DNA from: an uncultured Clostridia bacterium
GTDB taxonomy: Bacteria > Bacillota > Clostridia > Christensenellales > Borkfalkiaceae
Direction of reading: 5' to 3'
NCBI GenBank assembly: GCA_947628505.1
Contig: CANRAD010000008.1
Span: 757-64,756 of the forward strand
Length of the DNA stretch: 64,000 nucleotides
Shown: positions 1-64,000 of the stretch, one piece after another
Numbering within the stretch: the first letter of the stretch is position 1
Layout: each line of letters begins with the position of its first letter
Program-made: the position numbers and the translations under genes
The notes under the pieces: model-generated
The model's database searches: none
What the model saw: the letters and a program-made list of their open reading frames with translations, nothing else
What the model was told of the DNA's origin: nothing

Positions 1-2
1 GA

Positions 3-740
3 TATGAGGCTTTTATTGCCGAAAACAGTTTATGTCTTCAATCGCTAAAAAAAATCAATTCGGATTTTACTTTTTCCCCTGATATAAACTATGATCAATC
101 TTACACTTACGACAATGAAAATTTTTACGAGACCATAAGTTGCAAAGATTTTTTAATTTACCAATTACAATTTCAAGCCGGGGAAATATGTTCACAAATA
201 AAAAAAATCAGCCGCAATAAAACCGAATACCAAAGATATATCGATCAAATAAACAAATTACAACTCGGAAATTTTTCCGCTCCTATAGGAAAACTGAAAC
301 ATGATAAGTTACTGAAAACCGAAAAACGGCTTTGTCGGAGAGCAACGCTTCAAACACCTACCACGCAATTTATTCTCACGGTAAAGCTGTATTGTTCTAA
401 AATAAACGGAGAAATATATGCGCACAAGTCGGAAACTTTTTCCTCCGAAATAATTTTAGCTTTAGTGAAACGTTTGAAAAATAAAATTGGAAATTACTAT
501 CGAGACCGCGAAATATGGGACGCAATTTGTCGTGTTGAGCGGGGAAAAGTATCAAACAGAATGAGATTTTCGATATATGCCCGTGATGGATACCGATGCC
601 GGCACTGCGGCATCTCCCAGCGTTACGCCGCGCTTGAAATCGACCACATTATTCCAATCACAAAGGGCGGAAAAAGCACATATGATAATTTGCAGACGCT
701 CTGTCATAAATGCAACGTAGAAAAAGGAGACAGATTTTAA
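3..740 (+). CDS. HNH endonuclease-domain protein, 5' end cut by window edge
   Basis: Frame is open from nt 3, with no in-frame start before the GTG at 465. C-terminus has the HNH motif CRHCG...LEIDHIIPITKGGKSTYDNLQTLCHKCNVEKG. TAA stop is followed by a strong terminator. The N-terminal ~150 aa are unassigned and AT-rich. Confidence 0.75.
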   Translation, partial: YEAFIAENSLCLQSLKKINSDFTFSPDINYDQSYTYDNENFYETISCKDFLIYQLQFQAGEICSQIKKISRNKTEYQRYIDQINKLQLGNFSAPIGKLKHDKLLKTEKRLCRRATLQTPTTQFILTVKLYCSKINGEIYAHKSETFSSEIILALVKRLKNKIGNYYRDREIWDAICRVERGKVSNRMRFSIYARDGYRCRHCGISQRYAALEIDHIIPITKGGKSTYDNLQTLCHKCNVEKGDRF

Positions 741-773
741 AGCGGAAACTGTTCGTTTTACGTTATTACCGTA

Positions 774-823
774 ACACAGCAACAGGCACTGACAAAAAGT
801 CAGTGCCTGTTGCTGTGTTTTAA
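774..823 (+). terminator. Rho-independent terminator
   Basis: Perfect 20-bp stem acacagcaacaggcactgac / gtcagtgcctgttgctgtgt (774-793, 799-818), loop aaaaa, followed by tttta. Confidence 0.85.
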
Positions 824-945
824 TGGCGATAAAATGAACGCCGCGCAGCTCGTCCGAGGAACCGAACGAGAAGACTTTAATTTTCAAGCTACCGCTCCTC
901 TTCGGCGACGACGCCGTTGACAGAAAGCTGTTTTTTATGATATGA

Positions 946-1806
946 TTGAAAACGTTAAAAATTATTAAGAGCGAGATTTTTTATAGATTGAAAGACGTAA
1001 TAAGGAAGATAGGCAAATCAATGCGCGACAGTCTCTTCCCCTTATCGTACACTTGCGACCTTTGCGGGATAGAAACTTTCGACGGAAATCTCTGTCCGAA
1101 CTGCCATAAGACAATAACGTTCAACGACAAACTCACCTGCCCGGTCTGCGGCAGACGGGTAAACTCTGCCGGCGTTTGCGCGGAATGTAAACATCTTCTT
1201 CCGCAATACAAAAAAGCCGTTTCGCCCATTGTTTACAAAGACGGCGGCGCGGCGCTTATAACAAAATTCAAACGCGGCGGGGCGTATCTTTGCGAATACT
1301 TTTCTTCTCTTATTGCCGATAAACTCGTCGGATTCCCCAAAATCGACTGTATCGTCTATGTTCCGATGACCGAAAAAGCGCTCAGAAAGCGCGGCTATAA
1401 TCAAACGGCTCTGCTTGCGGAAAAACTTTCGGAAAAAATAAAAACTCCCGTCGTAAAAGACGGGGTTATCAAAATCAAAGAGACTTCGGAGCAGATAGGC
1501 CTCTCAATGAAAGAGCGTAAAGAAAACTTGAAAAGTTGTTTCAGAGTTTCGCAACCTTCGCTTATCAAAGGCAAGAGCGTTCTTGTGGTGGACGACGTTA
1601 TGACTACCGGCGCCACGCTAAACGAAATCTGTTCGAAGTTGAAAAAAGCGCAAGCGCGGGCGGTGTACGCCGCGACGGTGGCCTCGGTGGAATTCAAATC
1701 TCCGTTATCCGCAAATCATTTTTCTTCCGACGGAACGGACGGAAAATCAACCCAGAAAGTGCTTCCGTTGCCTACGGAACTTTCCACGCCGAAATCAAAC
1801 GAATGA
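946..1806 (+). CDS. comFC: ComF family protein (phosphoribosyltransferase-type competence protein ComFC)
   Basis: N-terminal Cys pairs (CDLCG, CPNC, CPVCG, CAEC) and PRTase motif VLVVDDVMTTGATL. The TTG at 946 is the first start; ATG at 1021 is an alternative. The 3' tail runs antisense into the kinase gene. Confidence 0.8.
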   Translation: MKTLKIIKSEIFYRLKDVIRKIGKSMRDSLFPLSYTCDLCGIETFDGNLCPNCHKTITFNDKLTCPVCGRRVNSAGVCAECKHLLPQYKKAVSPIVYKDGGAALITKFKRGGAYLCEYFSSLIADKLVGFPKIDCIVYVPMTEKALRKRGYNQTALLAEKLSEKIKTPVVKDGVIKIKETSEQIGLSMKERKENLKSCFRVSQPSLIKGKSVLVVDDVMTTGATLNEICSKLKKAQARAVYAATVASVEFKSPLSANHFSSDGTDGKSTQKVLPLPTELSTPKSNE

Positions 1807-3137
1807 TTTTTTAAAATAACTTTAACGATATTCAATCCGAGCCCCGTTCCCTTTACCGGGCGGTTGTGCGTTTCTCCCACTCTGTAATATCTGTCCCATA
1901 TATTCGGCATATCCTCTTCGGATATGCCGTTTCCCGTATCTTTAACGGAAAACTTTATGCGCGTGCCGTCCATGCTCTGTTTGAGACTTATAAACACGGT
2001 CTTGTCTTCGCCTGTATATCCCACGGCGTTCGAAAGCAGATTGTAAAATACCTGACCTATCTTCTCCTCGTCGGCGCATGTGTACAGATTTGCGTCTATA
2101 TCAGTCATGAAAGTATATCCGTATCTCTCCTGCAAATATCCGAATTTATTTATGATGCCGTAAAGAAAATCGGTAATATTGAATACTTTGACATTCAATT
2201 TGCCGAGATTGGAATTTACCTTGGAAACGGACAGCACGTCGTTGACGAGTCCCGTAAGCCTGTCCGCCTCGTCAATTATTACTTGAAGATGGCGATTTCG
2301 TTTTTCGGGATCGTCGCCGGAAATTTCCTGAATCATCGAAGCATATGCTTTTATCATGGTAAGCGGCGTTTTCAAATCGTGCGTAACGTTTGCGAGTATT
2401 TCACGCTGAAAATCGCCGCTCTTTTTCACTTCGTCTTTCACCTGGTTCAAATTATCGGAGAGCTTGGCGAGTTCAACGTAATCGACGTTATGGAAATGAA
2501 CGGAATAATCGCCCTCCGAAAGTTTTTCCGCGGAATCTATCATATCTTTGAGCCCGCGCGTCAACCTTAAAGAAAAGCCGTATGCGACGACAAAAGCAAA
2601 AATCAGAACGCCGACGCTGACCGATATGAGATATATCTGCATATAGCCCACAGTACGGCTTATTATATCGAGCGAATAACTCAACAAGACAAAATTCTCG
2701 GCGCCGTTCAATTCGACTTTAACGGCATAATTAACCCTGCCGCCCGAGCGATAAGTTATATATCTTTTCAGAGATTGCCCCGATAACTTATCTTTGAGCT
2801 CCGATATCCTTTCGTCGGACAAACCGCTCTCGTCGGACGGAATGACGACGAGACCGTCTTGGTTCACGACGTAAACGGTTATGCCCTCGCTCATATAGCG
2901 CGATAATCTGTCTTCGAGGTGCGCGTCGGAGCGCGATATCTCGTCCTGTACCTCTCCTCCGACGCTTATGATCCTGTCGCGCGCCTGATTTTCCAGCGTG
3001 GACGAAACGAGAATACAGAATACCGCGTCGATGAGGATTATAAGCAACACTCCGAGCAGACAAAAATAAGCCCACATTACGGTGTTGACTTTTTTGAGTT
3101 TACGCGGGCGAACGCCCGCCTTCTTTTCAGACTTCAA
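1716..3137 (-). CDS. Sensor histidine kinase (TM-HAMP-HisKA-HATPase_c)
   Basis: H-box ANVTHDLKTPLT, N-box NLLSNAVGYT, G-boxes DTGNGI and GTGLGL, two TM segments. Overlaps the upstream response-regulator gene by 11 nt. Confidence 0.9.
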   Translation of the reverse strand: MKSEKKAGVRPRKLKKVNTVMWAYFCLLGVLLIILIDAVFCILVSSTLENQARDRIISVGGEVQDEISRSDAHLEDRLSRYMSEGITVYVVNQDGLVVIPSDESGLSDERISELKDKLSGQSLKRYITYRSGGRVNYAVKVELNGAENFVLLSYSLDIISRTVGYMQIYLISVSVGVLIFAFVVAYGFSLRLTRGLKDMIDSAEKLSEGDYSVHFHNVDYVELAKLSDNLNQVKDEVKKSGDFQREILANVTHDLKTPLTMIKAYASMIQEISGDDPEKRNRHLQVIIDEADRLTGLVNDVLSVSKVNSNLGKLNVKVFNITDFLYGIINKFGYLQERYGYTFMTDIDANLYTCADEEKIGQVFYNLLSNAVGYTGEDKTVFISLKQSMDGTRIKFSVKDTGNGISEEDMPNIWDRYYRVGETHNRPVKGTGLGLNIVKVILKNHSFDFGVESSVGNGSTFWVDFPSVPSEEK

Positions 3138-3801
3138 ACTTATACCCTAATCCGCGAAGCGTTACTATGAATTTTCTGTATTGCTTTAAATTCGAGCGCA
3201 ACATTTTTATGTGCGTATCCACCGTTCTGTCGTCGCCGTAAAAATCGAAGCCCCACACGTCCATAAGCAATTTTTCGCGCGTTAACGCTATGCCCTTGTT
3301 TTTTATAAGGTAAAACAAAATCTCGTATTCCTTGGGAGTGAGCTCGGCCTTTTCGCCGTCGACGTAAACGTTGCGCCCCGCCATGTCGACCGTCAGTCCC
3401 TCAAAAGTAATGACGTCGTTGGTCGGTTCCTCTTTGTATCTTTTCAAAACGGCGTGCACGCGGGCCATAACCTCTTTCGGGGAAAACGGCTTTGTTACAT
3501 AGTCGTCCGCTCCTATTTCGAAGCCGAAAAGTTTATCGTACTCCTCTCCGCGGGCGGACAACATTATTACGGGAATGTTCTTGAACTTCTTGATTTCCTT
3601 GACGGCGGAAAACCCGTCAAGGCGAGGCAACATAACGTCCATAAGGATTATATCGAAATCGCTTTCCCTACACATTTTTACCGCCTGCATGCCGTCGGAA
3701 GCGCCGTATGCCTCGCCGCCCTCGAATTCCACATACTCTTTGAGCACGTTGCGTATCATTTCTTCATCGTCAACAATAAGTACTTTCATAACTGCCTCCA
3801 A
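3127..3801 (-). CDS. OmpR-family response regulator
   Basis: Receiver domain (VLIVDDE, ILMDVMLP, K in TKPF) plus winged-helix C-terminus (LTPKEYEIL...RGLGYKF). Confidence 0.92.
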   Translation of the reverse strand: MEAVMKVLIVDDEEMIRNVLKEYVEFEGGEAYGASDGMQAVKMCRESDFDIILMDVMLPRLDGFSAVKEIKKFKNIPVIMLSARGEEYDKLFGFEIGADDYVTKPFSPKEVMARVHAVLKRYKEEPTNDVITFEGLTVDMAGRNVYVDGEKAELTPKEYEILFYLIKNKGIALTREKLLMDVWGFDFYGDDRTVDTHIKMLRSNLKQYRKFIVTLRGLGYKFEV

Positions 3802-3985
3802 ATAATCAATACCCTCAAATACACGTCCGAAAACCGAACAGCCGATGAAATTCCTGTGAATATTCGTATTTGAATTCTATCACAAAAAGAGAGGTTAGTC
3901 AAATTTTAAATTTCAAGGGGCAAACGCGGGCAACCGCATTTGAAATTCGTCTCCGGAAATTTTTTCGGATTATTGCTCCAAACGG

Positions 3986-4014
3986 TTGACAACGCTTATT
4001 CGCGATGCTATAAT
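3986..4014 (+). promoter_or_regulatory. Consensus sigma-A promoter
   Basis: TTGACA (3986-3991), exact 17-nt spacer, TATAAT (4009-4014), about 130 nt upstream of the radical SAM gene. Confidence 0.7.
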
Positions 4015-4021
4015 ACTGATA

Positions 4022-4035
4022 TAAACAAATGTTTA
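4022..4035. promoter_or_regulatory. Possible LexA (Cheo-box-like) operator
   Basis: Palindrome TAAAC-AAAT-GTTTA starts 8 nt after the -10. It matches GAAC-N4-GTTC with one transition per half-site. Confidence 0.3.
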
Positions 4036-4147
4036 AATACGCTTTTTCGGGTACTTTTACGGCGTATTTAGCAAAAAACGGGTTATTTCCGCCGGGCGTG
4101 CTCTCCTTTCCCCGGCGGAAGTTACGTTATAAGCAGAAGGTCGGTCT

Positions 4148-5398
4148 ATGGTTGACGAGAACAAACTGAAAATTTTAACCGAGGCGGCAAAATACGACGT
4201 AAGCTGTTCCTCTTCCGGTTCGCGCAGAAAAAACGAAGGCGGGCTCGGCAACGCGTATTCCGGGGGAATTTGCCATTCGTTCACGCCCGACGGGCGGTGC
4301 ATTTCGCTCTTGAAAATACTTATGAGCAACGAATGTCTTTACGAATGTGAATACTGCCCGAACAGACGTTCCGCGAATACGCCGCGCGCCAAGCTCACGC
4401 CGGACGAAATATGCGAGTTGACCATAAGTTTTTACAAGCGGAATTACATTGAAGGGCTATTTCTGTCTTCGGCGGTTTGCGATTCGCCGAACAGAACAAT
4501 GGAGTTGCTCGTCGAAACGGTTACAAAGCTCAGAAGGGATTATAATTTTCACGGTTATATACATTTGAAAGGTATTCCTCATGCCGACGAAGAAATAGTT
4601 ATGAAAGCCGCGAAAATCGTGGACAGAATGAGCTACAACATAGAGTTGCCGAGCGAAAAATCGCTTAAATTGCTTGCGCCGCAGAAGACTAAGCAAAGCC
4701 TTATCGAACCTATGAAGAGTTTGAAAAACGCCATTGAATACGAAAGGTCCGAAAAATCGTCAAGGAGAATTTTGCCCGCCGGACAAACCACGCAGATGAT
4801 TATAGGCGCATCGCCCGAAAGCGACGGACAAATTCTGAAACTTACTCAGGCGCTTTACAGAAACATGAATCTGAAAAGAGTGTACTATTCATCCTATATT
4901 CCCGTCGTAAAATCGGAAAAACTGCCATCCGTCGGCGCGGGGCTGCTGCGCGAACACAGACTTTATCAGGCCGATTGGCTGATAAGGTTTTACGGATTCG
5001 ACGTCGAAGAGATATGCGACGAAAGCGAAAACCTTTCGCCCGACTACGATCCGAAATGCGCATGGGCGCTCAGAAATATGCAGCTTTTTCCCGTTGAGAT
5101 AAACAAAGCGCCGCTCGCAGTTCTTTTGCGCGTGCCCGGGATAGGAGCGAAAAGCGCATACAAGATATGCGAAGCGAGAAAATATTCCGAGCTCTCATTC
5201 GACGATCTTTCAAGGATGCGCGTCGTGTTGAAAAGAGCGAGACATTTTATAACGTGCAAAGGCAAATTTTACGGTTCGGATAACGCAATACAAATCAAAA
5301 GAGCGCTTTTGTTGGAAGGCATAAACGAGAAAGCCGAACAGCTCAGTATGTTTTCGGATCGCGCAACCGCCATTTCGGCGCTTACCGGTGAAATATGA
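4148..5398 (+). CDS. Putative DNA modification/repair radical SAM protein (TIGR03916-like)
   Basis: Radical SAM cluster motif CLYECEYCPN, C-terminal helix-hairpin-helix LRVPGIGAKSAYKI, and a 4-nt overlap with its usual partner gene. Confidence 0.8.
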   Translation: MVDENKLKILTEAAKYDVSCSSSGSRRKNEGGLGNAYSGGICHSFTPDGRCISLLKILMSNECLYECEYCPNRRSANTPRAKLTPDEICELTISFYKRNYIEGLFLSSAVCDSPNRTMELLVETVTKLRRDYNFHGYIHLKGIPHADEEIVMKAAKIVDRMSYNIELPSEKSLKLLAPQKTKQSLIEPMKSLKNAIEYERSEKSSRRILPAGQTTQMIIGASPESDGQILKLTQALYRNMNLKRVYYSSYIPVVKSEKLPSVGAGLLREHRLYQADWLIRFYGFDVEEICDESENLSPDYDPKCAWALRNMQLFPVEINKAPLAVLLRVPGIGAKSAYKICEARKYSELSFDDLSRMRVVLKRARHFITCKGKFYGSDNAIQIKRALLLEGINEKAEQLSMFSDRATAISALTGEI

Positions 5399-6126
5399 AG
5401 ATTTTTATTACGGACGGAAGTTGCGACGGCTTTTTTACCGCCGTATTCGACGCTTACAGACTGCCCGACGCGGCGATAACTTCCGACAATCGGATACAGC
5501 TCTCTTTCGACTGCGAGGTTGAACGCGTAAACGCCGACGGGGCAAAAAGCGAACGCGTCAAGCGCGGATTATCGAAATACGACCGCTCCGCAGTTGCCGA
5601 TATATTGCTCGTTCTTAGAAGCGGAAACGGCGATAAAGAGCAAATCGCTTTCGAATACGTTAAAACAATCTTCGACAAAAAAACCTGCGTGAAAAAAGCG
5701 TTCAATATTCCCTCTGTGGAAATTTTCCGCGAAACACGCGACAAGGTAACTCTCGAAGCGCATAGAATGAAGGGCTTTCTGAGATTTACGGAATGTGCCG
5801 ACGGAATGCTCTACGCCCCCTATTCTCCCGACAACGACATAACGGATATGCTCATGCCGCACTTTGCCGCAAGATTGAAAAATCAGATTTTCGTCATACA
5901 CGACGTAAAAAGAAAAACGGCCGGAATATACAACCGGCAAAGATGGATTATCGGGCGCGTCGGAGAGGCGAAAATTTATATCTCCGAACAAGAAAAGACT
6001 TTTTCCGAACTATGGAAAAAATACTATGACTCGGTAAACATAGGCGAACGCCCGCACGAAAAACAGATGCGCGGATATATGCCGGCGAGATATTGGAAAT
6101 TTTTGCCCGAAAAAAAGGACGGATAA
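5395..6126 (+). CDS. Probable DNA metabolism protein partnered with the radical SAM gene (TIGR03915/DUF4130-like)
   Basis: ATGA overlap with the radical SAM gene. Size and the ending ERPHEKQMRGYMPARYWKFLPE are as I recall for this family. Confidence 0.65.
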   Translation: MKIFITDGSCDGFFTAVFDAYRLPDAAITSDNRIQLSFDCEVERVNADGAKSERVKRGLSKYDRSAVADILLVLRSGNGDKEQIAFEYVKTIFDKKTCVKKAFNIPSVEIFRETRDKVTLEAHRMKGFLRFTECADGMLYAPYSPDNDITDMLMPHFAARLKNQIFVIHDVKRKTAGIYNRQRWIIGRVGEAKIYISEQEKTFSELWKKYYDSVNIGERPHEKQMRGYMPARYWKFLPEKKDG

Positions 6127-6128
6127 AA

Positions 6129-6164
6129 AATTGCGGCGGGATTTTTCCCCGCCGCAATTTTTAT
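6129..6164. terminator. Bidirectional terminator between convergent genes
   Basis: Stem ttgcggcggg / cccgccgcaa (6131-6140, 6148-6157), flanked by an A-run upstream and a T-run downstream. Confidence 0.8.
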
Positions 6165-6171
6165 TGTCGTT

Positions 6172-8133
6172 TTATTTTATAAAACCGAATTGATAATATC
6201 CCTCGGTTTTGTTGAATGTACCCGTGCCGGAATAGTTATTCACATAGACAAAATCGGAAAATCCTTCGAGGAACAGCGTATGCGCGCCCTTATCCAATGT
6301 AACTGTTATATATCCCTCTCCGTCGGTTGTGAGCTGTATTGCCTCGCCGCCGTCGATAAATAAGTTTACCGAGCGGTTTGCCACGGGGCTTCCGCCTTCG
6401 CCAACCGAAAGCCTTACCTCGTAAGTTTGCGGCGATTTGTCGTTTGCAATTTTTATGCGGTCGTAATCGCAATTATATTCGAGTACGCCGCCGTTCTGTT
6501 GACTTACGAACAAGATATAATCCTCCACTATTATATCCTCGCCGCCGAGTTCGCCGAGCTTCTCGCCCTGCGCAAACGAGGCGGAGACATAATTGTTCGT
6601 GGCGAGAAGCAACTTGTTTTCGGTATCCGCTCTGTCTAAAACGTCGCCGTTATCGAGTTTCACCTCGGTTACCCGACTGCCGTCGCCGCCCGCCGGATCG
6701 TATATGTAAGAGAAGCCGCTGCACTGAATAAAGCTGCCGCTGACTCTGTTTATTATAAGTCTGCCCGTCGTCTCGTCTTGCCCCGTGGTTGCAAGTCCTT
6801 TTTCTATTGCCGCATAGAGCTCCGAGGGCGAAACCTTTAAGACTTCCACCATGTTGCCGTGATTGAAAGCGTTCAATACGTCTCCTCGCGTAACCTTTGT
6901 TCCGTTATAATGCCAAGTGGGCAAACTCTGCGAAATGCCGCCTCCGTTTTCCACGGCTATTACGGGAAAATCGAGTTCTTCGTTTGCCGCGAACTGCCCG
7001 GCATAATATTTAAATGCGTCCGTAACGAAGTCGCCGTAAGCCGTTTCCACTGCTCGCGATTCAACATAATCATAACAGATATAGCCTCCCCAAAGAGGCG
7101 ATTTCAATTCGCATAGCTGCTCGTTCAGAACTTCATTCTGACGTTCGGTTATTGCGCTTACAACCGCAGAAACCTCTTCGCCCTTTGCTTCGCCTTCTTC
7201 TGTAATTGTGTAATTTGCGGTCTCCGTATAGTTCAATACGTCGCCATGCGCTTCGAAGTTTACTCCCTCGCCGCTCTCGTTGAAATTTATCGTTATTTTC
7301 CCGAGATTTGCAAAATTTACTCCCGTTTGCACTACGGGAACGCCGTCCACCGACGTTTTTTCAACCGTATGGCTGTGGCCGTCTATTACGGCGGCAATTT
7401 TGCTCTTTTCATCGTCGGATAAGGATTTTATGAGTTTCTCGCTCGTACACGAAACCGCGGCAGAATTGTCTCCCATATGGCACACGAGCACTATTGCGTC
7501 GGCATCGTCTTTAATCGCCGCCATTTCGGATTTTGCGGCGGTAATTTCATCCTCGAACGTAATTCCTTGAAGCAACGTTGGATTTGTCGACGTGGCCGTT
7601 GATACGGTAGTCAAGCCTATAAAACCTATTTTGTAGTCCGCTCTTTCTATCACGACAGAACTTTGAAGAAAAGGCAAGCCGTCTTTTTTTACGTTTGCGG
7701 CAAGTATCGGGAAATCGGCTCTGTCCGCATTGTCGCCAAGCACGTCGGCGCCATAGTCGAACTCATGGTTACCTGCCGCCATAAGGTCGTAACCCGCCGC
7801 GTTCATTGCGGATATAACGTCGGCTCCGCGCGAAATCGACGCAAAAGAAGCGCCCTGAGTTGCGTCTCCCGCGTCCACGAGAACGGAATCGGGAGTTGAA
7901 GCCTTTATTTCGGCGGCCCGCACTATTCCGATAACTTTTTCGCCGTCGTCAATAAGCGAACCGTGCATATCGTTGGTTGTAAATATCGTTATCTCGGCGT
8001 TTTCTCGCGGCGTGAACGGCGCTTCCCGCTCCGCGGCGCACGCGCATACGCAAATTCCGAAAGTAAAAATTGACGCAAGCGCCGACGAGATGGCGCAAAC
8101 TATTGATTTTTTCATTTTCATTCCTTGTAACAT
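6172..8133 (-). CDS. Secreted bifunctional metallophosphatase/5'-nucleotidase
   Basis: Signal peptide and Cys (FGICVCACAA). Metallophosphoesterase motifs TNDMHGS, GDATQG, GNHEFDYG. 5'-nucleotidase C-domain and an extra C-terminal domain. The likely true start is the AAGGAA-preceded ATG at 8115. Confidence 0.88.
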   Translation of the reverse strand: MLQGMKMKKSIVCAISSALASIFTFGICVCACAAEREAPFTPRENAEITIFTTNDMHGSLIDDGEKVIGIVRAAEIKASTPDSVLVDAGDATQGASFASISRGADVISAMNAAGYDLMAAGNHEFDYGADVLGDNADRADFPILAANVKKDGLPFLQSSVVIERADYKIGFIGLTTVSTATSTNPTLLQGITFEDEITAAKSEMAAIKDDADAIVLVCHMGDNSAAVSCTSEKLIKSLSDDEKSKIAAVIDGHSHTVEKTSVDGVPVVQTGVNFANLGKITINFNESGEGVNFEAHGDVLNYTETANYTITEEGEAKGEEVSAVVSAITERQNEVLNEQLCELKSPLWGGYICYDYVESRAVETAYGDFVTDAFKYYAGQFAANEELDFPVIAVENGGGISQSLPTWHYNGTKVTRGDVLNAFNHGNMVEVLKVSPSELYAAIEKGLATTGQDETTGRLIINRVSGSFIQCSGFSYIYDPAGGDGSRVTEVKLDNGDVLDRADTENKLLLATNNYVSASFAQGEKLGELGGEDIIVEDYILFVSQQNGGVLEYNCDYDRIKIANDKSPQTYEVRLSVGEGGSPVANRSVNLFIDGGEAIQLTTDGEGYITVTLDKGAHTLFLEGFSDFVYVNNYSGTGTFNKTEGYYQFGFIK

Positions 8134-8212
8134 ACGTTTACCGAACTTAATTTTAGCACTTTTATGGGCTTATCTCAAATAAATTCAACAATATTATCAC
8201 TAATATTTAAAA

Positions 8213-8242
8213 TCTCCGCGGGCATTTGCTTGCCTGCGGAGA
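8213..8242 (-). terminator. Terminator downstream of mrp-like gene
   Basis: Stem tctccgcgggca / tgcctgcggaga; on the minus strand it is followed by ttttaaat. Confidence 0.6.
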
Positions 8243-8256
8243 TAATCCGGTTATTT

Positions 8257-9081
8257 TCAAAGTTGCTTGACTATTTTCGCCAAAAAATCCGATAACACTT
8301 CGTGCTTATTTCCCAATTCGCCGGAATCGGCGGCTCTTGTGAGCTCGGGATCAATAGGCAGCTTCGCCACGGCGGGGATACCGTATTCAAGCGCAAGGGC
8401 GTCGACTCCGCTTTCGCCGAAAACGGGAATCTTTCTGCCGCAATCGGGACATGTTATATAGCTCATATTCTCAACTATCCCGAGAATGGGAACGTTCATC
8501 ATCTGCGCCATATTCACGGCTTTCTGAACAATCATGCCGACGAGATCCTGCGGCGTGGTTACGATTATGATACCGTCGAGAGGAATACTCTGAAAAACGG
8601 TCAAGGGAACGTCTCCCGTGCCGGGCGGCATATCGATAAACATAATATCCACGCCCGTCCATATAACGTCCGTCCAGAATTGGAGAACCGTTCCGGAAAT
8701 CAACGAACCGCGCCAAACCACGGGTTCGGATTCGTTTTCGAGAAGAACGTTCATGGAAATCAACTGTATTCCGCTCTGCGTTACAACCGGCAATATTCCG
8801 TTTTCGCTACCCATTGCACGTTCTTTCACGCCGAACATGCGCGGAATCGAAGGCCCGGTAACGTCGGCATCCATGATTGCGGTAACCAAGCCTTGCTCCT
8901 GCGCGGCCGCCGCAAGCAACGAGCACGTCATTGATTTTCCCACTCCGCCTTTGCCGCTGACTACCGCCACTACCTTTTTTATATCGCTCAACTCATGAGG
9001 CTTTTTCAAAAGACTTTCCGACGACCTCGAAGAGCATGTCTCTCCGCACGTCGAACAGTTATGAGTGCAATCCTTAGCCAT
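8257..9081 (-). CDS. Mrp/NBP35 family ATP-binding Fe-S cluster carrier
   Basis: Deviant Walker A SGKGGVGKS, N-terminal Cys-rich CTHNCSTCGETC, and CPDCG motif. Confidence 0.88.
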   Translation of the reverse strand: MAKDCTHNCSTCGETCSSRSSESLLKKPHELSDIKKVVAVVSGKGGVGKSMTCSLLAAAAQEQGLVTAIMDADVTGPSIPRMFGVKERAMGSENGILPVVTQSGIQLISMNVLLENESEPVVWRGSLISGTVLQFWTDVIWTGVDIMFIDMPPGTGDVPLTVFQSIPLDGIIIVTTPQDLVGMIVQKAVNMAQMMNVPILGIVENMSYITCPDCGRKIPVFGESGVDALALEYGIPAVAKLPIDPELTRAADSGELGNKHEVLSDFLAKIVKQL

Positions 9082-9157
9082 ATCTTCTTCCTTTTACGAA
9101 TATCAGTCTTCATTTTATAGATTAAGCAAAAAAAAGTCAAGCTATTAATCTTTTTAG

Positions 9158-9186
9158 TTGCAAATTAAAAAATTTTCTGTTACAAT
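9158..9186 (+). promoter_or_regulatory. Promoter of SRP RNA
   Basis: TTGCAA (9158-9163), 17-nt spacer, TACAAT (9181-9186). Confidence 0.6.
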
Positions 9187-9190
9187 GATT

Positions 9191-9459
9191 GCACTGTGCT
9201 AAGTGGGGAGTTTGCGGTGCCCTGTACCTGCAATCCGCAATAGCAGGACTGAATGTCTTTCCCGACGGAACAAGTGGAAGGCTGCGCCTTACAAGGGGTG
9301 TTGATAGCAAGGTCTTATGCAACTTCGGGCTGCGAACCGTGTCAGGATAGGGATATAGCAGCACTAAACAGTTTACGGGGTGTGCCATAAGGAAGCTTTG
9401 GAGGAGCTACCTATAAGGTTTCCGCTTCGGTTTGTTCCGGCAAAAAAGACTGCACAGCT
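9191..9459 (+). ncRNA. ffs: Signal recognition particle RNA, long Bacillus/Clostridium type with Alu domain
   Basis: GTGCTAAGTGGGGAG..GCGGTGCCCTGTACCTGCAATCCGC..TAGCAGG closely matches the B. subtilis scRNA 5' Alu domain. A domain IV-like GTGTCAGGATAGGGATATAGCAGCACTAA is present. The 3' GCACAG pairs with the 5' CTGTGC. Ends are approximate. Confidence 0.82.
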
Positions 9460-9472
9460 TTTATGATTTTAA

Positions 9473-9497
9473 GGCCGGGCGCGTTAAGCGCCCGGCC
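9473..9497. terminator. Hairpin terminator between ffs and uppP
   Basis: 10-bp GC-rich stem ggccgggcgc / gcgcccggcc with a 5-nt loop. Confidence 0.65.
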
Positions 9498-9555
9498 ATT
9501 AACTTTATTATAAATGTTTTCAGACGAATAATGTTTTTCCGTTTTTAAACTGCTT

Positions 9556-10392
9556 TCAAAAGTTCCCCAAATGCCCCGTAAAATTGAGGACGACGCAAGT
9601 TACGGAAAGCAACAAGAGATAAAGCGCAAACCATTTGTAATTGACCTTTCGCACGGCTTTCAACATAAGTTTTATGGCGAATATACCAACTATTGCCGAA
9701 GAAATAAAACCGAGGGCAATCGCCCAACCGTACTCTCCCCCGTTTGCAACAAAATCCGCCTGAACGGAGCCGCTTTTCAGTCCTTTGAAGAGTTCGAGCA
9801 CAAACCCGCCGAGAATTACGGGAACAGACATAATGAAAGAAAACTTTGCGGTTTTATCGCTCTCGCCGCCGCATAAAAGCCCGGCGCATATAGTAGAACC
9901 GCTCCGCGAAACTCCCGGCAGAACAGCCACGGCTTGCATTACGCCCATAGCCGTTGCCTTTCGTATGTCGATTTCTCCGCAGCTCCCATTGATTTTACGC
10001 CGACGTTTAACTATGTATTCGGTTGAAACAAGCAGAGCCGCCGTAATCATGAAAAACGCGCCGAGCAAAACGCCTACATAATTGCTTTCCATTATGCGTT
10101 CTTCTATCAAATCCGCGGTAAAGAAGCCGACCAACGCCGCCGGAACGGAAGCCAGAACTAACAGCGCGAGAGTTTTAAACGGTTTTTTGAATATCGCAAT
10201 GATATCTTTATAAAATACCGCGCACACGGCCGCGAGCGTACCGAAGTGCAAAATTAAGGACAAAAACAGCGCGTTCTGTGTACTTACGTTCAGAACGCGC
10301 TGAAAAAACGCTATATGCCCCGACGAGGAAACGGGCAGAAACTCCGTGAGCCCCTGAACTGTTCCCAATACGACGGATTGCCAAATTTCCAT
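9556..10392 (-). CDS. uppP: Undecaprenyl-diphosphate phosphatase
   Basis: BacA signature EFLPVSSSGH plus PGVSRSGSTI; polytopic membrane protein. Confidence 0.93.
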   Translation of the reverse strand: MEIWQSVVLGTVQGLTEFLPVSSSGHIAFFQRVLNVSTQNALFLSLILHFGTLAAVCAVFYKDIIAIFKKPFKTLALLVLASVPAALVGFFTADLIEERIMESNYVGVLLGAFFMITAALLVSTEYIVKRRRKINGSCGEIDIRKATAMGVMQAVAVLPGVSRSGSTICAGLLCGGESDKTAKFSFIMSVPVILGGFVLELFKGLKSGSVQADFVANGGEYGWAIALGFISSAIVGIFAIKLMLKAVRKVNYKWFALYLLLLSVTCVVLNFTGHLGNF

Positions 10393-10395
10393 TTA

Positions 10396-12735
10396 TTAGT
10401 TACCTGCGTCGAGAAGATCCTGATATCTTTCCTGGTATTTGATAACAGTTTCGTCCTTTTTGTACTGCGTCAATATCTGTGTTCTTCTCGTCGAAGAAAC
10501 ATTGGGTATATCGTTGTTCTTCACCCATTCGTAGAAAAGATTTTCGAACGTGCCGACTTTATCTATATTGCCAGCCCAATCGGGTTCGAATTCTTCGCCG
10601 CCGGGATTATTATCGCCGTCCGGTTCGCCCAATACATAGGTTACGTAAATGATATGCCAGCCGTAATCTCCCGCGCAGACGTTAAATGCGCCCGCTCCGC
10701 GAGAAATAGCTTCCTGCGCGGCATACGCGAATTCCTTGATATAATTCGTGGTGTCGCCGAGAGTTACTGTATATCCTATATATTCGGAAAGCACCGAAGT
10801 ATCCGTTGTATAAGCAAATTGAAGTTCGTTTACCGCCGAAAGCGCCTTATATGAATCGCTTGCGTTCTCCCAATTGCGCACCGGCTTGCCGTTTTCGTCG
10901 AGAACGGTTCCGTCATAAAGCACAGTGGTTCTGTTCTCTTTCTGATTTGTCAGACCGAGCTCGACCTTGCCCTTTGCATATATGAAATTCGAATAATCGA
11001 CTTCCTTATCTTCGAACTTCTTTTCGTCCTTGGTTTCTGCGGTGTAGAGGTTGTCGTTATCGTAAACTTTATAATAACTCTCGTTGCCGCTTTCGGGCGA
11101 ATAGCCGTCTTCAAAGGAAACACCGTCTTTGCCCATAACGTAATCTACGTATCCTTTAAACTCTTTGAGCATATCGTCGATATCGAGGTAATTATAACCC
11201 AAATCGTATGTGCCGTTGTCAAGTTTGGTTACCGCGCCGTTGAAAGGATATCTGCCGTAATATTTTTCGAGTTGCTCGTATCTGTCGCTGTTTACGAGAT
11301 TGTTCTCGAAGAAAAGATACGCTTCCTTGTCCGGTTGTTTGCCGTAATACTCTAAAAGATAAGCCGGATCGTCCGTAGCGCGGGCGTCGCCGTTTTTATC
11401 GGTTATCGTGCTGAAAGAATAGTCGGTAACTCCGTTGAACCATGCGGCTCGTCTGTCATACGTTGTTAAGTTCTTCAAAAGTTCGTTTCTGTGCGTGTAA
11501 TAATCGGGAGTGATGTTTTTATCGTCGTCCACATCGTCCGAACGATATTTGTCAAGGAGCGCACTTTGCTTGCTGCTGTAAGGAAGGAGAATATTGTATA
11601 CGAATCCGTATGTTCCCTCTCCGTTTGTATCGGGAGAATATAAGACAAACGAAGTATCGCTCATATTGTCCATCGCCGTTTTTATCTTATCGCTCGTTTT
11701 GGACGTATCGGATTCGTAATCGGCCGTCTGACTGCCCTTTATATCTTCATAAACCTTGTCGATATAGACGTACCGCTCGTCTCCTTTGAGCTTTTCTTCC
11801 ATCTCTTTCTCGTACAGATCGTAATATTTTTCGATTACGCGCTGTTCGAGCTGTTTCGCGTATTCTTTTTCAATGTAATCGAGATTTCTGACATCGCCGA
11901 TATCTTCCTTCTCGGGATCGACGAGATCGTTTGCGATGAGGTTGCTTACAAAACGGTTATAAGCGTTCAGACGCGTAACCTTTCTCGTTCCTTCCAACGC
12001 GTCGTTCTTGTAAGCGCCGCTCTCGGAAAGACGATAATCGTAAGATTTCCCGCTGTCCGCATAATGGGCCGAGCCGCCGGTATAGACGTTATAGTCCAAA
12101 TCGCCTTCCGAAGTCGCGGGATAATAATCTTCGGTTTCGGTATCAACTCCGGTGGGCGCGGTTCTCGTTTCGTCGCCGGACTTATCGTCTTCGATTTTCA
12201 AAATCTGCTTTTCATATGAGTCTATGGCGGAATTGAGAGACGCTCTGACGCTGTATTCAGCTACCATTACGTCCACGCTGTCTTCGCCGAGAAGATATTC
12301 GAGCTTTTCGGAATAAGTTGTCTTTGAATTGTACTCTTCAAGCACGGTTGAAGGCGCGCTTGTGCCGGCCTTTTCGTTAAGGAGATACACAATCGCATAT
12401 TGCGCGACGACGGCGGTGTTCACAAGGCTGTCCATCAACGAAACCATGACATCGTGGACGCTGCTCCCTTGCTGAACCTGAGCCTGCCCCACGTTGATAT
12501 AATATGCAAGCAAATCCCTCTTTATGATCTCGGTATTATCGAGAGCGCTCGCATAAGTATCGATAAGCTCTTCGTCCTGTTGCGTAAGCCCGGACGCCTT
12601 TGAAATATTCACCGTCGCTATGACCTGCTCGTAATCCGACTGCGTATTTGTGGAAACAAGCGAGCAACCGCCGAGAGAAGCCGATAAAATTATCGATGCC
12701 GCAAGCAACGGAGCTACTAATCTTTTCTTCTTCAT
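10396..12735 (-). CDS. Large lipoprotein, PrsA/SurA-like with probable C-terminal PpiC-type fold
   Basis: Lipobox LGGCS. Sits downstream of mfd, where Clostridia encode a PrsA-like foldase. C-terminal CAGDYGWHIIYVTYV resembles the parvulin core. The long central region is unassigned. Confidence 0.5.
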   Translation of the reverse strand: MKKKRLVAPLLAASIILSASLGGCSLVSTNTQSDYEQVIATVNISKASGLTQQDEELIDTYASALDNTEIIKRDLLAYYINVGQAQVQQGSSVHDVMVSLMDSLVNTAVVAQYAIVYLLNEKAGTSAPSTVLEEYNSKTTYSEKLEYLLGEDSVDVMVAEYSVRASLNSAIDSYEKQILKIEDDKSGDETRTAPTGVDTETEDYYPATSEGDLDYNVYTGGSAHYADSGKSYDYRLSESGAYKNDALEGTRKVTRLNAYNRFVSNLIANDLVDPEKEDIGDVRNLDYIEKEYAKQLEQRVIEKYYDLYEKEMEEKLKGDERYVYIDKVYEDIKGSQTADYESDTSKTSDKIKTAMDNMSDTSFVLYSPDTNGEGTYGFVYNILLPYSSKQSALLDKYRSDDVDDDKNITPDYYTHRNELLKNLTTYDRRAAWFNGVTDYSFSTITDKNGDARATDDPAYLLEYYGKQPDKEAYLFFENNLVNSDRYEQLEKYYGRYPFNGAVTKLDNGTYDLGYNYLDIDDMLKEFKGYVDYVMGKDGVSFEDGYSPESGNESYYKVYDNDNLYTAETKDEKKFEDKEVDYSNFIYAKGKVELGLTNQKENRTTVLYDGTVLDENGKPVRNWENASDSYKALSAVNELQFAYTTDTSVLSEYIGYTVTLGDTTNYIKEFAYAAQEAISRGAGAFNVCAGDYGWHIIYVTYVLGEPDGDNNPGGEEFEPDWAGNIDKVGTFENLFYEWVKNNDIPNVSSTRRTQILTQYKKDETVIKYQERYQDLLDAGN

Positions 12736-12809
12736 ATCAAATTCCTTGAAAGGTTCAATTCAAAATCAAACACTATTATATAACATTTAAATCATTATAT
12801 CAATTGATT

Positions 12810-15800
12810 TTAACCGCAACTTAGCGCAAATTTTAAAAATTTTGTCATTGCGTACATGGCTTTCGCGGGATTTTGCTCGGTTTCAAACACAATCAAAGGA
12901 GCGCGCGCCATCGAAAGTTTTACGTTTTTCTTGTATTTTTCAAGCGCAAGGGCGAGCCGATTATCGTTAAGTCCCGAAACGGAAGGCAATTCGAGAGAGT
13001 TCTCCGCTTCGCCGACGCATATCTTTTTAACGTTGAATTTCTGAGCGTATGACTTCAATACCGCTATCATCAAAAGATTGAAAACTTCATTCGGCAAGGC
13101 GCCGTAATTGTCTTCGACAGACGTGTAGACGCGCTTGTAATCGTCGACCGAACGTATTTCGGCAATCTGCTTATAGCAATCGAGCCTGCCCGCGCTGCTC
13201 TCGATATAACTTTCCGGAATATAGGCCGAAACGTTGATTTCGAGTTCGCAAGCGAGCTGCGCTTCGCCAGTAAGCTCCTCTTTAAGAAGTTTGGAATACA
13301 GCTCGTATCCGACTTTATCCATGTGCCCGTGTTGTTCCGCGCCGAGCACGTTTCCCGCGCCTCTGATTTCAAGGTCGCGCATGGCTATTTTAAAACCTGA
13401 GCCGAGTTCGGTAAAACGCATAATGGCTTTGAGCCTTTCGGTGGCCTCGCTCGTCAATACCTTTTCGGCTTTGAACGTAAAGTAAGCCTGAGCGAGGCGC
13501 GAACTTCTGCCCACTCTGCCGCGCAATTGATACAGCTGAGATATGCCGAGACGGTCGCTGTCTATGACGATGATAGTGTTGGCGTTCGGCAAGTCTATGC
13601 CGTTCTCGATTATTGTTGTTGTAACCAGCACGTTCTTTTCTCCGCGGTAGAATGAAAAGACGGAATTTTCAAGCGTTTCTCTCTCCATTCTTCCGTGGGC
13701 GTAACATACTTTCGCTTCCGGAACAATCTCCTGTATTCTGCCCGCAAAAGAAGCTATGGTTTCAACTCTGTTATAGAGAACGAAAACCTGTCCGTCGCGG
13801 GATATCTCGCGGATAATGGCGTCTCTTATGAGCGTTTCGGTTTCTTCCACGACATAAGTCTGAACCGGCAATCGCTTTTGCGGCGGAGTGTTTATAGTGC
13901 TTATATCTCGTATTCCGGCAAGGGACATGTGCAATGTCCGCGGTATAGGCGTCGCAGTCATTGTCAGACAGTCTATATCGCTTTTTATGTGTTTTATTTT
14001 TTCCTTGTGCTCCACGCCGAAGCGCTGTTCTTCGTCGAGAACCAGCAGTCCGAGGTCATAGAATTTTACGTCGTCCGAAAGCAAGCGGTGAGTGCCGATT
14101 ATCAAATCAATATCGCCGTTTGCGAGAGCTTTTAAAGTTTCGGCCTGCTGCGCGGGCGTTTTGAACCGATTGAGTTTTTCCACGCGCACGCCGAATTCGC
14201 GAAATCTCTCCGTTGCAGTATTGAAATGCTGTTCGGAAAGAATAGTGCTCGGGCACATTATTGCGGCCTGTTTGCCGCCTAAAACGCACAGATAGACTGC
14301 GCGGAGAGCGACTTCCGTTTTGCCGTATCCGACGTCGCCGCAGAGCAATCTGTCCATCACCTTTTCCGAACACATATCGCGCTTTATCTCATCTATGGAG
14401 ATAAGTTGGTCGGGAGTTTCTTCGTATTCGAAGGCATCTTCGAATTCCTGCATCATCGCTTCGTTTTCCGGAAAGGCAAATCCGCGTTTGGAACTGCGCT
14501 CGGCATACAGAGTTTTCAAATCGAAAGCAAGTTTTTTTATAGACTGCCGGACGCGTTCCTTCACTCTTTCGAAATCGGCTCCGCCTATTTTCGAAAGCGC
14601 GGGATTTGCATCTCCGACATATTTCGAAAGCACGTCCATCTGTTCGACGGGAACGTACAATCTGTCTCCCCCGCGGTATTCCACGGCGATATATTCCTTT
14701 ATTCCCGCGGTCGTCTCTATCTTCTGCGTACCTGTAATTCTGCCTATTCCGTGCTTCTCGTGAACGCAGTAATCGCCTATCTCCGGCGCTACGAACATAT
14801 CTCCGCGCTTCTTTCTAATGCGTTTCGCCGCAACGCGCGTGTATAAGTCTCCGCTGCCTATTATAACGAGTTTTGCCTCGTGAATTATCAAACCGTGTTC
14901 GAATTGTTCGGAAGAGACGGCGACGCCTCTGAGCGCTTCGAGCCGCTCCGGCACGGAACATACGGGTATGTATTCGTCGCTCAGATAATCGCCGAGTTTA
15001 ATGCATCTCTCCGCGCTGCCGGCAAAGGCTATCACTCTGTATCCGTTCTGCAACCAATTTTTGATGTCGGAGACCAACTGTGCCGAGGAGTTTATGTATC
15101 CGGGAGCCGGCGTTGAAACAAATTTAAAGGTCTTCAAAGGGCTGAAAAATTGCGTAGACGAAGTGAAAGTCTGCAAACTCATGCGGCAAAACGCCGAAAA
15201 ACAGCCTGTCAATCTCTCGGGAGAGAGCAACTGTTGCTCCGAAAACGAAAACGCTTCGCCTCCCTTTTTCAAATCAGCGACGCGTTCCAGATGCTCCTTG
15301 TAAGCTCCGTTCATTACGTCCGCAATCGATTTGCACTCGTCGAATATTATTTTGAAATCCGACGACAGCAAATCAAACAACGTGCACGCGCCGGAATACA
15401 AGGGCATTGCGAACGAAACGCCCGAAAACGGAACGCCTGCGGCAAGCCCGGAACAGAGTTCCTCGGCAATCTGTTTTGCCCTTTCGTAGGCTTTGACTTC
15501 GCGGTAATTTTTCAGTTCCGAAAAGACGCGCTTTTTTACCTCTTCCGCGTCATTCGCGTTAAAACACGCCTCGGTCGCGGAGACGATTTCGGCGGATTGT
15601 ATTTCATCGAGCCTTTCCCCGCTGACGTAATCGTAAGGTCGGATTTTCTCCACCGTATCGCCGAAAAAGTCGACACGTATTGGGTTTTCGCTGTTTATCG
15701 GGAATATATCGAGTATATCTCCGCGTATGGCGAAACAGCCCTTGCTGTCGGCCGAATACTCTCGGGAATAGCCCATGGAGACAAGTCTGGAAGGCAGAGC

Positions 15801-16223
15801 CGAATAATCCGTCTCTTCTCCCACTTTCAGTTTTATATCGTCGACGCGCGACGGAACAAGTTGCATTGCCGCAACGACGTCGCAAACCACCAATTCGGCG
15901 CCGTTGAGCAATTCGTGAACAGCGCAGAGTCTGCGGTATATGGCGTCCTTTGAAAGCGCGTCTTTATAGAGAATGACTTCGTCTTTCGCCGTAAGAAGAA
16001 CGCATTTCTTTCCCGAAAGCGTCGAAATGTTTTCATAAGCGCGGCGAGCCGCGACCGGATCGGCCGTTATATAAAGAACTCTGCCTTCGTCGAGCGACGC
16101 CATGAGAAATTTGTTGGGTTCGGATAAGCCGAAAACCGCCGTCGGCGTGCCGAGGCGGAGTTCCTGCTGTACGGCGGGATATTGCCCGCCGATATTACGG
16201 TAAGTGAAAAACGATTTATTCAA
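12810..16223 (-). CDS. mfd: Transcription-repair coupling factor
   Basis: 1137 aa. CarD-like domain ([12 protein letters not shown]), helicase motifs [11 protein letters not shown] and DEEQRFGV, and a TRCF C-domain. Conserved pth-mfd synteny. Confidence 0.96.
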
Positions 16224-16270
16224 AATTTTACCATATGTTACGGTGCGGGAGCACCGATTGTCAAACGAAA

Positions 16271-16834
16271 TCAGCCGTTATACAAGGTCATGACATAGTC
16301 GACGGAACGGCCTTTTACGAGTTCTATCGCCGCGTCGGCGGCGCGTGTGCAAGCAGATATAAAGAGTTCGTAATCCTCTTTTTTTACCTCTGAAAGCACA
16401 TAGTTTATGAGCGGAATATTTACCTCTTCGTCTCTTATACCTATGCGTATGCGAACAAAATCCCGAACGCCCGTTTCCGCAATGACGGAGCGCATACCGT
16501 TATGCGTGCCCGCGCTGCCGGACGGACGGATACGGACTTTCCCCTTGGGTATATCGTAGTCGTCGTAAATGACCACGAGATTTTCCGGGGAAGCCTTATA
16601 TTTTGCAAGAAGCTGTTTCACCGCTCTTCCGCTGTTGTTCATATATGTTACCGGGCGCGCAAGAATAATCTTTTCGCCGCCGACATACGCTTCGGCGACG
16701 TAAGCCTCGCACTCTTTCTTTGCAAACTTTACGCCGAGCTTGTCCGCGACGTCGCCGACGGCGATATATCCCATATTGTGAAATGTTCTGAGATATTTTT
16801 CCTCGGGATTTCCGAGCCCTACAATTATATACAT
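16271..16834 (-). CDS. pth: Peptidyl-tRNA hydrolase
   Basis: N-terminus IVGLGNPEEKYLRTFHNMG and GHNGMRS-type motif (GTHNGMRS). Confidence 0.95.
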   Translation of the reverse strand: MYIIVGLGNPEEKYLRTFHNMGYIAVGDVADKLGVKFAKKECEAYVAEAYVGGEKIILARPVTYMNNSGRAVKQLLAKYKASPENLVVIYDDYDIPKGKVRIRPSGSAGTHNGMRSVIAETGVRDFVRIRIGIRDEEVNIPLINYVLSEVKKEDYELFISACTRAADAAIELVKGRSVDYVMTLYNG

Positions 16835-16875
16835 ATCTTCCTATTCAAAAAGCCGCAGAATGCTGCGGCTTTCGT

Positions 16876-17823
16876 TCAATCGTAAATTTTCGACATCGAT
16901 TTATCGAGATATACGTTTTCAATGGCCGAAGCAAATATCGGAGCCGTTGAAATCATCTTGAAAATAGGCAACATCTTTTCCTGCGGAATATTTATTGTGT
17001 CGAGCATGGCAAGTTCGGTTATAGGCGAAGAAGCCAATCTCTCTATCGCGGGACCGGAGAGAACGCCGTGCGAACAGCAAGCGTAAATTTCTTTTGCGCC
17101 CGCCTCTTTAAGCGCCTTTGCACCCTGCACTATAGTGCCTGCCGTGTCTATCATATCGTCGACCATAAGGCAATTCTTGCCCTCGACCTCGCCGATTATG
17201 TTCATTACTTCCATGACGTTGGCCTTGGGACGGCGTTTATCTATTATCGCCATCTTGGCGTCCATTCTCGCCGCAACTTTTCTTGCGCGGGCGACGGAGC
17301 CTATATCGGGCGATACAACGACGAAATTTTCGTCGACTTTGGGTTTGAAATAATTATAGAGCGTAGGTCCGCCCACGAGGTTGTCCAAAGGAATATCGAA
17401 AAAGCCCTGAATCTGCATGCAGTGCAAGTCCATAGTAAGAACCCTGTCCGCGCCTGCACTCGTTATAAGGTTTGCAACGAGTTTTGCGGTTATGGGTTCG
17501 CGCGAACGCGCTTTTCTGTCTTGACGGGCATATCCGAAATAGGGTATAACCGCCGTGATTCTGCCTGCGCTGGCGCGTCTTGCGGCGTCTATCATGATAA
17601 GCAATTCCATCAGATTTGCGTTTACCGGATAGCTTGTGGACTGAACGAGGAACACGTCCGTACCGCGGATGGTCTCGTCAAAGCGAACGTAAATTTCGCC
17701 GTCCGAAAAATGAGTTACTTCCATAGCGCCGAGAGAAGTATTCAGGCGAGCCGCAATAGCTTCGGCGAGAGGTCTGTTGGAGTTGCCCGAAAATATCTTG
17801 ATTTCGTTGCCGTGATTGATCAT
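16876..17823 (-). CDS. prs: Ribose-phosphate pyrophosphokinase
   Basis: PRPP synthetase motifs: YFGYARQDRK, DLHCMQIQGFF, MVDDMIDTAGT. Confidence 0.96.
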   Translation of the reverse strand: MINHGNEIKIFSGNSNRPLAEAIAARLNTSLGAMEVTHFSDGEIYVRFDETIRGTDVFLVQSTSYPVNANLMELLIMIDAARRASAGRITAVIPYFGYARQDRKARSREPITAKLVANLITSAGADRVLTMDLHCMQIQGFFDIPLDNLVGGPTLYNYFKPKVDENFVVVSPDIGSVARARKVAARMDAKMAIIDKRRPKANVMEVMNIIGEVEGKNCLMVDDMIDTAGTIVQGAKALKEAGAKEIYACCSHGVLSGPAIERLASSPITELAMLDTINIPQEKMLPIFKMISTAPIFASAIENVYLDKSMSKIYD

Positions 17824-17986
17824 TTGGATTTTCCTCCGAGCTTTTGTATTTCAAAAGAGTTTTCCCTCTTTTTTCTCCTTTTCACTGCTTTTTCATTTTA
17901 TTATTCCGACGCCTCAAAGTCAACTTAAAAACGAATTTTTCGAAATTGAAAAATAACTACACCTTTTTGACTTATTACGCAAGTTA

Positions 17987-18442
17987 TTAACAATCTTTTT
18001 CGCGCTTACGCATATCGAAAAAAAATTTCGAAAGCACCTCGGCACATTCTTTTTCCATAACGCCGCCCTCGTATTCTATCCTGTGATTGACAAGATTCGA
18101 CGAGGCGAGAGCTTCAGTCATGGCTCTGCCCTTTGCCTCATATGCTCCGAAATAAACTTTTTTTATCCTTGCGTTGAGCATAGCTCCCATGCACATGGGG
18201 CAAGGTTCGAGAGTTACATATATCTCGCACTCGGGAATACGCCAGCTTTTCAGCTTTTTGCACGCCTTTTCGATGGCCTCGATTTCAGCGTGCGCGGTAG
18301 CAATTTGTCTTTTCGTTCTGCGATTGTGTCCTCTCGCGATAATCTTACCGTCGAGAACGACAACGGCTCCTATGGGCACTTCGCCCTCTTCGGCGGCTTT
18401 TTCCGCGCACTTTAAAGCCGCTTTCATAAATTTGTCAACCAT
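17987..18442 (-). CDS. tadA: tRNA adenosine(34) deaminase
   Basis: CDA zinc motifs HAEIEAI and EPCPMC; 151 aa. Confidence 0.93.
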   Translation of the reverse strand: MVDKFMKAALKCAEKAAEEGEVPIGAVVVLDGKIIARGHNRRTKRQIATAHAEIEAIEKACKKLKSWRIPECEIYVTLEPCPMCMGAMLNARIKKVYFGAYEAKGRAMTEALASSNLVNHRIEYEGGVMEKECAEVLSKFFFDMRKREKDC

Positions 18443-19163
18443 AATTCTCCGAAAATATTCTCAGCGCTTTATAGCACTTTTTGAGTTTGGAAAGTTTTTT
18501 TATCGGGTGAACGAGGTTATCCGCTCCGCATTCAAGCGTGAAAGCGGGAATGGCGAGTTTCTGAATACACCAATCCTTATAACCGCCGCAACTGCCGTAT
18601 ATTTTTTTTATTTTGTAGCCGGTGGCGAAGGCGAGAATCTCCGCCCCCTTTATATCGCCGCGGCCGCCGTATTCGTAATATATCTCCTCGCCTTTCGTGT
18701 GGAAACTCAAAGTTGTGAACGGGCGGACGCGGACGGTGAAATTCCTTATGGCCGCGGTTTCACATTCGGAAAACGGATAATCGCCTATGCAGTTTTCGCC
18801 GCCGCGGCGAGTGGTGTTCATTCTGCCCATTCCCCAATCGGCGTCGAAATTGCAGTTTATGTCCACGCCGCGGGCATTGGCTTTCCAGAGCGGCTTATTT
18901 CTCTGGCTTATCTCCGCGCCGTCCGGATTGAGAAGGGGAATAATCCACCCTCCGCCTCTTTTTATGCCTTTTTTAATGTGTTTTATGGCGAGGCGCGCCG
19001 TTATCCATTCGCGGCCGTGCACGGCATAGACGGCAATAAACTGCCTGCCTACGCGCTCGCCTATATGAAAAGCGAATATCTCTTTGCCGTTAAAAGAATA
19101 ACCTATAACGCATTTTACGCCTTCATAGCTTTCGTAAAATCTCTTAACTTCATCGTATATCAC
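18435..19163 (-). CDS. M14 family zinc carboxypeptidase (gamma-D-glutamyl-meso-DAP peptidase-like)
   Basis: Zinc motif HGREW, then NPDG and the downstream His in SFHTKGEEIYY. Confidence 0.8.
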   Translation of the reverse strand: MIYDEVKRFYESYEGVKCVIGYSFNGKEIFAFHIGERVGRQFIAVYAVHGREWITARLAIKHIKKGIKRGGGWIIPLLNPDGAEISQRNKPLWKANARGVDINCNFDADWGMGRMNTTRRGGENCIGDYPFSECETAAIRNFTVRVRPFTTLSFHTKGEEIYYEYGGRGDIKGAEILAFATGYKIKKIYGSCGGYKDWCIQKLAIPAFTLECGADNLVHPIKKLSKLKKCYKALRIFSENYG

Positions 19164-19183
19164 ACAAATAAAATATGAGTTTT

Positions 19184-19621
19184 TTATTTGTGATATTCGC
19201 CGCCGCTCATAATCATAAAGGCCCTGTAAACCTGTTCGAGAAGTATAACTCGCATAAGCTGATGAGGAAACGTCATTTCAGAGAACGACAGTTTAAAATC
19301 CGCCGAAGATTTTACTTCCGGGGCCAAACCGCAAGACGAACCTATCACGAAAGTTATCTCCTCTCCTCTGTCGGCAAGCGTTCCGAGCTTTTCGGAAAAG
19401 GCCTCGCTCGAAAGTTTTTCGCCCTCCACGCAAAGAGCTATGACATAGCCTTTGAGCGCTTTCATAACCGAAACGCTCTCGTCTTTCAACGTTCTGCCCT
19501 CCTCAATTTCGATAACGCTTACTTTCGCAAATCTCGAAAGGCGTTTAAGATACTCCGCCGCGGCGGATCTGAGGTATTCTTCTTTGAGTTTGCCCACGCA
19601 AACGATATTTATTTTCTGCAT
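19184..19621 (-). CDS. rlmH: 23S rRNA (pseudouridine1915-N3)-methyltransferase
   Basis: SPOUT family, 145 aa, with the typical ending FPHQLMRVILLEQVYRA. Confidence 0.9.
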   Translation of the reverse strand: MQKINIVCVGKLKEEYLRSAAAEYLKRLSRFAKVSVIEIEEGRTLKDESVSVMKALKGYVIALCVEGEKLSSEAFSEKLGTLADRGEEITFVIGSSCGLAPEVKSSADFKLSFSEMTFPHQLMRVILLEQVYRAFMIMSGGEYHK

Positions 19622-19622
19622 T

Positions 19623-20525
19623 TTACACTATGAAAAGAGATGAAATCCACACCGACGCAAGAATGACTATTCCGACCGAGGCAAAGACGAAAAATCCCAA
19701 AACTCCGCCTTTTACGCTTTTCGCATACTCCTTTTTGTCAAATATAAGCCACAATATTCCCGCCACGAGGAAAATCGCGCCGAGAACGGTCAACACAATC
19801 TCGGCTACGCCGCCAATCGCGAGGTTGCCCTCCTTGTCCGCCAAACCGCACGCGCTGAAAATTATTATGGCGGCGTTGTTCAGAAAGTGCATCAGAACGC
19901 AGGGAGTTACCGCGCCGGAGCGTTCGGCAAGATACGCAAACGCGCAACCGCATATGAGCTGATATATGGTCTGTTCGGGCGAGGCGTGAAAGAGAGAGAA
20001 CATAGCGCCGGAAACAAATACGGCGATTATGCTCCCCATGCCTTGCTTCGCGCCTTGCAGAACTATTCCTCTGAAGAAAAATTCCTCGACAAAGGCGGGA
20101 ATTACAGCTATAACGAAAACGGCGAGCACGACTTTTCCGCCCGAAAGATCCGGCAAACGGCTCGTGTTTGCACGATAGCCCAAACTTTTGAGCCAAGCGA
20201 CGAACATCTCGTTCAGACGCATAAACGAGAACATAAGTCCGAATATTATCATAAGGGCGATAACGAAATATTTTGCCCCGCACTTTACCGGGAATACCTC
20301 TTTGAAGGAAACCTTTTTATAAAAAAGCATTCCGAAACAGCCCAAGAAAACGGCTATGGGCGCGGCAAGATACGAAATATAAATATACCCGTCCGATTCT
20401 TTCGGCAAAGCCATGGCGGAAGTTATTCCTCCGGCGATAAGAGACGCAACGAAAAACAATACCGTGCATACCGAAAATGTAAGCCCCGAAAAAGGCGGAT
20501 TCAAACGCTCGTTAACCTGTTGCAT
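19623..20525 (-). CDS. CPBP family intramembrane glutamic endopeptidase
   Basis: Motifs EEFFFRG, FSLFH and HFLNN in a polytopic membrane protein. Confidence 0.85.
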   Translation of the reverse strand: MQQVNERLNPPFSGLTFSVCTVLFFVASLIAGGITSAMALPKESDGYIYISYLAAPIAVFLGCFGMLFYKKVSFKEVFPVKCGAKYFVIALMIIFGLMFSFMRLNEMFVAWLKSLGYRANTSRLPDLSGGKVVLAVFVIAVIPAFVEEFFFRGIVLQGAKQGMGSIIAVFVSGAMFSLFHASPEQTIYQLICGCAFAYLAERSGAVTPCVLMHFLNNAAIIIFSACGLADKEGNLAIGGVAEIVLTVLGAIFLVAGILWLIFDKKEYAKSVKGGVLGFFVFASVGIVILASVWISSLFIV

Positions 20526-20627
20526 ACTCAGATTATACTATAAAATGAAAAATTAGTAAACATATTTTAATTTACTTTTACGAGCGTTTGTATTACAATA
20601 TAAGAAAATTTTACGGTCGGCACAACC

Positions 20628-21467
20628 ATGCGAAAAATCGATACAAAGACAATAGAGAACAAAATATACGAAATGGCCTTGCACGCGGGCGTCAATCTTA
20701 CGCCCTCCTGCACGGCGGCGCTTGAAAACGCCTGCGAAAACGAAAGCGGCGCGGCGGCGAAATTCGGGCTGGAAACAATACTCAAAAACGCACGGACGGC
20801 AAATGAAATGCAGATGCCCGTCTGCCAGGACACGGGAATGGCGGTTATCATTATGGAGATAGGTCAGGAAGTTTGTTTAGAGGGCAAACTTTTACAGAAA
20901 GCCGTTGACGACGGCGTGTGCAGAGCCTATGCCGACGGATATTTCCGTAAATCGGTGTGCGATCCAATTACGAGGGCGAACACCGGCGACAACACTCCCG
21001 CCGTTCTGCATACCGAGATTGTCGCGGGCGACAAAATAAAGATAACTTATCTTCCGAAGGGCTTCGGCAGCGAAAATATGTCGCGACTGTATATGCTCAA
21101 ACCCGCGCAAGGCGTTGAAGGGATAATCTCCTCGATTGTGGAAACCGTGCGGCTCGCCGGCTCCCGCCCCTGTCCTCCCGTCTATGTGGGCGTGGGAATC
21201 GGCGGTTCATTCGATACCTGCGCGTTCCTTGCGAAAAAGGCAATCGCAAGAGACGTCGGAACGCAAAACCCGCGCGAAGACATTGCCGGGATCGAACGCG
21301 AGGCGTTGAAGAGAATAAACGAACTCAATATAGGCTGTCAAGGCTTCCACGGCGACGCGACCGCTCTCGGCGTGAGCTGTGAATGGGCGCCCACGCATAT
21401 AGCCGGATTGCCCGTTGCCGTAAACATTCAGTGCCACTGCGTGCGCTGTGAAAAGGAGGTTATATGA
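20628..21467 (+). CDS. Class I Fe-S hydro-lyase alpha subunit (fumarate hydratase / tartrate dehydratase type)
   Basis: Typical MPVCQDTGMAV motif and a 4-nt overlap with the beta subunit gene. Confidence 0.88.
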   Translation: MRKIDTKTIENKIYEMALHAGVNLTPSCTAALENACENESGAAAKFGLETILKNARTANEMQMPVCQDTGMAVIIMEIGQEVCLEGKLLQKAVDDGVCRAYADGYFRKSVCDPITRANTGDNTPAVLHTEIVAGDKIKITYLPKGFGSENMSRLYMLKPAQGVEGIISSIVETVRLAGSRPCPPVYVGVGIGGSFDTCAFLAKKAIARDVGTQNPREDIAGIEREALKRINELNIGCQGFHGDATALGVSCEWAPTHIAGLPVAVNIQCHCVRCEKEVI

Positions 21468-21982
21468 AAAAGCTGACTTTGCCCCTTTCGTCAAAGGATA
21501 TTATGGGGTTAACCGCCGGCGAGAGCGTGCTTTTGTCGGGCGTTATTCTTACGGCGAGAGACTGCGCGCACAAGCGTATTTTCGAATACATAAAAGAGGG
21601 CAAACAACTGCCCTTTGAGATAAAGGGCTCGATAATTTACTATGCGGGCCCCTGCCCCGCGAAGCCCGGAATGGCTTCGGGGAGCTGCGGGCCTACCACT
21701 TCCGCGAGAATGGACAGCTTTGCCCCCGCGCTTCTGGATATGGGGCTGTGCGGAATGATCGGAAAAGGCGAAATGTCAAACGAGGTGCGCGAGGCGATAA
21801 AACGCAACACGGGCGTGTATTTTGCGGCAATCGGCGGCGCGGGAGCGATTTACGGCAACGCCATAAAAAAGAGCGAATGTATAGCTTTTGCGGATCTTCT
21901 AAGCGAGGCCGTCTATCGGCTCGAAGTTGAAGATTTCCCCGCCGTCGTGGCGTATGACTGCAAGGGTAATTCGATATATTAA
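21464..21982 (+). CDS. Class I Fe-S hydro-lyase beta subunit
   Basis: Motifs GVILTARDCAHKR, YYAGPCPAKPG and GKG; translationally coupled to the alpha subunit. Confidence 0.88.
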   Translation: MKKLTLPLSSKDIMGLTAGESVLLSGVILTARDCAHKRIFEYIKEGKQLPFEIKGSIIYYAGPCPAKPGMASGSCGPTTSARMDSFAPALLDMGLCGMIGKGEMSNEVREAIKRNTGVYFAAIGGAGAIYGNAIKKSECIAFADLLSEAVYRLEVEDFPAVVAYDCKGNSIY

Positions 21983-21988
21983 CGAGAA

Positions 21989-22024
21989 GCCGCCGACGGA
22001 TTTTTCCGTCGGCGGCTTTTTTGT
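21989..22024. terminator. Terminator between convergent genes
   Basis: Stem gccgccgacgg / ccgtcggcggc followed by a T-run. Confidence 0.8.
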
Positions 22025-22041
22025 TTTGTTGTTTTGCAGTC

Positions 22042-22971
22042 TTATTCATACCGCATCCAATAGTAATATGTATATGTATATTTCAACTGCGTTGCATTTT
22101 GCGTTACATCGTCCGTGATTACGTCTTCTGCATTGCTCATATCACTGCCTTGTAAAACTTTCCAACCCGTAGTGTTTTCAAATATCACGCTTGTAAGTCT
22201 TTCACAACCATAGAATGCCCACTCGCCGATAGAAGTAACGCTTGCGGGTATGGTTATGCTTTCAAGGCTTGGGCAATCCTCGAATGCACTCTCGCCTATA
22301 ACGGTAACGGTTTTGCCGCTGTATTTTGCGGGGATTATTATATTACTGTCTGTTGCAGTGCCTTTTTTGACTGAATAAGTATCGTCTTCCAAAAACGTAA
22401 ATTCAAGCCCCGTTGTCAAAGGAGTGCCGCAATCGGCGCACTTGCTTTCACCCTTGTTTAGGCTATGGAAATTTTCGTTAATCGGCAAAACCAAATCTTG
22501 TTCGGTTATCTCTTTTTTGTATTTGTCAAAATATTTATTGCACTCGGAACATTTATAGTATGCGCGCACACCCTCTTCCGCACAAGTTGCGGGCACTTCC
22601 TTAACAAGTTCACCGTAAATGTGCGCTGACGGATCAATTTCTATTTCTTCATAAAATTGCTCTTTGCAACGTTCGCAGGTGCCGGATTTGCTTCCCTTAT
22701 TTTGGCAGGTTGCGGGAATGTAAGTTTCATTTATATCGTGCCCAAGTGCGGGAATGGTTTGCTTTTCACTCAACCCGCATGAGCACGCCCTCATTTTTTC
22801 GCCCGCGGCAGTGCAGGTGGCCTCTTTTACGGTTTGCCAATTGCCGAAAGAATGTATGTGCGCCGTGCCTTCCCCGTAATTATTCCCGGAATTCGAACAC
22901 GCCGCAAACCAAATGGCAAGGCACAACGCCGAAATTACGGATAAAAATACAACAATAAGTTTACGTCTCAT
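22042..22971 (-). CDS. Lipoprotein with Cys-rich repeats and BspA-type leucine-rich repeat C-terminus
   Basis: Start reset to MRRKLIVVFLSVISALCLAIWFAACS (signal plus lipobox). The C-terminus VTVIGESAFEDCPSLESITIPASVTSIGEWAFYGC is a BspA-like LRR. Confidence 0.7.
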   Translation of the reverse strand: MRRKLIVVFLSVISALCLAIWFAACSNSGNNYGEGTAHIHSFGNWQTVKEATCTAAGEKMRACSCGLSEKQTIPALGHDINETYIPATCQNKGSKSGTCERCKEQFYEEIEIDPSAHIYGELVKEVPATCAEEGVRAYYKCSECNKYFDKYKKEITEQDLVLPINENFHSLNKGESKCADCGTPLTTGLEFTFLEDDTYSVKKGTATDSNIIIPAKYSGKTVTVIGESAFEDCPSLESITIPASVTSIGEWAFYGCERLTSVIFENTTGWKVLQGSDMSNAEDVITDDVTQNATQLKYTYTYYYWMRYE

Positions 22972-23321
22972 TTGTATCTCCTTTTGTGCGGCAAAAAAAT
23001 AAGGTGTGCTCCCGAAAGAGCACACCGCACGGTATCTCTTACGGTTACCACACCACACAATTTTCGATTTTTCTTATCAAAATAATTGAAAAGAGATACA
23101 CAATGCCATATTGTGTATTTGATAAGAAAAAATGTATCGGACGGACTCCGTCCAATATGAAATTGTGTAATGTGGTACTTAAAATATATCACCATAGAAA
23201 TAAAAAGTCAAGGAGTTGGGATTTATTGGCCGGAAATTGCCGTTTGAAAGGGTTTTGCGGCGCGAGCGGAATGAAAAGCGGCGGCAAGGAAGATAATTGG
23301 GCGCGCACTGTCCAAAATAAG

Positions 23322-23350
23322 TTGACAACCGCAGAGATTTAAAATATAAT
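23322..23350 (+). promoter_or_regulatory. Consensus sigma-A promoter of pheST leader
   Basis: TTGACA (23322-23327), 17 nt, TATAAT (23345-23350). Confidence 0.7.
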
Positions 23351-23389
23351 TTTATTGTTGTTTATGAATTGAAATCACGGAAATCGCAG

Positions 23390-23673
23390 TGCGCGCAACC
23401 GCGCGAGGATTTCGTGAAATAAATTATTTAATGGCTTTGACCGGGACAGACGGAAGCAAATACTCCTTTAAAGAGAGAAAAATCCGCGGGCTGAAAGATT
23501 TTTCAACGGAGTGCGGCCGGTATTCACCCGCGAGCCGAAGCGCGAAAGGCAACGAGTAGCGCTCTCCGCTCATCCTTGGCGTTACAAGGCAATAAGGCGG
23601 CTCTTGCCGCGAAATCAGGTGGTACCGCGGAAAATTTTTCGCCCTGTGCTGTTGGCACGGGGTTTTTATTTTT
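23390..23673 (+). promoter_or_regulatory. T-box leader (Phe) with terminator/antiterminator
   Basis: Conserved T-box AAATCAGGTGGTACCGCG at 23612-23629. Terminator stem 23641-23662 plus a T-run. AGAGA and CUGAAAG stem I elements. Candidate UUC-A specifier at 23523-23526. Lies directly upstream of pheS. The 5' boundary is approximate. Confidence 0.85.
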
Positions 23674-23690
23674 AAAAACAAGGAGTATTT

Positions 23691-24719
23691 ATGGAAATCC
23701 ACGAAAAAATAAAGGAAATCGAGGACAAAATTTCCGAAGCGCTCAAAAACGTTAAACTTTCCAAGCACTTGCAGGAAGTCAGAATGAAATTCCTCGGCAA
23801 GACGGGCGAAATTTCGGAGCTTATGAAGGGCATGCGCGACGTGCCCCCCGAAAAGCGCAGAGAAGTCGGACAGCAACTTAACGAATTCCGCGGACGCGCC
23901 GAGGAGAAATTCAACGCGCTCAACGAGGAGTTGAAGGCAAAGGAATTAAAGGAAAAAATCAAGGCGGAAGCCATAGACGTAACCATGCCCGGAAGAAAGC
24001 CGGAAAGCGGAGCGTTTCATCCCAATACGCTTATAAGAGACGAGCTCGTTTCGGTATTTGCCGGCATGGGATTCGAGGTGTTCGAAGGTCCCGAAATAGA
24101 GAACGACTACTATAACTTCACCGCTCTCAACACTCCGAAAGACCACCCCGCAAGGGATATGCAAGATACCTTTTATATAACGGGCGACCTCCTTTTGAGA
24201 ACGCAGACCTCGGCGGGACAGATAAGGGTTATGGAAAACAAAAAACCGCCCATAAAAATTCTCTCGCCCGGAAAAGTTTACCGCAGCGACGACGACGCCA
24301 CCCACTCTCCGATGTTCTCGCAGATGGAAGGGCTTGTGGTGGACAAGGGCATAACTCTTTGCGACCTTAAAGGAATGTTGGACGAGTTCGCGAGAAAGGT
24401 TTTCGGCGAGGGCGTAAAAACGAGGCTCCGCCCCTCCTACTTCCCCTTTACCGAGCCCTCTGTCGAGGTGGACGTCAGTTGCTTCGAATGCGGAGGCAAG
24501 GGTTGCAGACTGTGCAAGGGCACGGGCTGGATAGAAGTTTTGGGCGCGGGCATGGTGAACAGGCGCGTTCTGGAAGGATGCGGCGTGGATCCCGACGTTT
24601 ACACCGGCTTTGCGTTCGGAATGGGCATAGAGAGAATAGCAATGCTCAAATACGGCATAAACAATATGAAACTCCTCTTCGAGGGAGACGTGAGATTTTT
24701 GAAACAGTTCAAGGGTTGA
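23691..24719 (+). CDS. pheS: Phenylalanine--tRNA ligase alpha subunit
   Basis: Class II aaRS motifs ([15 protein letters not shown]..., [13 protein letters not shown]); AAGGAG RBS. Confidence 0.97.
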
Positions 24720-24727
24720 GGTGAAAG

Positions 24728-27130
24728 ATGAAAGCTCCTTTAAGTTGGCTTAAAGATTATGTTGATATAGATATTTCCGCCGAAGAGCTCACGGAAAAAC
24801 TTTTTTCGTGCGGATTTGAAGTTGAAGAACTCATTTATCCCGGCAAAGACATCTCCGGAGTTGTCGTCGGGGAAGTTATCGAATGCGAGCCCGTTGAGGG
24901 TACGCACCTGCACGTATGCAAAGTGGACTGCGGAGAGCGCGGCGTATTTCAGATATGCTGCGGCGCAGACAACGTTAAAAAGGGCATAAAGGCCCCCGTC
25001 GCGCTTGTGGGAGCTACCGTTTACGCAACGGCTAAGGACCACGTTACCGTAGAAGGCGTCATGACCATAAAAAAAGGCAAACTCCGCGGTATAGAAAGCG
25101 AGGGAATGTTGTGCTCGGGCGCGGAGATCGGCGTAAACGGGGATATGTTCGAAGGCGGCGATTACTGCGGGCTTTTGATTCTGCCCAAAGAGTTTGAAAA
25201 CGGCGCGGACGTAAAACCGCTTTTGGGGCTCGACGATTGCGTGCTCGATATAGCCGTAACCGCAAACCGCCCGGACTGTCAGAGTATTCTCGGCATAGCC
25301 AGAGAAGTTGCCGCCGTTCTCAAAAAAGAGCTGAAAGAACCCGACTACTCCTATACTCCCGTCAAAGACTGCGAACCCGTAAGCATATCGGTTGAAGCTC
25401 CCGATCTCTGCCCCAGATATATCGGACATTGCGTTTCCGACGTTAAAATTGCCGTTTCACCGCTGTGGTTGAGAAAAAGACTCGCCCTATGCGGTCTGCG
25501 TTCAATAAACAATATTGTGGACATAACCAATTTTATATTGCTTGAAATGGGACAGCCGATGCACGCATTCGATTTAAGAACAATCGGCGGAAGAAAAATT
25601 ATCGTGCGCAGAGCCGAAAAAGGCGAAAAAATCGTAACGCTCGACGAAAACGAATTCGAGCTCGACGGCGAAAACCTCGTCATATGCGACGCAAACAAAC
25701 CGGTTGCTTTGGCGGGCATTATGGGCGGACTGAACAGCGAAATCAAAGACGATACGTCGGACGTATTGTTCGAAGCCGCAAAATTCGCAAGAGACAACAT
25801 AAGAAAAACTTCGAGAGCGCTCGGGCAACATTCCGACAGCTCCGCGCTGTTTGAAAAGGGCGTTTACGAATATACTACCGAAAGAGCCATGAAGAGAGCT
25901 CTGCACCTCATAGAAGAACTCGGCTGCGGCAAAATCTGCACTATGCACACAGACGTCTGCGCGGCCGTAACCGAAGAAAAGAAATTGACTTGCAGCGTAA
26001 AGAAGATAAACGCCCTCCTCGGCATCGAAGTGCCCGCGGAAGAGATGAAAAATATTCTTTCGAGCCTCAACTTCAAAGTTTCCCTATCCAATGACACCCT
26101 TTCGCTCACCGTTCCCAAGTATCGCGAAGACATCGACGGATATCCCGACATAGCCGAGGAGATAATTAGATTTTACGGTTATTCGCATATCAACGGCACG
26201 TTCCTCCCCTCCGCTTCGATAACGAACGGCGGATATAACGAAGAACAGAAAACGGAAAACTCGTTAAAGCAAACTCTCAGTGCAAAAGGCTTGTATGAAA
26301 TTTCGACCTATTCGTTCTATTCGCCCTCCGATTTTGACGCCTTGCATATTCCCGGGGACGACGCGCTGAGAAAGGCGATAAAAATTCTCAATCCCATAAG
26401 CGAAGAACTCTCGGTTATGCGCACCACTCTTGCTCCGTCAATGTTGCAGGTTATTACGCGCAATCTCAGACGCGGCAATCTCGAAGGCAAGGTTTACGAA
26501 CTCGCAAAAGTATATCTTGCCGACGAAATACCCGTAAAGACATTCCCCGAAGAACGCAAAACGCTTTCTCTCGGCATTTGGGGCAAATACGACTTCTTCG
26601 ACCTTAAAGGAATTATCGAAACGGTTGCGGAGAGCTTCAACGTCAAATTCAATTATGTTCCGTCGCAAAGGAGTTGGTTGCACCCCGGAATCACCGCGGA
26701 AATCTTGTGCGACGACATAAAAATAGGTTACCTCGGAATGATATCTCCGCAAATTTCCGCCGAACTCGCGCTCGAACGCGACGCATATATAGCGGAAATA
26801 GGCTATGACGAGCTCAAAAAGCACCGTAGGCCTTTCAGATACAAGCCTCTTCCCAAATACGCGGTGGAAACGAGAGATCTCGCTTTGGTATGCGACTGTG
26901 CAATTTCTTGCGGCGAGATAGAAAGGGAAATTTACGGCGCATGCAAATATGTTACCGACGTCAGACTGTTCGACGTCTATAAGGGCGGACAGATCGGCGA
27001 GGGCAAAAAGTCGATGGCGTTTACCGTTACGTTTACTCCCTCGGAAGAGGAAATAACAACCCGCATAGACGGATTCGTTAAGAAAATACTCGGAAATCTG
27101 AAATTCAAACTCGGCGTTGAATTGAGATAA
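24728..27130 (+). CDS. pheT: Phenylalanine--tRNA ligase beta subunit
   Basis: 800 aa, starts MKAPLSWLKDYV; B3/4, B5 and FDX-ACB domain order. Confidence 0.97.
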   Translation: MKAPLSWLKDYVDIDISAEELTEKLFSCGFEVEELIYPGKDISGVVVGEVIECEPVEGTHLHVCKVDCGERGVFQICCGADNVKKGIKAPVALVGATVYATAKDHVTVEGVMTIKKGKLRGIESEGMLCSGAEIGVNGDMFEGGDYCGLLILPKEFENGADVKPLLGLDDCVLDIAVTANRPDCQSILGIAREVAAVLKKELKEPDYSYTPVKDCEPVSISVEAPDLCPRYIGHCVSDVKIAVSPLWLRKRLALCGLRSINNIVDITNFILLEMGQPMHAFDLRTIGGRKIIVRRAEKGEKIVTLDENEFELDGENLVICDANKPVALAGIMGGLNSEIKDDTSDVLFEAAKFARDNIRKTSRALGQHSDSSALFEKGVYEYTTERAMKRALHLIEELGCGKICTMHTDVCAAVTEEKKLTCSVKKINALLGIEVPAEEMKNILSSLNFKVSLSNDTLSLTVPKYREDIDGYPDIAEEIIRFYGYSHINGTFLPSASITNGGYNEEQKTENSLKQTLSAKGLYEISTYSFYSPSDFDALHIPGDDALRKAIKILNPISEELSVMRTTLAPSMLQVITRNLRRGNLEGKVYELAKVYLADEIPVKTFPEERKTLSLGIWGKYDFFDLKGIIETVAESFNVKFNYVPSQRSWLHPGITAEILCDDIKIGYLGMISPQISAELALERDAYIAEIGYDELKKHRRPFRYKPLPKYAVETRDLALVCDCAISCGEIEREIYGACKYVTDVRLFDVYKGGQIGEGKKSMAFTVTFTPSEEEITTRIDGFVKKILGNLKFKLGVELR

Positions 27131-27163
27131 ACAAATCCGGATTTCCTGCGTTATAACAAAATT

Positions 27164-27200
27164 GCGGCGGGCGCGAATACGCGCCCGCCGCTTTACTGTT
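27164..27200. terminator. Bidirectional terminator (pheT / yunB)
   Basis: 12-bp stem gcggcgggcgcg / cgcgcccgccgc, loop aata, T-rich tail. Confidence 0.85.
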
Positions 27201-27864
27201 TTTTACCGTCCGGAACGAGCGCGCCGTTTGAACCCGCCCATGACGCTTGCAGATATGTATCCGGAATTTTGCCCGTTATAACGCTTTCGCAAACGAGCAC
27301 TTCTATTGTCGAAGCGAGGTTTGTCGATTTCGACGGCAGTATTATCGAAATATCCGAGACGATTTCGAGATAGATGGAGTGTTTGGTTTGATTTATCCCG
27401 GCGCTCTCGAATTTCGAGACAAATCTGCACTCGACGTTGCTTATCGGAATTATCTTTATATTTATCTTATTGCCGAAACCGGCGAGCGCCTCTATGCCCG
27501 TGAGCGCGCCTATCGGCACCATTATGCCCTCTGCGCTCATTTTGGTCAGATTTTCCTGCGAAAGATATGCCGTGTCCCTCGCTATTCTGTTTATTTTCAG
27601 ACTGTCGGTGGTTATCGAAGTTACGTTGCCTTCGGCGTCGCGTTCGATGGTTATAAGGTCTTCATAACGCATAACGTCGTTCAAAGTGTAATATATGGCG
27701 TCGTTGACGGCAACGGTGGTTATGGAACGAATCGTGGCCTCGCTTATCGAGATGAGAACGCGCGTTACGTTGCGCTGAAAATAGAAAATCACTCCCATTA
27801 TAATGAGGCAGATTATCAAGACAAGAATCTTAAATCGTCTGAACTTTGCGTTTTTTGCCGGCAT
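27193..27864 (-). CDS. yunB: Sporulation protein YunB
   Basis: N-terminal TM segment, then the pattern ...AVNDAI...INRI...MVPIGALTG... typical of YunB. Sits next to the spoVA operon. Confidence 0.7.
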   Translation of the reverse strand: MPAKNAKFRRFKILVLIICLIIMGVIFYFQRNVTRVLISISEATIRSITTVAVNDAIYYTLNDVMRYEDLITIERDAEGNVTSITTDSLKINRIARDTAYLSQENLTKMSAEGIMVPIGALTGIEALAGFGNKINIKIIPISNVECRFVSKFESAGINQTKHSIYLEIVSDISIILPSKSTNLASTIEVLVCESVITGKIPDTYLQASWAGSNGALVPDGKKQ

Positions 27865-27877
27865 ACAATATTGTATG

Positions 27878-28261
27878 TCAATTCCGCTTCGTTCTTGATT
27901 TAAAAATCAAAGCCATTAAAAATGCGAACACCACAGCCGCAGTAACGCCTGCGCTCGCCGCGGTAAGCGCGCCCGTAACGGCGTAAAACAATCCTTTTTC
28001 CGCGCCTTTCATTGCGCCGTTGGCAAGCAAATACCCGAAACCCGATATCGGCACGGTGGCGCCCGCCCCGGCAAATTCCACAAGCGGCTGATAGAGCCCT
28101 ATAGACGTCAGAACCACTCCGGCAAGCATAAAATACACGAGTATTTTACCTGCCGTAAGGTCGGTATAATTTATGATAATCTGCGCAATCAAGCATATAC
28201 CGCCGCCGACGGCGAACGCTTTTAAGTACGCAAGAAAAATCGATAGGATTTCGGCTTCCAT
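27878..28261 (-). CDS. spoVAE: Stage V sporulation protein AE (SpoVAEB type)
   Basis: 127-aa membrane protein paralogous to SpoVAC (GATVPISGFG motif); last gene of the spoVAC-AD-AE operon. Confidence 0.85.
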   Translation of the reverse strand: MEAEILSIFLAYLKAFAVGGGICLIAQIIINYTDLTAGKILVYFMLAGVVLTSIGLYQPLVEFAGAGATVPISGFGYLLANGAMKGAEKGLFYAVTGALTAASAGVTAAVVFAFLMALIFKSRTKRN

Positions 28262-28269
28262 ATTTCCCC

Positions 28270-29268
28270 TTAATTTTCAAGTTGGACGGCATGACTTATG
28301 CACGGAATACTCTCTCCCTGTCCGGAAGAAACGGTTGAGAGCAACGCTCCCGTAGCGGCAAACAGCACTCTTCCGTAAAGCCCCGCGCTCATTTTCGTGA
28401 GAACGTATGAGTTCAGAACGGTTGCCGAGCAACCTGCGCCGCTTCCGCCCTGAAATTCGCTCTCTATGACTTTATATATTATCTCACCGCAATCGACGTG
28501 CTTTTCGGACACGTCGAAACCTTTTTCCCAAGTCAAATCTTTAAGTATACGGCTTCCGAGCGCGCCCAAATCCCCCGTTAAAATCAAATCGTAGTCTTCG
28601 GGAGAAGTTTCTGTGTCTTTAAAATGTCGTATGAGCGTATCGGCCGCCGCCGGAGCCATTGCCGCGCCCATATTGTTTACGTCGGTTACCCCGAAATCGC
28701 ATACTCTTCCCATAGTGCCGTTTACTATTTTCACACCGCGGCCGCCCGAGGATATAAGATTTGCGCCGGCGCCCGTAACCGTCCACTGCGCCTGCGGCGG
28801 GCGCGTGCAACCGAGTTCGAGAGGATATCTGTACTGTCTTTCCGCCGAAGCGAAATGACTTCCTGTGGCCGCAACCGCGCTGTTTATATAGCCAGCGTTC
28901 ACGAGCGCCGCGGCGAGCAACATGCTTTCGCTCATGGTCGAACATGCGGAATACACGCCCAAAAACGGAAAATTATAGTCTCTGGCGGCAAAACTTGCAG
29001 ATATTATCTGATTGAGAAGGTCTCCCGAAAACAGTACGTCGACCTCGTTTTCCTTATACCCGCTCTTTTTGACGGCGAGCGAAATGGCCGTGGAGAGCAT
29101 TTTACATTCGGCCTTTTCGTAAGTGCTCTCGCCGTACATATCGTCCGACAGCGCAATATCCGCATACGATCCGATTATGCCCTCGCTTTCTTTGCTGCCG
29201 CAGACTGCCGCAAAAGAAGTTATCCGGGGCGCGTTTTCAAAAAAAATGGTATTGCCTTTCTTATTCAT
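28270..29268 (-). CDS. spoVAD: Stage V sporulation protein AD
   Basis: Thiolase-like fold sequence. Start reset to MNKKGNTIFF so that ATGA overlaps the spoVAC stop (29265-29268). Confidence 0.88.
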   Translation of the reverse strand: MNKKGNTIFFENAPRITSFAAVCGSKESEGIIGSYADIALSDDMYGESTYEKAECKMLSTAISLAVKKSGYKENEVDVLFSGDLLNQIISASFAARDYNFPFLGVYSACSTMSESMLLAAALVNAGYINSAVAATGSHFASAERQYRYPLELGCTRPPQAQWTVTGAGANLISSGGRGVKIVNGTMGRVCDFGVTDVNNMGAAMAPAAADTLIRHFKDTETSPEDYDLILTGDLGALGSRILKDLTWEKGFDVSEKHVDCGEIIYKVIESEFQGGSGAGCSATVLNSYVLTKMSAGLYGRVLFAATGALLSTVSSGQGESIPCISHAVQLEN

Positions 29269-29714
29269 AAAAACAGATATACGAGTCCGACTATAACGCC
29301 CGAAAATACGCCGAAAACAATTATGGCTCCCGCGACGGTAAACATTTTGGCCGCCATGCCGTATATCCACCCCTCCGTTTTAAACTCTATTGCCGGCGAC
29401 GTTACGCTGTTGGCGAAACCCGTTATCGGAACTATCGAACCCGCGCCCGCATATCTGCCTATTCTGTCGTATACGCCCAAGCCCGTCAGAAGACAACCTA
29501 TAAAAATCAGTATGACGGAAGTCGAGCCGGCAAGTTCGTCTCCCGAAAGCCCCGCATATCCGAGCATATATCTTATGAACTGCCCTATACAGCAGATAAA
29601 TCCGCCCACGCCGAACGCGGCAAGACAATTCTTGAAATGTTTTGTGGGCGGATCCTGCGTTTTTACATATTCGAGATAATTTCTGTTATAGTTTTCACGT
29701 GTTCTGCCTGTCAT
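29265..29714 (-). CDS. spoVAC: Stage V sporulation protein AC
   Basis: 149-aa four-TM protein with the GSIVPITGFANS motif; first gene of the operon. Confidence 0.88.
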   Translation of the reverse strand: MTGRTRENYNRNYLEYVKTQDPPTKHFKNCLAAFGVGGFICCIGQFIRYMLGYAGLSGDELAGSTSVILIFIGCLLTGLGVYDRIGRYAGAGSIVPITGFANSVTSPAIEFKTEGWIYGMAAKMFTVAGAIIVFGVFSGVIVGLVYLFL

Positions 29715-29789
29715 TTTTAACCCCGTCGCCCTTTTGCGCTTTTATAAAAGTTTCGCGTTCGTTGCGTCTGGAAAGATCGACTTCCCGTC

Positions 29790-30629
29790 TCATTGATTGT
29801 ACATCCTGTCGTTTATTCCGAGCGCGACTTTCTGAGGCATTATTTTAGACATGAATCTGTAAACCGTGTTCCTTGCGCCGCAAATCTTTATAACCGGAGG
29901 CTTGTCCTCTGTCAGAAGATTTGCTATTATTTCGGCTACGTCCGCGGGAGACATTCCGCTTTGTTCCATGTTCGCAAGCGCGGCGACGGCTTTATTGACG
30001 CTCTTAGAATAGTTGCCGCTCTCTTCGTCGTTGTATACTTTCCGCTTGAAAGTGAAACCCGTTGCCGTGCCGCCGGGCAAAACGCCCGTAACTTTTATTT
30101 TATAAGGTTTGAGTTCGCTGTACGCCGCACGGCAGAATATTTCAAGCGCGGCTTTCGACGCGGAATAAAAGCTGTCGAAACTTATTGGAAGGTCGCCGCC
30201 TATCGAGCCGACGAGAATTATTCTGCCGCCCTTCGACTTCATAAACGGAATAGTCGCCTGCACGGCTTTGAGCGCGCCGAAGAAATTGACCTCGAAAAGG
30301 TATTTATAGTCGCTTTCCTTGGCATATTCTATCGGCGCCGCCATGGAAAATCCGGCGCTGTAAATCAGAGCGCCGACGCCGTTTTTGCCGGCGGCTTTCT
30401 TTATTGCCGCTTCAAGTTCGTTGCCGCAACTTACGTCGGCGGAGATATTCGTTACTTTGAGATTTTTGCAAGGAGTGCGGGATATGTTAACTACGTTCCA
30501 ACCGCGGTTTACGAGTCTTTGGCAAGTTTCGTATCCTATGCCGGAACTGCCGCCGACCACTATCGCCGTTTTTTTGTTTTTACTTTTTTCCATATCCATA
30601 TGTTGCGGAAAAATCTTACAATTATTCAA
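29790..30629 (-). CDS. SDR family oxidoreductase
   Basis: Motifs VVGGSSGIG, NSAG-like YSAGF and YSASK. Start is uncertain: a TTG overlapping the ZIP stop as TTGA, or ATG at 30599/30593. Confidence 0.85.
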   Translation of the reverse strand: MNNCKIFPQHMDMEKSKNKKTAIVVGGSSGIGYETCQRLVNRGWNVVNISRTPCKNLKVTNISADVSCGNELEAAIKKAAGKNGVGALIYSAGFSMAAPIEYAKESDYKYLFEVNFFGALKAVQATIPFMKSKGGRIILVGSIGGDLPISFDSFYSASKAALEIFCRAAYSELKPYKIKVTGVLPGGTATGFTFKRKVYNDEESGNYSKSVNKAVAALANMEQSGMSPADVAEIIANLLTEDKPPVIKICGARNTVYRFMSKIMPQKVALGINDRMYNQ

Positions 30630-31399
30630 CCGAACGCAATATCAAGCACCATCATAATCACAAAACCCGCTATTATTCCCAAAGTGGCCTGAATTTTGCC
30701 CGATGAAAAGCTCTCGGGTATAAGTTCCGAACCTACTACCGCCAGCATGGCGCCCGCCGAAAACGAAAGCGCCCAAGGAAGTATTCCGCTCGCCGCAGAC
30801 ACGGCCACTGCGCCTATTATTCCCGCCGCTATTTCAACCGCGCCTGAAAGCTGCCCTATAAAAAAACTTTTGCCTCTCGACATGCCGTTCGCCCGCAGCG
30901 GGAAAGCAACGCACATGCCCTCCGGGAAATTCTGTATTCCTATACCTACGGCGAGCATTAGCGCCGCGACGAATTCGGTGGCGTTCCCCGCCGTTGCCGC
31001 GCCGCAAGCGACGCCCACAGCCAAGCCCTCCGGAATATTGTGCATGGTTACGGCTATGCACATCACGGCGGAGCCTCTCAATTTTGCGCTTTCCGAAAAA
31101 AAACGCAATTTGCCTATCAATATATCTGTTATTATTATGAGAAGTCCTCCCAAAACAAATCCCAAAGAGAGAACCGCCCATACGGGATCCGGCGAACATT
31201 CTATCGCCGGAAGAAGGAGCGAAAAAAAGGTCGAAGCAAGCATTATCCCCGCCGCGCTCGCCATCATAAACGAGAAAGCGGATTTGCCTACTTTTTTACA
31301 TACAAAAACAAGCGCGGCGCCGGCCGCTGTCATAAAATACGTAAACGCAGTTGCAAGCAATGCAAGTTGCCACCCCGATAACGTCATTATCCATTGCAC
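30626..31399 (-). CDS. ZIP family metal transporter
   Basis: Eight-TM profile with HNIPEGLAVG and QNFPEGM motifs. Confidence 0.88.
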   Translation of the reverse strand: MQWIMTLSGWQLALLATAFTYFMTAAGAALVFVCKKVGKSAFSFMMASAAGIMLASTFFSLLLPAIECSPDPVWAVLSLGFVLGGLLIIITDILIGKLRFFSESAKLRGSAVMCIAVTMHNIPEGLAVGVACGAATAGNATEFVAALMLAVGIGIQNFPEGMCVAFPLRANGMSRGKSFFIGQLSGAVEIAAGIIGAVAVSAASGILPWALSFSAGAMLAVVGSELIPESFSSGKIQATLGIIAGFVIMMVLDIAFG

Positions 31400-31450
31400 A
31401 AGTATTTCTCCGTGTAAAAAGCGTATATTTTATCATATGAATAAAATAAT

Positions 31451-31474
31451 CGCGGCGTGAAGTTTCACGCCGCG
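31451..31474 (-). terminator. Terminator after TVP38 gene
   Basis: Stem cgcggcgtga / tcacgccgcg, with a T-rich tail on the minus strand. Confidence 0.6.
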
Positions 31475-31497
31475 CGTCCGAAAATATCGGTATATAT

Positions 31498-32418
31498 TTA
31501 ATTTTCTTCAATATCATTATCTTTTTTGGATTTGCCGCGTCTCGTAAAAAGCGACTTCAACCAGCCTTCTATCTTTTCCTGATACTTGAAAGAAAGAACG
31601 GCGAGCACCGCGCAGACTACAATTATCGCAATCCAGACCGGTATACCCCAACCGCTGAACGGAATTATGTCTCCGCCGAGCGTATAGCAATAGACTGCAA
31701 CCACGGCGGGGCGCACGAGAATCATCGTTACAAGGAAAAACCAAAAATTCATTCTCGTGAGTCCGGCAATCATGCATAAAATATCGTCCGGGAAAAACGG
31801 AAGTATCTGCATTATCACGAACAGCACTTTGCCGCGTCTGCCAAGATAATCTGCGTACTTATCGGTGGTCTCTTTCCCCGCTATCCATTCCACTATTCTC
31901 CTGCCGCAAAATCTGCCGAGCACATAACATATCACCGCGCCTATGAGTACGCCTACGGAGGCGAGCACAACCGCAAGCCACAGCTCGTCTTTCCATATAT
32001 AAACTCCCGGAAGATAGCAGACTGCGGCGGGCAATGGAAGAATTACAACCTGCAATATCTGCACAAGCACATATACAGCCATAGCCCAGCCGCCCGTGGA
32101 ACGGATAATTTCGGTAAGTTTTTCCGCTTTCTCCGTATCGGTTTCAAGGTTGTTGAGCCCGGCCGCTATATTGACGGAGATAAACGCCGTATATACTATG
32201 GCGGCTATTGCCATCACTACCAGCGCGGTCTTCAAAAGAGCGTTCTTCTTTATGATGAAAAACAAAGCGCCAAGAGCTATGCCGACGCCGCCGGCGCAAT
32301 ACAGACATACACGCACGAGAAGGCTCCACCCCTCCATAAGGCAAGCCGTGCAAACTATGATATATACGCTGAAAACGCATATGAGCGAAAGCGATATTAT
32401 CTTTGTTCTTAAACGCAT
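31498..32418 (-). CDS. TVP38/TMEM64 (DedA-related VTT domain) membrane protein
   Basis: Polytopic, with the characteristic LPFFPDDILCMIAGLT segment. Confidence 0.75.
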   Translation of the reverse strand: MRLRTKIISLSLICVFSVYIIVCTACLMEGWSLLVRVCLYCAGGVGIALGALFFIIKKNALLKTALVVMAIAAIVYTAFISVNIAAGLNNLETDTEKAEKLTEIIRSTGGWAMAVYVLVQILQVVILPLPAAVCYLPGVYIWKDELWLAVVLASVGVLIGAVICYVLGRFCGRRIVEWIAGKETTDKYADYLGRRGKVLFVIMQILPFFPDDILCMIAGLTRMNFWFFLVTMILVRPAVVAVYCYTLGGDIIPFSGWGIPVWIAIIVVCAVLAVLSFKYQEKIEGWLKSLFTRRGKSKKDNDIEEN

Positions 32419-32442
32419 TTTTACCTCAAAATCAAATACGTA

Positions 32443-32949
32443 TCAATATTTGAGCGGAGAAAGATTTCGATATACCGTAAACACAACCGTATATCCGTTG
32501 GTAATCTCCGGAAGACTGCTGCTCACCAAACGGAAATTCGGATTAGCGTCGAGATTTTCGAAAAACGCGTCGGCGTCGCCCACGGCGTCGACTTTTGTTA
32601 CGAGCACTTCCTCGCAATACGGGAGAAGCGTTTTGTACATCATCTGCCCGCCTATTACGTACACTTTTTCCCCTCTTCCCTCGCGTTTTGAAATCTCGGC
32701 GAAAAGTTCATCCAAAGAGCGCACGATAAGACAATCATCGCGGCTTTCGCCATCGGGATACAAAACTATGTTTTCTCTGTCCTTCAAAGGTTTTCCGCCG
32801 GGGAACGATTTAAGCGTATTGGAACCCATTACCACGACGTTTCCGATAGTGGTATCCCTGAAAAACCGCATATCCGCGGGTATGCGGAACATAAGTCCGT
32901 TATTCTTGCCTATACCCCAATTTCTGTCTGCATGAAGAATAGCCTTCAT
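32443..32949 (-). CDS. folA: Dihydrofolate reductase
   Basis: MKAILHADRNWGIGKNNGL, VVMGSNT and VIGG motifs; directly downstream of thyA. Confidence 0.93.
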   Translation of the reverse strand: MKAILHADRNWGIGKNNGLMFRIPADMRFFRDTTIGNVVVMGSNTLKSFPGGKPLKDRENIVLYPDGESRDDCLIVRSLDELFAEISKREGRGEKVYVIGGQMMYKTLLPYCEEVLVTKVDAVGDADAFFENLDANPNFRLVSSSLPEITNGYTVVFTVYRNLSPLKY

Positions 32950-32960
32950 TTAAAACTCCG

Positions 32961-33791
32961 TTATTCCGCCACCGGAATCACATATTTTTTTGCATTGCAT
33001 TTATAATCCGTGATTTTGAAACTGTCAACGGTGAATTTATAAAAATCGGTAACGCTCTCGTCAAGCTCGACTTTGGGAGCAGGATACCTGGGCATTTCTA
33101 TGATTTCTTTCACCATATCTATATGTCTGTCGTATATATGGGCGTCCGCAATGACGTGCAACAGTTCTCCCGCCTTAAATCCGGACACCTGCGCAATCAT
33201 CATCAAAAGCGCGGCATACTGCGAAACATTCCAATTGTTTGCCGTAAGCATATCGGCTGAACGCTGATTCAACACGGCATTCAAGGTGTCGCCCGATACG
33301 TTGAACGTCATGGAATATGCGCAAGGATAAAGATTCATCTCGTGCAAATCGGCAAAAGTGTATATATTCGTCATTATTCTGCGGCTTGCCGGATTGTTTT
33401 TCAAATCGTACAAAACCCTGTCGACCTGATCGAATTCGCCCTCTTTGTATTTGTGCTTCACTGCCAACTGATAGCCGTAGGCCTTGCCTATACTGCCGTT
33501 TTCATCGGCCCACTGATCCCATATCCTCGAATGTAAATCGCGTATATTATTGCTCTTTTTCTGCCATATCCATAATATTTCGTCCACGCAAGACCGGAAG
33601 GCCGTGCGGCGAATAGTAAGCAATGGAAATTCTTCCCTCAAATCATATCTGTTTACGATACCGAACTTCTTCACCGTATGAGCGGGTGTGCCGTCCGACC
33701 AACGCGGCCGCACTTCCCTGTCGGTATCCCAAACGCCGTTTTCAAGAATATCGCGCATGTTCGCGATAAATATTTCGTCCGCTTTACTCAT
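32961..33791 (-). CDS. thyA: Thymidylate synthase
   Basis: Motifs include SRRIMTNIY..., LYPCAYSMTFNV (active-site Cys), LNQRSADM and DAHIYDRH. Confidence 0.95.
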   Translation of the reverse strand: MSKADEIFIANMRDILENGVWDTDREVRPRWSDGTPAHTVKKFGIVNRYDLREEFPLLTIRRTAFRSCVDEILWIWQKKSNNIRDLHSRIWDQWADENGSIGKAYGYQLAVKHKYKEGEFDQVDRVLYDLKNNPASRRIMTNIYTFADLHEMNLYPCAYSMTFNVSGDTLNAVLNQRSADMLTANNWNVSQYAALLMMIAQVSGFKAGELLHVIADAHIYDRHIDMVKEIIEMPRYPAPKVELDESVTDFYKFTVDSFKITDYKCNAKKYVIPVAE

Positions 33792-33845
33792 ATCCCTTTA
33801 TTTCTCCTGTCTGTAATTATATATTAACGCGTAAGCGCAAGTCAA

Positions 33846-34646
33846 TCAAAACGCGTCTTTCACGCTGCCGCGCCAACGGCGCTCTATTACTGCGAGCTTT
33901 ACGGACGCGGGCAAAAATTTCATGAAAAAGCACACCGTCGCGTTGAGCGCTCCTATTATCTTGGTCTTCTTGTTTTTCCGCACGGCTTTAATGCTTTTTT
34001 CAACTACATACCGAGGCGATTTTGCCGCTCTGCGCGCCCAAAATCCCATAGAGCGGATATATTCGACGACGTCCGGGCGCGTGTATACCGAGCCGGGAAG
34101 CACGGCTGTAACGTTTACGCCTTTGCCCTTGTATTCGCGCCAAAGTGCAACGGAAAACTGCGTAAGCGCGCCTTTGCTCGCCGCATAAACGGCAAAATTC
34201 GGCATGGGTTGCAATCCGCATATGCTCGAAACGTTTATTATCTGCAACTTTTCCGCCCTGTTTGCGATTACAAAATTGCAAACGGATACCGCGCTTTCGA
34301 AACATGCGCGTATCTGGAACGTAAGTTTCTCTTCGTCGTATTCGGAAAAAGGTTTCTGAATATCCGCGCCGGCGGCGTTCACGAGCGTTGAAAATATCAG
34401 CCCTTCCGCCTCTTTATATAACTTTTTACGCGATTCGCCGTCGGCGAGATCGGCGGCGCAAAATTTTATGTCGACGGAAGGATATCGCTCAGAAAAATCG
34501 GCTTTAAGGTCATGAAGTTTTCGCACGTCCCTGCCCGTGAGAAACAAATTCTCGCCTCTTTCGGCAAAAGCTCGCGCAAATTCGCCACCTATAACTCCCG
34601 TAGCGCCCGTAATGAAGGCATATTTTTTTATATCCGAAGCGCTCAT
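33846..34646 (-). CDS. SDR family oxidoreductase
   Basis: Motifs ITGATGVIG, NAAG and YAASK. Confidence 0.85.
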   Translation of the reverse strand: MSASDIKKYAFITGATGVIGGEFARAFAERGENLFLTGRDVRKLHDLKADFSERYPSVDIKFCAADLADGESRKKLYKEAEGLIFSTLVNAAGADIQKPFSEYDEEKLTFQIRACFESAVSVCNFVIANRAEKLQIINVSSICGLQPMPNFAVYAASKGALTQFSVALWREYKGKGVNVTAVLPGSVYTRPDVVEYIRSMGFWARRAAKSPRYVVEKSIKAVRKNKKTKIIGALNATVCFFMKFLPASVKLAVIERRWRGSVKDAF

Positions 34647-34649
34647 ATT

Positions 34650-35384
34650 TCAATCGCCGAGTATATGAGGGTTCGCCTCGATTACGCCGGAAATGAATTC
34701 CAAAAAACTTTCTTCGCTCATATCTATCGGCTTGCCGCTCTGCAACGTTACGATATCGTTGAGCTTTTTCCAATAGTTATGATAAGTCAGTTTGCCGTTG
34801 ACTTTCTTTGGACTCACCCGATACCAAAGCGTTACCTTCTCTCCCGTTTTGACGCTGGGACTTGCCTCAGAATTATTCTTGTTTTTTATCTGCAAAAGGA
34901 ATTTTCCGTCTTTGGAACAAAAGTCGATTTCTCTGAGTATGCCGGAAACATACAAAAGTCCGTAACCGCGCGTTTCCCTTGCGATATACTCTTCCAACAA
35001 ATAGCCCTGAACGCTTTCGGCAAGCATATAGTCGTTTCTGGCGGACAGTCCGGCCAAAGCGTCTTCACGGCTTATGCCTCTGACAAGCGAAATTATCTTT
35101 ACCACCGACATATCGTCTGTTACGTTTTTGGGGATTGCCTTATAGTTGTATGCGGTACGGCGGCGCGTAAAATTATAAAGCTCTATCCATGCGTCCACAT
35201 ACTCCTTATAAGTGCGGAAATTAGCGCTTATGTGCGGGAAAAGAGTGTAATCGGAACTATCTACCGCCACTTTGAAAACGGCTTTCGCGTCGTCGATAAG
35301 ATTGTTATCGATGAGAGAATCGGCGACGGAATCGAAGTAGTTTTCGACATCATGCGGCTCAACGCCGAAATTTCTAAGATTCAT
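34650..35384 (-). CDS. Hypothetical protein with restriction-endonuclease-like core motif
   Basis: EIDFCSKDGKFLLQIKNKNNSE is a D-x11-Q-x-K arrangement followed by K-N-N-S, reminiscent of type II REase cores (Eco47II/SinI/DpnII style). No MTase is adjacent. Family not confirmed. Confidence 0.35.
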   Translation of the reverse strand: MNLRNFGVEPHDVENYFDSVADSLIDNNLIDDAKAVFKVAVDSSDYTLFPHISANFRTYKEYVDAWIELYNFTRRRTAYNYKAIPKNVTDDMSVVKIISLVRGISREDALAGLSARNDYMLAESVQGYLLEEYIARETRGYGLLYVSGILREIDFCSKDGKFLLQIKNKNNSEASPSVKTGEKVTLWYRVSPKKVNGKLTYHNYWKKLNDIVTLQSGKPIDMSEESFLEFISGVIEANPHILGD

Positions 35385-35486
35385 AAATACTCCTTTATGT
35401 TATTGTAGCATTAAACGGGAATTTTGGCAAGACATTTTTCAGGGGGGAGGTAAAGATAATTTTAATTTCAGTTACCGCATTTTTAA

Positions 35487-35515
35487 TTGACGGCGAGATA
35501 AAAAAATAATATAAT
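35487..35515 (+). promoter_or_regulatory. Promoter of tRNA-Pro locus
   Basis: TTGACG (35487-35492), 17 nt, TATAAT (35510-35515). Confidence 0.6.
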
Positions 35516-35547
35516 AATCCGGAAAGGAAAATCTTATTGAAATCAAT

Positions 35548-35565
35548 CGAGGCGTAGCGCAGTTG
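35548..35565 (+). repeat. Orphan copy of the first 18 nt of tRNA-Pro
   Basis: cgaggcgtagcgcagttg is identical to 35705-35722. The two copies bracket a 139-nt structured insert. Confidence 0.9.
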
Positions 35566-35704
35566 CAAGCAACGGCGAGCACGGATTTCCCAAAACAACA
35601 TAGTGCGCTGTTTTGCCGTGCGAGGTGAGCGAGCGCATTCGTGGCAACCGCCTTTCCCTTTACGGTTGCCGAGTTTGTAAGATAAAATTAAGATAAGTTA
35701 TTTA

Positions 35705-35780
35705 CGAGGCGTAGCGCAGTTGGTAGCGCGTATGGTTCGGGACCATAAGGTCGTGGGTTCGAATCCCGTCGCCTCGACCA
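35705..35780 (+). tRNA. tRNA-Pro (anticodon CGG), CCA encoded
   Basis: Hand-folded cloverleaf: acceptor cgaggcg/cgcctcg, D arm gcgc-agttggta-gcgc, anticodon arm tatgg-ttCGGga-ccata, T arm gtggg-ttcgaat-cccgt, then ACCA. Confidence 0.92.
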
Positions 35781-35785
35781 AATTT

Positions 35786-35828
35786 AGCCCGTTTTTGAGC
35801 GATTTTCGCCCAAAAACGGGCTTTTTTC
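35786..35828 (+). terminator. Terminator after tRNA-Pro (element-borne)
   Basis: Stem agcccgttttt / aaaaacgggct followed by tttttt. Confidence 0.75.
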
Positions 35829-35868
35829 TGCTGTTTTTAAGTATTATTTGTTACTTTTATTTCTCATT

Positions 35869-35888
35869 TTGGGGCATAAATTGGGGCA
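35869..35888 (+). repeat. Arm-type repeats, left end (2 x TTGGGGCA)
   Basis: TTGGGGCA at 35869-35876 and 35881-35888, just 3' of the integrase stop. Confidence 0.7.
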
Positions 35889-35896
35889 CAAATCGT

Positions 35897-37105
35897 CTAC
35901 CAATTCAATTTAGCCCCCTCTTTCAAAAAAAACTCGTCGGATAGGTCGGTGTATGTATTTCCGAGTTTTCCGAGCGAATGTCCCACAAATATGTCTCTCG
36001 CTACGTCCGCAACGCCACACTCCTGACAGCGGGTGTAAAAAGTCGTCCTCAAATCATACAAACGCTTTTTGGGGAAAATCTTGTGAAATCTCTCCCTTAT
36101 GCGGTTTACACCGTAAAATTTCAATTCATCTTTTCCCTCTAAATAGGGTTTGAGTTTTGCGATTATCGGTATCTTTTTGTACTCCGTTTTACTGCCTTTC
36201 CGCTTGCTGTTTACAGACCTTATGAACGCGCCTTCGATTTTTGCCGTTTCATATTCGTTGGGGCGAAGTCCTGTGTATAGTGCGACCGCAAACATCAATT
36301 GATAGGGCGTTCCCGCCGTATCCGACAACAGCTTTTGTTCTTCCTCTTTGGTGAGAGCCGTGCCGTGGCTTCTTTCGTAGCTCTTGCGGAATACCAGCTC
36401 GATGGGGTTTGAGGAAATCAGTCCGTGCTTTATCGCCATATTGAAAATTTGGTTGAGCATACAGAATATCTCGTCCGCCGTCTTGTTTTTACCTTGCTCG
36501 AACAGGCTGTCTATAAGCGTTTGGCACATATAGGGCGTTATGCTCTTTATGGGCGTATCTTTGAACCTTGTTTTCAAGTGGTTGTTGTACCTGTTCATTG
36601 CGTTTTTAAACGTTTCGGGTGCAACTTTGCGCTTATAGTAGGTCTCGAAAAAGTATTCGGCAAACCCCGTAAAAGATTTGGGAACGGTGTCGGTCTTATC
36701 TCGACCGTACTTCTCGACGTGGTTTAGTTTTTCAATGAATTTTTGCTTTGCTTCTTCAAGGTTGTTTGCCGATGCCGCTATGTTGTAACCGTTGCGGCGA
36801 TAGCGGATTTCGTAATTCCAAGTATCAACGCCGCTTTTACGTTTGCGGACGTAGCAGGTGCAACCTTGCGTTCTAAATTCTTTCCTGAATGTTTTGGGCA
36901 TCTTTGAAATCTCCTTATCGGAAAATTTCAAAGCTGTGCTCTCGGTTAACTTACTGTCTTTTTCGGGCACGGAAGTCAACGCTTTTAGCTTGTCCATCGA
37001 AATGGAATCTGCGGCGGCTTTCAATACAGCCATTGCCATCTCGTCGCTGCCTTCCGGTATCGCCCGTATGGTTTTCAAAATGTTAGATAATTCCTGTTCT
37101 GTCAA
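35897..37105 (-). CDS. Tyrosine-type site-specific integrase
   Basis: 402 aa with an N-terminal arm-binding-like region, a SAM-like core-binding domain and a catalytic C-terminus (GLRPNE..., VGHSLGKLGNTYTD). Adjacent to the tRNA. TAG stop. Confidence 0.9.
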   Translation of the reverse strand: MTEQELSNILKTIRAIPEGSDEMAMAVLKAAADSISMDKLKALTSVPEKDSKLTESTALKFSDKEISKMPKTFRKEFRTQGCTCYVRKRKSGVDTWNYEIRYRRNGYNIAASANNLEEAKQKFIEKLNHVEKYGRDKTDTVPKSFTGFAEYFFETYYKRKVAPETFKNAMNRYNNHLKTRFKDTPIKSITPYMCQTLIDSLFEQGKNKTADEIFCMLNQIFNMAIKHGLISSNPIELVFRKSYERSHGTALTKEEEQKLLSDTAGTPYQLMFAVALYTGLRPNEYETAKIEGAFIRSVNSKRKGSKTEYKKIPIIAKLKPYLEGKDELKFYGVNRIRERFHKIFPKKRLYDLRTTFYTRCQECGVADVARDIFVGHSLGKLGNTYTDLSDEFFLKEGAKLNW

Positions 37106-37210
37106 TTCTCCTTGTTGTTTTATTTGTGAAGCGGTATGTTCTACCGCTTGAAATACAGTTACTATGTCCTCTCACCATATTCACAAAAGTTCCTCCTTAA
37201 AAATATTTTC

Positions 37211-37366
37211 ACGCAAATCTCGGCTATTCTGCGCCTGCGATTTGCCGTGATTTTCGGCGGCTCTGCCGCCCTTTGCGCAATTTTTAAGCGCAAACAATTA
37301 TATAATTGCGCAAATTCCCACCGCCGAGGCGCAGGTATACGCAAATTGTGTTGCGCTGCGCAAAAG
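37211..37366. repeat. Cluster of (T/A)YGCGCAAA / ACGCAAAT motifs between int and mob-like gene
   Basis: Copies at 37211-37219, 37273-37280 (palindrome TTGCGCAA), 37288-37294, 37306-37314, 37339-37347 and 37351-37366. Confidence 0.6.
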
Positions 37367-37514
37367 CGTGGTTTTGCTTGCGCCGTCAATTATTACTCAG
37401 TTGTGATTCAGTTGTAAGATATACCGTAACAATATGTTAATACGATATATCACAGTTCGCTTGATTTGTCAATAGCTGGCGCGAAAATTTTTGAGGGTAG
37501 GTCAAACTTAAATA

Positions 37515-38276
37515 TCAAAATGGGCTGTCGTCGAAGTAAAGCTCGTCATAGAGGTCGCCCTCAAACCTGCCATAGCGTTCCTGTTGCCGAAGGGTGGTAT
37601 TCTTGATTAGAGAAAAGCTCTCGCCGCGGACTGCTCCATATTTTTTGGATACTTTGATATAGAAATCTTCCTGCAAGTCCGAATAGGAAGTCAACCCGCC
37701 GCGCGCCTTCCAAAACTCCGAATGGGAAAGCAAGGGGTCGTCTATTTCAATGCGTTGCCTATACATAGGCGTATTGTACTCATCGCGCAGTTGAAGTCTG
37801 TTGCCCGCTTCGCTTTTATCATTGCTCATGATCTTTTCTTGCCACACTTCCGTAATTGGTAGATAGTAGACAAAGAGATTACGTCTGTTCGGCTCGGTAA
37901 CGATCACGGCGCAGATGATGTTCTCATGTGTGCGTAAGAAGCCTATTTTGTCTATGGCGTAGGCATAGCACTTACGGAAGTACACCTTTATTTCTTCTTC
38001 GTCGGGGAAGTCATCCCAAAACTCTCTGTTGCCGCCAAATTGCAGACACTCCAAGACAATGTTCTTGCCTCGGTTGTTGAATGTTGCATTCGTAGACTTC
38101 ATCACTTCGTTCCACGCCTGTTCGGTTGTGGACATTTTCTTTAAGTATTCTACCTTGTACCGCTGTTCGCAGTCTTTGAGGTATTCGTCTATATTCACAA
38201 ATTCGTTTTTCTTGTGTGCAATAACGGAAATGGTTGCGTGCTTGTCCCGTGGATACTTCTGTTTTGGCATTCCCAT
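37515..38276 (-). CDS. Mob_Pre (MobV relaxase)-like protein with degenerate metal-binding motif
   Basis: ECLQFGGNREFWDDFPDEEEIKVYFRKCYAYAIDKIG...ENIICAVIVTEPNRRNLFVYYLPIT aligns by eye with the MobM/Pre core ...ATVHNDEQTPHMHLGVVPM, but the HxDE..PHxH histidines are absent. Confidence 0.4.
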   Translation of the reverse strand: MGMPKQKYPRDKHATISVIAHKKNEFVNIDEYLKDCEQRYKVEYLKKMSTTEQAWNEVMKSTNATFNNRGKNIVLECLQFGGNREFWDDFPDEEEIKVYFRKCYAYAIDKIGFLRTHENIICAVIVTEPNRRNLFVYYLPITEVWQEKIMSNDKSEAGNRLQLRDEYNTPMYRQRIEIDDPLLSHSEFWKARGGLTSYSDLQEDFYIKVSKKYGAVRGESFSLIKNTTLRQQERYGRFEGDLYDELYFDDSPF

Positions 38277-38325
38277 TTTGTTTTCATAATACTTGTAAAT
38301 CTTGTTTCACCTCCTTTTGAGGGCA

Positions 38326-38360
38326 GAAAAAGCAGTCCTTTGTTCAAGGACTGCTTTTTG
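38326..38360. terminator. Bidirectional hairpin
   Basis: Stem gcagtcctt / aaggactgc flanked by A- and T-runs. Confidence 0.65.
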
Positions 38361-38429
38361 TTATAGTTTTCCCCTCCATATATAAGCCGCGGGAACGCCG
38401 AAAATATTAGTCATTACGAAAAAATTTTT

Positions 38430-39491
38430 TTATTTCTTCAAACTTTTGCCTGTATAGTATTTATAAAACTGCCTTATTCGTTTGTTTCTCCACTTGGCTA
38501 AGTAGGGATAAAACCTTTGCGTTAAAAATTCTTCCACACCTATGTTTAACCGCGACGTAATCTTTTCCACCGCCGAAAAGACGCTGGTATAGAGCTTATA
38601 AGATTCCCTTAAACCTATTTCCTTTCTGCGTTCCATCTCTTTGCATAGACGGATATATACCGCTCCTACAATAGGCGGTTGGTCGCCGTAGTAATCATAG
38701 TAATGTTTTCTATCTTCCTCGCTTGCTGTTTTAAGATACTCAGCTATCTCGCCGTCCATTTTGTCGTTGTCAAAATAGTAATAGGTAAGTATATGCCGGA
38801 ACAGCTCGCCCACGCTGTAAAACCAGTGCAGGAACGGCATTAAGTCATTAAAGAGCGCACGGAGGACAAACTCCAACTCTACGTCGAGGAAGTAGGGCAT
38901 CTCGCCGTCGTTTACAAATCTGTTCCAACAGTGCCAGACGATTTCCTCCCGCGTTCCCGTATTGAATACATAATCGTCCACAGAACAGTTTGCATGTTTC
39001 AGTTGTGTTGAGATATATCCCTGCGTAACGCCAAGCTCCTCGGCGGCTTCTTTCTGCGTTTTTCCGCTTGACATAATCTTTAAAATATCTCTGTCCTGTT
39101 GCGGCAAGTTGGCAAACAGAATTTCTCTGTCGCGCCGCTCGTCTGCAAGTACATTGAACGGTATGGACTTATCTATTCTGCGTTCCCGTTGCTTGGGTGT
39201 TAATTCGTCCTCGTCTTTGTCTGAAAACCGAACGGTATGGCGTTGGTACTTATGGGTATTGTTGTATTCCAATCTGTCCAGCTCAAACAGAGCTTCCCAT
39301 TCCTGTTCGTTGACTTCAATGACGATATACGGTCTGCCGTTGATATAAGTATTGGGTGAATCCGATTCGGCGCAGGGATAGTAATACAAGAATTTACCCG
39401 CCGTTTTTGCTGGTTTTTTCTTTTTATTATAATGGTACGCCAATTTATCCATAGCGCTATTATAACAAATAAACCTGCCCGAACTCGGCAT
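38430..39491 (-). CDS. Sigma-70 region 4 / LuxR-type HTH protein of mobile elements
   Basis: LPQQDRDILKIMSSGKTQKEAAEELGVTQGYISTQLKHA is a region-4-type HTH. The likely start is MDKLAYHY at 39452. Confidence 0.6.
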   Translation of the reverse strand: MPSSGRFICYNSAMDKLAYHYNKKKKPAKTAGKFLYYYPCAESDSPNTYINGRPYIVIEVNEQEWEALFELDRLEYNNTHKYQRHTVRFSDKDEDELTPKQRERRIDKSIPFNVLADERRDREILFANLPQQDRDILKIMSSGKTQKEAAEELGVTQGYISTQLKHANCSVDDYVFNTGTREEIVWHCWNRFVNDGEMPYFLDVELEFVLRALFNDLMPFLHWFYSVGELFRHILTYYYFDNDKMDGEIAEYLKTASEEDRKHYYDYYGDQPPIVGAVYIRLCKEMERRKEIGLRESYKLYTSVFSAVEKITSRLNIGVEEFLTQRFYPYLAKWRNKRIRQFYKYYTGKSLKK

Positions 39492-39668
39492 ATATTAAAA
39501 ATTTTTTAGATAAATTTTGAACTGAAATTCTTATTTTTCTTATGCAACAAAAGAGGGCATCTTTTTGATGCCTAAGCAGGATAAGGAAGGTGGTATATCC
39601 CCACCTTCGTCCCAAACAAGCGGGAAACCCGCTTTTTGGGAGAATCAAATTATCGACAATACAATTCG

Positions 39669-39697
39669 TTGATATTCGACAGAAAATATGTTATAAT
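39669..39697 (+). promoter_or_regulatory. Promoter of the nuclease gene (extended -10)
   Basis: TTGATA (39669-39674), 17 nt including a TG, then TATAAT (39692-39697). GGGAG RBS before the ATG at 39733. Confidence 0.65.
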
Positions 39698-39732
39698 ATA
39701 ATTTAAGTTTTTATATTGGGAGAAATGAAAAC

Positions 39733-41115
39733 ATGAATAACTTGTGGATACTCACAGAAGAACGCCCTAAAAATTCTGTGATTTTAGCTATTTTACAGGA
39801 ATACTGCAAACTGAAAAATAAAGAACTCAAAGTATCTGAAATCAAGATTTTGCCAAAAGCGTTGGATAGAAAATTTTTGTTTGAGTATCTCGTCGAAGGT
39901 GCGCACATAAATGATATATCCGAGATTAACATAAAGATAGTTAGCGGCTATTCAAGTTTTATGGATTATATGTTGGTTGATCAGGAAAAAGCTCCGGGAA
40001 ATCATGCTCTTGACAATATTATATTCTTGTTGGAAGAAACAAAAACCAGTGATGCCGAATCTCGAAATACCGGGATTGGGCAAAGAGCATCGAAATTTGC
40101 ATACGCAAACTATTATTGTCCCGACGTGCCGAAATATATGCTTTACAATGAGGAGGCGACTCCCGATGTGGGTAAAACCCCAACACAAACGAACACATTT
40201 GGGACAAACATGCTACTAACTCAAGGAGTAAGGTTTATTGGAAAAACAATGACGCCCTTTTGCGCATTCACCTCGATAGACGAGCTTATTGACTTTAAGG
40301 GTAAAATGCATTTGCCCAATAAAACTAATGTGCCGATTTTGATTAACAAAGTAGGCGATTCTAAGATTACCATTTCAGGACGTTTATCAAAGCCCAAAGA
40401 TAAAGGAAATATCGGACACGATCCCAACATCGGGACGTTAACCTGCATAGCGAGTACATTAAGAAAACTTGGTTGGGACGGAAAAATTGTCATCACGAAA
40501 CATGGGGTTTCTCAATCCTATGCGACTAAAAACAGTAACAATAAGTTTATTCGTATCTGCAAAATACTTGGTATAGAATTAGATGGAATAACCCTGCCAG
40601 CCAATATAGAGTTGCCTAAACATTATTGGCAATATGCTATGTCATCGGAAAAGGTAGCTTCGATTTTGTTGCATATCACCTGTCAATACGCAGGAATCCA
40701 TGGAATATACGAAAATCATGCGGGTTGTGAGAGAAGTTATTTTAGGGAAGCGGATGGCTCTTTTACGACATTACATAAGAAGGATGCGGGAGGAGAAGAT
40801 AATCTATTGCTTCCGGACGTAGTTCTTCGAAACGACGAAGCAAAAGAGATATATGTTGTTGAGGGAAAAATGTTTGATAAACTCGGACAAGGATTATCGG
40901 ACATTTTGGGATACGATGCGATTGAGAATGAGCATATAAAACGAAGTTATCCAGATTATACAATCACAAGATGGGTATCTCTGTTCGGTGGGACAGAGAA
41001 AGAAATCCCCCATGAAAAAGTATTGATCTATTGCAATCTCTATGGTGATGTAATGATCAATCAAAACGCTCCCGATGGCGTTAAGGAGGCTTTCCGCAAA
41101 GTAAAATTATATTAA
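39733..41115 (+). CDS. Putative restriction endonuclease with two PD-(D/E)xK-like sites
   Basis: N-terminal MDYMLVD-x17-LLEETK and C-terminal LLLPD-x13-VVEGK motifs. Converges on, and overlaps by 4 nt, an MTase gene. Confidence 0.6.
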   Translation: MNNLWILTEERPKNSVILAILQEYCKLKNKELKVSEIKILPKALDRKFLFEYLVEGAHINDISEINIKIVSGYSSFMDYMLVDQEKAPGNHALDNIIFLLEETKTSDAESRNTGIGQRASKFAYANYYCPDVPKYMLYNEEATPDVGKTPTQTNTFGTNMLLTQGVRFIGKTMTPFCAFTSIDELIDFKGKMHLPNKTNVPILINKVGDSKITISGRLSKPKDKGNIGHDPNIGTLTCIASTLRKLGWDGKIVITKHGVSQSYATKNSNNKFIRICKILGIELDGITLPANIELPKHYWQYAMSSEKVASILLHITCQYAGIHGIYENHAGCERSYFREADGSFTTLHKKDAGGEDNLLLPDVVLRNDEAKEIYVVEGKMFDKLGQGLSDILGYDAIENEHIKRSYPDYTITRWVSLFGGTEKEIPHEKVLIYCNLYGDVMINQNAPDGVKEAFRKVKLY

Positions 41116-42095
41116 TACTTGCGAAAGATCAATATATATTGGTGAATTTGATTCGCAACATAATCGAACGGATATCCGTAGGGGAACAGCTTTACGGTTT
41201 GATCTGCCCATATTTTCAAACCGCGGTAATATAGCCGAGGGATTTCGTTTAAAGTGGTTGCTATTTCCGCATGTAGCATATGTAAATCTTTTTTCTTGGG
41301 TTGCAAATCTTTGCAAAAAATGATGAAATACCCCTTCTCTTTCAAGAAATACAAAGATTTCTCTACAATGTTCTTTAACGTCATTAAAAAATCGTCGTGA
41401 GGCATGTTCCCTATATCCAACGCAGAGTCTGTAAAAGGAGTGGCACGATTACCATAAATTGCAACATCGGCTCCTGTTTTGGGCTTGGACATCATATTTG
41501 AGTATGGCGGGTCAATTAAAATAAGACCCGCTTTTTCATTTTTCAACAAGTTATTTATTTTATTTGCATCAGACAATAACTCATTGCAGTCCCCAATCAA
41601 ACAAGGTTGAATTGGTAATTTTAACTCCGTCGCCGCCGCTTTATATGCATTAACGTAATCGGAGTTCAAATCTATACCTGCGCCACGTCGGTTACATAGA
41701 CTTGCACCTAAAAGAGAACCGCCAACGCCCATAAAATAATCAAATACGATTTCATTCTCTTTTGTGAAGAATTCAATGATATCTCTCATTAGCTGCGGAG
41801 GCTTTGGGGTAGGGTGAATTCGCCTGATATTATGAGCAAAACTATCCGCGCCTTTTGTAGAGTATCGCGTATTAATAACAGAGCAAATATATTTTGTCCA
41901 TTCTGCCCCTGCAAGATCATTGATCGTATTGTCCAAGCTGTATCGTCGTCCATCTGATAGTTCGATTGTTCGTTTGGCACTTCCTATAATACGAGCAGTA
42001 TCTAGTTCAGCCTTCACCCAGTTGGGCAAACTTTCTTTCTCCGCATCGGAAAGATAATCGACCGCCAAAATGTCCATCTTTATCTCTTCACTCAT
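41112..42095 (-). CDS. DNA methyltransferase (amino-MTase, DPPY)
   Basis: Motif I FDYFMGVGGSLLGA and motif IV LILIDPPYSNM. Confidence 0.8.
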   Translation of the reverse strand: MSEEIKMDILAVDYLSDAEKESLPNWVKAELDTARIIGSAKRTIELSDGRRYSLDNTINDLAGAEWTKYICSVINTRYSTKGADSFAHNIRRIHPTPKPPQLMRDIIEFFTKENEIVFDYFMGVGGSLLGASLCNRRGAGIDLNSDYVNAYKAAATELKLPIQPCLIGDCNELLSDANKINNLLKNEKAGLILIDPPYSNMMSKPKTGADVAIYGNRATPFTDSALDIGNMPHDDFLMTLKNIVEKSLYFLKEKGYFIIFCKDLQPKKKDLHMLHAEIATTLNEIPRLYYRGLKIWADQTVKLFPYGYPFDYVANQIHQYILIFRKY

Positions 42096-42104
42096 AATAA
42101 GACC

Positions 42105-44060
42105 TCAATAATTAGTTACTAACACCTCAATAGTTTCAGCATCTTTATTCTTTCGTTGATAATTGCAATTAGAGTAATCGCTTTGAATAATATGAGTCTT
42201 ATATTTCTGTGACCATTTTTTTAATATCTCATTTTCTGCGCCCTTATGTTTGATCATATTAGAAAGAGCAAACTTAACGCCTTGGTTGTTTGCGGCATCT
42301 AAATATTCGTACAGTGCATGTTCTTCTGCATCTTGCCAATCATGAAATCCGCGATTCCCGTCATTGTATGACCCATTCGTAATCAAGTAAGGCGGATCAC
42401 AATAAATGAAATCCCTATCATTTAAGCCTATCAAAGAAATTTCTCTGAAATCTCGCGTGAAGAACTCCAGATTTTTCTGCTTCATTGCTTCCATAAAAAG
42501 AATAAGGTTTTTTCGCATTACGTCCGAGAATTGGCTTCTATTTCGACCGAACGGGTTGTTATACTCTAAGTTGCTGTTGAAACGAAACTGATAATTGAAT
42601 GAGTAACACGAAAGAGTAAATAGGTCAATCGGATTCCTATTTTGATTATAAAAATCTCTAAACGCTTTGTATCCCGCCTCATTTTCTTTTGAAAGGGAAT
42701 ATTCATTAATTTTTTCTTCTATCCGCTTTAAAAGCAGATCTATATCTGCATAGCATAATGTCCTAACCATTTCTACAACGATATAATTTAGATCATTGCA
42801 GACGGTTTTGTTAGCAGTAACATTCGCAGATACATTAAAACCACCCGCGAACAAATCAATAAATGTATTTATGTTTTGCGGGAATAAAGGAATTATTTGC
42901 GGTAAAAGTTTATATTTGCCGCCTATATAATTCAAAGGGCTTTTTATGAAACGCTTTTTATCTATATTGTCAGCTATTTTTATCTGCATAGGCATTATAG
43001 CTGTTCTTTGATACTCACGCTCAAGCTTTTTCTTGGCGTAAAATATATACTCATTGTGAGGTTTATCATTTTGCCCAAGTTTACCTTTATATCTCGCATA
43101 TGGTATGTCGTATTGTTTAATGCTACCGATAATGCAATGCTTGGACAGGATTTCTTTTATTTGATCGACACTCAATAATCCATCGTCACTATAACTTATA
43201 ACTATATGTCTAAAATCTGCATTTTCAATAAGGTCATCGAATGCATCATAAACTTTTGTCTTAACGCAATAATTTGATTTCTCATGATTATATGGTCTTA
43301 CGCCCGTTACGCCCGAAAGAATAGGCGCATCATACTTGGCTACCGTTTCCAGCAAATGATAATTCGGCAAATATTGTCTGTCGTTATAGGGCGGATCTAT
43401 ATATAAGATATCTCCGCTTATTTTTTTGATTAATTCATTTGCATCCTCATTATAGCAAATATTTCTTCTGCCATTATCGCTGACAGCTAGTTTATATAAC
43501 TCAAACCGCTTAAACGCACGCTTATCCCATTGTTTTAGATAAGCGCCATATGTTCCCGTTATGTTGGAAACAAACGGAATCCCCTCAATTAAACACGCAA
43601 GCAAGTATTTGTACTCGTAGGCATCAATCCACTTTTTTGTTTTCCAATTCTCAATCGTTTGCCGAATGAAATCAATTCGCTCGGCATTCACATCAGTTAA
43701 GTACATTCTGCCGGCTTGTCCTTTGGGGGAATATGCTTCTGTTACAAATCCATTTATGAGGCAATAAGGAATCTCCTCTGATTCCAAATATGCAACCGGA
43801 TCAGCTATACCGTGCTTTTTTAATGTATTAAACTGAGGCACGACGTTATTCTCTATTGTTGATGCAGTAAGCAAATAAGAAAAATACAATAGATCATTGC
43901 TGATTATTTGATAATACGGTTTGAAGTATCTTGAAACCGCTCCTGTGCCGGAAAAGATATCGCAAAAGATTTCATTTACGCCATCGCAGTTCTCGTCGAT
44001 GACCTGCTTGATATTGTCTAAAAGATTGACTTTGCTTCCAATGAATCTCATGTTCCACAT
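42105..44060 (-). CDS. Fused double D12-class (Dam-type) N6-adenine DNA methyltransferase, M.FokI-like architecture
   Basis: Two complete MTase halves: MRFIGSK...FCDIFSGTGAVS...LYIDPPYNDRQY, then PLNYIGGKYKLL...FIDLFAGGFNVS...IYCDPPYLITNGSYN. The likely start is MRFIGSK at 44051. Confidence 0.85.
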   Translation of the reverse strand: MWNMRFIGSKVNLLDNIKQVIDENCDGVNEIFCDIFSGTGAVSRYFKPYYQIISNDLLYFSYLLTASTIENNVVPQFNTLKKHGIADPVAYLESEEIPYCLINGFVTEAYSPKGQAGRMYLTDVNAERIDFIRQTIENWKTKKWIDAYEYKYLLACLIEGIPFVSNITGTYGAYLKQWDKRAFKRFELYKLAVSDNGRRNICYNEDANELIKKISGDILYIDPPYNDRQYLPNYHLLETVAKYDAPILSGVTGVRPYNHEKSNYCVKTKVYDAFDDLIENADFRHIVISYSDDGLLSVDQIKEILSKHCIIGSIKQYDIPYARYKGKLGQNDKPHNEYIFYAKKKLEREYQRTAIMPMQIKIADNIDKKRFIKSPLNYIGGKYKLLPQIIPLFPQNINTFIDLFAGGFNVSANVTANKTVCNDLNYIVVEMVRTLCYADIDLLLKRIEEKINEYSLSKENEAGYKAFRDFYNQNRNPIDLFTLSCYSFNYQFRFNSNLEYNNPFGRNRSQFSDVMRKNLILFMEAMKQKNLEFFTRDFREISLIGLNDRDFIYCDPPYLITNGSYNDGNRGFHDWQDAEEHALYEYLDAANNQGVKFALSNMIKHKGAENEILKKWSQKYKTHIIQSDYSNCNYQRKNKDAETIEVLVTNY

Positions 44061-44082
44061 CCTATAACATCCATTTTGTTAC

Positions 44083-44111
44083 ATTGTATTAGGTGATAGA
44101 GCATTTGTCAA
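44083..44111 (-). promoter_or_regulatory. Promoter of the MTase operon
   Basis: Minus strand TTGACA (44106-44111), 17 nt, TACAAT (44083-44088). Confidence 0.6.
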
Positions 44112-44390
44112 GCGATATTATTGCAAATACATTAAAAGTACATATTTTAAAAGAATCTGACGTTTTAAAACGCCAGATTCAAAAAATTGTTACAAAAACT
44201 GTTGATCTGTTTAACTTTTTTATTGCAATTACTAAACCTATTATAGCAGTCAATTAATAAATCAATCCTAAAGTATGAGCAGGTCTGGTTTTACAAAACT
44301 CGACGCAAATTATTTTATAATGCTATTTTTCATGCTCTTTTATGTAGCATTATTTATAGGATAGGAGTATATCAAAAGGCGGTAATTCAT

Positions 44391-44618
44391 ATGACTCATT
44401 TATATATTGTTAGATTAAAAGAAAATAGTTATTATGCAATTGGATATGTAAACCCAAATTCAATAGCAGAAATTGAAAAACTATTACATGAATTATATAT
44501 TAAAAACATACAAATGAAAGAAAATAAATTTTTTAAAACATTCATTAATGAAACTTTTAAAAAATTTAATATACAATTAACTCCAATAGAAATAGATTAT
44601 GTTTTTCGGTTCAAGTAA
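44391..44618 (+). CDS. Hypothetical 75-aa protein in AT-rich cassette
   Basis: AAGGCGG RBS 7 nt upstream of the ATG. Its stop abuts the stop of the convergent DGQHR gene. No recognisable motif. Confidence 0.4.
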   Translation: MTHLYIVRLKENSYYAIGYVNPNSIAEIEKLLHELYIKNIQMKENKFFKTFINETFKKFNIQLTPIEIDYVFRFK

Positions 44619-46346
44619 TTAATCTTCGATTTCGAAAACTTCTTTTAATATTTGTGTAGCAAATTTATGATATTGGCTAGAAGTATAAGGAAATTTATCT
44701 TTAGAAAAATCAAATTGCCAATTTTTAAATTTTTCATCATAAAAATCAAAGTCTTTAATACCAAAATATTTCAATTGACGTGTTAAAGCTATAATAAATC
44801 CATTTATGGATATTACTGAAAGCAACTTAGAATCATTATCTTCCCAAAACTTTTTTAAATTTTTCTTTATAGCACCGAAATATACATTTATTATATTTAC
44901 ACAAAATTTAACATAATTATTTAAAGTTTGCTCATTTCCGCTCATCAAAAGATTTATATCACCGTCCCAATAGTTAATTAAACTGTCTCTACCTTCTGAC
45001 ACATCAACGGTGACTAAATAACGTAATGCAAATTTAACTATTGATGCTGTTTTTATTTTAGCCTTATCAAGAGAAGAAATTTGCAATAAATTGTAGAAGA
45101 CATTGCACTTATTGAGCTTTTCAATTACGAACTGGGCAATACTTTCACTGTCAAGTGGATTTTTAATACGTTTAATCTGCAACAACACATTTTGTGGTAC
45201 AGCTTTTGTGTTTGAATTTATATCCAAAAAAATTTCACTTTGTATTTTTGCTCTTTGCTCTACGCAAATATTTTTTGGAAAAATCAGTCCTGTGACCAAT
45301 AAATGAAGTTTAGGTCTAAGCTCAGCAATCTTTCTCTCTTGCTTACTGTCTATTCCACTTTCATAATGAGCATAAACCCTATGCTGCCCATCGATTATGC
45401 ATATGCTATTCATTTCTTTGGGAATTATCAGTTTACAATTTTCTTCAAAATTTAATATTTGATCTATTGATTGATAATTTCCAGCAGCATCTTGAAAAGT
45501 TACATTATCAGGTAAAGCAACAATAATGTTATTGTAAAAAGCTTCGCCTTTATTTTCCAAAAAATCTCTTATTTTTTTAATTTTATTTTTATCTATTAAT
45601 CTTTGATAAAGCCAAATAGAATCACTCCAATTATCTTTCCTAAGAACATAGCATGTGCTTAATAAGTCCTCGGCGGACATCATAAACGAAACAAGCCTAA
45701 CCCCATTAGTTATGCCGGTAAATTCGCGAGGATATATTATCGGTGCTTTAATTGTAGCGGAACCTGTTGAACTTGAAATTAATCCGATATCGCTATCTTG
45801 TAAATTAAGGAATCTGAATATTTCATATCTGGCCGTACGCTTAATGCAACCTACAACCCATTTAAAATAATTAAGTGTTTTAGGTTGCACAAATTTTAAA
45901 TTATTATATAGATAAATGTCATTTTCATCTAAATTAAGTTCTTCTTTTGGTATATATAGGCAATATAATTTTAATCTTTCTAAATCAAATTCACTAAATA
46001 AATCTTTTTTATCAGGAAATTGCTCTTCTAAAAATTTTACGAATTCAGATAAATTGTGTTTTATTTCCCCAAAAGCTTCGTTTTTAGTTCTTATATGATC
46101 ACGATTATTTGAGGAAATTGTATCTTCGCATAAAATCCAAATATTTTTATAAATAAAAAGTGAATCGACTTCAACCTTTCTATATCCAATTGTCGCTTCT
46201 TTTCCACCTGTTGCAACATAAATAAATCCTGCTTCAGTAAAAACATTCTTTATTTTATTCTTTAAAACGCGCTTTTCTCTTTTTTTTATTAAATCTGCTA
46301 TTTGCTCTTCAGATAATATTTTTTTCTTATGTTTTCTTTTTTTCAT
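44619..46346 (-). CDS. DGQHR domain (DndB-like, ParB/sulfiredoxin fold) protein, 575 aa
   Basis: ICIIDGQHRVYAH is encoded at about 45378-45392. AGGAGG sits 7 nt before the ATG at 46346, and the start overlaps the MTase stop by 20 nt. The N-terminal ~200 aa and C-terminal ~200 aa are unassigned. Confidence 0.75.
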   Translation of the reverse strand: MKKRKHKKKILSEEQIADLIKKREKRVLKNKIKNVFTEAGFIYVATGGKEATIGYRKVEVDSLFIYKNIWILCEDTISSNNRDHIRTKNEAFGEIKHNLSEFVKFLEEQFPDKKDLFSEFDLERLKLYCLYIPKEELNLDENDIYLYNNLKFVQPKTLNYFKWVVGCIKRTARYEIFRFLNLQDSDIGLISSSTGSATIKAPIIYPREFTGITNGVRLVSFMMSAEDLLSTCYVLRKDNWSDSIWLYQRLIDKNKIKKIRDFLENKGEAFYNNIIVALPDNVTFQDAAGNYQSIDQILNFEENCKLIIPKEMNSICIIDGQHRVYAHYESGIDSKQERKIAELRPKLHLLVTGLIFPKNICVEQRAKIQSEIFLDINSNTKAVPQNVLLQIKRIKNPLDSESIAQFVIEKLNKCNVFYNLLQISSLDKAKIKTASIVKFALRYLVTVDVSEGRDSLINYWDGDINLLMSGNEQTLNNYVKFCVNIINVYFGAIKKNLKKFWEDNDSKLLSVISINGFIIALTRQLKYFGIKDFDFYDEKFKNWQFDFSKDKFPYTSSQYHKFATQILKEVFEIED

Positions 46347-47247
46347 ACTTTTTCCTCCTCGCCAAAGCAAATTCTTTAGGCAATTTCGCGACAGCCATTT
46401 TTTTATCCGGTTTCATTACAGGTTCATCTTTCCTATATTTTACAACACCGTTTTCAGTGTCAATTAATCGTTTTTCAGCAATAGAAAAATATTCTTCTTT
46501 AATTTCACAACCTATAAAATGTCTTTTTTCTAATATTGCAGCCACCCCAGTTGTTCCGACCCCCATATAAGGATCCAAAACCACTCCGCCCTCAGGAGTC
46601 AAAGCTTTAATTAATCTTTGAGGGATTGAAACCGGAAACTGACAAGGATGTACAGTTTTTTCAATATGATTGGCTTTAACATTTGGTATTTCCCAAACAT
46701 CTGAAGGGTTTTTGCCAAGTGGATTGCCACTTAGCTTACCCTTATTTTTACCTTTATAATAGCGCTTACCTGGATATTTCTGTGGGATTCGAACATCATC
46801 TAAATTAAATTCATAATCTTTGCCTTTTGTAAACCATAGAATGGTTTCGTGGCGTCCACTAAATCGCTTAGTACTATTTAAACCATGACCGAATGTCCAT
46901 ATAATCCTGTTCCTTAAAATTAAAGGGGCTTCATTGTTATTGCTTAATGAATTAAACAGTTCATACACAATATAATCTAAGGGAATTATCTGATCTTTTG
47001 TCACATGATAACCAGTTTGCCAACAAATACTTCCTCCTACTTTTAATACCCTATAAATATCACTTAATATTTCCTCATGATGCATTTTAAAAGCTTTTAT
47101 ATCATCTTTAGAGTCTTCATAAGCCTTTTTCATGCAATAAGGAGGAGAAGTAACAACTAAATCTACAGATTCGTCCGGCATGCTTTTTAATTTATCAGCG
47201 CAGTCGCCATTAAATAAATCAAAATTATTATGTATATATGAATCCAT
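46327..47247 (-). CDS. Beta-class DNA methyltransferase (N4-cytosine or N6-adenine; SPPY)
   Basis: Motif IV DLVVTSPPY comes before HPCQFP and motif I LDPYMGVGTTG. Start reset to MDSYIHNN. Confidence 0.85.
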   Translation of the reverse strand: MDSYIHNNFDLFNGDCADKLKSMPDESVDLVVTSPPYCMKKAYEDSKDDIKAFKMHHEEILSDIYRVLKVGGSICWQTGYHVTKDQIIPLDYIVYELFNSLSNNNEAPLILRNRIIWTFGHGLNSTKRFSGRHETILWFTKGKDYEFNLDDVRIPQKYPGKRYYKGKNKGKLSGNPLGKNPSDVWEIPNVKANHIEKTVHPCQFPVSIPQRLIKALTPEGGVVLDPYMGVGTTGVAAILEKRHFIGCEIKEEYFSIAEKRLIDTENGVVKYRKDEPVMKPDKKMAVAKLPKEFALARRKKYEKKKT

Positions 47248-47458
47248 TTTTTCATATCCTTTTGTTTGGCTTAATATAATTATACAATATAAGTAATTTT
47301 TCAGCAAGTATTCACAATAAAAAATATTTTTATATGTCAAATAGATAAAAATTATTTTAAGAGCTACTATAAAATTACACCTTAACTACATCTATAAGAT
47401 CACAAAAAACATTTTAACACTTCGAATAATGTTACTACTAAATTTAGTAATAAACCTC

Positions 47459-47581
47459 ACGCCGCTCATGAGAGCGGCGTAGGTTTTAACCGATAGGGGC
47501 TTTGAAATTTTCCTTGATTTTTATTTTTTGATTGATTTTTTGGGGCAGAAATATTTGGGGCAGACGTGGGGCACGAAGTGC
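47459..47581 (+). repeat. Island right-arm block (hairpin plus 3 arm repeats), homologous to 59951-60076
   Basis: acgccgctcatgagagcggcgt hairpin, a T-rich tract, then TTGGGGCA at 47540-47547 and 47555-47562 and GTGGGGCA at 47566-47573. Confidence 0.75.
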
Positions 47582-47655
47582 AAAAACGGCGTATTTTTAG
47601 CCAAAAATGATTAAAAACGGCTCATTTTTGAAGATTTTTAAAAGCCCTCAATAGC

Positions 47656-47680
47656 TTCAAATCCCGTCGCCTCGACCAAA
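47656..47680 (+). repeat. attR: displaced tRNA-Pro 3' end copy 2
   Basis: 24 of 25 nt identical to 35758-35782; followed by its own terminator hairpin at 47681-47720. Confidence 0.9.
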
Positions 47681-47863
47681 GTTTCCCCGTGCAACTAAAT
47701 TTTGCACGGGGAAACTTTTATTAAGTGATTATCGACGGGATTCGAGGGTGGAGACGCGAGCGAGAGCGAGCGGTTTGCGTTTAATAGCTCGTAAACGGTC
47801 AAGTTTGAAACGCAAACCAAACAGTGCAGTGCACTGTTTGTCGTGGCGCGCCGCCAAAGGCGC

Positions 47864-47883
47864 AAATCCCGTCGCCTCGACCA
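47864..47883 (+). repeat. tRNA-Pro 3' end copy 3
   Basis: aatcccgtcgcctcgacca is identical to the tRNA 3' end; followed by the hairpin gcaaagcccgcaggcac-tttt-gtgcttgcgggctttgc (47884-47921). Confidence 0.85.
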
Positions 47884-47924
47884 GCAAAGCCCGCAGGCAC
47901 TTTTGTGCTTGCGGGCTTTGCTGT

Positions 47925-48000
47925 GTACAAGTGATAAGGTTTGAAATTGCGTCTTAATGCCCTCCAACCATACGCGCTATCGCGATTAGGGTTCCCGAAA
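47925..48000 (-). pseudogene. Inverted, decayed tRNA-Pro-like fragment
   Basis: Minus strand 47966-47979 reads tagcgcgtatggtt, identical to tRNA positions 35724-35737. The flanks align with many transitions, and the T arm no longer pairs. Confidence 0.6.
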
Positions 48001-48208
48001 ATCGCAACGAAGCGAGATTTTTGGGGAAAGGAGCCGCAACGGAACAAAATACGCCCTTGCCGCTTGCGGGAAAGGCGGAAAACGCAGTTTGCGGCGACGC
48101 GGTTCGGAGCCATAAAGTGGTTATTATTACTCCATATTTTGCAAGATATACAGCAGGTGCGGCGTTTGTTATTTAAACGCCGCACCTGCCATTTTAAAAT
48201 TAAATAAT

Positions 48209-48681
48209 TCATTCTTTATCGGTTAGCAAGTCCTTTAAGAGCATACCATCGGCTGTTCGCCAACAAACTTTGCCATTACGGCTTCCGCCTGCAACAAACG
48301 CAGCGGCCGCCGAGCTACTCTCAAATACAATATCTTCCGTCAAACAACCATCGCAAAATTATCGTTAAAACGAGCAAGTAAACAATCTGGTATTCTTATT
48401 TCCTTGTCAAACCTGTACGGCAATTCAAGTCGCACAATACTTGTGTTCAACTGAATCATAACGCGAGAATCAATTATAGGTTGTCCTTCTGAATCTACAC
48501 CCGTAATGCCCGTTGAATACATAATTAGCGGACCTATTGTTTGATAGCCCTTTGCCTTAATCCAATTCATTAACATTGTTATTTGCTTGTCCTGATTTAA
48601 TAGCTCTTTTTCAGGAACTTTTCGTGAAAGAACATTTGTAAGTTTTAAAACTTTATTTTCTCTGAATTCTATCTTAGGCAT
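48209..48681 (-). pseudogene. Junction of two gene fragments (GyrI-like N-part; DUF4357-like tail in another frame)
   Basis: ORF 48340-48681 (MPKIEFRENKV...GPLIMY...IRIPDCLLARF) stops prematurely. A different frame (48209-48394) encodes ...EDIVFESSSAAAAFVAGGSRNGKVCWRTADGMLLKDL, with no start codon. Confidence 0.45.
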
Positions 48682-48723
48682 TTCGTATCCTTTTTTTAAT
48701 ATTAAAATCTGCACGGGCTTTAT

Positions 48724-48900
48724 TTATTTAGATTTTTTTAATATTATTGCAACAACAAACAATGTACCTGAAGCAACCAAACAAGCCGCCATTATATATA
48801 ATAAGAATTTTAATTCTGTTATAGCGGCTACAATTATGATTACACCAGAAATTATAAATAATATTGACGCAATTATAGATAAAAGCGAAGATAGTTTCAT
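48724..48900 (-). CDS. 58-aa two-TM membrane peptide (below the ORF-track cutoff)
   Basis: Hand translation: MKLSSLLSIIASILFIISGVIIIVAAITELKFLLYIMAACLVASGTLFVVAIILKKSK. Its ATG overlaps the upstream TGA as ATGA. Confidence 0.45.
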   Translation of the reverse strand: MKLSSLLSIIASILFIISGVIIIVAAITELKFLLYIMAACLVASGTLFVVAIILKKSK

Positions 48901-49541
48901 TTCTTTGAGTTATGCACTAAACGCAAATTTTTAATCCACTCATTGCAATGCGCGGAACATTCCGGAGCAATTTTGCTCCCTTTCAACAGTAAATAACGAC
49001 CATCTGTAATTTTGCAAACGGCGCGATATTTTTTCATTATACAATACAATATAACGTCGCCGCTTTGCTCCGTCTCGGCAGTTTTCGAATTAACCGAAAG
49101 TTCTTGAGCATTTTCTTTTTCAGACGAATATTTACCCTCGTCTTCAAGGCGTTTCCTTAAAGCCGAAAGGACTTCTCCCCTATACATAAAATGAAGAGTG
49201 CCCTGAACGCCGTTTTTACGTCCGAGAAGTTTTTTAGCCAATGCGCTCAAAGAGGTTATTTTACCGTTATAGCGTATTGTTCTGTCATTTGCAACAGTGC
49301 AGACAATTTCCGGATTATGAATATAGATTATTTCTTCGCCGTCTTTTATGCCGCACTTATAAAACGAAAACGGTGATTTTCTTTCCGAAACGAGTGCCAC
49401 TTCATCGGCAATTTGTTGTTCCTTTTTCTCTTCAAATGTTTGAGGAAATATTTGCGCGGTCTCGGCGTAAATATTTCCTATGTCGTTTAATATTTCAACT
49501 GCTTCTTGTGCGGACATTGCAAAGAACTCGCGCACCCGCAT
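48897..49541 (-). CDS. Hypothetical protein, possibly 5'-truncated; C-terminus resembles first half of DUF4357
   Basis: AVCKITDGRYLLLKGSKIAPE resembles the DUF4357 core. The frame stays open for 33 more codons upstream of the ATG without any start codon. Confidence 0.4.
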   Translation of the reverse strand: MRVREFFAMSAQEAVEILNDIGNIYAETAQIFPQTFEEKKEQQIADEVALVSERKSPFSFYKCGIKDGEEIIYIHNPEIVCTVANDRTIRYNGKITSLSALAKKLLGRKNGVQGTLHFMYRGEVLSALRKRLEDEGKYSSEKENAQELSVNSKTAETEQSGDVILYCIMKKYRAVCKITDGRYLLLKGSKIAPECSAHCNEWIKNLRLVHNSKK

Positions 49542-49846
49542 TTTACCGTTGACGTTTTCCTTTGCCCGCAGCTCCGGTTTGAATTTATCGATGAGCTTAT
49601 GTATGTTTTTATTTGAAATCTCAATTATTGTAACATTTTTTTAATTGAATGTAAAGTAATAAGGCAAAAAGATTAAAGCATAGTGCAAAACAAAAAATTA
49701 AACACTTCGGAAAAGATATTTTTTAATACAACGAAAAAGCCGATGGATGCTTATCGCAATCACCGACTTTAATCGTATTTGGCAATTAACTTTGCCATAT
49801 TTGGCAACCTTTCTATAAAGTTTTATGAAAAAATTTAATATATTTT

Positions 49847-51298
49847 TTATTTTTTGTTTATCTGCGGGCGGCGGGTTGCCTTATGCAAAGGTTTCAAGGG
49901 AAGATGCAGTTTGCTCGGCGAAATCTTGGCGTTATCCACTACGATTACTTCCTGCGGAGGCACATCGGGAGTTATATAGAATGCAATTTCTCCTTTCTTC
50001 CACGTCTTTCCGTCGGGATCGAACCAATACACTTTCCTCCCGCGGCGACGGAACATTACGCCAACGACTTCTATACCGTCCTCGTCCTTTGTCTTTTCTT
50101 CGTAAGTCTCAACGTCGTCAAGCTCCCGCTTGGATAGTTCTTCAACTTCCGTCTCTGTAATAGTCTCTTCAGTCGGCTCTTCTTCGATAGTTTCTGCGGC
50201 AGCAACTTCACCGGTGGCGACTTCAACCTCGTCTATGGGCTGTTCCCCGGAAACTTCTTCCGCTTCCTCGACGGGATTTTCTTCGGGCGTTTCCGTTACG
50301 GTCTCTTTTTCGGCTTCCGTCTCTTCGACAGATTGCTCTTCCCCAGCCTCCTCTTCAACGGCGTTCTCTTCCGTCGGCTCTTCTTCGGCCAAAACTTCAA
50401 CCTCTTTTACGGATTGCTCTTCGGAAACTTCTGCGGCGGCTTCCCCGGTGGCCTCTGCCGCAATCTCTTCAACAACTTCCTCGGCAGCGTCCCAAGAAGC
50501 GATTTGCCTCGGCGGCACGTTGACTACCTTAATTAGCCCCTCTTTTATTAACGTCTCGGCGTCCTCGTAAGGGAGATAGTAATCTTCCGCCATGCGCTCG
50601 ATACGTTCTATTCCCCGCGAGCCCATCAATGCCGCTATAAGCTCCGCAGCATACCGCACGCGCCGTTCATTTTTTATGCGGTACATGCAAGGAGTATCGG
50701 CATAAACGGCGTAATCGGAGGCTTCAACCTTGTATTTTGTTCCCTGATAATCGGCGGGTTCGAGAGGCAAATAGATACAGAGAATGTTACCGCGATACCC
50801 GAATCGGGCAATGATTTTTCTTCCGAAACGAAAACTTTCGCGCTTCCAGCTCATGCGTGCCTTGACTTTTTTATAGGACAGAAGCTCGTTTTTGAGGGCG
50901 GCATACCAACTTTTCACCTTGTCGCCCGATTGAATGAGTTTTGCCTTAAAGCTCTTGTTGTAAAACACTCCGCCCTGCGCGAAAATCGCCGACGATACTT
51001 TTGTGTGCGTTTGTTCGGACAATTCCGCGGGAATTTCCGCGGACGTTTCCGCAAGCACTTCCGCGGATGTTTGCTCGGTTTGCTCCGCTTGTTCGGCGGG
51101 CGGTTGAACCTTTTGAGCCGGTTCTGAAACTTCGCCCTCGTTCTCGCGTTTACGTCGTCTGAGCGCCAAAACGGCTATAATTGCAAGCGCGATGACGGCA
51201 AGAGTGCATACTGCCGCGACTATGCAAATTGCAATCAGAATTCCGCCTTCCGGCCCGCTCATGAAGAACGTATTGTTAAATGAGTTCATTGCCGACAT
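49847..51298 (-). CDS. Membrane-anchored acidic (Glu-rich) protein
   Basis: N-terminal TM segment ILIAICIVAAVCTLAVIALAIIAVLAL followed by RRRKRE, long E/T/A/V-rich low-complexity stretches, and a conserved-looking C-terminal domain GIEVVGVMFRRRGRKVYWFDPDGKTWKKGE. Confidence 0.6.
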   Translation of the reverse strand: MSAMNSFNNTFFMSGPEGGILIAICIVAAVCTLAVIALAIIAVLALRRRKRENEGEVSEPAQKVQPPAEQAEQTEQTSAEVLAETSAEIPAELSEQTHTKVSSAIFAQGGVFYNKSFKAKLIQSGDKVKSWYAALKNELLSYKKVKARMSWKRESFRFGRKIIARFGYRGNILCIYLPLEPADYQGTKYKVEASDYAVYADTPCMYRIKNERRVRYAAELIAALMGSRGIERIERMAEDYYLPYEDAETLIKEGLIKVVNVPPRQIASWDAAEEVVEEIAAEATGEAAAEVSEEQSVKEVEVLAEEEPTEENAVEEEAGEEQSVEETEAEKETVTETPEENPVEEAEEVSGEQPIDEVEVATGEVAAAETIEEEPTEETITETEVEELSKRELDDVETYEEKTKDEDGIEVVGVMFRRRGRKVYWFDPDGKTWKKGEIAFYITPDVPPQEVIVVDNAKISPSKLHLPLKPLHKATRRPQINKK

Positions 51299-51302
51299 AC
51301 TC

Positions 51303-54206
51303 TTACCTCACCTTCGCGCTTCTTTTTTTCATAATGATGACCGTCAAGACAATCATCGCCAAAACATCGGCGAACAAAACGCCCGTTGCGATGATTATAA
51401 TGGGGAAATACGGCGTGTAGACACTTGTAAATACATAAGTCGAAAGTCCGTCCGTCTCAAAGACGACATAGTCGCCGTCGCGCGTGTATTCTATGCTTGC
51501 CGCTCTCGCCACGGTTTTCAGTTCAAAGTCTTTATCCCTGAACGCCTCGGGAATGAGAAGCCGCACAGTTACTTTGCCGTCTATGGGAACTTCAACGCCG
51601 TCTTTGCACATCTTCACGGCGTATTTTTCGGAAACTTCGTCATTCCCCCACGCCCAATAATTCCGTGCGACGTCCTCGATTTTTTCAACCACAAGCTCCA
51701 ATGTGGGATCAAAACCGTCCTCGCTTTCTATTAAAACATCCGATAATTCGTCCGAACCGCTCCCATCCTCGGCGGGTGGCGCTGTCTGCGTTTGCGTTCT
51801 TAAAATGGTGAGAGTTGCCGTCTTGTCGGCAAACACTACTCCGTCGGGATCGCGGAACACGGCGGTAACCGTGTATATATTCGGCTCGGTCTGCCCGTTC
51901 CCCTCGTAAGCCACTGTTACATTGGTCGGCAACGTGCCCTCGATATAAATGCTGTGCGCTTCGCCATCGTATTTTACCGTTACGTCCTTAAAAGTGATTT
52001 CATTCAGATTGTGGCTGACTGGCAAAATCGTCAACAGCGCCGTTTTGTTGTCGATAGCATCATAGTTGACTTCGTCGCCCGTGAAGATTGCCGTTACGGT
52101 GTGTACGCCGATAGCTTTTTGTCCGTTGCCCTCATATCTCACGCTTACGTCGTTCGGGAGCGTGCCGTCTATAAATATACTGTGTTCCTGCGCATCGTAG
52201 ATTACGGTGAAGTTCTCGAATAACACGCCGCTCATATCGTATGTGGCTTTTATTATCGCGAACATGAGGACGATATCCGCCTCCTCGCTGTTCGTCCACT
52301 TATAATTTTCGGGATGCCGGAGCGTGAGCGTTACGGGATATTCGCTGACGATTATTCCGCCCTCCTCCTCGACGGTGTAGTCGTCGGTGTCGGAAATGCC
52401 CGAAGTCTGTTTTGTGCCGTCATATACCTTGCTGTCAACCGTCGGCACGGCTACCGGCTTTTTTGCGACGGTATAGGTTATTTCGTTTTCTGCCAGATTG
52501 TAATTGCCGTTTGATGTGGTCGCCGTTGCCGTGTAAGTTCCTGCGTTCTGCGGCATATCCGCAACAAGTACAACGCCCGGAGTGTCGGATTCATACTTTA
52601 TGATAAGTACAATTTCTTCCTCTATCCCGTCTATCTCTACGCCCGTTGCCTTCGCTGTAATCGTTTTGGGAGAGCCGTCATAGACAAGTCCCAAATAGCC
52701 GCTCCAAACAACGTTGACCGTTTTTGGATCTATATTGGCCTCAATCCGGGGAAGAGTTGCAATGTCTACGGTGTAGTTGCCCGCTTTTGTACCGCCGAGG
52801 GTTATTTTGGTTACGTTTATTATCTTACCCACGCCCACGTCGGCGCTATCAAATTGCGCGGCTATCGCAGCTATTTTCACATCGTCCGTGCCGACTTTGC
52901 CGTCGCTTATTTCGCCCGTTACCGTGGCGACATTGTTGCCGTCGTAAATTTTGCCAACCGCTGTAAGCCTTAAAACAAGAGTAGCTTTTTCTATCTTGCC
53001 CGTAATTGCGGAAAATTTTCCGAGTTCAACGGTATAGTTATCCGCCGCTGTGCCGCCGAGGGTTATTTGGGTTACGGTTACCGCTACGGAATCGCCCGCA
53101 TCGGCGCTTTCGTAGGCGGCTGCATAGCTTAAAACATTTACCGCGTCCTCGTTGTCGTCCGAGCCCTTATAGCCGTCAAAAGTAAACGAAATATCCGGAT
53201 TGTTCTTTTCACCGTCATAGGTTTTATCTTTAACGGTTGCGCTCAAAACAGCGAGCGTTGCCTTGTCGACGGTTAAATTTAACGTCCAGCTGCTTTTTGT
53301 GAAGTTGCCGCTTTTATCCTCCGCGATAAAGGTGTATGAGTCGGCGTTTTTATAGAAATCTACGTCGGGTGTGATAGTAACGCTGTAACTGCCGACAGAG
53401 AGTTTCAACGTTACGGTATGCTTTGCTCCGTCGTAGACGATATTACTTTCATTGGTGATATCCGTATTCTTTGTTCCGTAATCCGCATACCAATTTACGT
53501 TGGCCGTTGCTCTTTCGATTTCGAATGTGCCAGCGACCGTTCCGAGAGTGAAGTTGGAATTTCCGATATCCACGGTTATATCGCTACCCAAGCCGTATGT
53601 ACCCGCGTTGACCTTGTCGGAGATAAATGTGAACGTGCTTTCTGTTACTTCTTCTTTAAGGCTTTGGGTTATATCGGATTCTACCGTTATTTTATCGCTC
53701 GTTACAACGGGAATCAACACTTCGCCCGAGTAGGTTTGGCTATTCGGGGAAAACGTTACGTCAACTTCCAGCGGACTTATAGTTGCGGTGAGAGTTTTTG
53801 AATACTCCGCGTCATAGTTGCCCGCTTTCGTGCCGCCGAGGGTTAAACTTTTTATGGTTATAGTTTTATTCTCGGCCGCATTTTTGTCTTCATAGGTTGC
53901 CACTATTTCGGCTATTTTTACATCGTCGCCGTCGACTTTGCCGGAATCCGAGCCTATGCTGCCTGTTACTGCCGCAACATCACTGCCGTCATAGGTCTTG
54001 CCATCTGTCGAAAGCGTTATTTTCAGCGCGGCCTTATTTATATTACCCGAAATTGCGGGAAGATTTTTAAGGTCAACCGTGTAGTTGCCCGCCGCCGAGC
54101 CGCCGAGAATTATTTCGGTTACGGTTACCGTTACGGAATCGCCCGCGTCGGCGCTTGCGTATTTTGCCTCGTATTCGGCAACGTTTATCGCGCTCTCGTC
54201 CTCCGT
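51303..54206 (-). pseudogene. Giant surface adhesin, segment 3 of 3 (MBG/YDG repeat array, C-terminal TM anchor)
   Basis: Repeats of the KTYDG...ITLGGT.AGNYT type, with a C-terminal TM segment and KKRSAKVR. The frame is open back to 54206. Confidence 0.7.
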
Positions 54207-55612
54207 CTTTTATAGCCGCCAAAAGTAAACGAAATATCCGGATTGTTGTCTTTGCCGTCATAGATTTTCTCGGTTACGTCTGCGCTTAAAACGGTGAGAG
54301 TTGCCGCCTTGATTTCAAACCGAACGGGATCGGAGACGAGCTCGTTATAGTTTTTTTGGGACGTATCCTTTTTACTTTGTCGGGCGGGAACGGTCGCCTT
54401 TACCCAATAGGTGCCCGCATTAATCGGAAATTCCTCTAATGGCGACGAGGTGTCCGGTTCACCGTCTTTGTCATTGTAATAGGTCATCGTCGCTCTTTCA
54501 TTATTAACACTGTCGAATTTAGCCGGCGCGGTCGGCTCTAAAGGAGTATGCTCTATCGTATCGCCGTAAGTCCACCCTTCCCCGTCGTTGGGAATGATAA
54601 TTCCGTCGTTCGTCCACTCGTTTTTAGCCGTCGTTATATCAAATGTCAATTTTATCTGCAGTTCGTCGCTATCTTGCCATCTATACTTATCTTCGTCAGT
54701 GAGCTCGAGTACAACGTCATAAGTTCCGACTTCGGTGCCGCCATCATTGCTGACTATCGCAAATCCAAGTTTAGTGCTAATACTTGCCGTTAAAGGGTGC
54801 CCCGTGTACGTTTTGGAGGAAATTTCGGGCGTTTCGATAGGCGTTGTAATTGCGTTTTTGATTGCGGTTAAATTCAAGTGAATTGCGGGACGGACGGCGT
54901 AAGAATAGTTAACGTAGTAGTGCTGATTGTTGCCCGTAGGTTCTAAGGCATATGCGTTCGCCGCCCAATTGTCGTCGCCCGAGCGCGTCCAAACGGCAAC
55001 TCCGCCCGAGTTGCGCAAAGCAGCGTCGGTCTTCCACAAACCCGTGCCGCTTGAATTGCACCCCGCTTCGGTTATCGAGGGCAGCCAAAGATAGTCGTTT
55101 TTCCATGCGTCATAGCCGGGTTTATCACTATAATCGTAGCTGATTTGTGTTGAAGAGTCTATCGCCCATTGTCCGCCCGTCGGCGTGCCGTACGCGTCGT
55201 TCGGAAGATAATTGTCAGTGCCGCAATATGCCTTTGCCGTTGCGCTATCAAATTCGGTTTCCTGATAGCTGACGTCCGCAGGTTTTACTATGTAATTTGT
55301 CAAACTGTTTGCTATACCGCTATCCATGGTAAATCGGGCATATGGACTGCTCGATTGCTGAGTTGCAGGAGTTATAGCGTCATTGTCCGAAGCCCAATTT
55401 CCGCCTGCGTTCAAAGCTATTACCCGAATAGTGCTCGATGAATACATATTATCGGGATAAAGGTGTTCGAGATTATTCAAAGCATTGTTCCTGCTCGCCC
55501 ACTCTCTCGTCAGGGTTATACTGTCCACCGACTGCCAAAGGTCTAATATTACGTTGTCGTTTTTATCACGCGTGAGATAAACCACGTCCCACTTAATTCC
55601 GCCGAAAGTAAC
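54185..55612 (-). pseudogene. Giant surface adhesin, segment 2 of 3 (second DUF6273-like module, first MBG/YDG repeats), ends by frameshift
   Basis: Reading resumes right after the TAG as VTFGGIKWDVVYLTRDKND, paralogous to segment 1. The frame is lost at the A4 run 54208-54211. Confidence 0.7.
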
Positions 55613-56965
55613 CTAAACGTTTTGCCCGTCGTTAAAACCGCGGAAGTCGGAGGAAGTCAACACATTGTTGTCCCTTGTCGCTTCTTTAAGGCTGCTGTAT
55701 TTACCGTCGTCGCCCGTGAGCGCGCTATATAACGCTTTAACGTTTGCAGCGTTAAAACTGTTACTGCTGTCTTGATAAATTTCGCCTATATTCTTCCACG
55801 CGCTCTTTACATTTCCGTTTGCGGCGGTCAGATTCAAGTGCAGCGCAGGGCGAACGAAGTTCGGGTCAGTAGATGTAAGATTCGACCAGTCAGCGTGATT
55901 ATTATCTTCATCGAGGACGCCGATAACAAATACAAAGAAGTAGTAATCGGTATTAGAATATTTCTCATCACTGCTATAACCGGAACGGAACCAAGTCCAA
56001 TCTGTTCCTTGCGTTCCTGCGGAACTTCTTAATGAAAAATCGGTTTTCCATAATCCCGTGCCCGTAGCGCTACAGCCCGCTTCGGTTATCGAGGGAATCC
56101 ATAAATAATCGTCTTTCCATGCGCCGTACTTCGCTTCGTCCACACGACTACCGTCTTTGCTGTTATAAAGATTGCCGTAATCAGCGTCAAACCAAACTCC
56201 TCCATCGGATGGCGTACCGTAGGCATCGTTTGGAAGATAATATTTGGTTTCACTTTTATACACTTGATTGCCTATATCTGCCGCAGTATTGCCGTCAAAT
56301 TCGTGCTCTTGATAGCCGACTTCTGCGGGCGTGGCGATGTACTTTGTCAAACTGTTAGCTACGGTTGACATTGTAAAGCGGGCGTATTGATTATTGCTAT
56401 CTTGCTCCTGTTTTGTGCCTAATTTATCTTTTGAGGTTAAACAATATCCGCCCGCATTCAAGGTTTCCACGCGTAATTTACTCGTGGAATACATATTTGC
56501 GGGATAAGTGTCATTAACGTCTGTGCGCTCGGCGTCCCAATCAAGGAAGCCTACCTTTTGTTTATTTATATTGTCGGCGGACTGCCATAAGTCGAGGATA
56601 ACGTCGCCGTTGGTTGCCTTGGTGAGATACACCGCGTCCCACTTTTTGCCGCCGAACCAAACCGAGACATTGTTACTTCCGACGTTCTGCGTGCGGAAGT
56701 CGGCGGAAGTTTTGTTGCCGATTGCCGCCGATTGTACGCTTGCAAAAGTATCGGTGCCCGTGAGGGCTTTATACAGCTTTTTGAGGTTATCCTCGTTGAA
56801 GCCCTTGGTCGAGTCGTTGTAGATTTCGCCTATCGTCGTCCACGCGGTAGAACTTCTCTCCGCAAACGCAATTTCGCCCGGCGAAAACAGCAAAAACGCA
56901 ACGGCTGTCAAAACGGCCATAACAGCCGCCAACGCCACGATAATTCTTTTTCTTGCCTTTGTCAT
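55613..56965 (-). pseudogene. Giant surface adhesin, segment 1 of 3 (signal peptide, first DUF6273-like module), ends at in-frame TAG
   Basis: Signal/TM segment IIVALAAVMAVLTAVAFLLF. Module contains LWIPSITEAG...GLWKTD...WFRSG. The TAG at 55613-55615 is in frame with the next segment. Confidence 0.7.
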
Positions 56966-57167
56966 CTTTTATCTCACCTACGCTTAAATAAGACGGACTT
57001 TTTATATGTTTTTTTCATGATTTATTATATCTCACATCCGTTTTTGTGGAAATGGTAAATACCGCTCTATATAAAATCTTAATAATTCTTAACAAATATT
57101 TCTATAACGCTGTTATCAGCTAACTTGCATAGAATTTTTTAATTTGATATAATTAATCGCGACAGAT

Positions 57168-57860
57168 ATGGAAATATGTATGAATTACACTGTTTACGGC
57201 AGAAAACTGCTGTTTATAGAGGACGATGAAAAATTAAAAAGGGAAATGGTAAGCTACTTTTCCCCCGCAAATACCGTTTTTACGGCGGCGGACGTAAATG
57301 ATGCCGTAGATATTCTGACGAAAACGGGCAACATTGACGCTGTCGTTTTGGATTTGATACTCAAAAACAGCTTGGGAATGGAGCTTTTTAAGGCGTTCCC
57401 CGAATTGCCGCCCGTAATTATTCTGTCATCTTTGGACGGCGAGGACACAATACTTACGGGACTTACCTCGGGGGCGACCGATTATGTGATAAAGCCCTGT
57501 TCCATGCGGCTTTTGGAAACGCATATCGCGTTGCGGCTCTTGCCGAAAGCGGACGCAGTGGAAACTTTCGGGGCTTTTTCCGTTGACGCCAACACACGTA
57601 CCGTAAAATATAAGAATATGCCCATTTCGCTTACGCCGTCCGAGTTCAATATCCTATTCTTTCTGATAAAAAACCGAGGCATGTATTTTACCGCGGACGA
57701 AATCTATGAAAAAATCTGGTGCGCGCCGAGTCTGCACACTACTACTATAAGGACGCACTTGTCGTCTCTTCGCAGAAAACTGAAAGCCGCCATGCCCGCA
57801 AGCGATATAATCCGAACCGAATTCAACAAGGGATACTGCTTTACGGGGGAAGTATTATGA
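57168..57860 (+). CDS. OmpR-family response regulator
   Basis: Receiver (LLFIEDDE, AVVLDLIL, VIKPC) plus winged helix (LTPSEFNILFFL..., GYCF). Confidence 0.88.
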   Translation: MEICMNYTVYGRKLLFIEDDEKLKREMVSYFSPANTVFTAADVNDAVDILTKTGNIDAVVLDLILKNSLGMELFKAFPELPPVIILSSLDGEDTILTGLTSGATDYVIKPCSMRLLETHIALRLLPKADAVETFGAFSVDANTRTVKYKNMPISLTPSEFNILFFLIKNRGMYFTADEIYEKIWCAPSLHTTTIRTHLSSLRRKLKAAMPASDIIRTEFNKGYCFTGEVL

Positions 57861-59338
57861 AGAAAAATATCGCAAACGTTCTTATTTTGATAGGCGTGTT
57901 TCTTCTCTGCGTAACAATATCCCTTGTTTTTATTTTTGCCGGAAATAACGCCGTAAAAGATACGCCCGTTCGGAAAAAAGATATTTCCGGCTCTTCGGTA
58001 AACACCGTTTCCATTTCAGACATAAACGGTGTTATGAAAATGACGGCCGTCAACTATCTTCCGAATGAGTTTGCCGAGCCGAACAAGGTCGTATCGGGCG
58101 AAAACGAGGGCAAAAATCCCGCAAAACGGGGAACTTACCAATTTTATATAGACACCCTTGCCACAGATGAATGGTCTAAAAGCGAAAGTTTGAATAAACT
58201 TCTGAAGCCCGACGGGAATTGGCATCTGACTATGTACATTCCGCCCGTATTTGCCGCGTGCAGTGTGTTTGTGCGTTTGGAAAACAAAGAGTACGTCGGC
58301 ACAATCGACAGATATAATATCGACTACTACGTCAACTACTCCTCTCCATCGGAGTTTGACGACAGCATTTCTCATCAGACGGCGACGAAGCCAATGTTTA
58401 TCGATATTCCCATTTCTTCCGACGGCAAGTTATCGAAGGAATGTAAAGTTACAATACATTACGAGGCGGACAACGAGAACTTTGTGGGAATTTGGGGCCC
58501 TGTTTTAATCGGCGAGGACTCGGCAGTGCGCGGCATCGTTGCGCAAAACCGCTCGATTTTATTGAGCGGCGCCATAATCGGGGTTGCAACGCTGCTGTTG
58601 TTTCTTTTGATTTGCATTTTGAAGCGGTCTTTTTCCTTCATTCCGCAACTGTTATTTGCCACGGGAATTTTTTCCGCGCTGTTTTCAACTTATATGTTGT
58701 TCGGGTTTACGACCGTTCCGTACTTATTTTCGGCGATGCGGCGGTTTTCGGCGGGATTTCTACTGTTTGCATCTGCGCTGTATCTCCCTAAAAAAATCGG
58801 TAAATTACCCGTTTTATATGCGACGAGCGCAGTCGCAGCCGTTGCAACGGTGTTGGCGTTTATATCGTCTTTTTGCACGAGCGTATTGGCATATTCGGCA
58901 ATATGTTACACATATATGGCTTTGGCGTTTATCTGTATTGTCGTTGTGTTCGCATTTACTGTACTCGACATATATAAAAACAAGCCTCTGGGACTGCGTT
59001 TGAACACCATAATTACAGGCGTTTCAGTCGCTATGGCTCTGTTTTCGGATAAGCCCGTCCCGTTTATTGCGCTTTCACCTGCGTTTTGGCTGTACCTTAC
59101 GGAGCTTGTCATAACGTTTGTGTTGGGACTGCGCGAATTTATCTCTGCCGAAATACACAATCGCTATCTTACGACCAATCTGGAACAGGAAGTCGAGCGG
59201 CAAACTCAAAATTTGCAGAATATACTTGCCGAGAGGGATAATATCTTACTGTACGTCAGCCACGACATGAAAAAGACCGTAGTCGGAATGAACGAGTCTT
59301 TGACCGATTTGCGACAAAATCTGTCTGCCCCGAATTGA
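57857..59338 (+). pseudogene. Sensor histidine kinase, N-terminal part (extracellular domain, 7 TM, HisKA), frameshifted
   Basis: ATGA overlap with the regulator gene. 7TMR-DISM-like topology. H-box LLYVSHDMKKTV. Premature TGA at 59336. Confidence 0.7.
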
Positions 59339-59868
59339 TTTCAAAGGTAGATTATTTATTACAGAAAAGCGCGGAACTGAAAAAAGACTTCGTGGATTTG
59401 GGAAAGTACGGCAAGCAAAACTATGTTACCGAACAGTCCGAAGTGGTAAATCTGAGCGAAATCGTGCAAAATGTAACGGCCGATTTGCGCCCCGACTGCG
59501 AGGCAAACGGCATTATTCTTACGGTTACGGCGCCCGAAACATTGAATGTATACGCAAAGAAAATTGCCTTGGAAAGCGTTATACAAAATTTGGTTTTGAA
59601 CGCAATCGAACACTCGTATTGTTCGAATTTGTATGTAACGGCCGTCAAACGCAAGGGAATATGCCGCCTCGATATTGTGGACGACGGAAAAGGAATTACA
59701 ACCGATAAAGACGTGTTTGCGCCGTTCGTTTCGGGCAACCCCTCCGAAAATAATTCGGGGCTCGGTCTGTTTTTGGCAAAAAATGCAATCGAGACCATGC
59801 ACGGGGAATTGACATATGAGCGCAAAGATAATTTGACAATCTTTTCCGCCACCCTCCCGCTTGCATAA
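59335..59868 (+). pseudogene. Sensor histidine kinase, C-terminal HATPase_c part
   Basis: N-box NLVLNAIEHS and G-boxes DDGKGI and GLGLFLAK. Joins the upstream part if the C4 run 59328-59331 is read as C5 (..SAPELISKVDY..). Confidence 0.7.
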
Positions 59869-59950
59869 GGTATTTTTGATTTATAAACTTTCCCCGAAAA
59901 TCACTATTTGAACACTGTATTTTCCAATGAATTTATTTGCGCAAAATTAT

Positions 59951-60076
59951 ACGCCGCCCGGAAGAGCGGCGTAATTTTTAATCGATAAGCGCTTTAAAAT
60001 TTTTGTTGGTTTTTATTTATATGTTGAATTTTTGCGATAAAAGTATTTGAAGCAGACGCGGTGGGACACAATGTTC
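59951..60076 (+). repeat. Degenerate copy of the island right-arm block
   Basis: acgccgcccggaagagcggcgtaatttttaatcgataagcgctttaaaattttt...agcagacgcggtgggacac aligns along its length with 47459-47581. The hairpin also serves as the kinase terminator. Confidence 0.65.
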
Positions 60077-60223
60077 TAAAACTTTATAAATGTTACCTGC
60101 GCGAAAGGGTTGATATCGTTAAATCCGCCCGACGTTTCGGTTTTGACGGAACGTCGGGCGGATAGTCGTATGGATTTTTATGTCTTTTCCGGGTTTTATT
60201 CGGAACGGAAATAGCTTTTACAT

Positions 60224-60637
60224 TTAAGGCATAGTCGCGCCGTTTTCCACGAATGCGAGAGCGTAGCCTGCGCGGTATTCGCAATTCTTTACGAAATACG
60301 AAGACCGGACGCCGTTCAAATACAGCGATATCTCTCCCGGATCGTATGGACGCAGATTTCCTATGGACACGACGTATTCTCCCCTCCAAACCGCGGCGGA
60401 GCGTGAGGCGTTGCTGTCGTCGAACTCTTCCTCTATCAATTGCTTCCAAGAGGAATATTTTTCATAATTTACCTCTATCCCGGTGAGTTCATAGCGGGTA
60501 AGAACGTACACCGTTACGGTATCTTCGCTCCCGCTTTTCGCCAATTCGGGAAATTCAGCCGTTTGTTTGCAGCCGGCCGCGAACGCGAGGCTAATCGCCG
60601 AGGCTGTCAATATAATCAAAAACTTCTTTAACCGCAT
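60224..60637 (-). CDS. DUF4430-like lipoprotein
   Basis: Lipobox LAFAAGCK. ...VVSIGNL...ISLYLNGV...GYALAFV resembles the transcobalamin-like DUF4430 pattern. Confidence 0.5.
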   Translation of the reverse strand: MRLKKFLIILTASAISLAFAAGCKQTAEFPELAKSGSEDTVTVYVLTRYELTGIEVNYEKYSSWKQLIEEEFDDSNASRSAAVWRGEYVVSIGNLRPYDPGEISLYLNGVRSSYFVKNCEYRAGYALAFVENGATMP

Positions 60638-62528
60638 TTGCCATTACCTGCCCCGAAGAATTTTGCCGCACGTATTCCCGATAACTTTCAACCGTATAGC
60701 CTTTTACGTAATTTCCCGAGAGCGTCCACTCAACTCCGAGTCTGTCGAGAATAAGCGAAAAGGTCATATTCAAATCGTCGACATTGCCTATTGAGAAGGA
60801 AGTTTTGGGAGTAAATTGCGGCACATACTGCTGCACTATTTCCAAAATTATCGCCTCGTTGTTCCCCCAATTCCTCTTTGAGCCGTTTTGGGGATTTATA
60901 AAACTCGATAAAAGCTGATTTTCAACGGATATCTCCGAAGTTCCGTTTTTAAGCATGTCATACGCGTAAATCCAGAGATTATTTGCCGCCGGTCCTTTAT
61001 AATCGGTGAGGATATCGTCGTACCAATCGCCGTATATGTCGGCATTGGAGAAAACAGCCGGCCTGCCGAGATCCGCCGCCCCGGCTTTATAGAGCTGATA
61101 GGTGGCCCAAGCGATTACCCACTGCTTAGACTGCAAGTCGTTTGTGCCGAGATTTGCAACCGCCTGTAACGCCGATTTGAGCGTTTCGGGGATATCCGCG
61201 CCGTCGGGAATTTGAGGCTTTTCGGGCTCCGGGGGAACAATCGGTCTGTCGTTCGGATCGGTGGGCGTCTGCCCGTCCTTCACATAACCGCAATAGACGT
61301 CTTCGTACAGAGAAGGAACATAATTTTCGCTCTCTTCCTTATAATCGCCATCCGCAAATCTCCAGATTTTAAACGTATAGCCGTTGCCCGGCCACGGCTC
61401 CCACCAGCGCGAATAGGCCTCGTTCGTCTTGTCGTCGTTGCCAGGGATTTGCATTAAGGCCTCGCTTACGGAGTCGGCGCGGCAAAACGTGCGGTAGCGC
61501 CCCGTGCCGTCAACATTCATGATATGCAAAGTAAACTGACCTATTTTTCTGACGCCCGTTACCGTAAGCGTCAAATCGCCGTTGACCGATATGGGATAAA
61601 TCAATAAATCCGACAGCGAATCGCTGTCGTCCGCGCCGTCGCCCTGCGTGCCCGGCACTTCAACGCCGTTAGCAAAGAGCTTTGCGTTTGCGGCGGTATA
61701 GTCGCTGTCGCGGCGGATTACGAGGTTTAAAACCGTGCCTTTCAAAAACGCTGAATTACCCGCCAACACTTGCTCGGCGTCGGAAATTCCGTCGTTGTTG
61801 TTGTCTATAAGCGCGCGCAAAGTATATCCTTCGCCGCCCTCGTGAGTAACGGTTGCGTAGTCCTCCGCACCGTACGTATCCGCAACTACTCCCGTTATGG
61901 CTATCGCGGTGTTTTCAAGCGCTTCCACTATGTAAAACGAATGATATCCCGAGGCTTTGAGTTCCGATTCGTTCAAGCCCCATTCCGCAAGCGAAGAAAC
62001 GGCCCGGTATTCCGCGCCGACGACTACCAATTTTACTTTCGTTGCGGAATTTTCACGATAACCGTCGTCGAGATATACTCCCACCAAAGACGTAAAGCCT
62101 ATTTCGTTTTCGACGCGTTTCAACTCGTTGAGCTTATAACCTACGCCCTCGCCGAGAAACAGCTCGACGTTGTCGTTCGGGACGGCGCTGATTCTTACCG
62201 AACCGACTGACGCGGACACCGTATCCGAAACGGCTATTTCGCCGTCCGCCGTAATTATGGGGGACGTCTGCCTGTAACCCTCTTTCAAATCGACCGATAT
62301 CGCAATATCTTCGTTTGAGTAGGCGGAGATTTCTCCGTTGACGGGAAACAGTCTCTCCTGTCCCTGAGTAAAGACTACGCCCTGAACGCCTTCGGACCAG
62401 CTGACTTCTATTTTGTGCGGTGCAGCAGACTGCTCCGCAGAACACGCAGCAAAAAGCCCCGTAACGGCGAAAAGCGCAGATGTTATCGCAATAAAGATAC
62501 GTTTTTTCATAAATTTTCCTCTATACAT
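60591..62528 (-). CDS. Large lipoprotein of unknown function
   Basis: Lipobox LFAACS; the likely start is MKKRIF at 62510. Overlaps the downstream DUF4430-like gene by 47 nt. Confidence 0.6.
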   Translation of the reverse strand: MYRGKFMKKRIFIAITSALFAVTGLFAACSAEQSAAPHKIEVSWSEGVQGVVFTQGQERLFPVNGEISAYSNEDIAISVDLKEGYRQTSPIITADGEIAVSDTVSASVGSVRISAVPNDNVELFLGEGVGYKLNELKRVENEIGFTSLVGVYLDDGYRENSATKVKLVVVGAEYRAVSSLAEWGLNESELKASGYHSFYIVEALENTAIAITGVVADTYGAEDYATVTHEGGEGYTLRALIDNNNDGISDAEQVLAGNSAFLKGTVLNLVIRRDSDYTAANAKLFANGVEVPGTQGDGADDSDSLSDLLIYPISVNGDLTLTVTGVRKIGQFTLHIMNVDGTGRYRTFCRADSVSEALMQIPGNDDKTNEAYSRWWEPWPGNGYTFKIWRFADGDYKEESENYVPSLYEDVYCGYVKDGQTPTDPNDRPIVPPEPEKPQIPDGADIPETLKSALQAVANLGTNDLQSKQWVIAWATYQLYKAGAADLGRPAVFSNADIYGDWYDDILTDYKGPAANNLWIYAYDMLKNGTSEISVENQLLSSFINPQNGSKRNWGNNEAIILEIVQQYVPQFTPKTSFSIGNVDDLNMTFSLILDRLGVEWTLSGNYVKGYTVESYREYVRQNSSGQVMANAVKEVFDYIDSLGD

Positions 62529-62555
62529 TTATCTGTTTTTACACGGCGGCGGTTT

Positions 62556-63089
62556 TTACACGGCGGCGGCCTCGAAAACCCTCGAAAGCGGAACGAACAG
62601 CAGAGCAACGCTCATCGTCGCGCATATCAACTGCGGTATCATTACGTATAAAGAGGCGAGAAAGTAGCCGTAAGCCGCCTCCGCGGAATAGCCGAAGAAC
62701 AGCGGACTTATCAAATCGTCCAAGAGAGTAAAAAACACCGTACAAACCGCGGCGAGAGCCGTAACCTGCGCGAGCTGCGCCGCCCGTGCGCTCTTTTTTG
62801 TCATCGGGCGCGAATTCTTGCCGAGAAAACCGAACAGCAGTGCAAACATGTTGTAATAAACGAGATAAAGAACTATCACATTTGGATAAAAGCCGAACAA
62901 AAGGCATCGCAAAAGTGAAAAACACGTTGCGGTGATCATTCCCGGAATTATGCCGAAAGCATAGCAAAAACACAGCAAAAAAACCGTTACGAGCTCAACT
63001 CCGGGAACGAAGCTGAAAGTGTATTGCAATGCAATCAGAAGCGCGACGAAAACTGCGCACAGAGCAACTCTTCTCGCTTTCATGTTCAA
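62556..63089 (-). CDS. ECF transporter S component (substrate unknown)
   Basis: 177 aa with a six-TM profile, typical size and N-terminus (RVALCAVFVALLIALQ). 4-nt overlap with the upstream B12-binding gene. Confidence 0.6.
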   Translation of the reverse strand: MNMKARRVALCAVFVALLIALQYTFSFVPGVELVTVFLLCFCYAFGIIPGMITATCFSLLRCLLFGFYPNVIVLYLVYYNMFALLFGFLGKNSRPMTKKSARAAQLAQVTALAAVCTVFFTLLDDLISPLFFGYSAEAAYGYFLASLYVMIPQLICATMSVALLFVPLSRVFEAAAV

Positions 63090-64000
63090 TCCTTATTTTT
63101 CAAGGCGTTAAGAACTTTTGCAAATTCGATGGCGTCCTTCGTGTAGTAATCCGCGCCTATTTCCCTTGCCGTTTCTTCGTTTAAAACCGCGCCGCCGACA
63201 AAAATCTTCGAAGAACAGCCGACAGAGCGCAAGGCCTTTATAGTTTCTTCCATCGATATTACCGTCGTCGTCATGAGCGCAGAAAGACCTATCGCAAACG
63301 GCTTATGCCCGATATATGCCTCGACGACTTTTTCTTTCGGCACGTCTTTGCCGAGATCGAGAACGGAGTAACCGTGCGATTCCAGAACGACTTTGACTAT
63401 ATTCTTGCCTATATCGTGCACGTCGCCTTTCACCGTTGCGAGCACGACCAAACCGTCGCCGTCGCCGTTTTTGGGGAGCCGCTTGCCGATTACCTCGAAT
63501 GCGGCTTTCGCCGCCTCCGCCGAAGAGACGAGCTGAGGCAAAAACAGCTTGCCGCTTTCGTATAATTTGCCGACGTCGTCCAACGCTTTTATGAGAACGC
63601 CGTCCACTATTTCCATAGGTTCCGAGCGTTGCAGTTCTTCCTCGCACAGCTCCGCTGCTCTCCCCTTTATCCCCTTTTTGACGCAGTCGTAAAGAGTTGA
63701 GGCCGACTTGTCCTCCCGCCTCGTCGCGGCGGTTGAATTTGCGGCGGCGGGCGTAAAATCTTTGTAGGCCTCTATATATCTTTCGGAATTTTCGTCTTCT
63801 CCCGAGAGCACGGCATAGGCGCGCACCGCGCCCGTCATCTCGCCGTCGAGAGGATTTAAAATGGGCATATTCAATCCGCACGTCATAGCCATTGCAAGGA
63901 AAGTTTTATTCAACAGCCCTCTGTTGGGCAAGCCGAACGAAACGTTGGATACGCCGAGCGCCGTTTTAACGCCGAGAGTTTTCACAAGGCGCAACGCTTC
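63086..64000 (-). CDS. Methionine synthase-like protein (pterin-binding end plus B12-binding domain), 5' end beyond window
   Basis: GVSNVSFGLPNR and ILNP (pterin-binding domain), then the cap helix bundle and the cobalamin motif GDVHDIGKNIV...GLSALMTT. The ORF is still open at nt 64000. Confidence 0.8.
   Translation of the reverse strand, partial: EALRLVKTLGVKTALGVSNVSFGLPNRGLLNKTFLAMAMTCGLNMPILNPLDGEMTGAVRAYAVLSGEDENSERYIEAYKDFTPAAANSTAATRREDKSASTLYDCVKKGIKGRAAELCEEELQRSEPMEIVDGVLIKALDDVGKLYESGKLFLPQLVSSAEAAKAAFEVIGKRLPKNGDGDGLVVLATVKGDVHDIGKNIVKVVLESHGYSVLDLGKDVPKEKVVEAYIGHKPFAIGLSALMTTTVISMEETIKALRSVGCSSKIFVGGAVLNEETAREIGADYYTKDAIEFAKVLNALKNKD

Follow-up and report, generated by a model that had tools for sequence, protein, structure and literature searches.

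A methyltransferase-linked DGQHR protein with a predicted PD-(D/E)xK fold: a candidate restriction-modification cassette in a tRNA-Pro island of an uncultured Clostridia bacterium

The window analysed here is a stretch of 64,000 nucleotides from an uncultured Clostridia bacterium. It contains a compact cassette of three genes (positions 44391-47247, Table 1): a beta-class DNA methyltransferase (M), a 575-residue protein with a DGQHR domain (R) and, facing them, a 75-residue accessory gene. The GC content of the cassette, computed on the window, is 29.1%, versus 39.9% for the remainder of the tRNA-Pro island (35793-44060) and 47.5-48.1% for the flanking chromosome. In 300-nt windows, the values are 20-36% across about 44.0-47.5 kb and 49-54% thereafter. 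The AT-rich block, which an earlier, sequence-only reading had judged by eye, is therefore borne out by counting. Because the 3' end of the tRNA-Pro gene recurs downstream, the 11.9-kb island is att-flanked and has the cassette as its last module. The island genes that were examined comprise an integrase, two unassigned open reading frames, one type II restriction-modification (R-M) system and the cassette; the R-M system, which is complete, adjoins the cassette. A third, degenerate att copy is present at 47861-47895. The promoter-like element in front of the methyltransferase gene may be the cassette promoter. Its -10 sequence and surroundings are common to the upstream regions of two homologous loci (L005 and L003), and it is absent from the consensus scan list because its -35 sequence matches three of the six consensus bases.

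Table 1. Features of the cassette and its surroundings (positions in the window)
Feature	Position	Strand	Remarks
tRNA-Pro	35705-35780		
attL	35758-35792		3' end of tRNA-Pro
Integrase of the island	35897-37105		
75-residue accessory gene	44391-44618	+	convergent with the 575-residue gene, stop-to-stop
575-residue DGQHR protein gene	44619-46346	-	ATG at 46346, stop ends at 44619
C-terminal all-helical domain	44619-45026	-	residues ~441-575 plus stop codon
DGQHR putative NTPase core	45027-45749	-	residues ~200-440; ParB/Srx-fold, DndB/DpdB-like
DGQHR motif	45378-45392	-	also QR pair Q248-R249 and F373xxxN377
N-terminal domain	45777-46346	-	residues 1-190; Lys-rich tail and predicted PD-(D/E)xK fold
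Candidate active site	46164-46166; 46119-46127; 46083-46085		D61; E74-x-T76; K88, respectively; also H84
M-R junction	46327-46360	-	ribosome-binding site GAGGAGG (46360-46354) in the 3' end of M; overlap 46346-46327
Beta-class methyltransferase, 306 residues	46327-47247	-	ATG at 47247, stop ends at 46327
Promoter-like element	47279-47307	-	TTGCTG, 17 nt, TATAAT; ~30 nt upstream of the methyltransferase ATG
attR	47656-47690	+	bounds the cassette-bearing island; directly repeated 3' end of tRNA-Pro (35 nt, 89% identity)

The methyltransferase has its motifs in the order TSPPY (motif IV), HPCQFP and DPYMGVGTTG (motif I), and its assignment to the beta class is confirmed by a match to the full PF01555 profile (2.6e-58, profile positions 1-221 of 221). 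The PADLOC model MTase_II is matched at 6.6e-74, the best PADLOC matches being type II models, and the nearest solved relatives are M.RsrI (2.8e-34), M.MboIIA and M.PvuII. In at least 50 homologous loci, the methyltransferase shows 63-75% identity. The SPPY motif suggests N4-cytosine methylation, with N6-adenine methylation also possible. The end of the methyltransferase gene and the start of the 575-residue gene overlap by exactly 20 nt, and the ribosome-binding site precedes this start as had been read from the letters alone. Overlapping or closely spaced M-then-R junctions are seen again in homologous loci, and the junction may couple translation of the two genes.

The 575-residue protein contains ICIIDGQHRVYAH, and the DGQHR signature recognised earlier is confirmed by TIGR03187 (3e-28, 99.4 bits, cut-off 58.85) and accompanied by a match to PF14072 (32.5 bits, cut-off 29.1). 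In an alignment of 84 diverse homologs, R236, Q248, R249, R260, D319, Q321, H322, R323, R344, F373 and N377 are invariant; the described hallmarks (PMC4619093), i.e., the QR pair, the DGQHR sequence D319-R323 and the FxxxN motif formed by F373 and N377, show no or almost no variation. The ParB-fold core is modelled poorly by AF2 (pLDDT 45-60), so that the case for NTP-dependent dimerisation is one of analogy. The C-terminal domain is predicted to be helical, with pLDDT values of 81-95. The roughly 200 residues on the C-terminal side of the DGQHR domain, left unassigned before, are covered by TIGR03187 (residues 215-522) and TIGR04172 (residues 221-552), making them part of the helical domain of the DGQHR family. 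Only Y478, W501 and S557 are nearly invariant in this domain among the 84 homologs, the alignment of which contains no conserved EHxxP/His-Me nuclease motif there; a Pfam search gave no match to DUF262 or DUF1524. No obvious target-recognition domain was located in the 575-residue protein.

Residues 10-190 are modelled with confidence (pLDDT about 85-93) and have the topology alpha-beta-beta-beta-beta-alpha-beta, with a helix at 13-38, four strands in 42-76, a second helix at 82-97 and a last strand at 126-133. The PD-(D/E)xK core (alpha-beta-beta-beta-alpha-beta) is present in this predicted fold. The best Foldseek matches in the PDB are PD-(D/E)xK nucleases throughout, including the R.BspD6I small subunit, Cdn1/Can2, VC1899, R2 RLE, Bax1 and N.BspD6I; for the top eight, the probability is 0.6-0.99, with E-values of only 0.04-0.4, which are borderline. 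Among the structural matches in the BFVD, some are named 'Restriction endonuclease' and others are PDDEXK-like. No substitution of E74 or H84 occurs among the 84 aligned sequences; D61 is invariant in a 32-sequence alignment of the N-terminal domain, with conservation of 90% or more in the larger one. Conservation is also 90% or higher at N68, T76 and K88, and the family-wide pattern is D61...E74-x-[TS]76...H84...K88. Residue 76, at the canonical place of the (D/E)xK lysine, is Thr or Ser, and the nearly invariant K88 plausibly stands in for the missing lysine. A residue other than lysine at this position has established precedents: BamHI has Glu there and BglII has Gln.

Sequence profiles of known nuclease families do not match the N-terminal domain. 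A profile of its 32 sequences matched no PDB sequence at E<=10, hhalign against an HsdR N-terminus was negative, and PDDEXK_10 was touched by just one of the 32 members, at 0.0033. The sequence-only reading had seen no recognisable PD-(D/E)xK nuclease in the block, which holds for sequence profiles but not at the level of the fold, as judged by AF2 and Foldseek. The segment VEVDSLF...ILCEDT, which it had left uncalled, lies in core strands of the confidently modelled PD-(D/E)xK-like domain. From the model we infer that residues 1-190 are a PD-(D/E)xK-type nuclease candidate. Because the N-terminal domain offers such a candidate, the DGQHR module is more likely to be an NTP switch or a DNA-handling part than the cutter, and the earlier case for the ParB fold as effector, made for want of a nuclease, is not supported.

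At the other end of the cassette, the TAA of the 75-residue open reading frame directly abuts the reverse-complement TAA of the 575-residue gene, the stop-to-stop arrangement described before. Among 64 loci whose downstream sequence is long enough, a profile search placed a convergent homolog 7-109 nt away from the aligned R end in 37 and detected none in 23; in four further, redundant loci (L063-L066), an IS element lies between the 75-residue gene and R. Loci without it include Campylobacter, Actinomycetota, archaeal, plasmid and phage members, all keeping M and R. The open reading frame is a real gene, conserved in one large clade, and it evolves fast: its mean column identity is 27%, where R of those loci has about 60-79%. 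The protein is modelled at a pLDDT of 94.5 as a beta-beta-alpha-alpha-beta fold, for which a structural search gave no match, and it has no family in Pfam, NCBIfam, PADLOC or PHROG. A controller (C protein) of the helix-turn-helix (HTH) type was considered and rejected, given this predicted fold and the lack of a match to any HTH family.

A close homolog of the window methyltransferase (50-75% identical) lies immediately upstream and on the same strand in 52 of 58 homologous loci. Three more divergent loci adjoin a distant PF01555-type methyltransferase with 25-30% identity, which is divergently oriented in two cases, and in the remaining three a contig end cuts the flank. All ten distant relatives (27-44% identity) have a PF01555 neighbour (1.7e-15 to 1.7e-54), which may be upstream, downstream, convergent or divergent; such neighbours are also present on a Rhizobium plasmid and in the Akkermansia phage Chantilly. 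A PF01555 gene is adjacent wherever the flanks of an examined homologous locus can be read, at identities as low as 27%. The suggestion that the methyltransferase might be a conserved neighbour is upheld, and this adjacency and co-inheritance support the place given to the 575-residue protein, that of R in an M-then-R pair. Across loci, M is 63-72% conserved versus 41-79% for R; higher conservation of M is usual in R-M pairs of one specificity. The family reaches Firmicutes, Campylobacter, Actinomycetota, archaea, plasmids and phages, with 1445 clusters at 90% identity (E<=0.001, among 8000 candidates scored) and 181 clusters at 50% identity (E<1e-30), and full-length members share the architecture of about 575 residues. 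Neighbouring genes include type I hsdRMS, LlaJI R-M, AbiEi/Eii, HipA, integrases, TnpV, transposases and prophage genes, placing the pair in defence islands, as had been suspected, and also in mobile elements. The cassettes are AT-richer than their flanks almost everywhere.

The cassette resembles type II R-M systems such as RsrI, PvuII and MboII in having a small stand-alone beta-class methyltransferase beside a single-polypeptide candidate endonuclease, in its overlapping M-then-R operon and in its mobility, AT-richness, defence-island location and horizontal spread over phyla. It differs from them in that the R candidate is matched neither by REase models in PADLOC nor by RE_* families in Pfam, in the 380-residue DGQHR/ParB-fold module of this protein and in the conserved 75-residue gene where an HTH controller is usual. 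We know of no characterised type II enzyme with a DGQHR/ParB-fold module. A DGQ[HQ]R ParB-fold NTPase and a nuclease, the latter predicted here, are also joined in one polypeptide in GmrSD, BrxU and SspE, which are NTP-stimulated defence enzymes (PMC4619093, PMC12707154). However, the domain order is reversed, with the nuclease-like domain of the 575-residue protein N-terminal, and the predicted nuclease fold is PD-(D/E)xK, with no EHxxP motif, instead of the His-Me fold of the DUF1524 domain that follows DUF262 in those enzymes. In addition, those enzymes are modification-dependent or phosphorothioate (PT)-sensing and have no cognate base methyltransferase, whereas the 575-residue family is always methyltransferase-linked. 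In the absence of DUF262, DUF1524 and a His-Me motif, membership of the GmrSD/SspE/BrxU group was rejected.

With DndB and DpdB, the protein shares the QR pair, DGQHR, FxxxN, the helical C-terminal domain and a gene position beside a DNA-modifying enzyme. Unlike for these, and consistent with what had been noted for the window, no dndCDE, dpdA or TGT genes accompany the cassette in the island or in the annotated homologous loci. Identity with DpdB was rejected on its NF041060 score (50.2 bits, 300 required), the modest PADLOC DpdB match (3.9e-14) and the lack of a TGT-like neighbour in the annotated homologous loci; identity with DndB was rejected on the lack of dndC/D/E among the genes examined in the island and in the annotated homologous loci. 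The TIGR04172 score, 49 bits, is likewise far below its cut-off of 450. ParB-superfamily DGQHR/DUF262 domains have been described as 'often fused to HNH, PD-(D/E)xK or HEPN' and 'linked to R-M systems', and operons of ParB-like nucleases with DNA methylases, as well as COG1479/DGQHR-nuclease fusions, have been noted (Makarova 2013, PMC3632139; Anantharaman 2013, PMC3710099). These statements are generic, and the present architecture, its obligatory PF01555 partner and the 75-residue gene are not described there. A literature search found no published work on the family, experimental or descriptive. The earlier remark that no system of this composition has been described stands as far as papers on it are concerned. 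R-M-linked DGQHR/DUF262-nuclease fusions had, however, already been noted (PMC3632139), so the composition has precedents, although it is uncharacterised.

The gene order, the overlap, the domain content, the conserved residues, the strict methyltransferase linkage and the mobile and defence context lead us to favour, with reasonable but not high confidence, a self-contained, horizontally mobile R-M-type cassette that is probably NTP-gated. A single promoter would drive the methyltransferase and then, via the 20-nt translational coupling, the 575-residue protein. The methyltransferase would mark a sequence of the host DNA and thereby protect it. The 575-residue protein would be the restriction subunit, its N-terminal PD-(D/E)xK-fold domain cleaving DNA through D61, E74, H84 and K88. 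This putative cutter would be governed by a DndB/DpdB-like module, made up of the ParB-fold DGQHR NTPase and a helical, DNA-encircling domain. DpdB is an ATPase stimulated by the DpdA-DNA complex and has been modelled to encircle DNA via its helical C-terminal domain (PMC10164549), and a DndB-like protein binds ATP and GTP (bioRxiv 10.1101/2025.10.10.680097). Most likely, the DGQHR module would dimerise with NTP and load on or scan DNA, and cleavage would most likely be licensed only at sites without the methyl mark. The 75-residue protein may modulate the system in its clade, restraining R either as a protein or by convergent transcription. It is conceivable, although we would not expect it, that the cassette represents a new mechanistic restriction class, in which the DGQHR NTPase is an NTP-gated clamp or scanner coupling methyl-mark reading to a PD-(D/E)xK cutter. 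The same reserve applies to the idea that it would replace the helicase or AAA+ motors of type I, type III and McrBC enzymes; possibly, a Mod/Res-like complex with the obligatory PF01555 methyltransferase would be formed, and the previously unseen 75-residue fold would tune the system.

The characterised DGQHR proteins, DndB and DpdB, both serve modification modules, not restriction, which counts against a restriction role. DndB is an ATP-modulated repressor that limits phosphorothioation, and DpdB is an ATPase aiding preQ0 insertion by DpdA (PMC4507180, PMC10164549). The 575-residue protein could likewise be a modification accessory or regulator that loads, targets or throttles the methyltransferase, with an N-terminal domain that binds DNA but does not cut it, and the pair an orphan or anti-restriction methylation module. 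Phages and prophages often fuse ParB-fold domains to PF01555 methyltransferases (bioRxiv 10.1101/2025.10.10.680097), prophages and one phage genome carry members of the 575-residue family, and position 76 lacks the canonical catalytic lysine. Nevertheless, D61, E74 and H84 show little or no variation even among homologs of 25-30% identity, which is more typical of catalysis than of a degenerate DNA-binding domain, the minimal unit travels in defence islands beside other R-M systems, and small type II-like methyltransferases otherwise need no 575-residue helper. We therefore regard both the accessory role and the orphan module as improbable.

Two further possibilities, improbable even when taken together, would refine the preferred R-M reading and do not contradict it. 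The 575-residue protein, having no recognition of its own, might form a Res-like complex with the methyltransferase as Mod, with the ParB-fold NTPase in the place of the helicase, as in a type III system; or it might, like SspE, sense the host methyl mark and respond with NTP-driven nicking of invading DNA. The partner belongs in any arrangement to PF01555, the family of type III Mod, the M-then-R overlap recalls mod-res, no obvious recognition domain is seen in the 575-residue protein, and SspE, GmrSD and BrxU combine a DGQQR ParB-fold NTPase with a nuclease and are NTP-stimulated (PMC12707154, PMC10164549). However, the methyltransferase is short (306 residues) and most similar to type II models in PADLOC; the M-R complex is a proposal only, and co-inheritance alone could account for the constant methyltransferase family. 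A selfish post-segregational-killing module of little defence value, with the 75-residue protein as a labile antidote or nuclease inhibitor, appears very unlikely. The tight linkage, convergent orientation and fast evolution of the 75-residue gene (27% mean column identity) and the strong ties of the cassette to mobile elements would fit such a module, but because the gene is undetected in 23 of the 64 loci, including members that retain M and R, its product is not an essential antidote. R-M systems are, moreover, known to be addictive and defensive alike, so these roles are not exclusive.

Proteins of the family are currently labelled only 'DGQHR domain-containing protein' or 'hypothetical'; the architecture is widespread in gut bacteria and nowhere annotated as a restriction enzyme. 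If the cassette is indeed of the R-M type, more than 1000 protein clusters, most of them belonging to Firmicutes of the gut and rumen, would be restriction enzymes missed by defence-finding and annotation tools, and their partner methyltransferases would currently be miscounted as orphans. The ParB-fold NTPase switch, known so far from chromosome segregation, GmrSD/SspE and DpdB, would be extended to methylation-protected restriction. A two-gene system would also become available for studying the DGQHR domain, the role of which in Dnd and Dpd is still debated; were the new-class proposal correct, it would be the first tractable model of DGQHR function in both. The cassette is a likely barrier when transforming gut Clostridia and a possible source of new enzyme specificities.

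The cassette is an operon in which M, the 306-aa methyltransferase, is followed by R, the 575-aa DGQHR protein and candidate restriction subunit, and the two genes overlap. M is intact, with its motifs in the beta-class order (TSPPY, HPCQFP, DPYMGVGTTG); its nearest solved relatives are M.RsrI, M.MboIIA and M.PvuII. The R reading frame starts with an ATG at 46346, seven bases past GAGGAGG, and shares exactly 20 nt with that of M. An earlier, sequence-only reading had described a methyltransferase-first minus-strand operon with this overlap into an AGGAGG-led frame, and a 75-aa ORF lying stop-to-stop with R; these and the other sequence features it listed are all found where it placed them.

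Features of the window discussed in the text
Feature	Position	Strand	Match or remark
SpoVAD gene	28270-29370	minus	PF07451, 8.8e-133
244-aa ORF	34650-35384	minus	Pfam RE_SinI (SinI restriction endonuclease), 4.8e-13
tRNA-Pro 3' end	35758-35792
Tyrosine integrase	35897-37105		within island
Second complete R-M system	39733-44060		same island
Circularly permuted PF01555 methyltransferase	41112-42095		PDLC03391, 1e-124
651-aa fusion of two D12/Dam domains	42105-44060		PDLC03287, 9e-256
75-aa ORF	44391-44618	plus	its TAA lies immediately against the reverse-complement TAA of the R gene
M, methyltransferase, 306 aa	47247-46327	minus	PF01555 over entire profile, 2.6e-58
-10 region of the cassette	47284-47279		conserved
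tRNA-Pro 3' end, recurrence	47656-47690		89% identity
tRNA-Pro 3' end, third copy	47861-47895		degenerate; 205 nt past attR

The GC content of the cassette (44391-47247) is 29.1%, against 39.9% for the remainder of the 11.9-kb island and 47.5-48.1% for the chromosome around it, which bears out by computation what had been called by eye. At 300-nt resolution, the AT-rich block extends from ~44.0 to 47.5 kb. At nearly every homologous locus the cassette is likewise AT-richer than its own flanks, which marks it as a unit that moves horizontally. Its own -10 region is common to two of these loci, L005 and L003. A promoter scan gave no enrichment over shuffles, the terminator-like sites from the scan fall outside or within coding regions, and tRNA was the sole match of an Rfam scan. 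The third tRNA-Pro 3'-end copy, with the core AAATCCCGTCGCCTCGACCA, is possibly a remnant of an earlier island at the same insertion site; the surrounding positions, 47690-48300, have a GC content of 49-54%, hold nothing but short overlapping ORFs and match no Rfam family.

Among 8000 candidates scored, the R family comprises 1445 90%-identity clusters at E<=0.001. In a 50%-identity library, 747 representatives match R, 181 of them at E<1e-30, and the full-length members have the same length as R and align with it end to end. Linkage to M was counted at 58 loci, made up of four metagenome places and 54 loci fetched from genomes of Clostridia, Bacilli, Campylobacter concisus, Kiritimatiellae, Actinomycetota, Acholeplasma, Izimoplasma and Methanosarcinales. 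A close M homolog (50-75% identical) lies directly upstream on the same strand in 52; three more divergent loci adjoin a distant PF01555-type methyltransferase (25-30% identity, two of them divergently oriented), and the remaining three are cut at the contig end. All ten further distant R relatives (27-44% identity, mostly on prophage contigs) also have a PF01555 neighbour, placed variously upstream, downstream, convergently or divergently, as do relatives on a Rhizobium plasmid and in Akkermansia phage Chantilly, annotated just as 'DGQHR domain-containing protein' or 'hypothetical protein'. A pairing that persists through rearrangement and deep divergence points to functional coupling, and the placing of the DGQHR protein in the R position beside a methyltransferase was right. 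Among loci with the window-type methyltransferase, M is 63-72% and R 41-79% identical. The unit sits in mobile and defence contexts, with type I hsdRMS (directly upstream), LlaJI R-M, AbiEi/AbiEii and HipA among its neighbours, together with integrases, TnpV, transposases and prophage genes; no Dnd, Dpd, PAPS-reductase or TGT families occur in the loci surveyed for neighbours.

In one locus, L056 (7117-9722 of CP091722, an Oscillospiraceae chromosome), the alignments of M and of the DGQHR gene are each broken into two or more pieces, suggestive of frameshifts; the cassette there appears to be decaying, with the small gene still in place. The SpoVAD gene in the window makes the host an endospore-forming Firmicute, which fits the nearest cassette homologs being from Clostridia and Oscillospiraceae.

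Judged from profiles and alignments, the C-terminal two-thirds of R (about residues 200-575) is a DndB/DpdB-like module with its DGQHR part intact. R contains ICIIDGQHRVYAH and scores 99.4 bits against the curated cut-off of 58.85 for TIGR03187 (DGQHR domain), and it also passes the curated Pfam DndB threshold, so that the DGQHR signature first picked out by eye holds. In an alignment of 84 homologs, reaching down to 25-30% identity, the Q248-R249 pair, D319-G-Q-H-R323 and F373xxxN377 hallmarks are invariant, as are R236, R260 and R344. The last 135 residues are confidently predicted by AlphaFold2 to form a helical domain. Orthology to DndB or DpdB was rejected: the DpdB and TIGR04172 equivalog models give about 50 bits where 300 and 450 are required, and the partner genes are missing. 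R is a DGQHR-superfamily protein distinct from both DndB and DpdB. DpdB is built equivalently: it is a ParB-fold ATPase that forms homodimers and is stimulated by the DpdA-DNA complex, and its helical domains have been modelled around a positively charged, DNA-sized tunnel (PMC10164549); a DndB-like protein binds both ATP and GTP (bioRxiv 10.1101/2025.10.10.680097).

The N-terminal 190 residues of R, unassigned in the sequence-only reading, are probably a PD-(D/E)xK nuclease fold, as deduced from the predicted structure. The AlphaFold2 model of this part (pLDDT 85-93) runs from a long helix through four strands and a helix to a further strand. When the full-length model was compared with the PDB using Foldseek, the top of the list consisted almost exclusively of PD-(D/E)xK nucleases (R.BspD6I small subunit, Cdn1/Can2/VC1899, R2 restriction-like endonuclease, Bax1 and N.BspD6I), which can align only to the N-terminal alpha/beta domain. 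The eight best matches have probabilities of 0.6-0.99, with E-values of only 0.04-0.4. A library of viral models agrees, with entries named restriction endonuclease or PDDEXK-like among the matches. The segment over which the sequence-only reading had hesitated forms core strands, with D61 at the start of one and E74-x-T76 at the end of the next. Across the 84 aligned sequences, E74 and H84 never vary; D61 is invariant in an N-terminal alignment of 32 sequences and at least 90% conserved among the 84, a level also reached by N68, K88 and T76 (as Thr or Ser). The canonical Lys is missing at its usual place, and a conserved Lys lies one helix turn off. Other residues do occur at the canonical position, such as Glu in BamHI and Gln in BglII.

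The claim that the block holds no recognisable nuclease was wrong at the level of fold, although no sequence profile recovers one. The full-length R sequence gave a sole, spurious match (E=1.3) among PDB chains, and the N-terminal profile gave none among PDB sequences. Pfam scans of the 32 N-terminal domains returned scattered noise (PH-domain matches) and one PDDEXK_10 match, hhalign of the N-terminal profile against the HsdR nuclease domain was negative, and PHROGs matched no part of R. R resembles no characterised restriction-enzyme model in Pfam or PADLOC; PADLOC, candidate-system models included, gave only a weak DpdB match.

The 75-aa gene has a different distribution. A single-sequence search with its product found only itself, and relatives are detectable only with a profile built from the loci. 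With that profile, a convergent homolog was found 7-109 nt from the aligned R end in 37 of the 64 loci with enough downstream sequence, and in 41 when four redundant loci (L063-L066) from one gut lineage are included. In these four, a Transposase_mut IS (about 10857-12104; 3236-4483 in L066) is inserted exactly between R and a 73-aa accessory gene, both of which are intact; here the small gene would be naturally uncoupled from R. Another locus, L035, has a second, diverged copy at 11193-11384 (minus strand; profile search ORF 11190-11378), 1.9 kb downstream of the first. The small gene is fast-evolving (mean column identity 27%), and its product is modelled with a pLDDT of 94.5 as a beta-beta-alpha-alpha-beta fold without meaningful structural neighbours in Foldseek or a family in Pfam, NCBIfam, PADLOC or PHROGs. 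Conservation and the confident fold rule out a chance ORF, and the lack of an HTH rules out a C protein (HTH controller). The profile did not detect it in Campylobacter, actinobacterial, archaeal, plasmid or phage members, and it also went undetected in a few Firmicute loci, which makes it a clade-specific accessory and not a core component.

We consider it fairly probable that the cassette is an R-M-type unit whose R is a fusion of a nuclease fold with the DGQHR module, working in the manner of type II R-M, possibly type III-like. M would methylate a specific sequence, the SPPY motif favouring N4-cytosine. R would dimerise via its ParB-fold domain upon NTP binding, its helical domains may hold or scan DNA, and the PD-(D/E)xK domain would cut where the methyl mark is missing. 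Translational coupling could stop R outrunning M, and the small protein, or its convergent transcription, might tune R. By analogy, such an NTP switch is plausible; that R acts as an NTP-gated clamp is a tentative proposal, on which we lean towards doubt.

R could instead be a modification accessory in the style of DndB or DpdB, whose module it resembles, but we think this unlikely. That R works in a type III-like or SspE-like way, dependent on M or on the mark, we also think unlikely; this is partly a refinement of the R-M reading. Least credible, and very improbable, is that the unit serves mainly selfish addiction, the small protein acting as antidote; this is weakened by the absence of a detectable small gene from many members that have M and R.

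The logic of a ParB-fold NTPase plus a nuclease is common to R and to GmrSD, BrxU and SspE. R is not a member of these groups, since it has a different nuclease fold, a reversed domain order and a cognate methyltransferase that is always present. A GmrSD-type type IV enzyme was rejected for R, which lacks the His-Me domain and has its constant methyltransferase; the DraI m4C system (PMC10855626) uses a GIY-YIG enzyme and has no relation to the cassette. COG1479/DUF262/DGQHR domains have been described as 'often fused' to HNH, PD-(D/E)xK or HEPN nucleases and as R-M-linked, and operons of a ParB-nuclease with a methylase were noted earlier (PMC3632139, PMC3710099). A literature search, with REBASE outside its scope, found no description of the R family, of its obligatory PF01555 partner or of the 75-aa gene, and no experiments. 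The sequence-only reading knew of no described defence system with this composition; in view of these fusions and links, the system is less without precedent than it supposed. The cassette is best read as an uncharacterised restriction-modification variant, missed by current annotation tools; its type is not categorically new. The family is widespread, cleanly delimited and within reach of a handful of standard experiments.

Other restriction genes occur in the window. The RE_SinI ORF is located immediately beyond the island, flanked by housekeeping genes (SDR, thymidylate synthase, DHFR) on one side and tRNA-Pro on the other. No methyltransferase gene turned up among those checked on either side, and the ORF is apparently a lone restriction-enzyme homolog. 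The second R-M system has a 460-aa plus-strand restriction enzyme (PADLOC REase_II PDLC03445, 4e-57; no Pfam family) convergent with two methyltransferases. Some type IIS systems are laid out with a pair of methyltransferases, one being a double Dam fusion.
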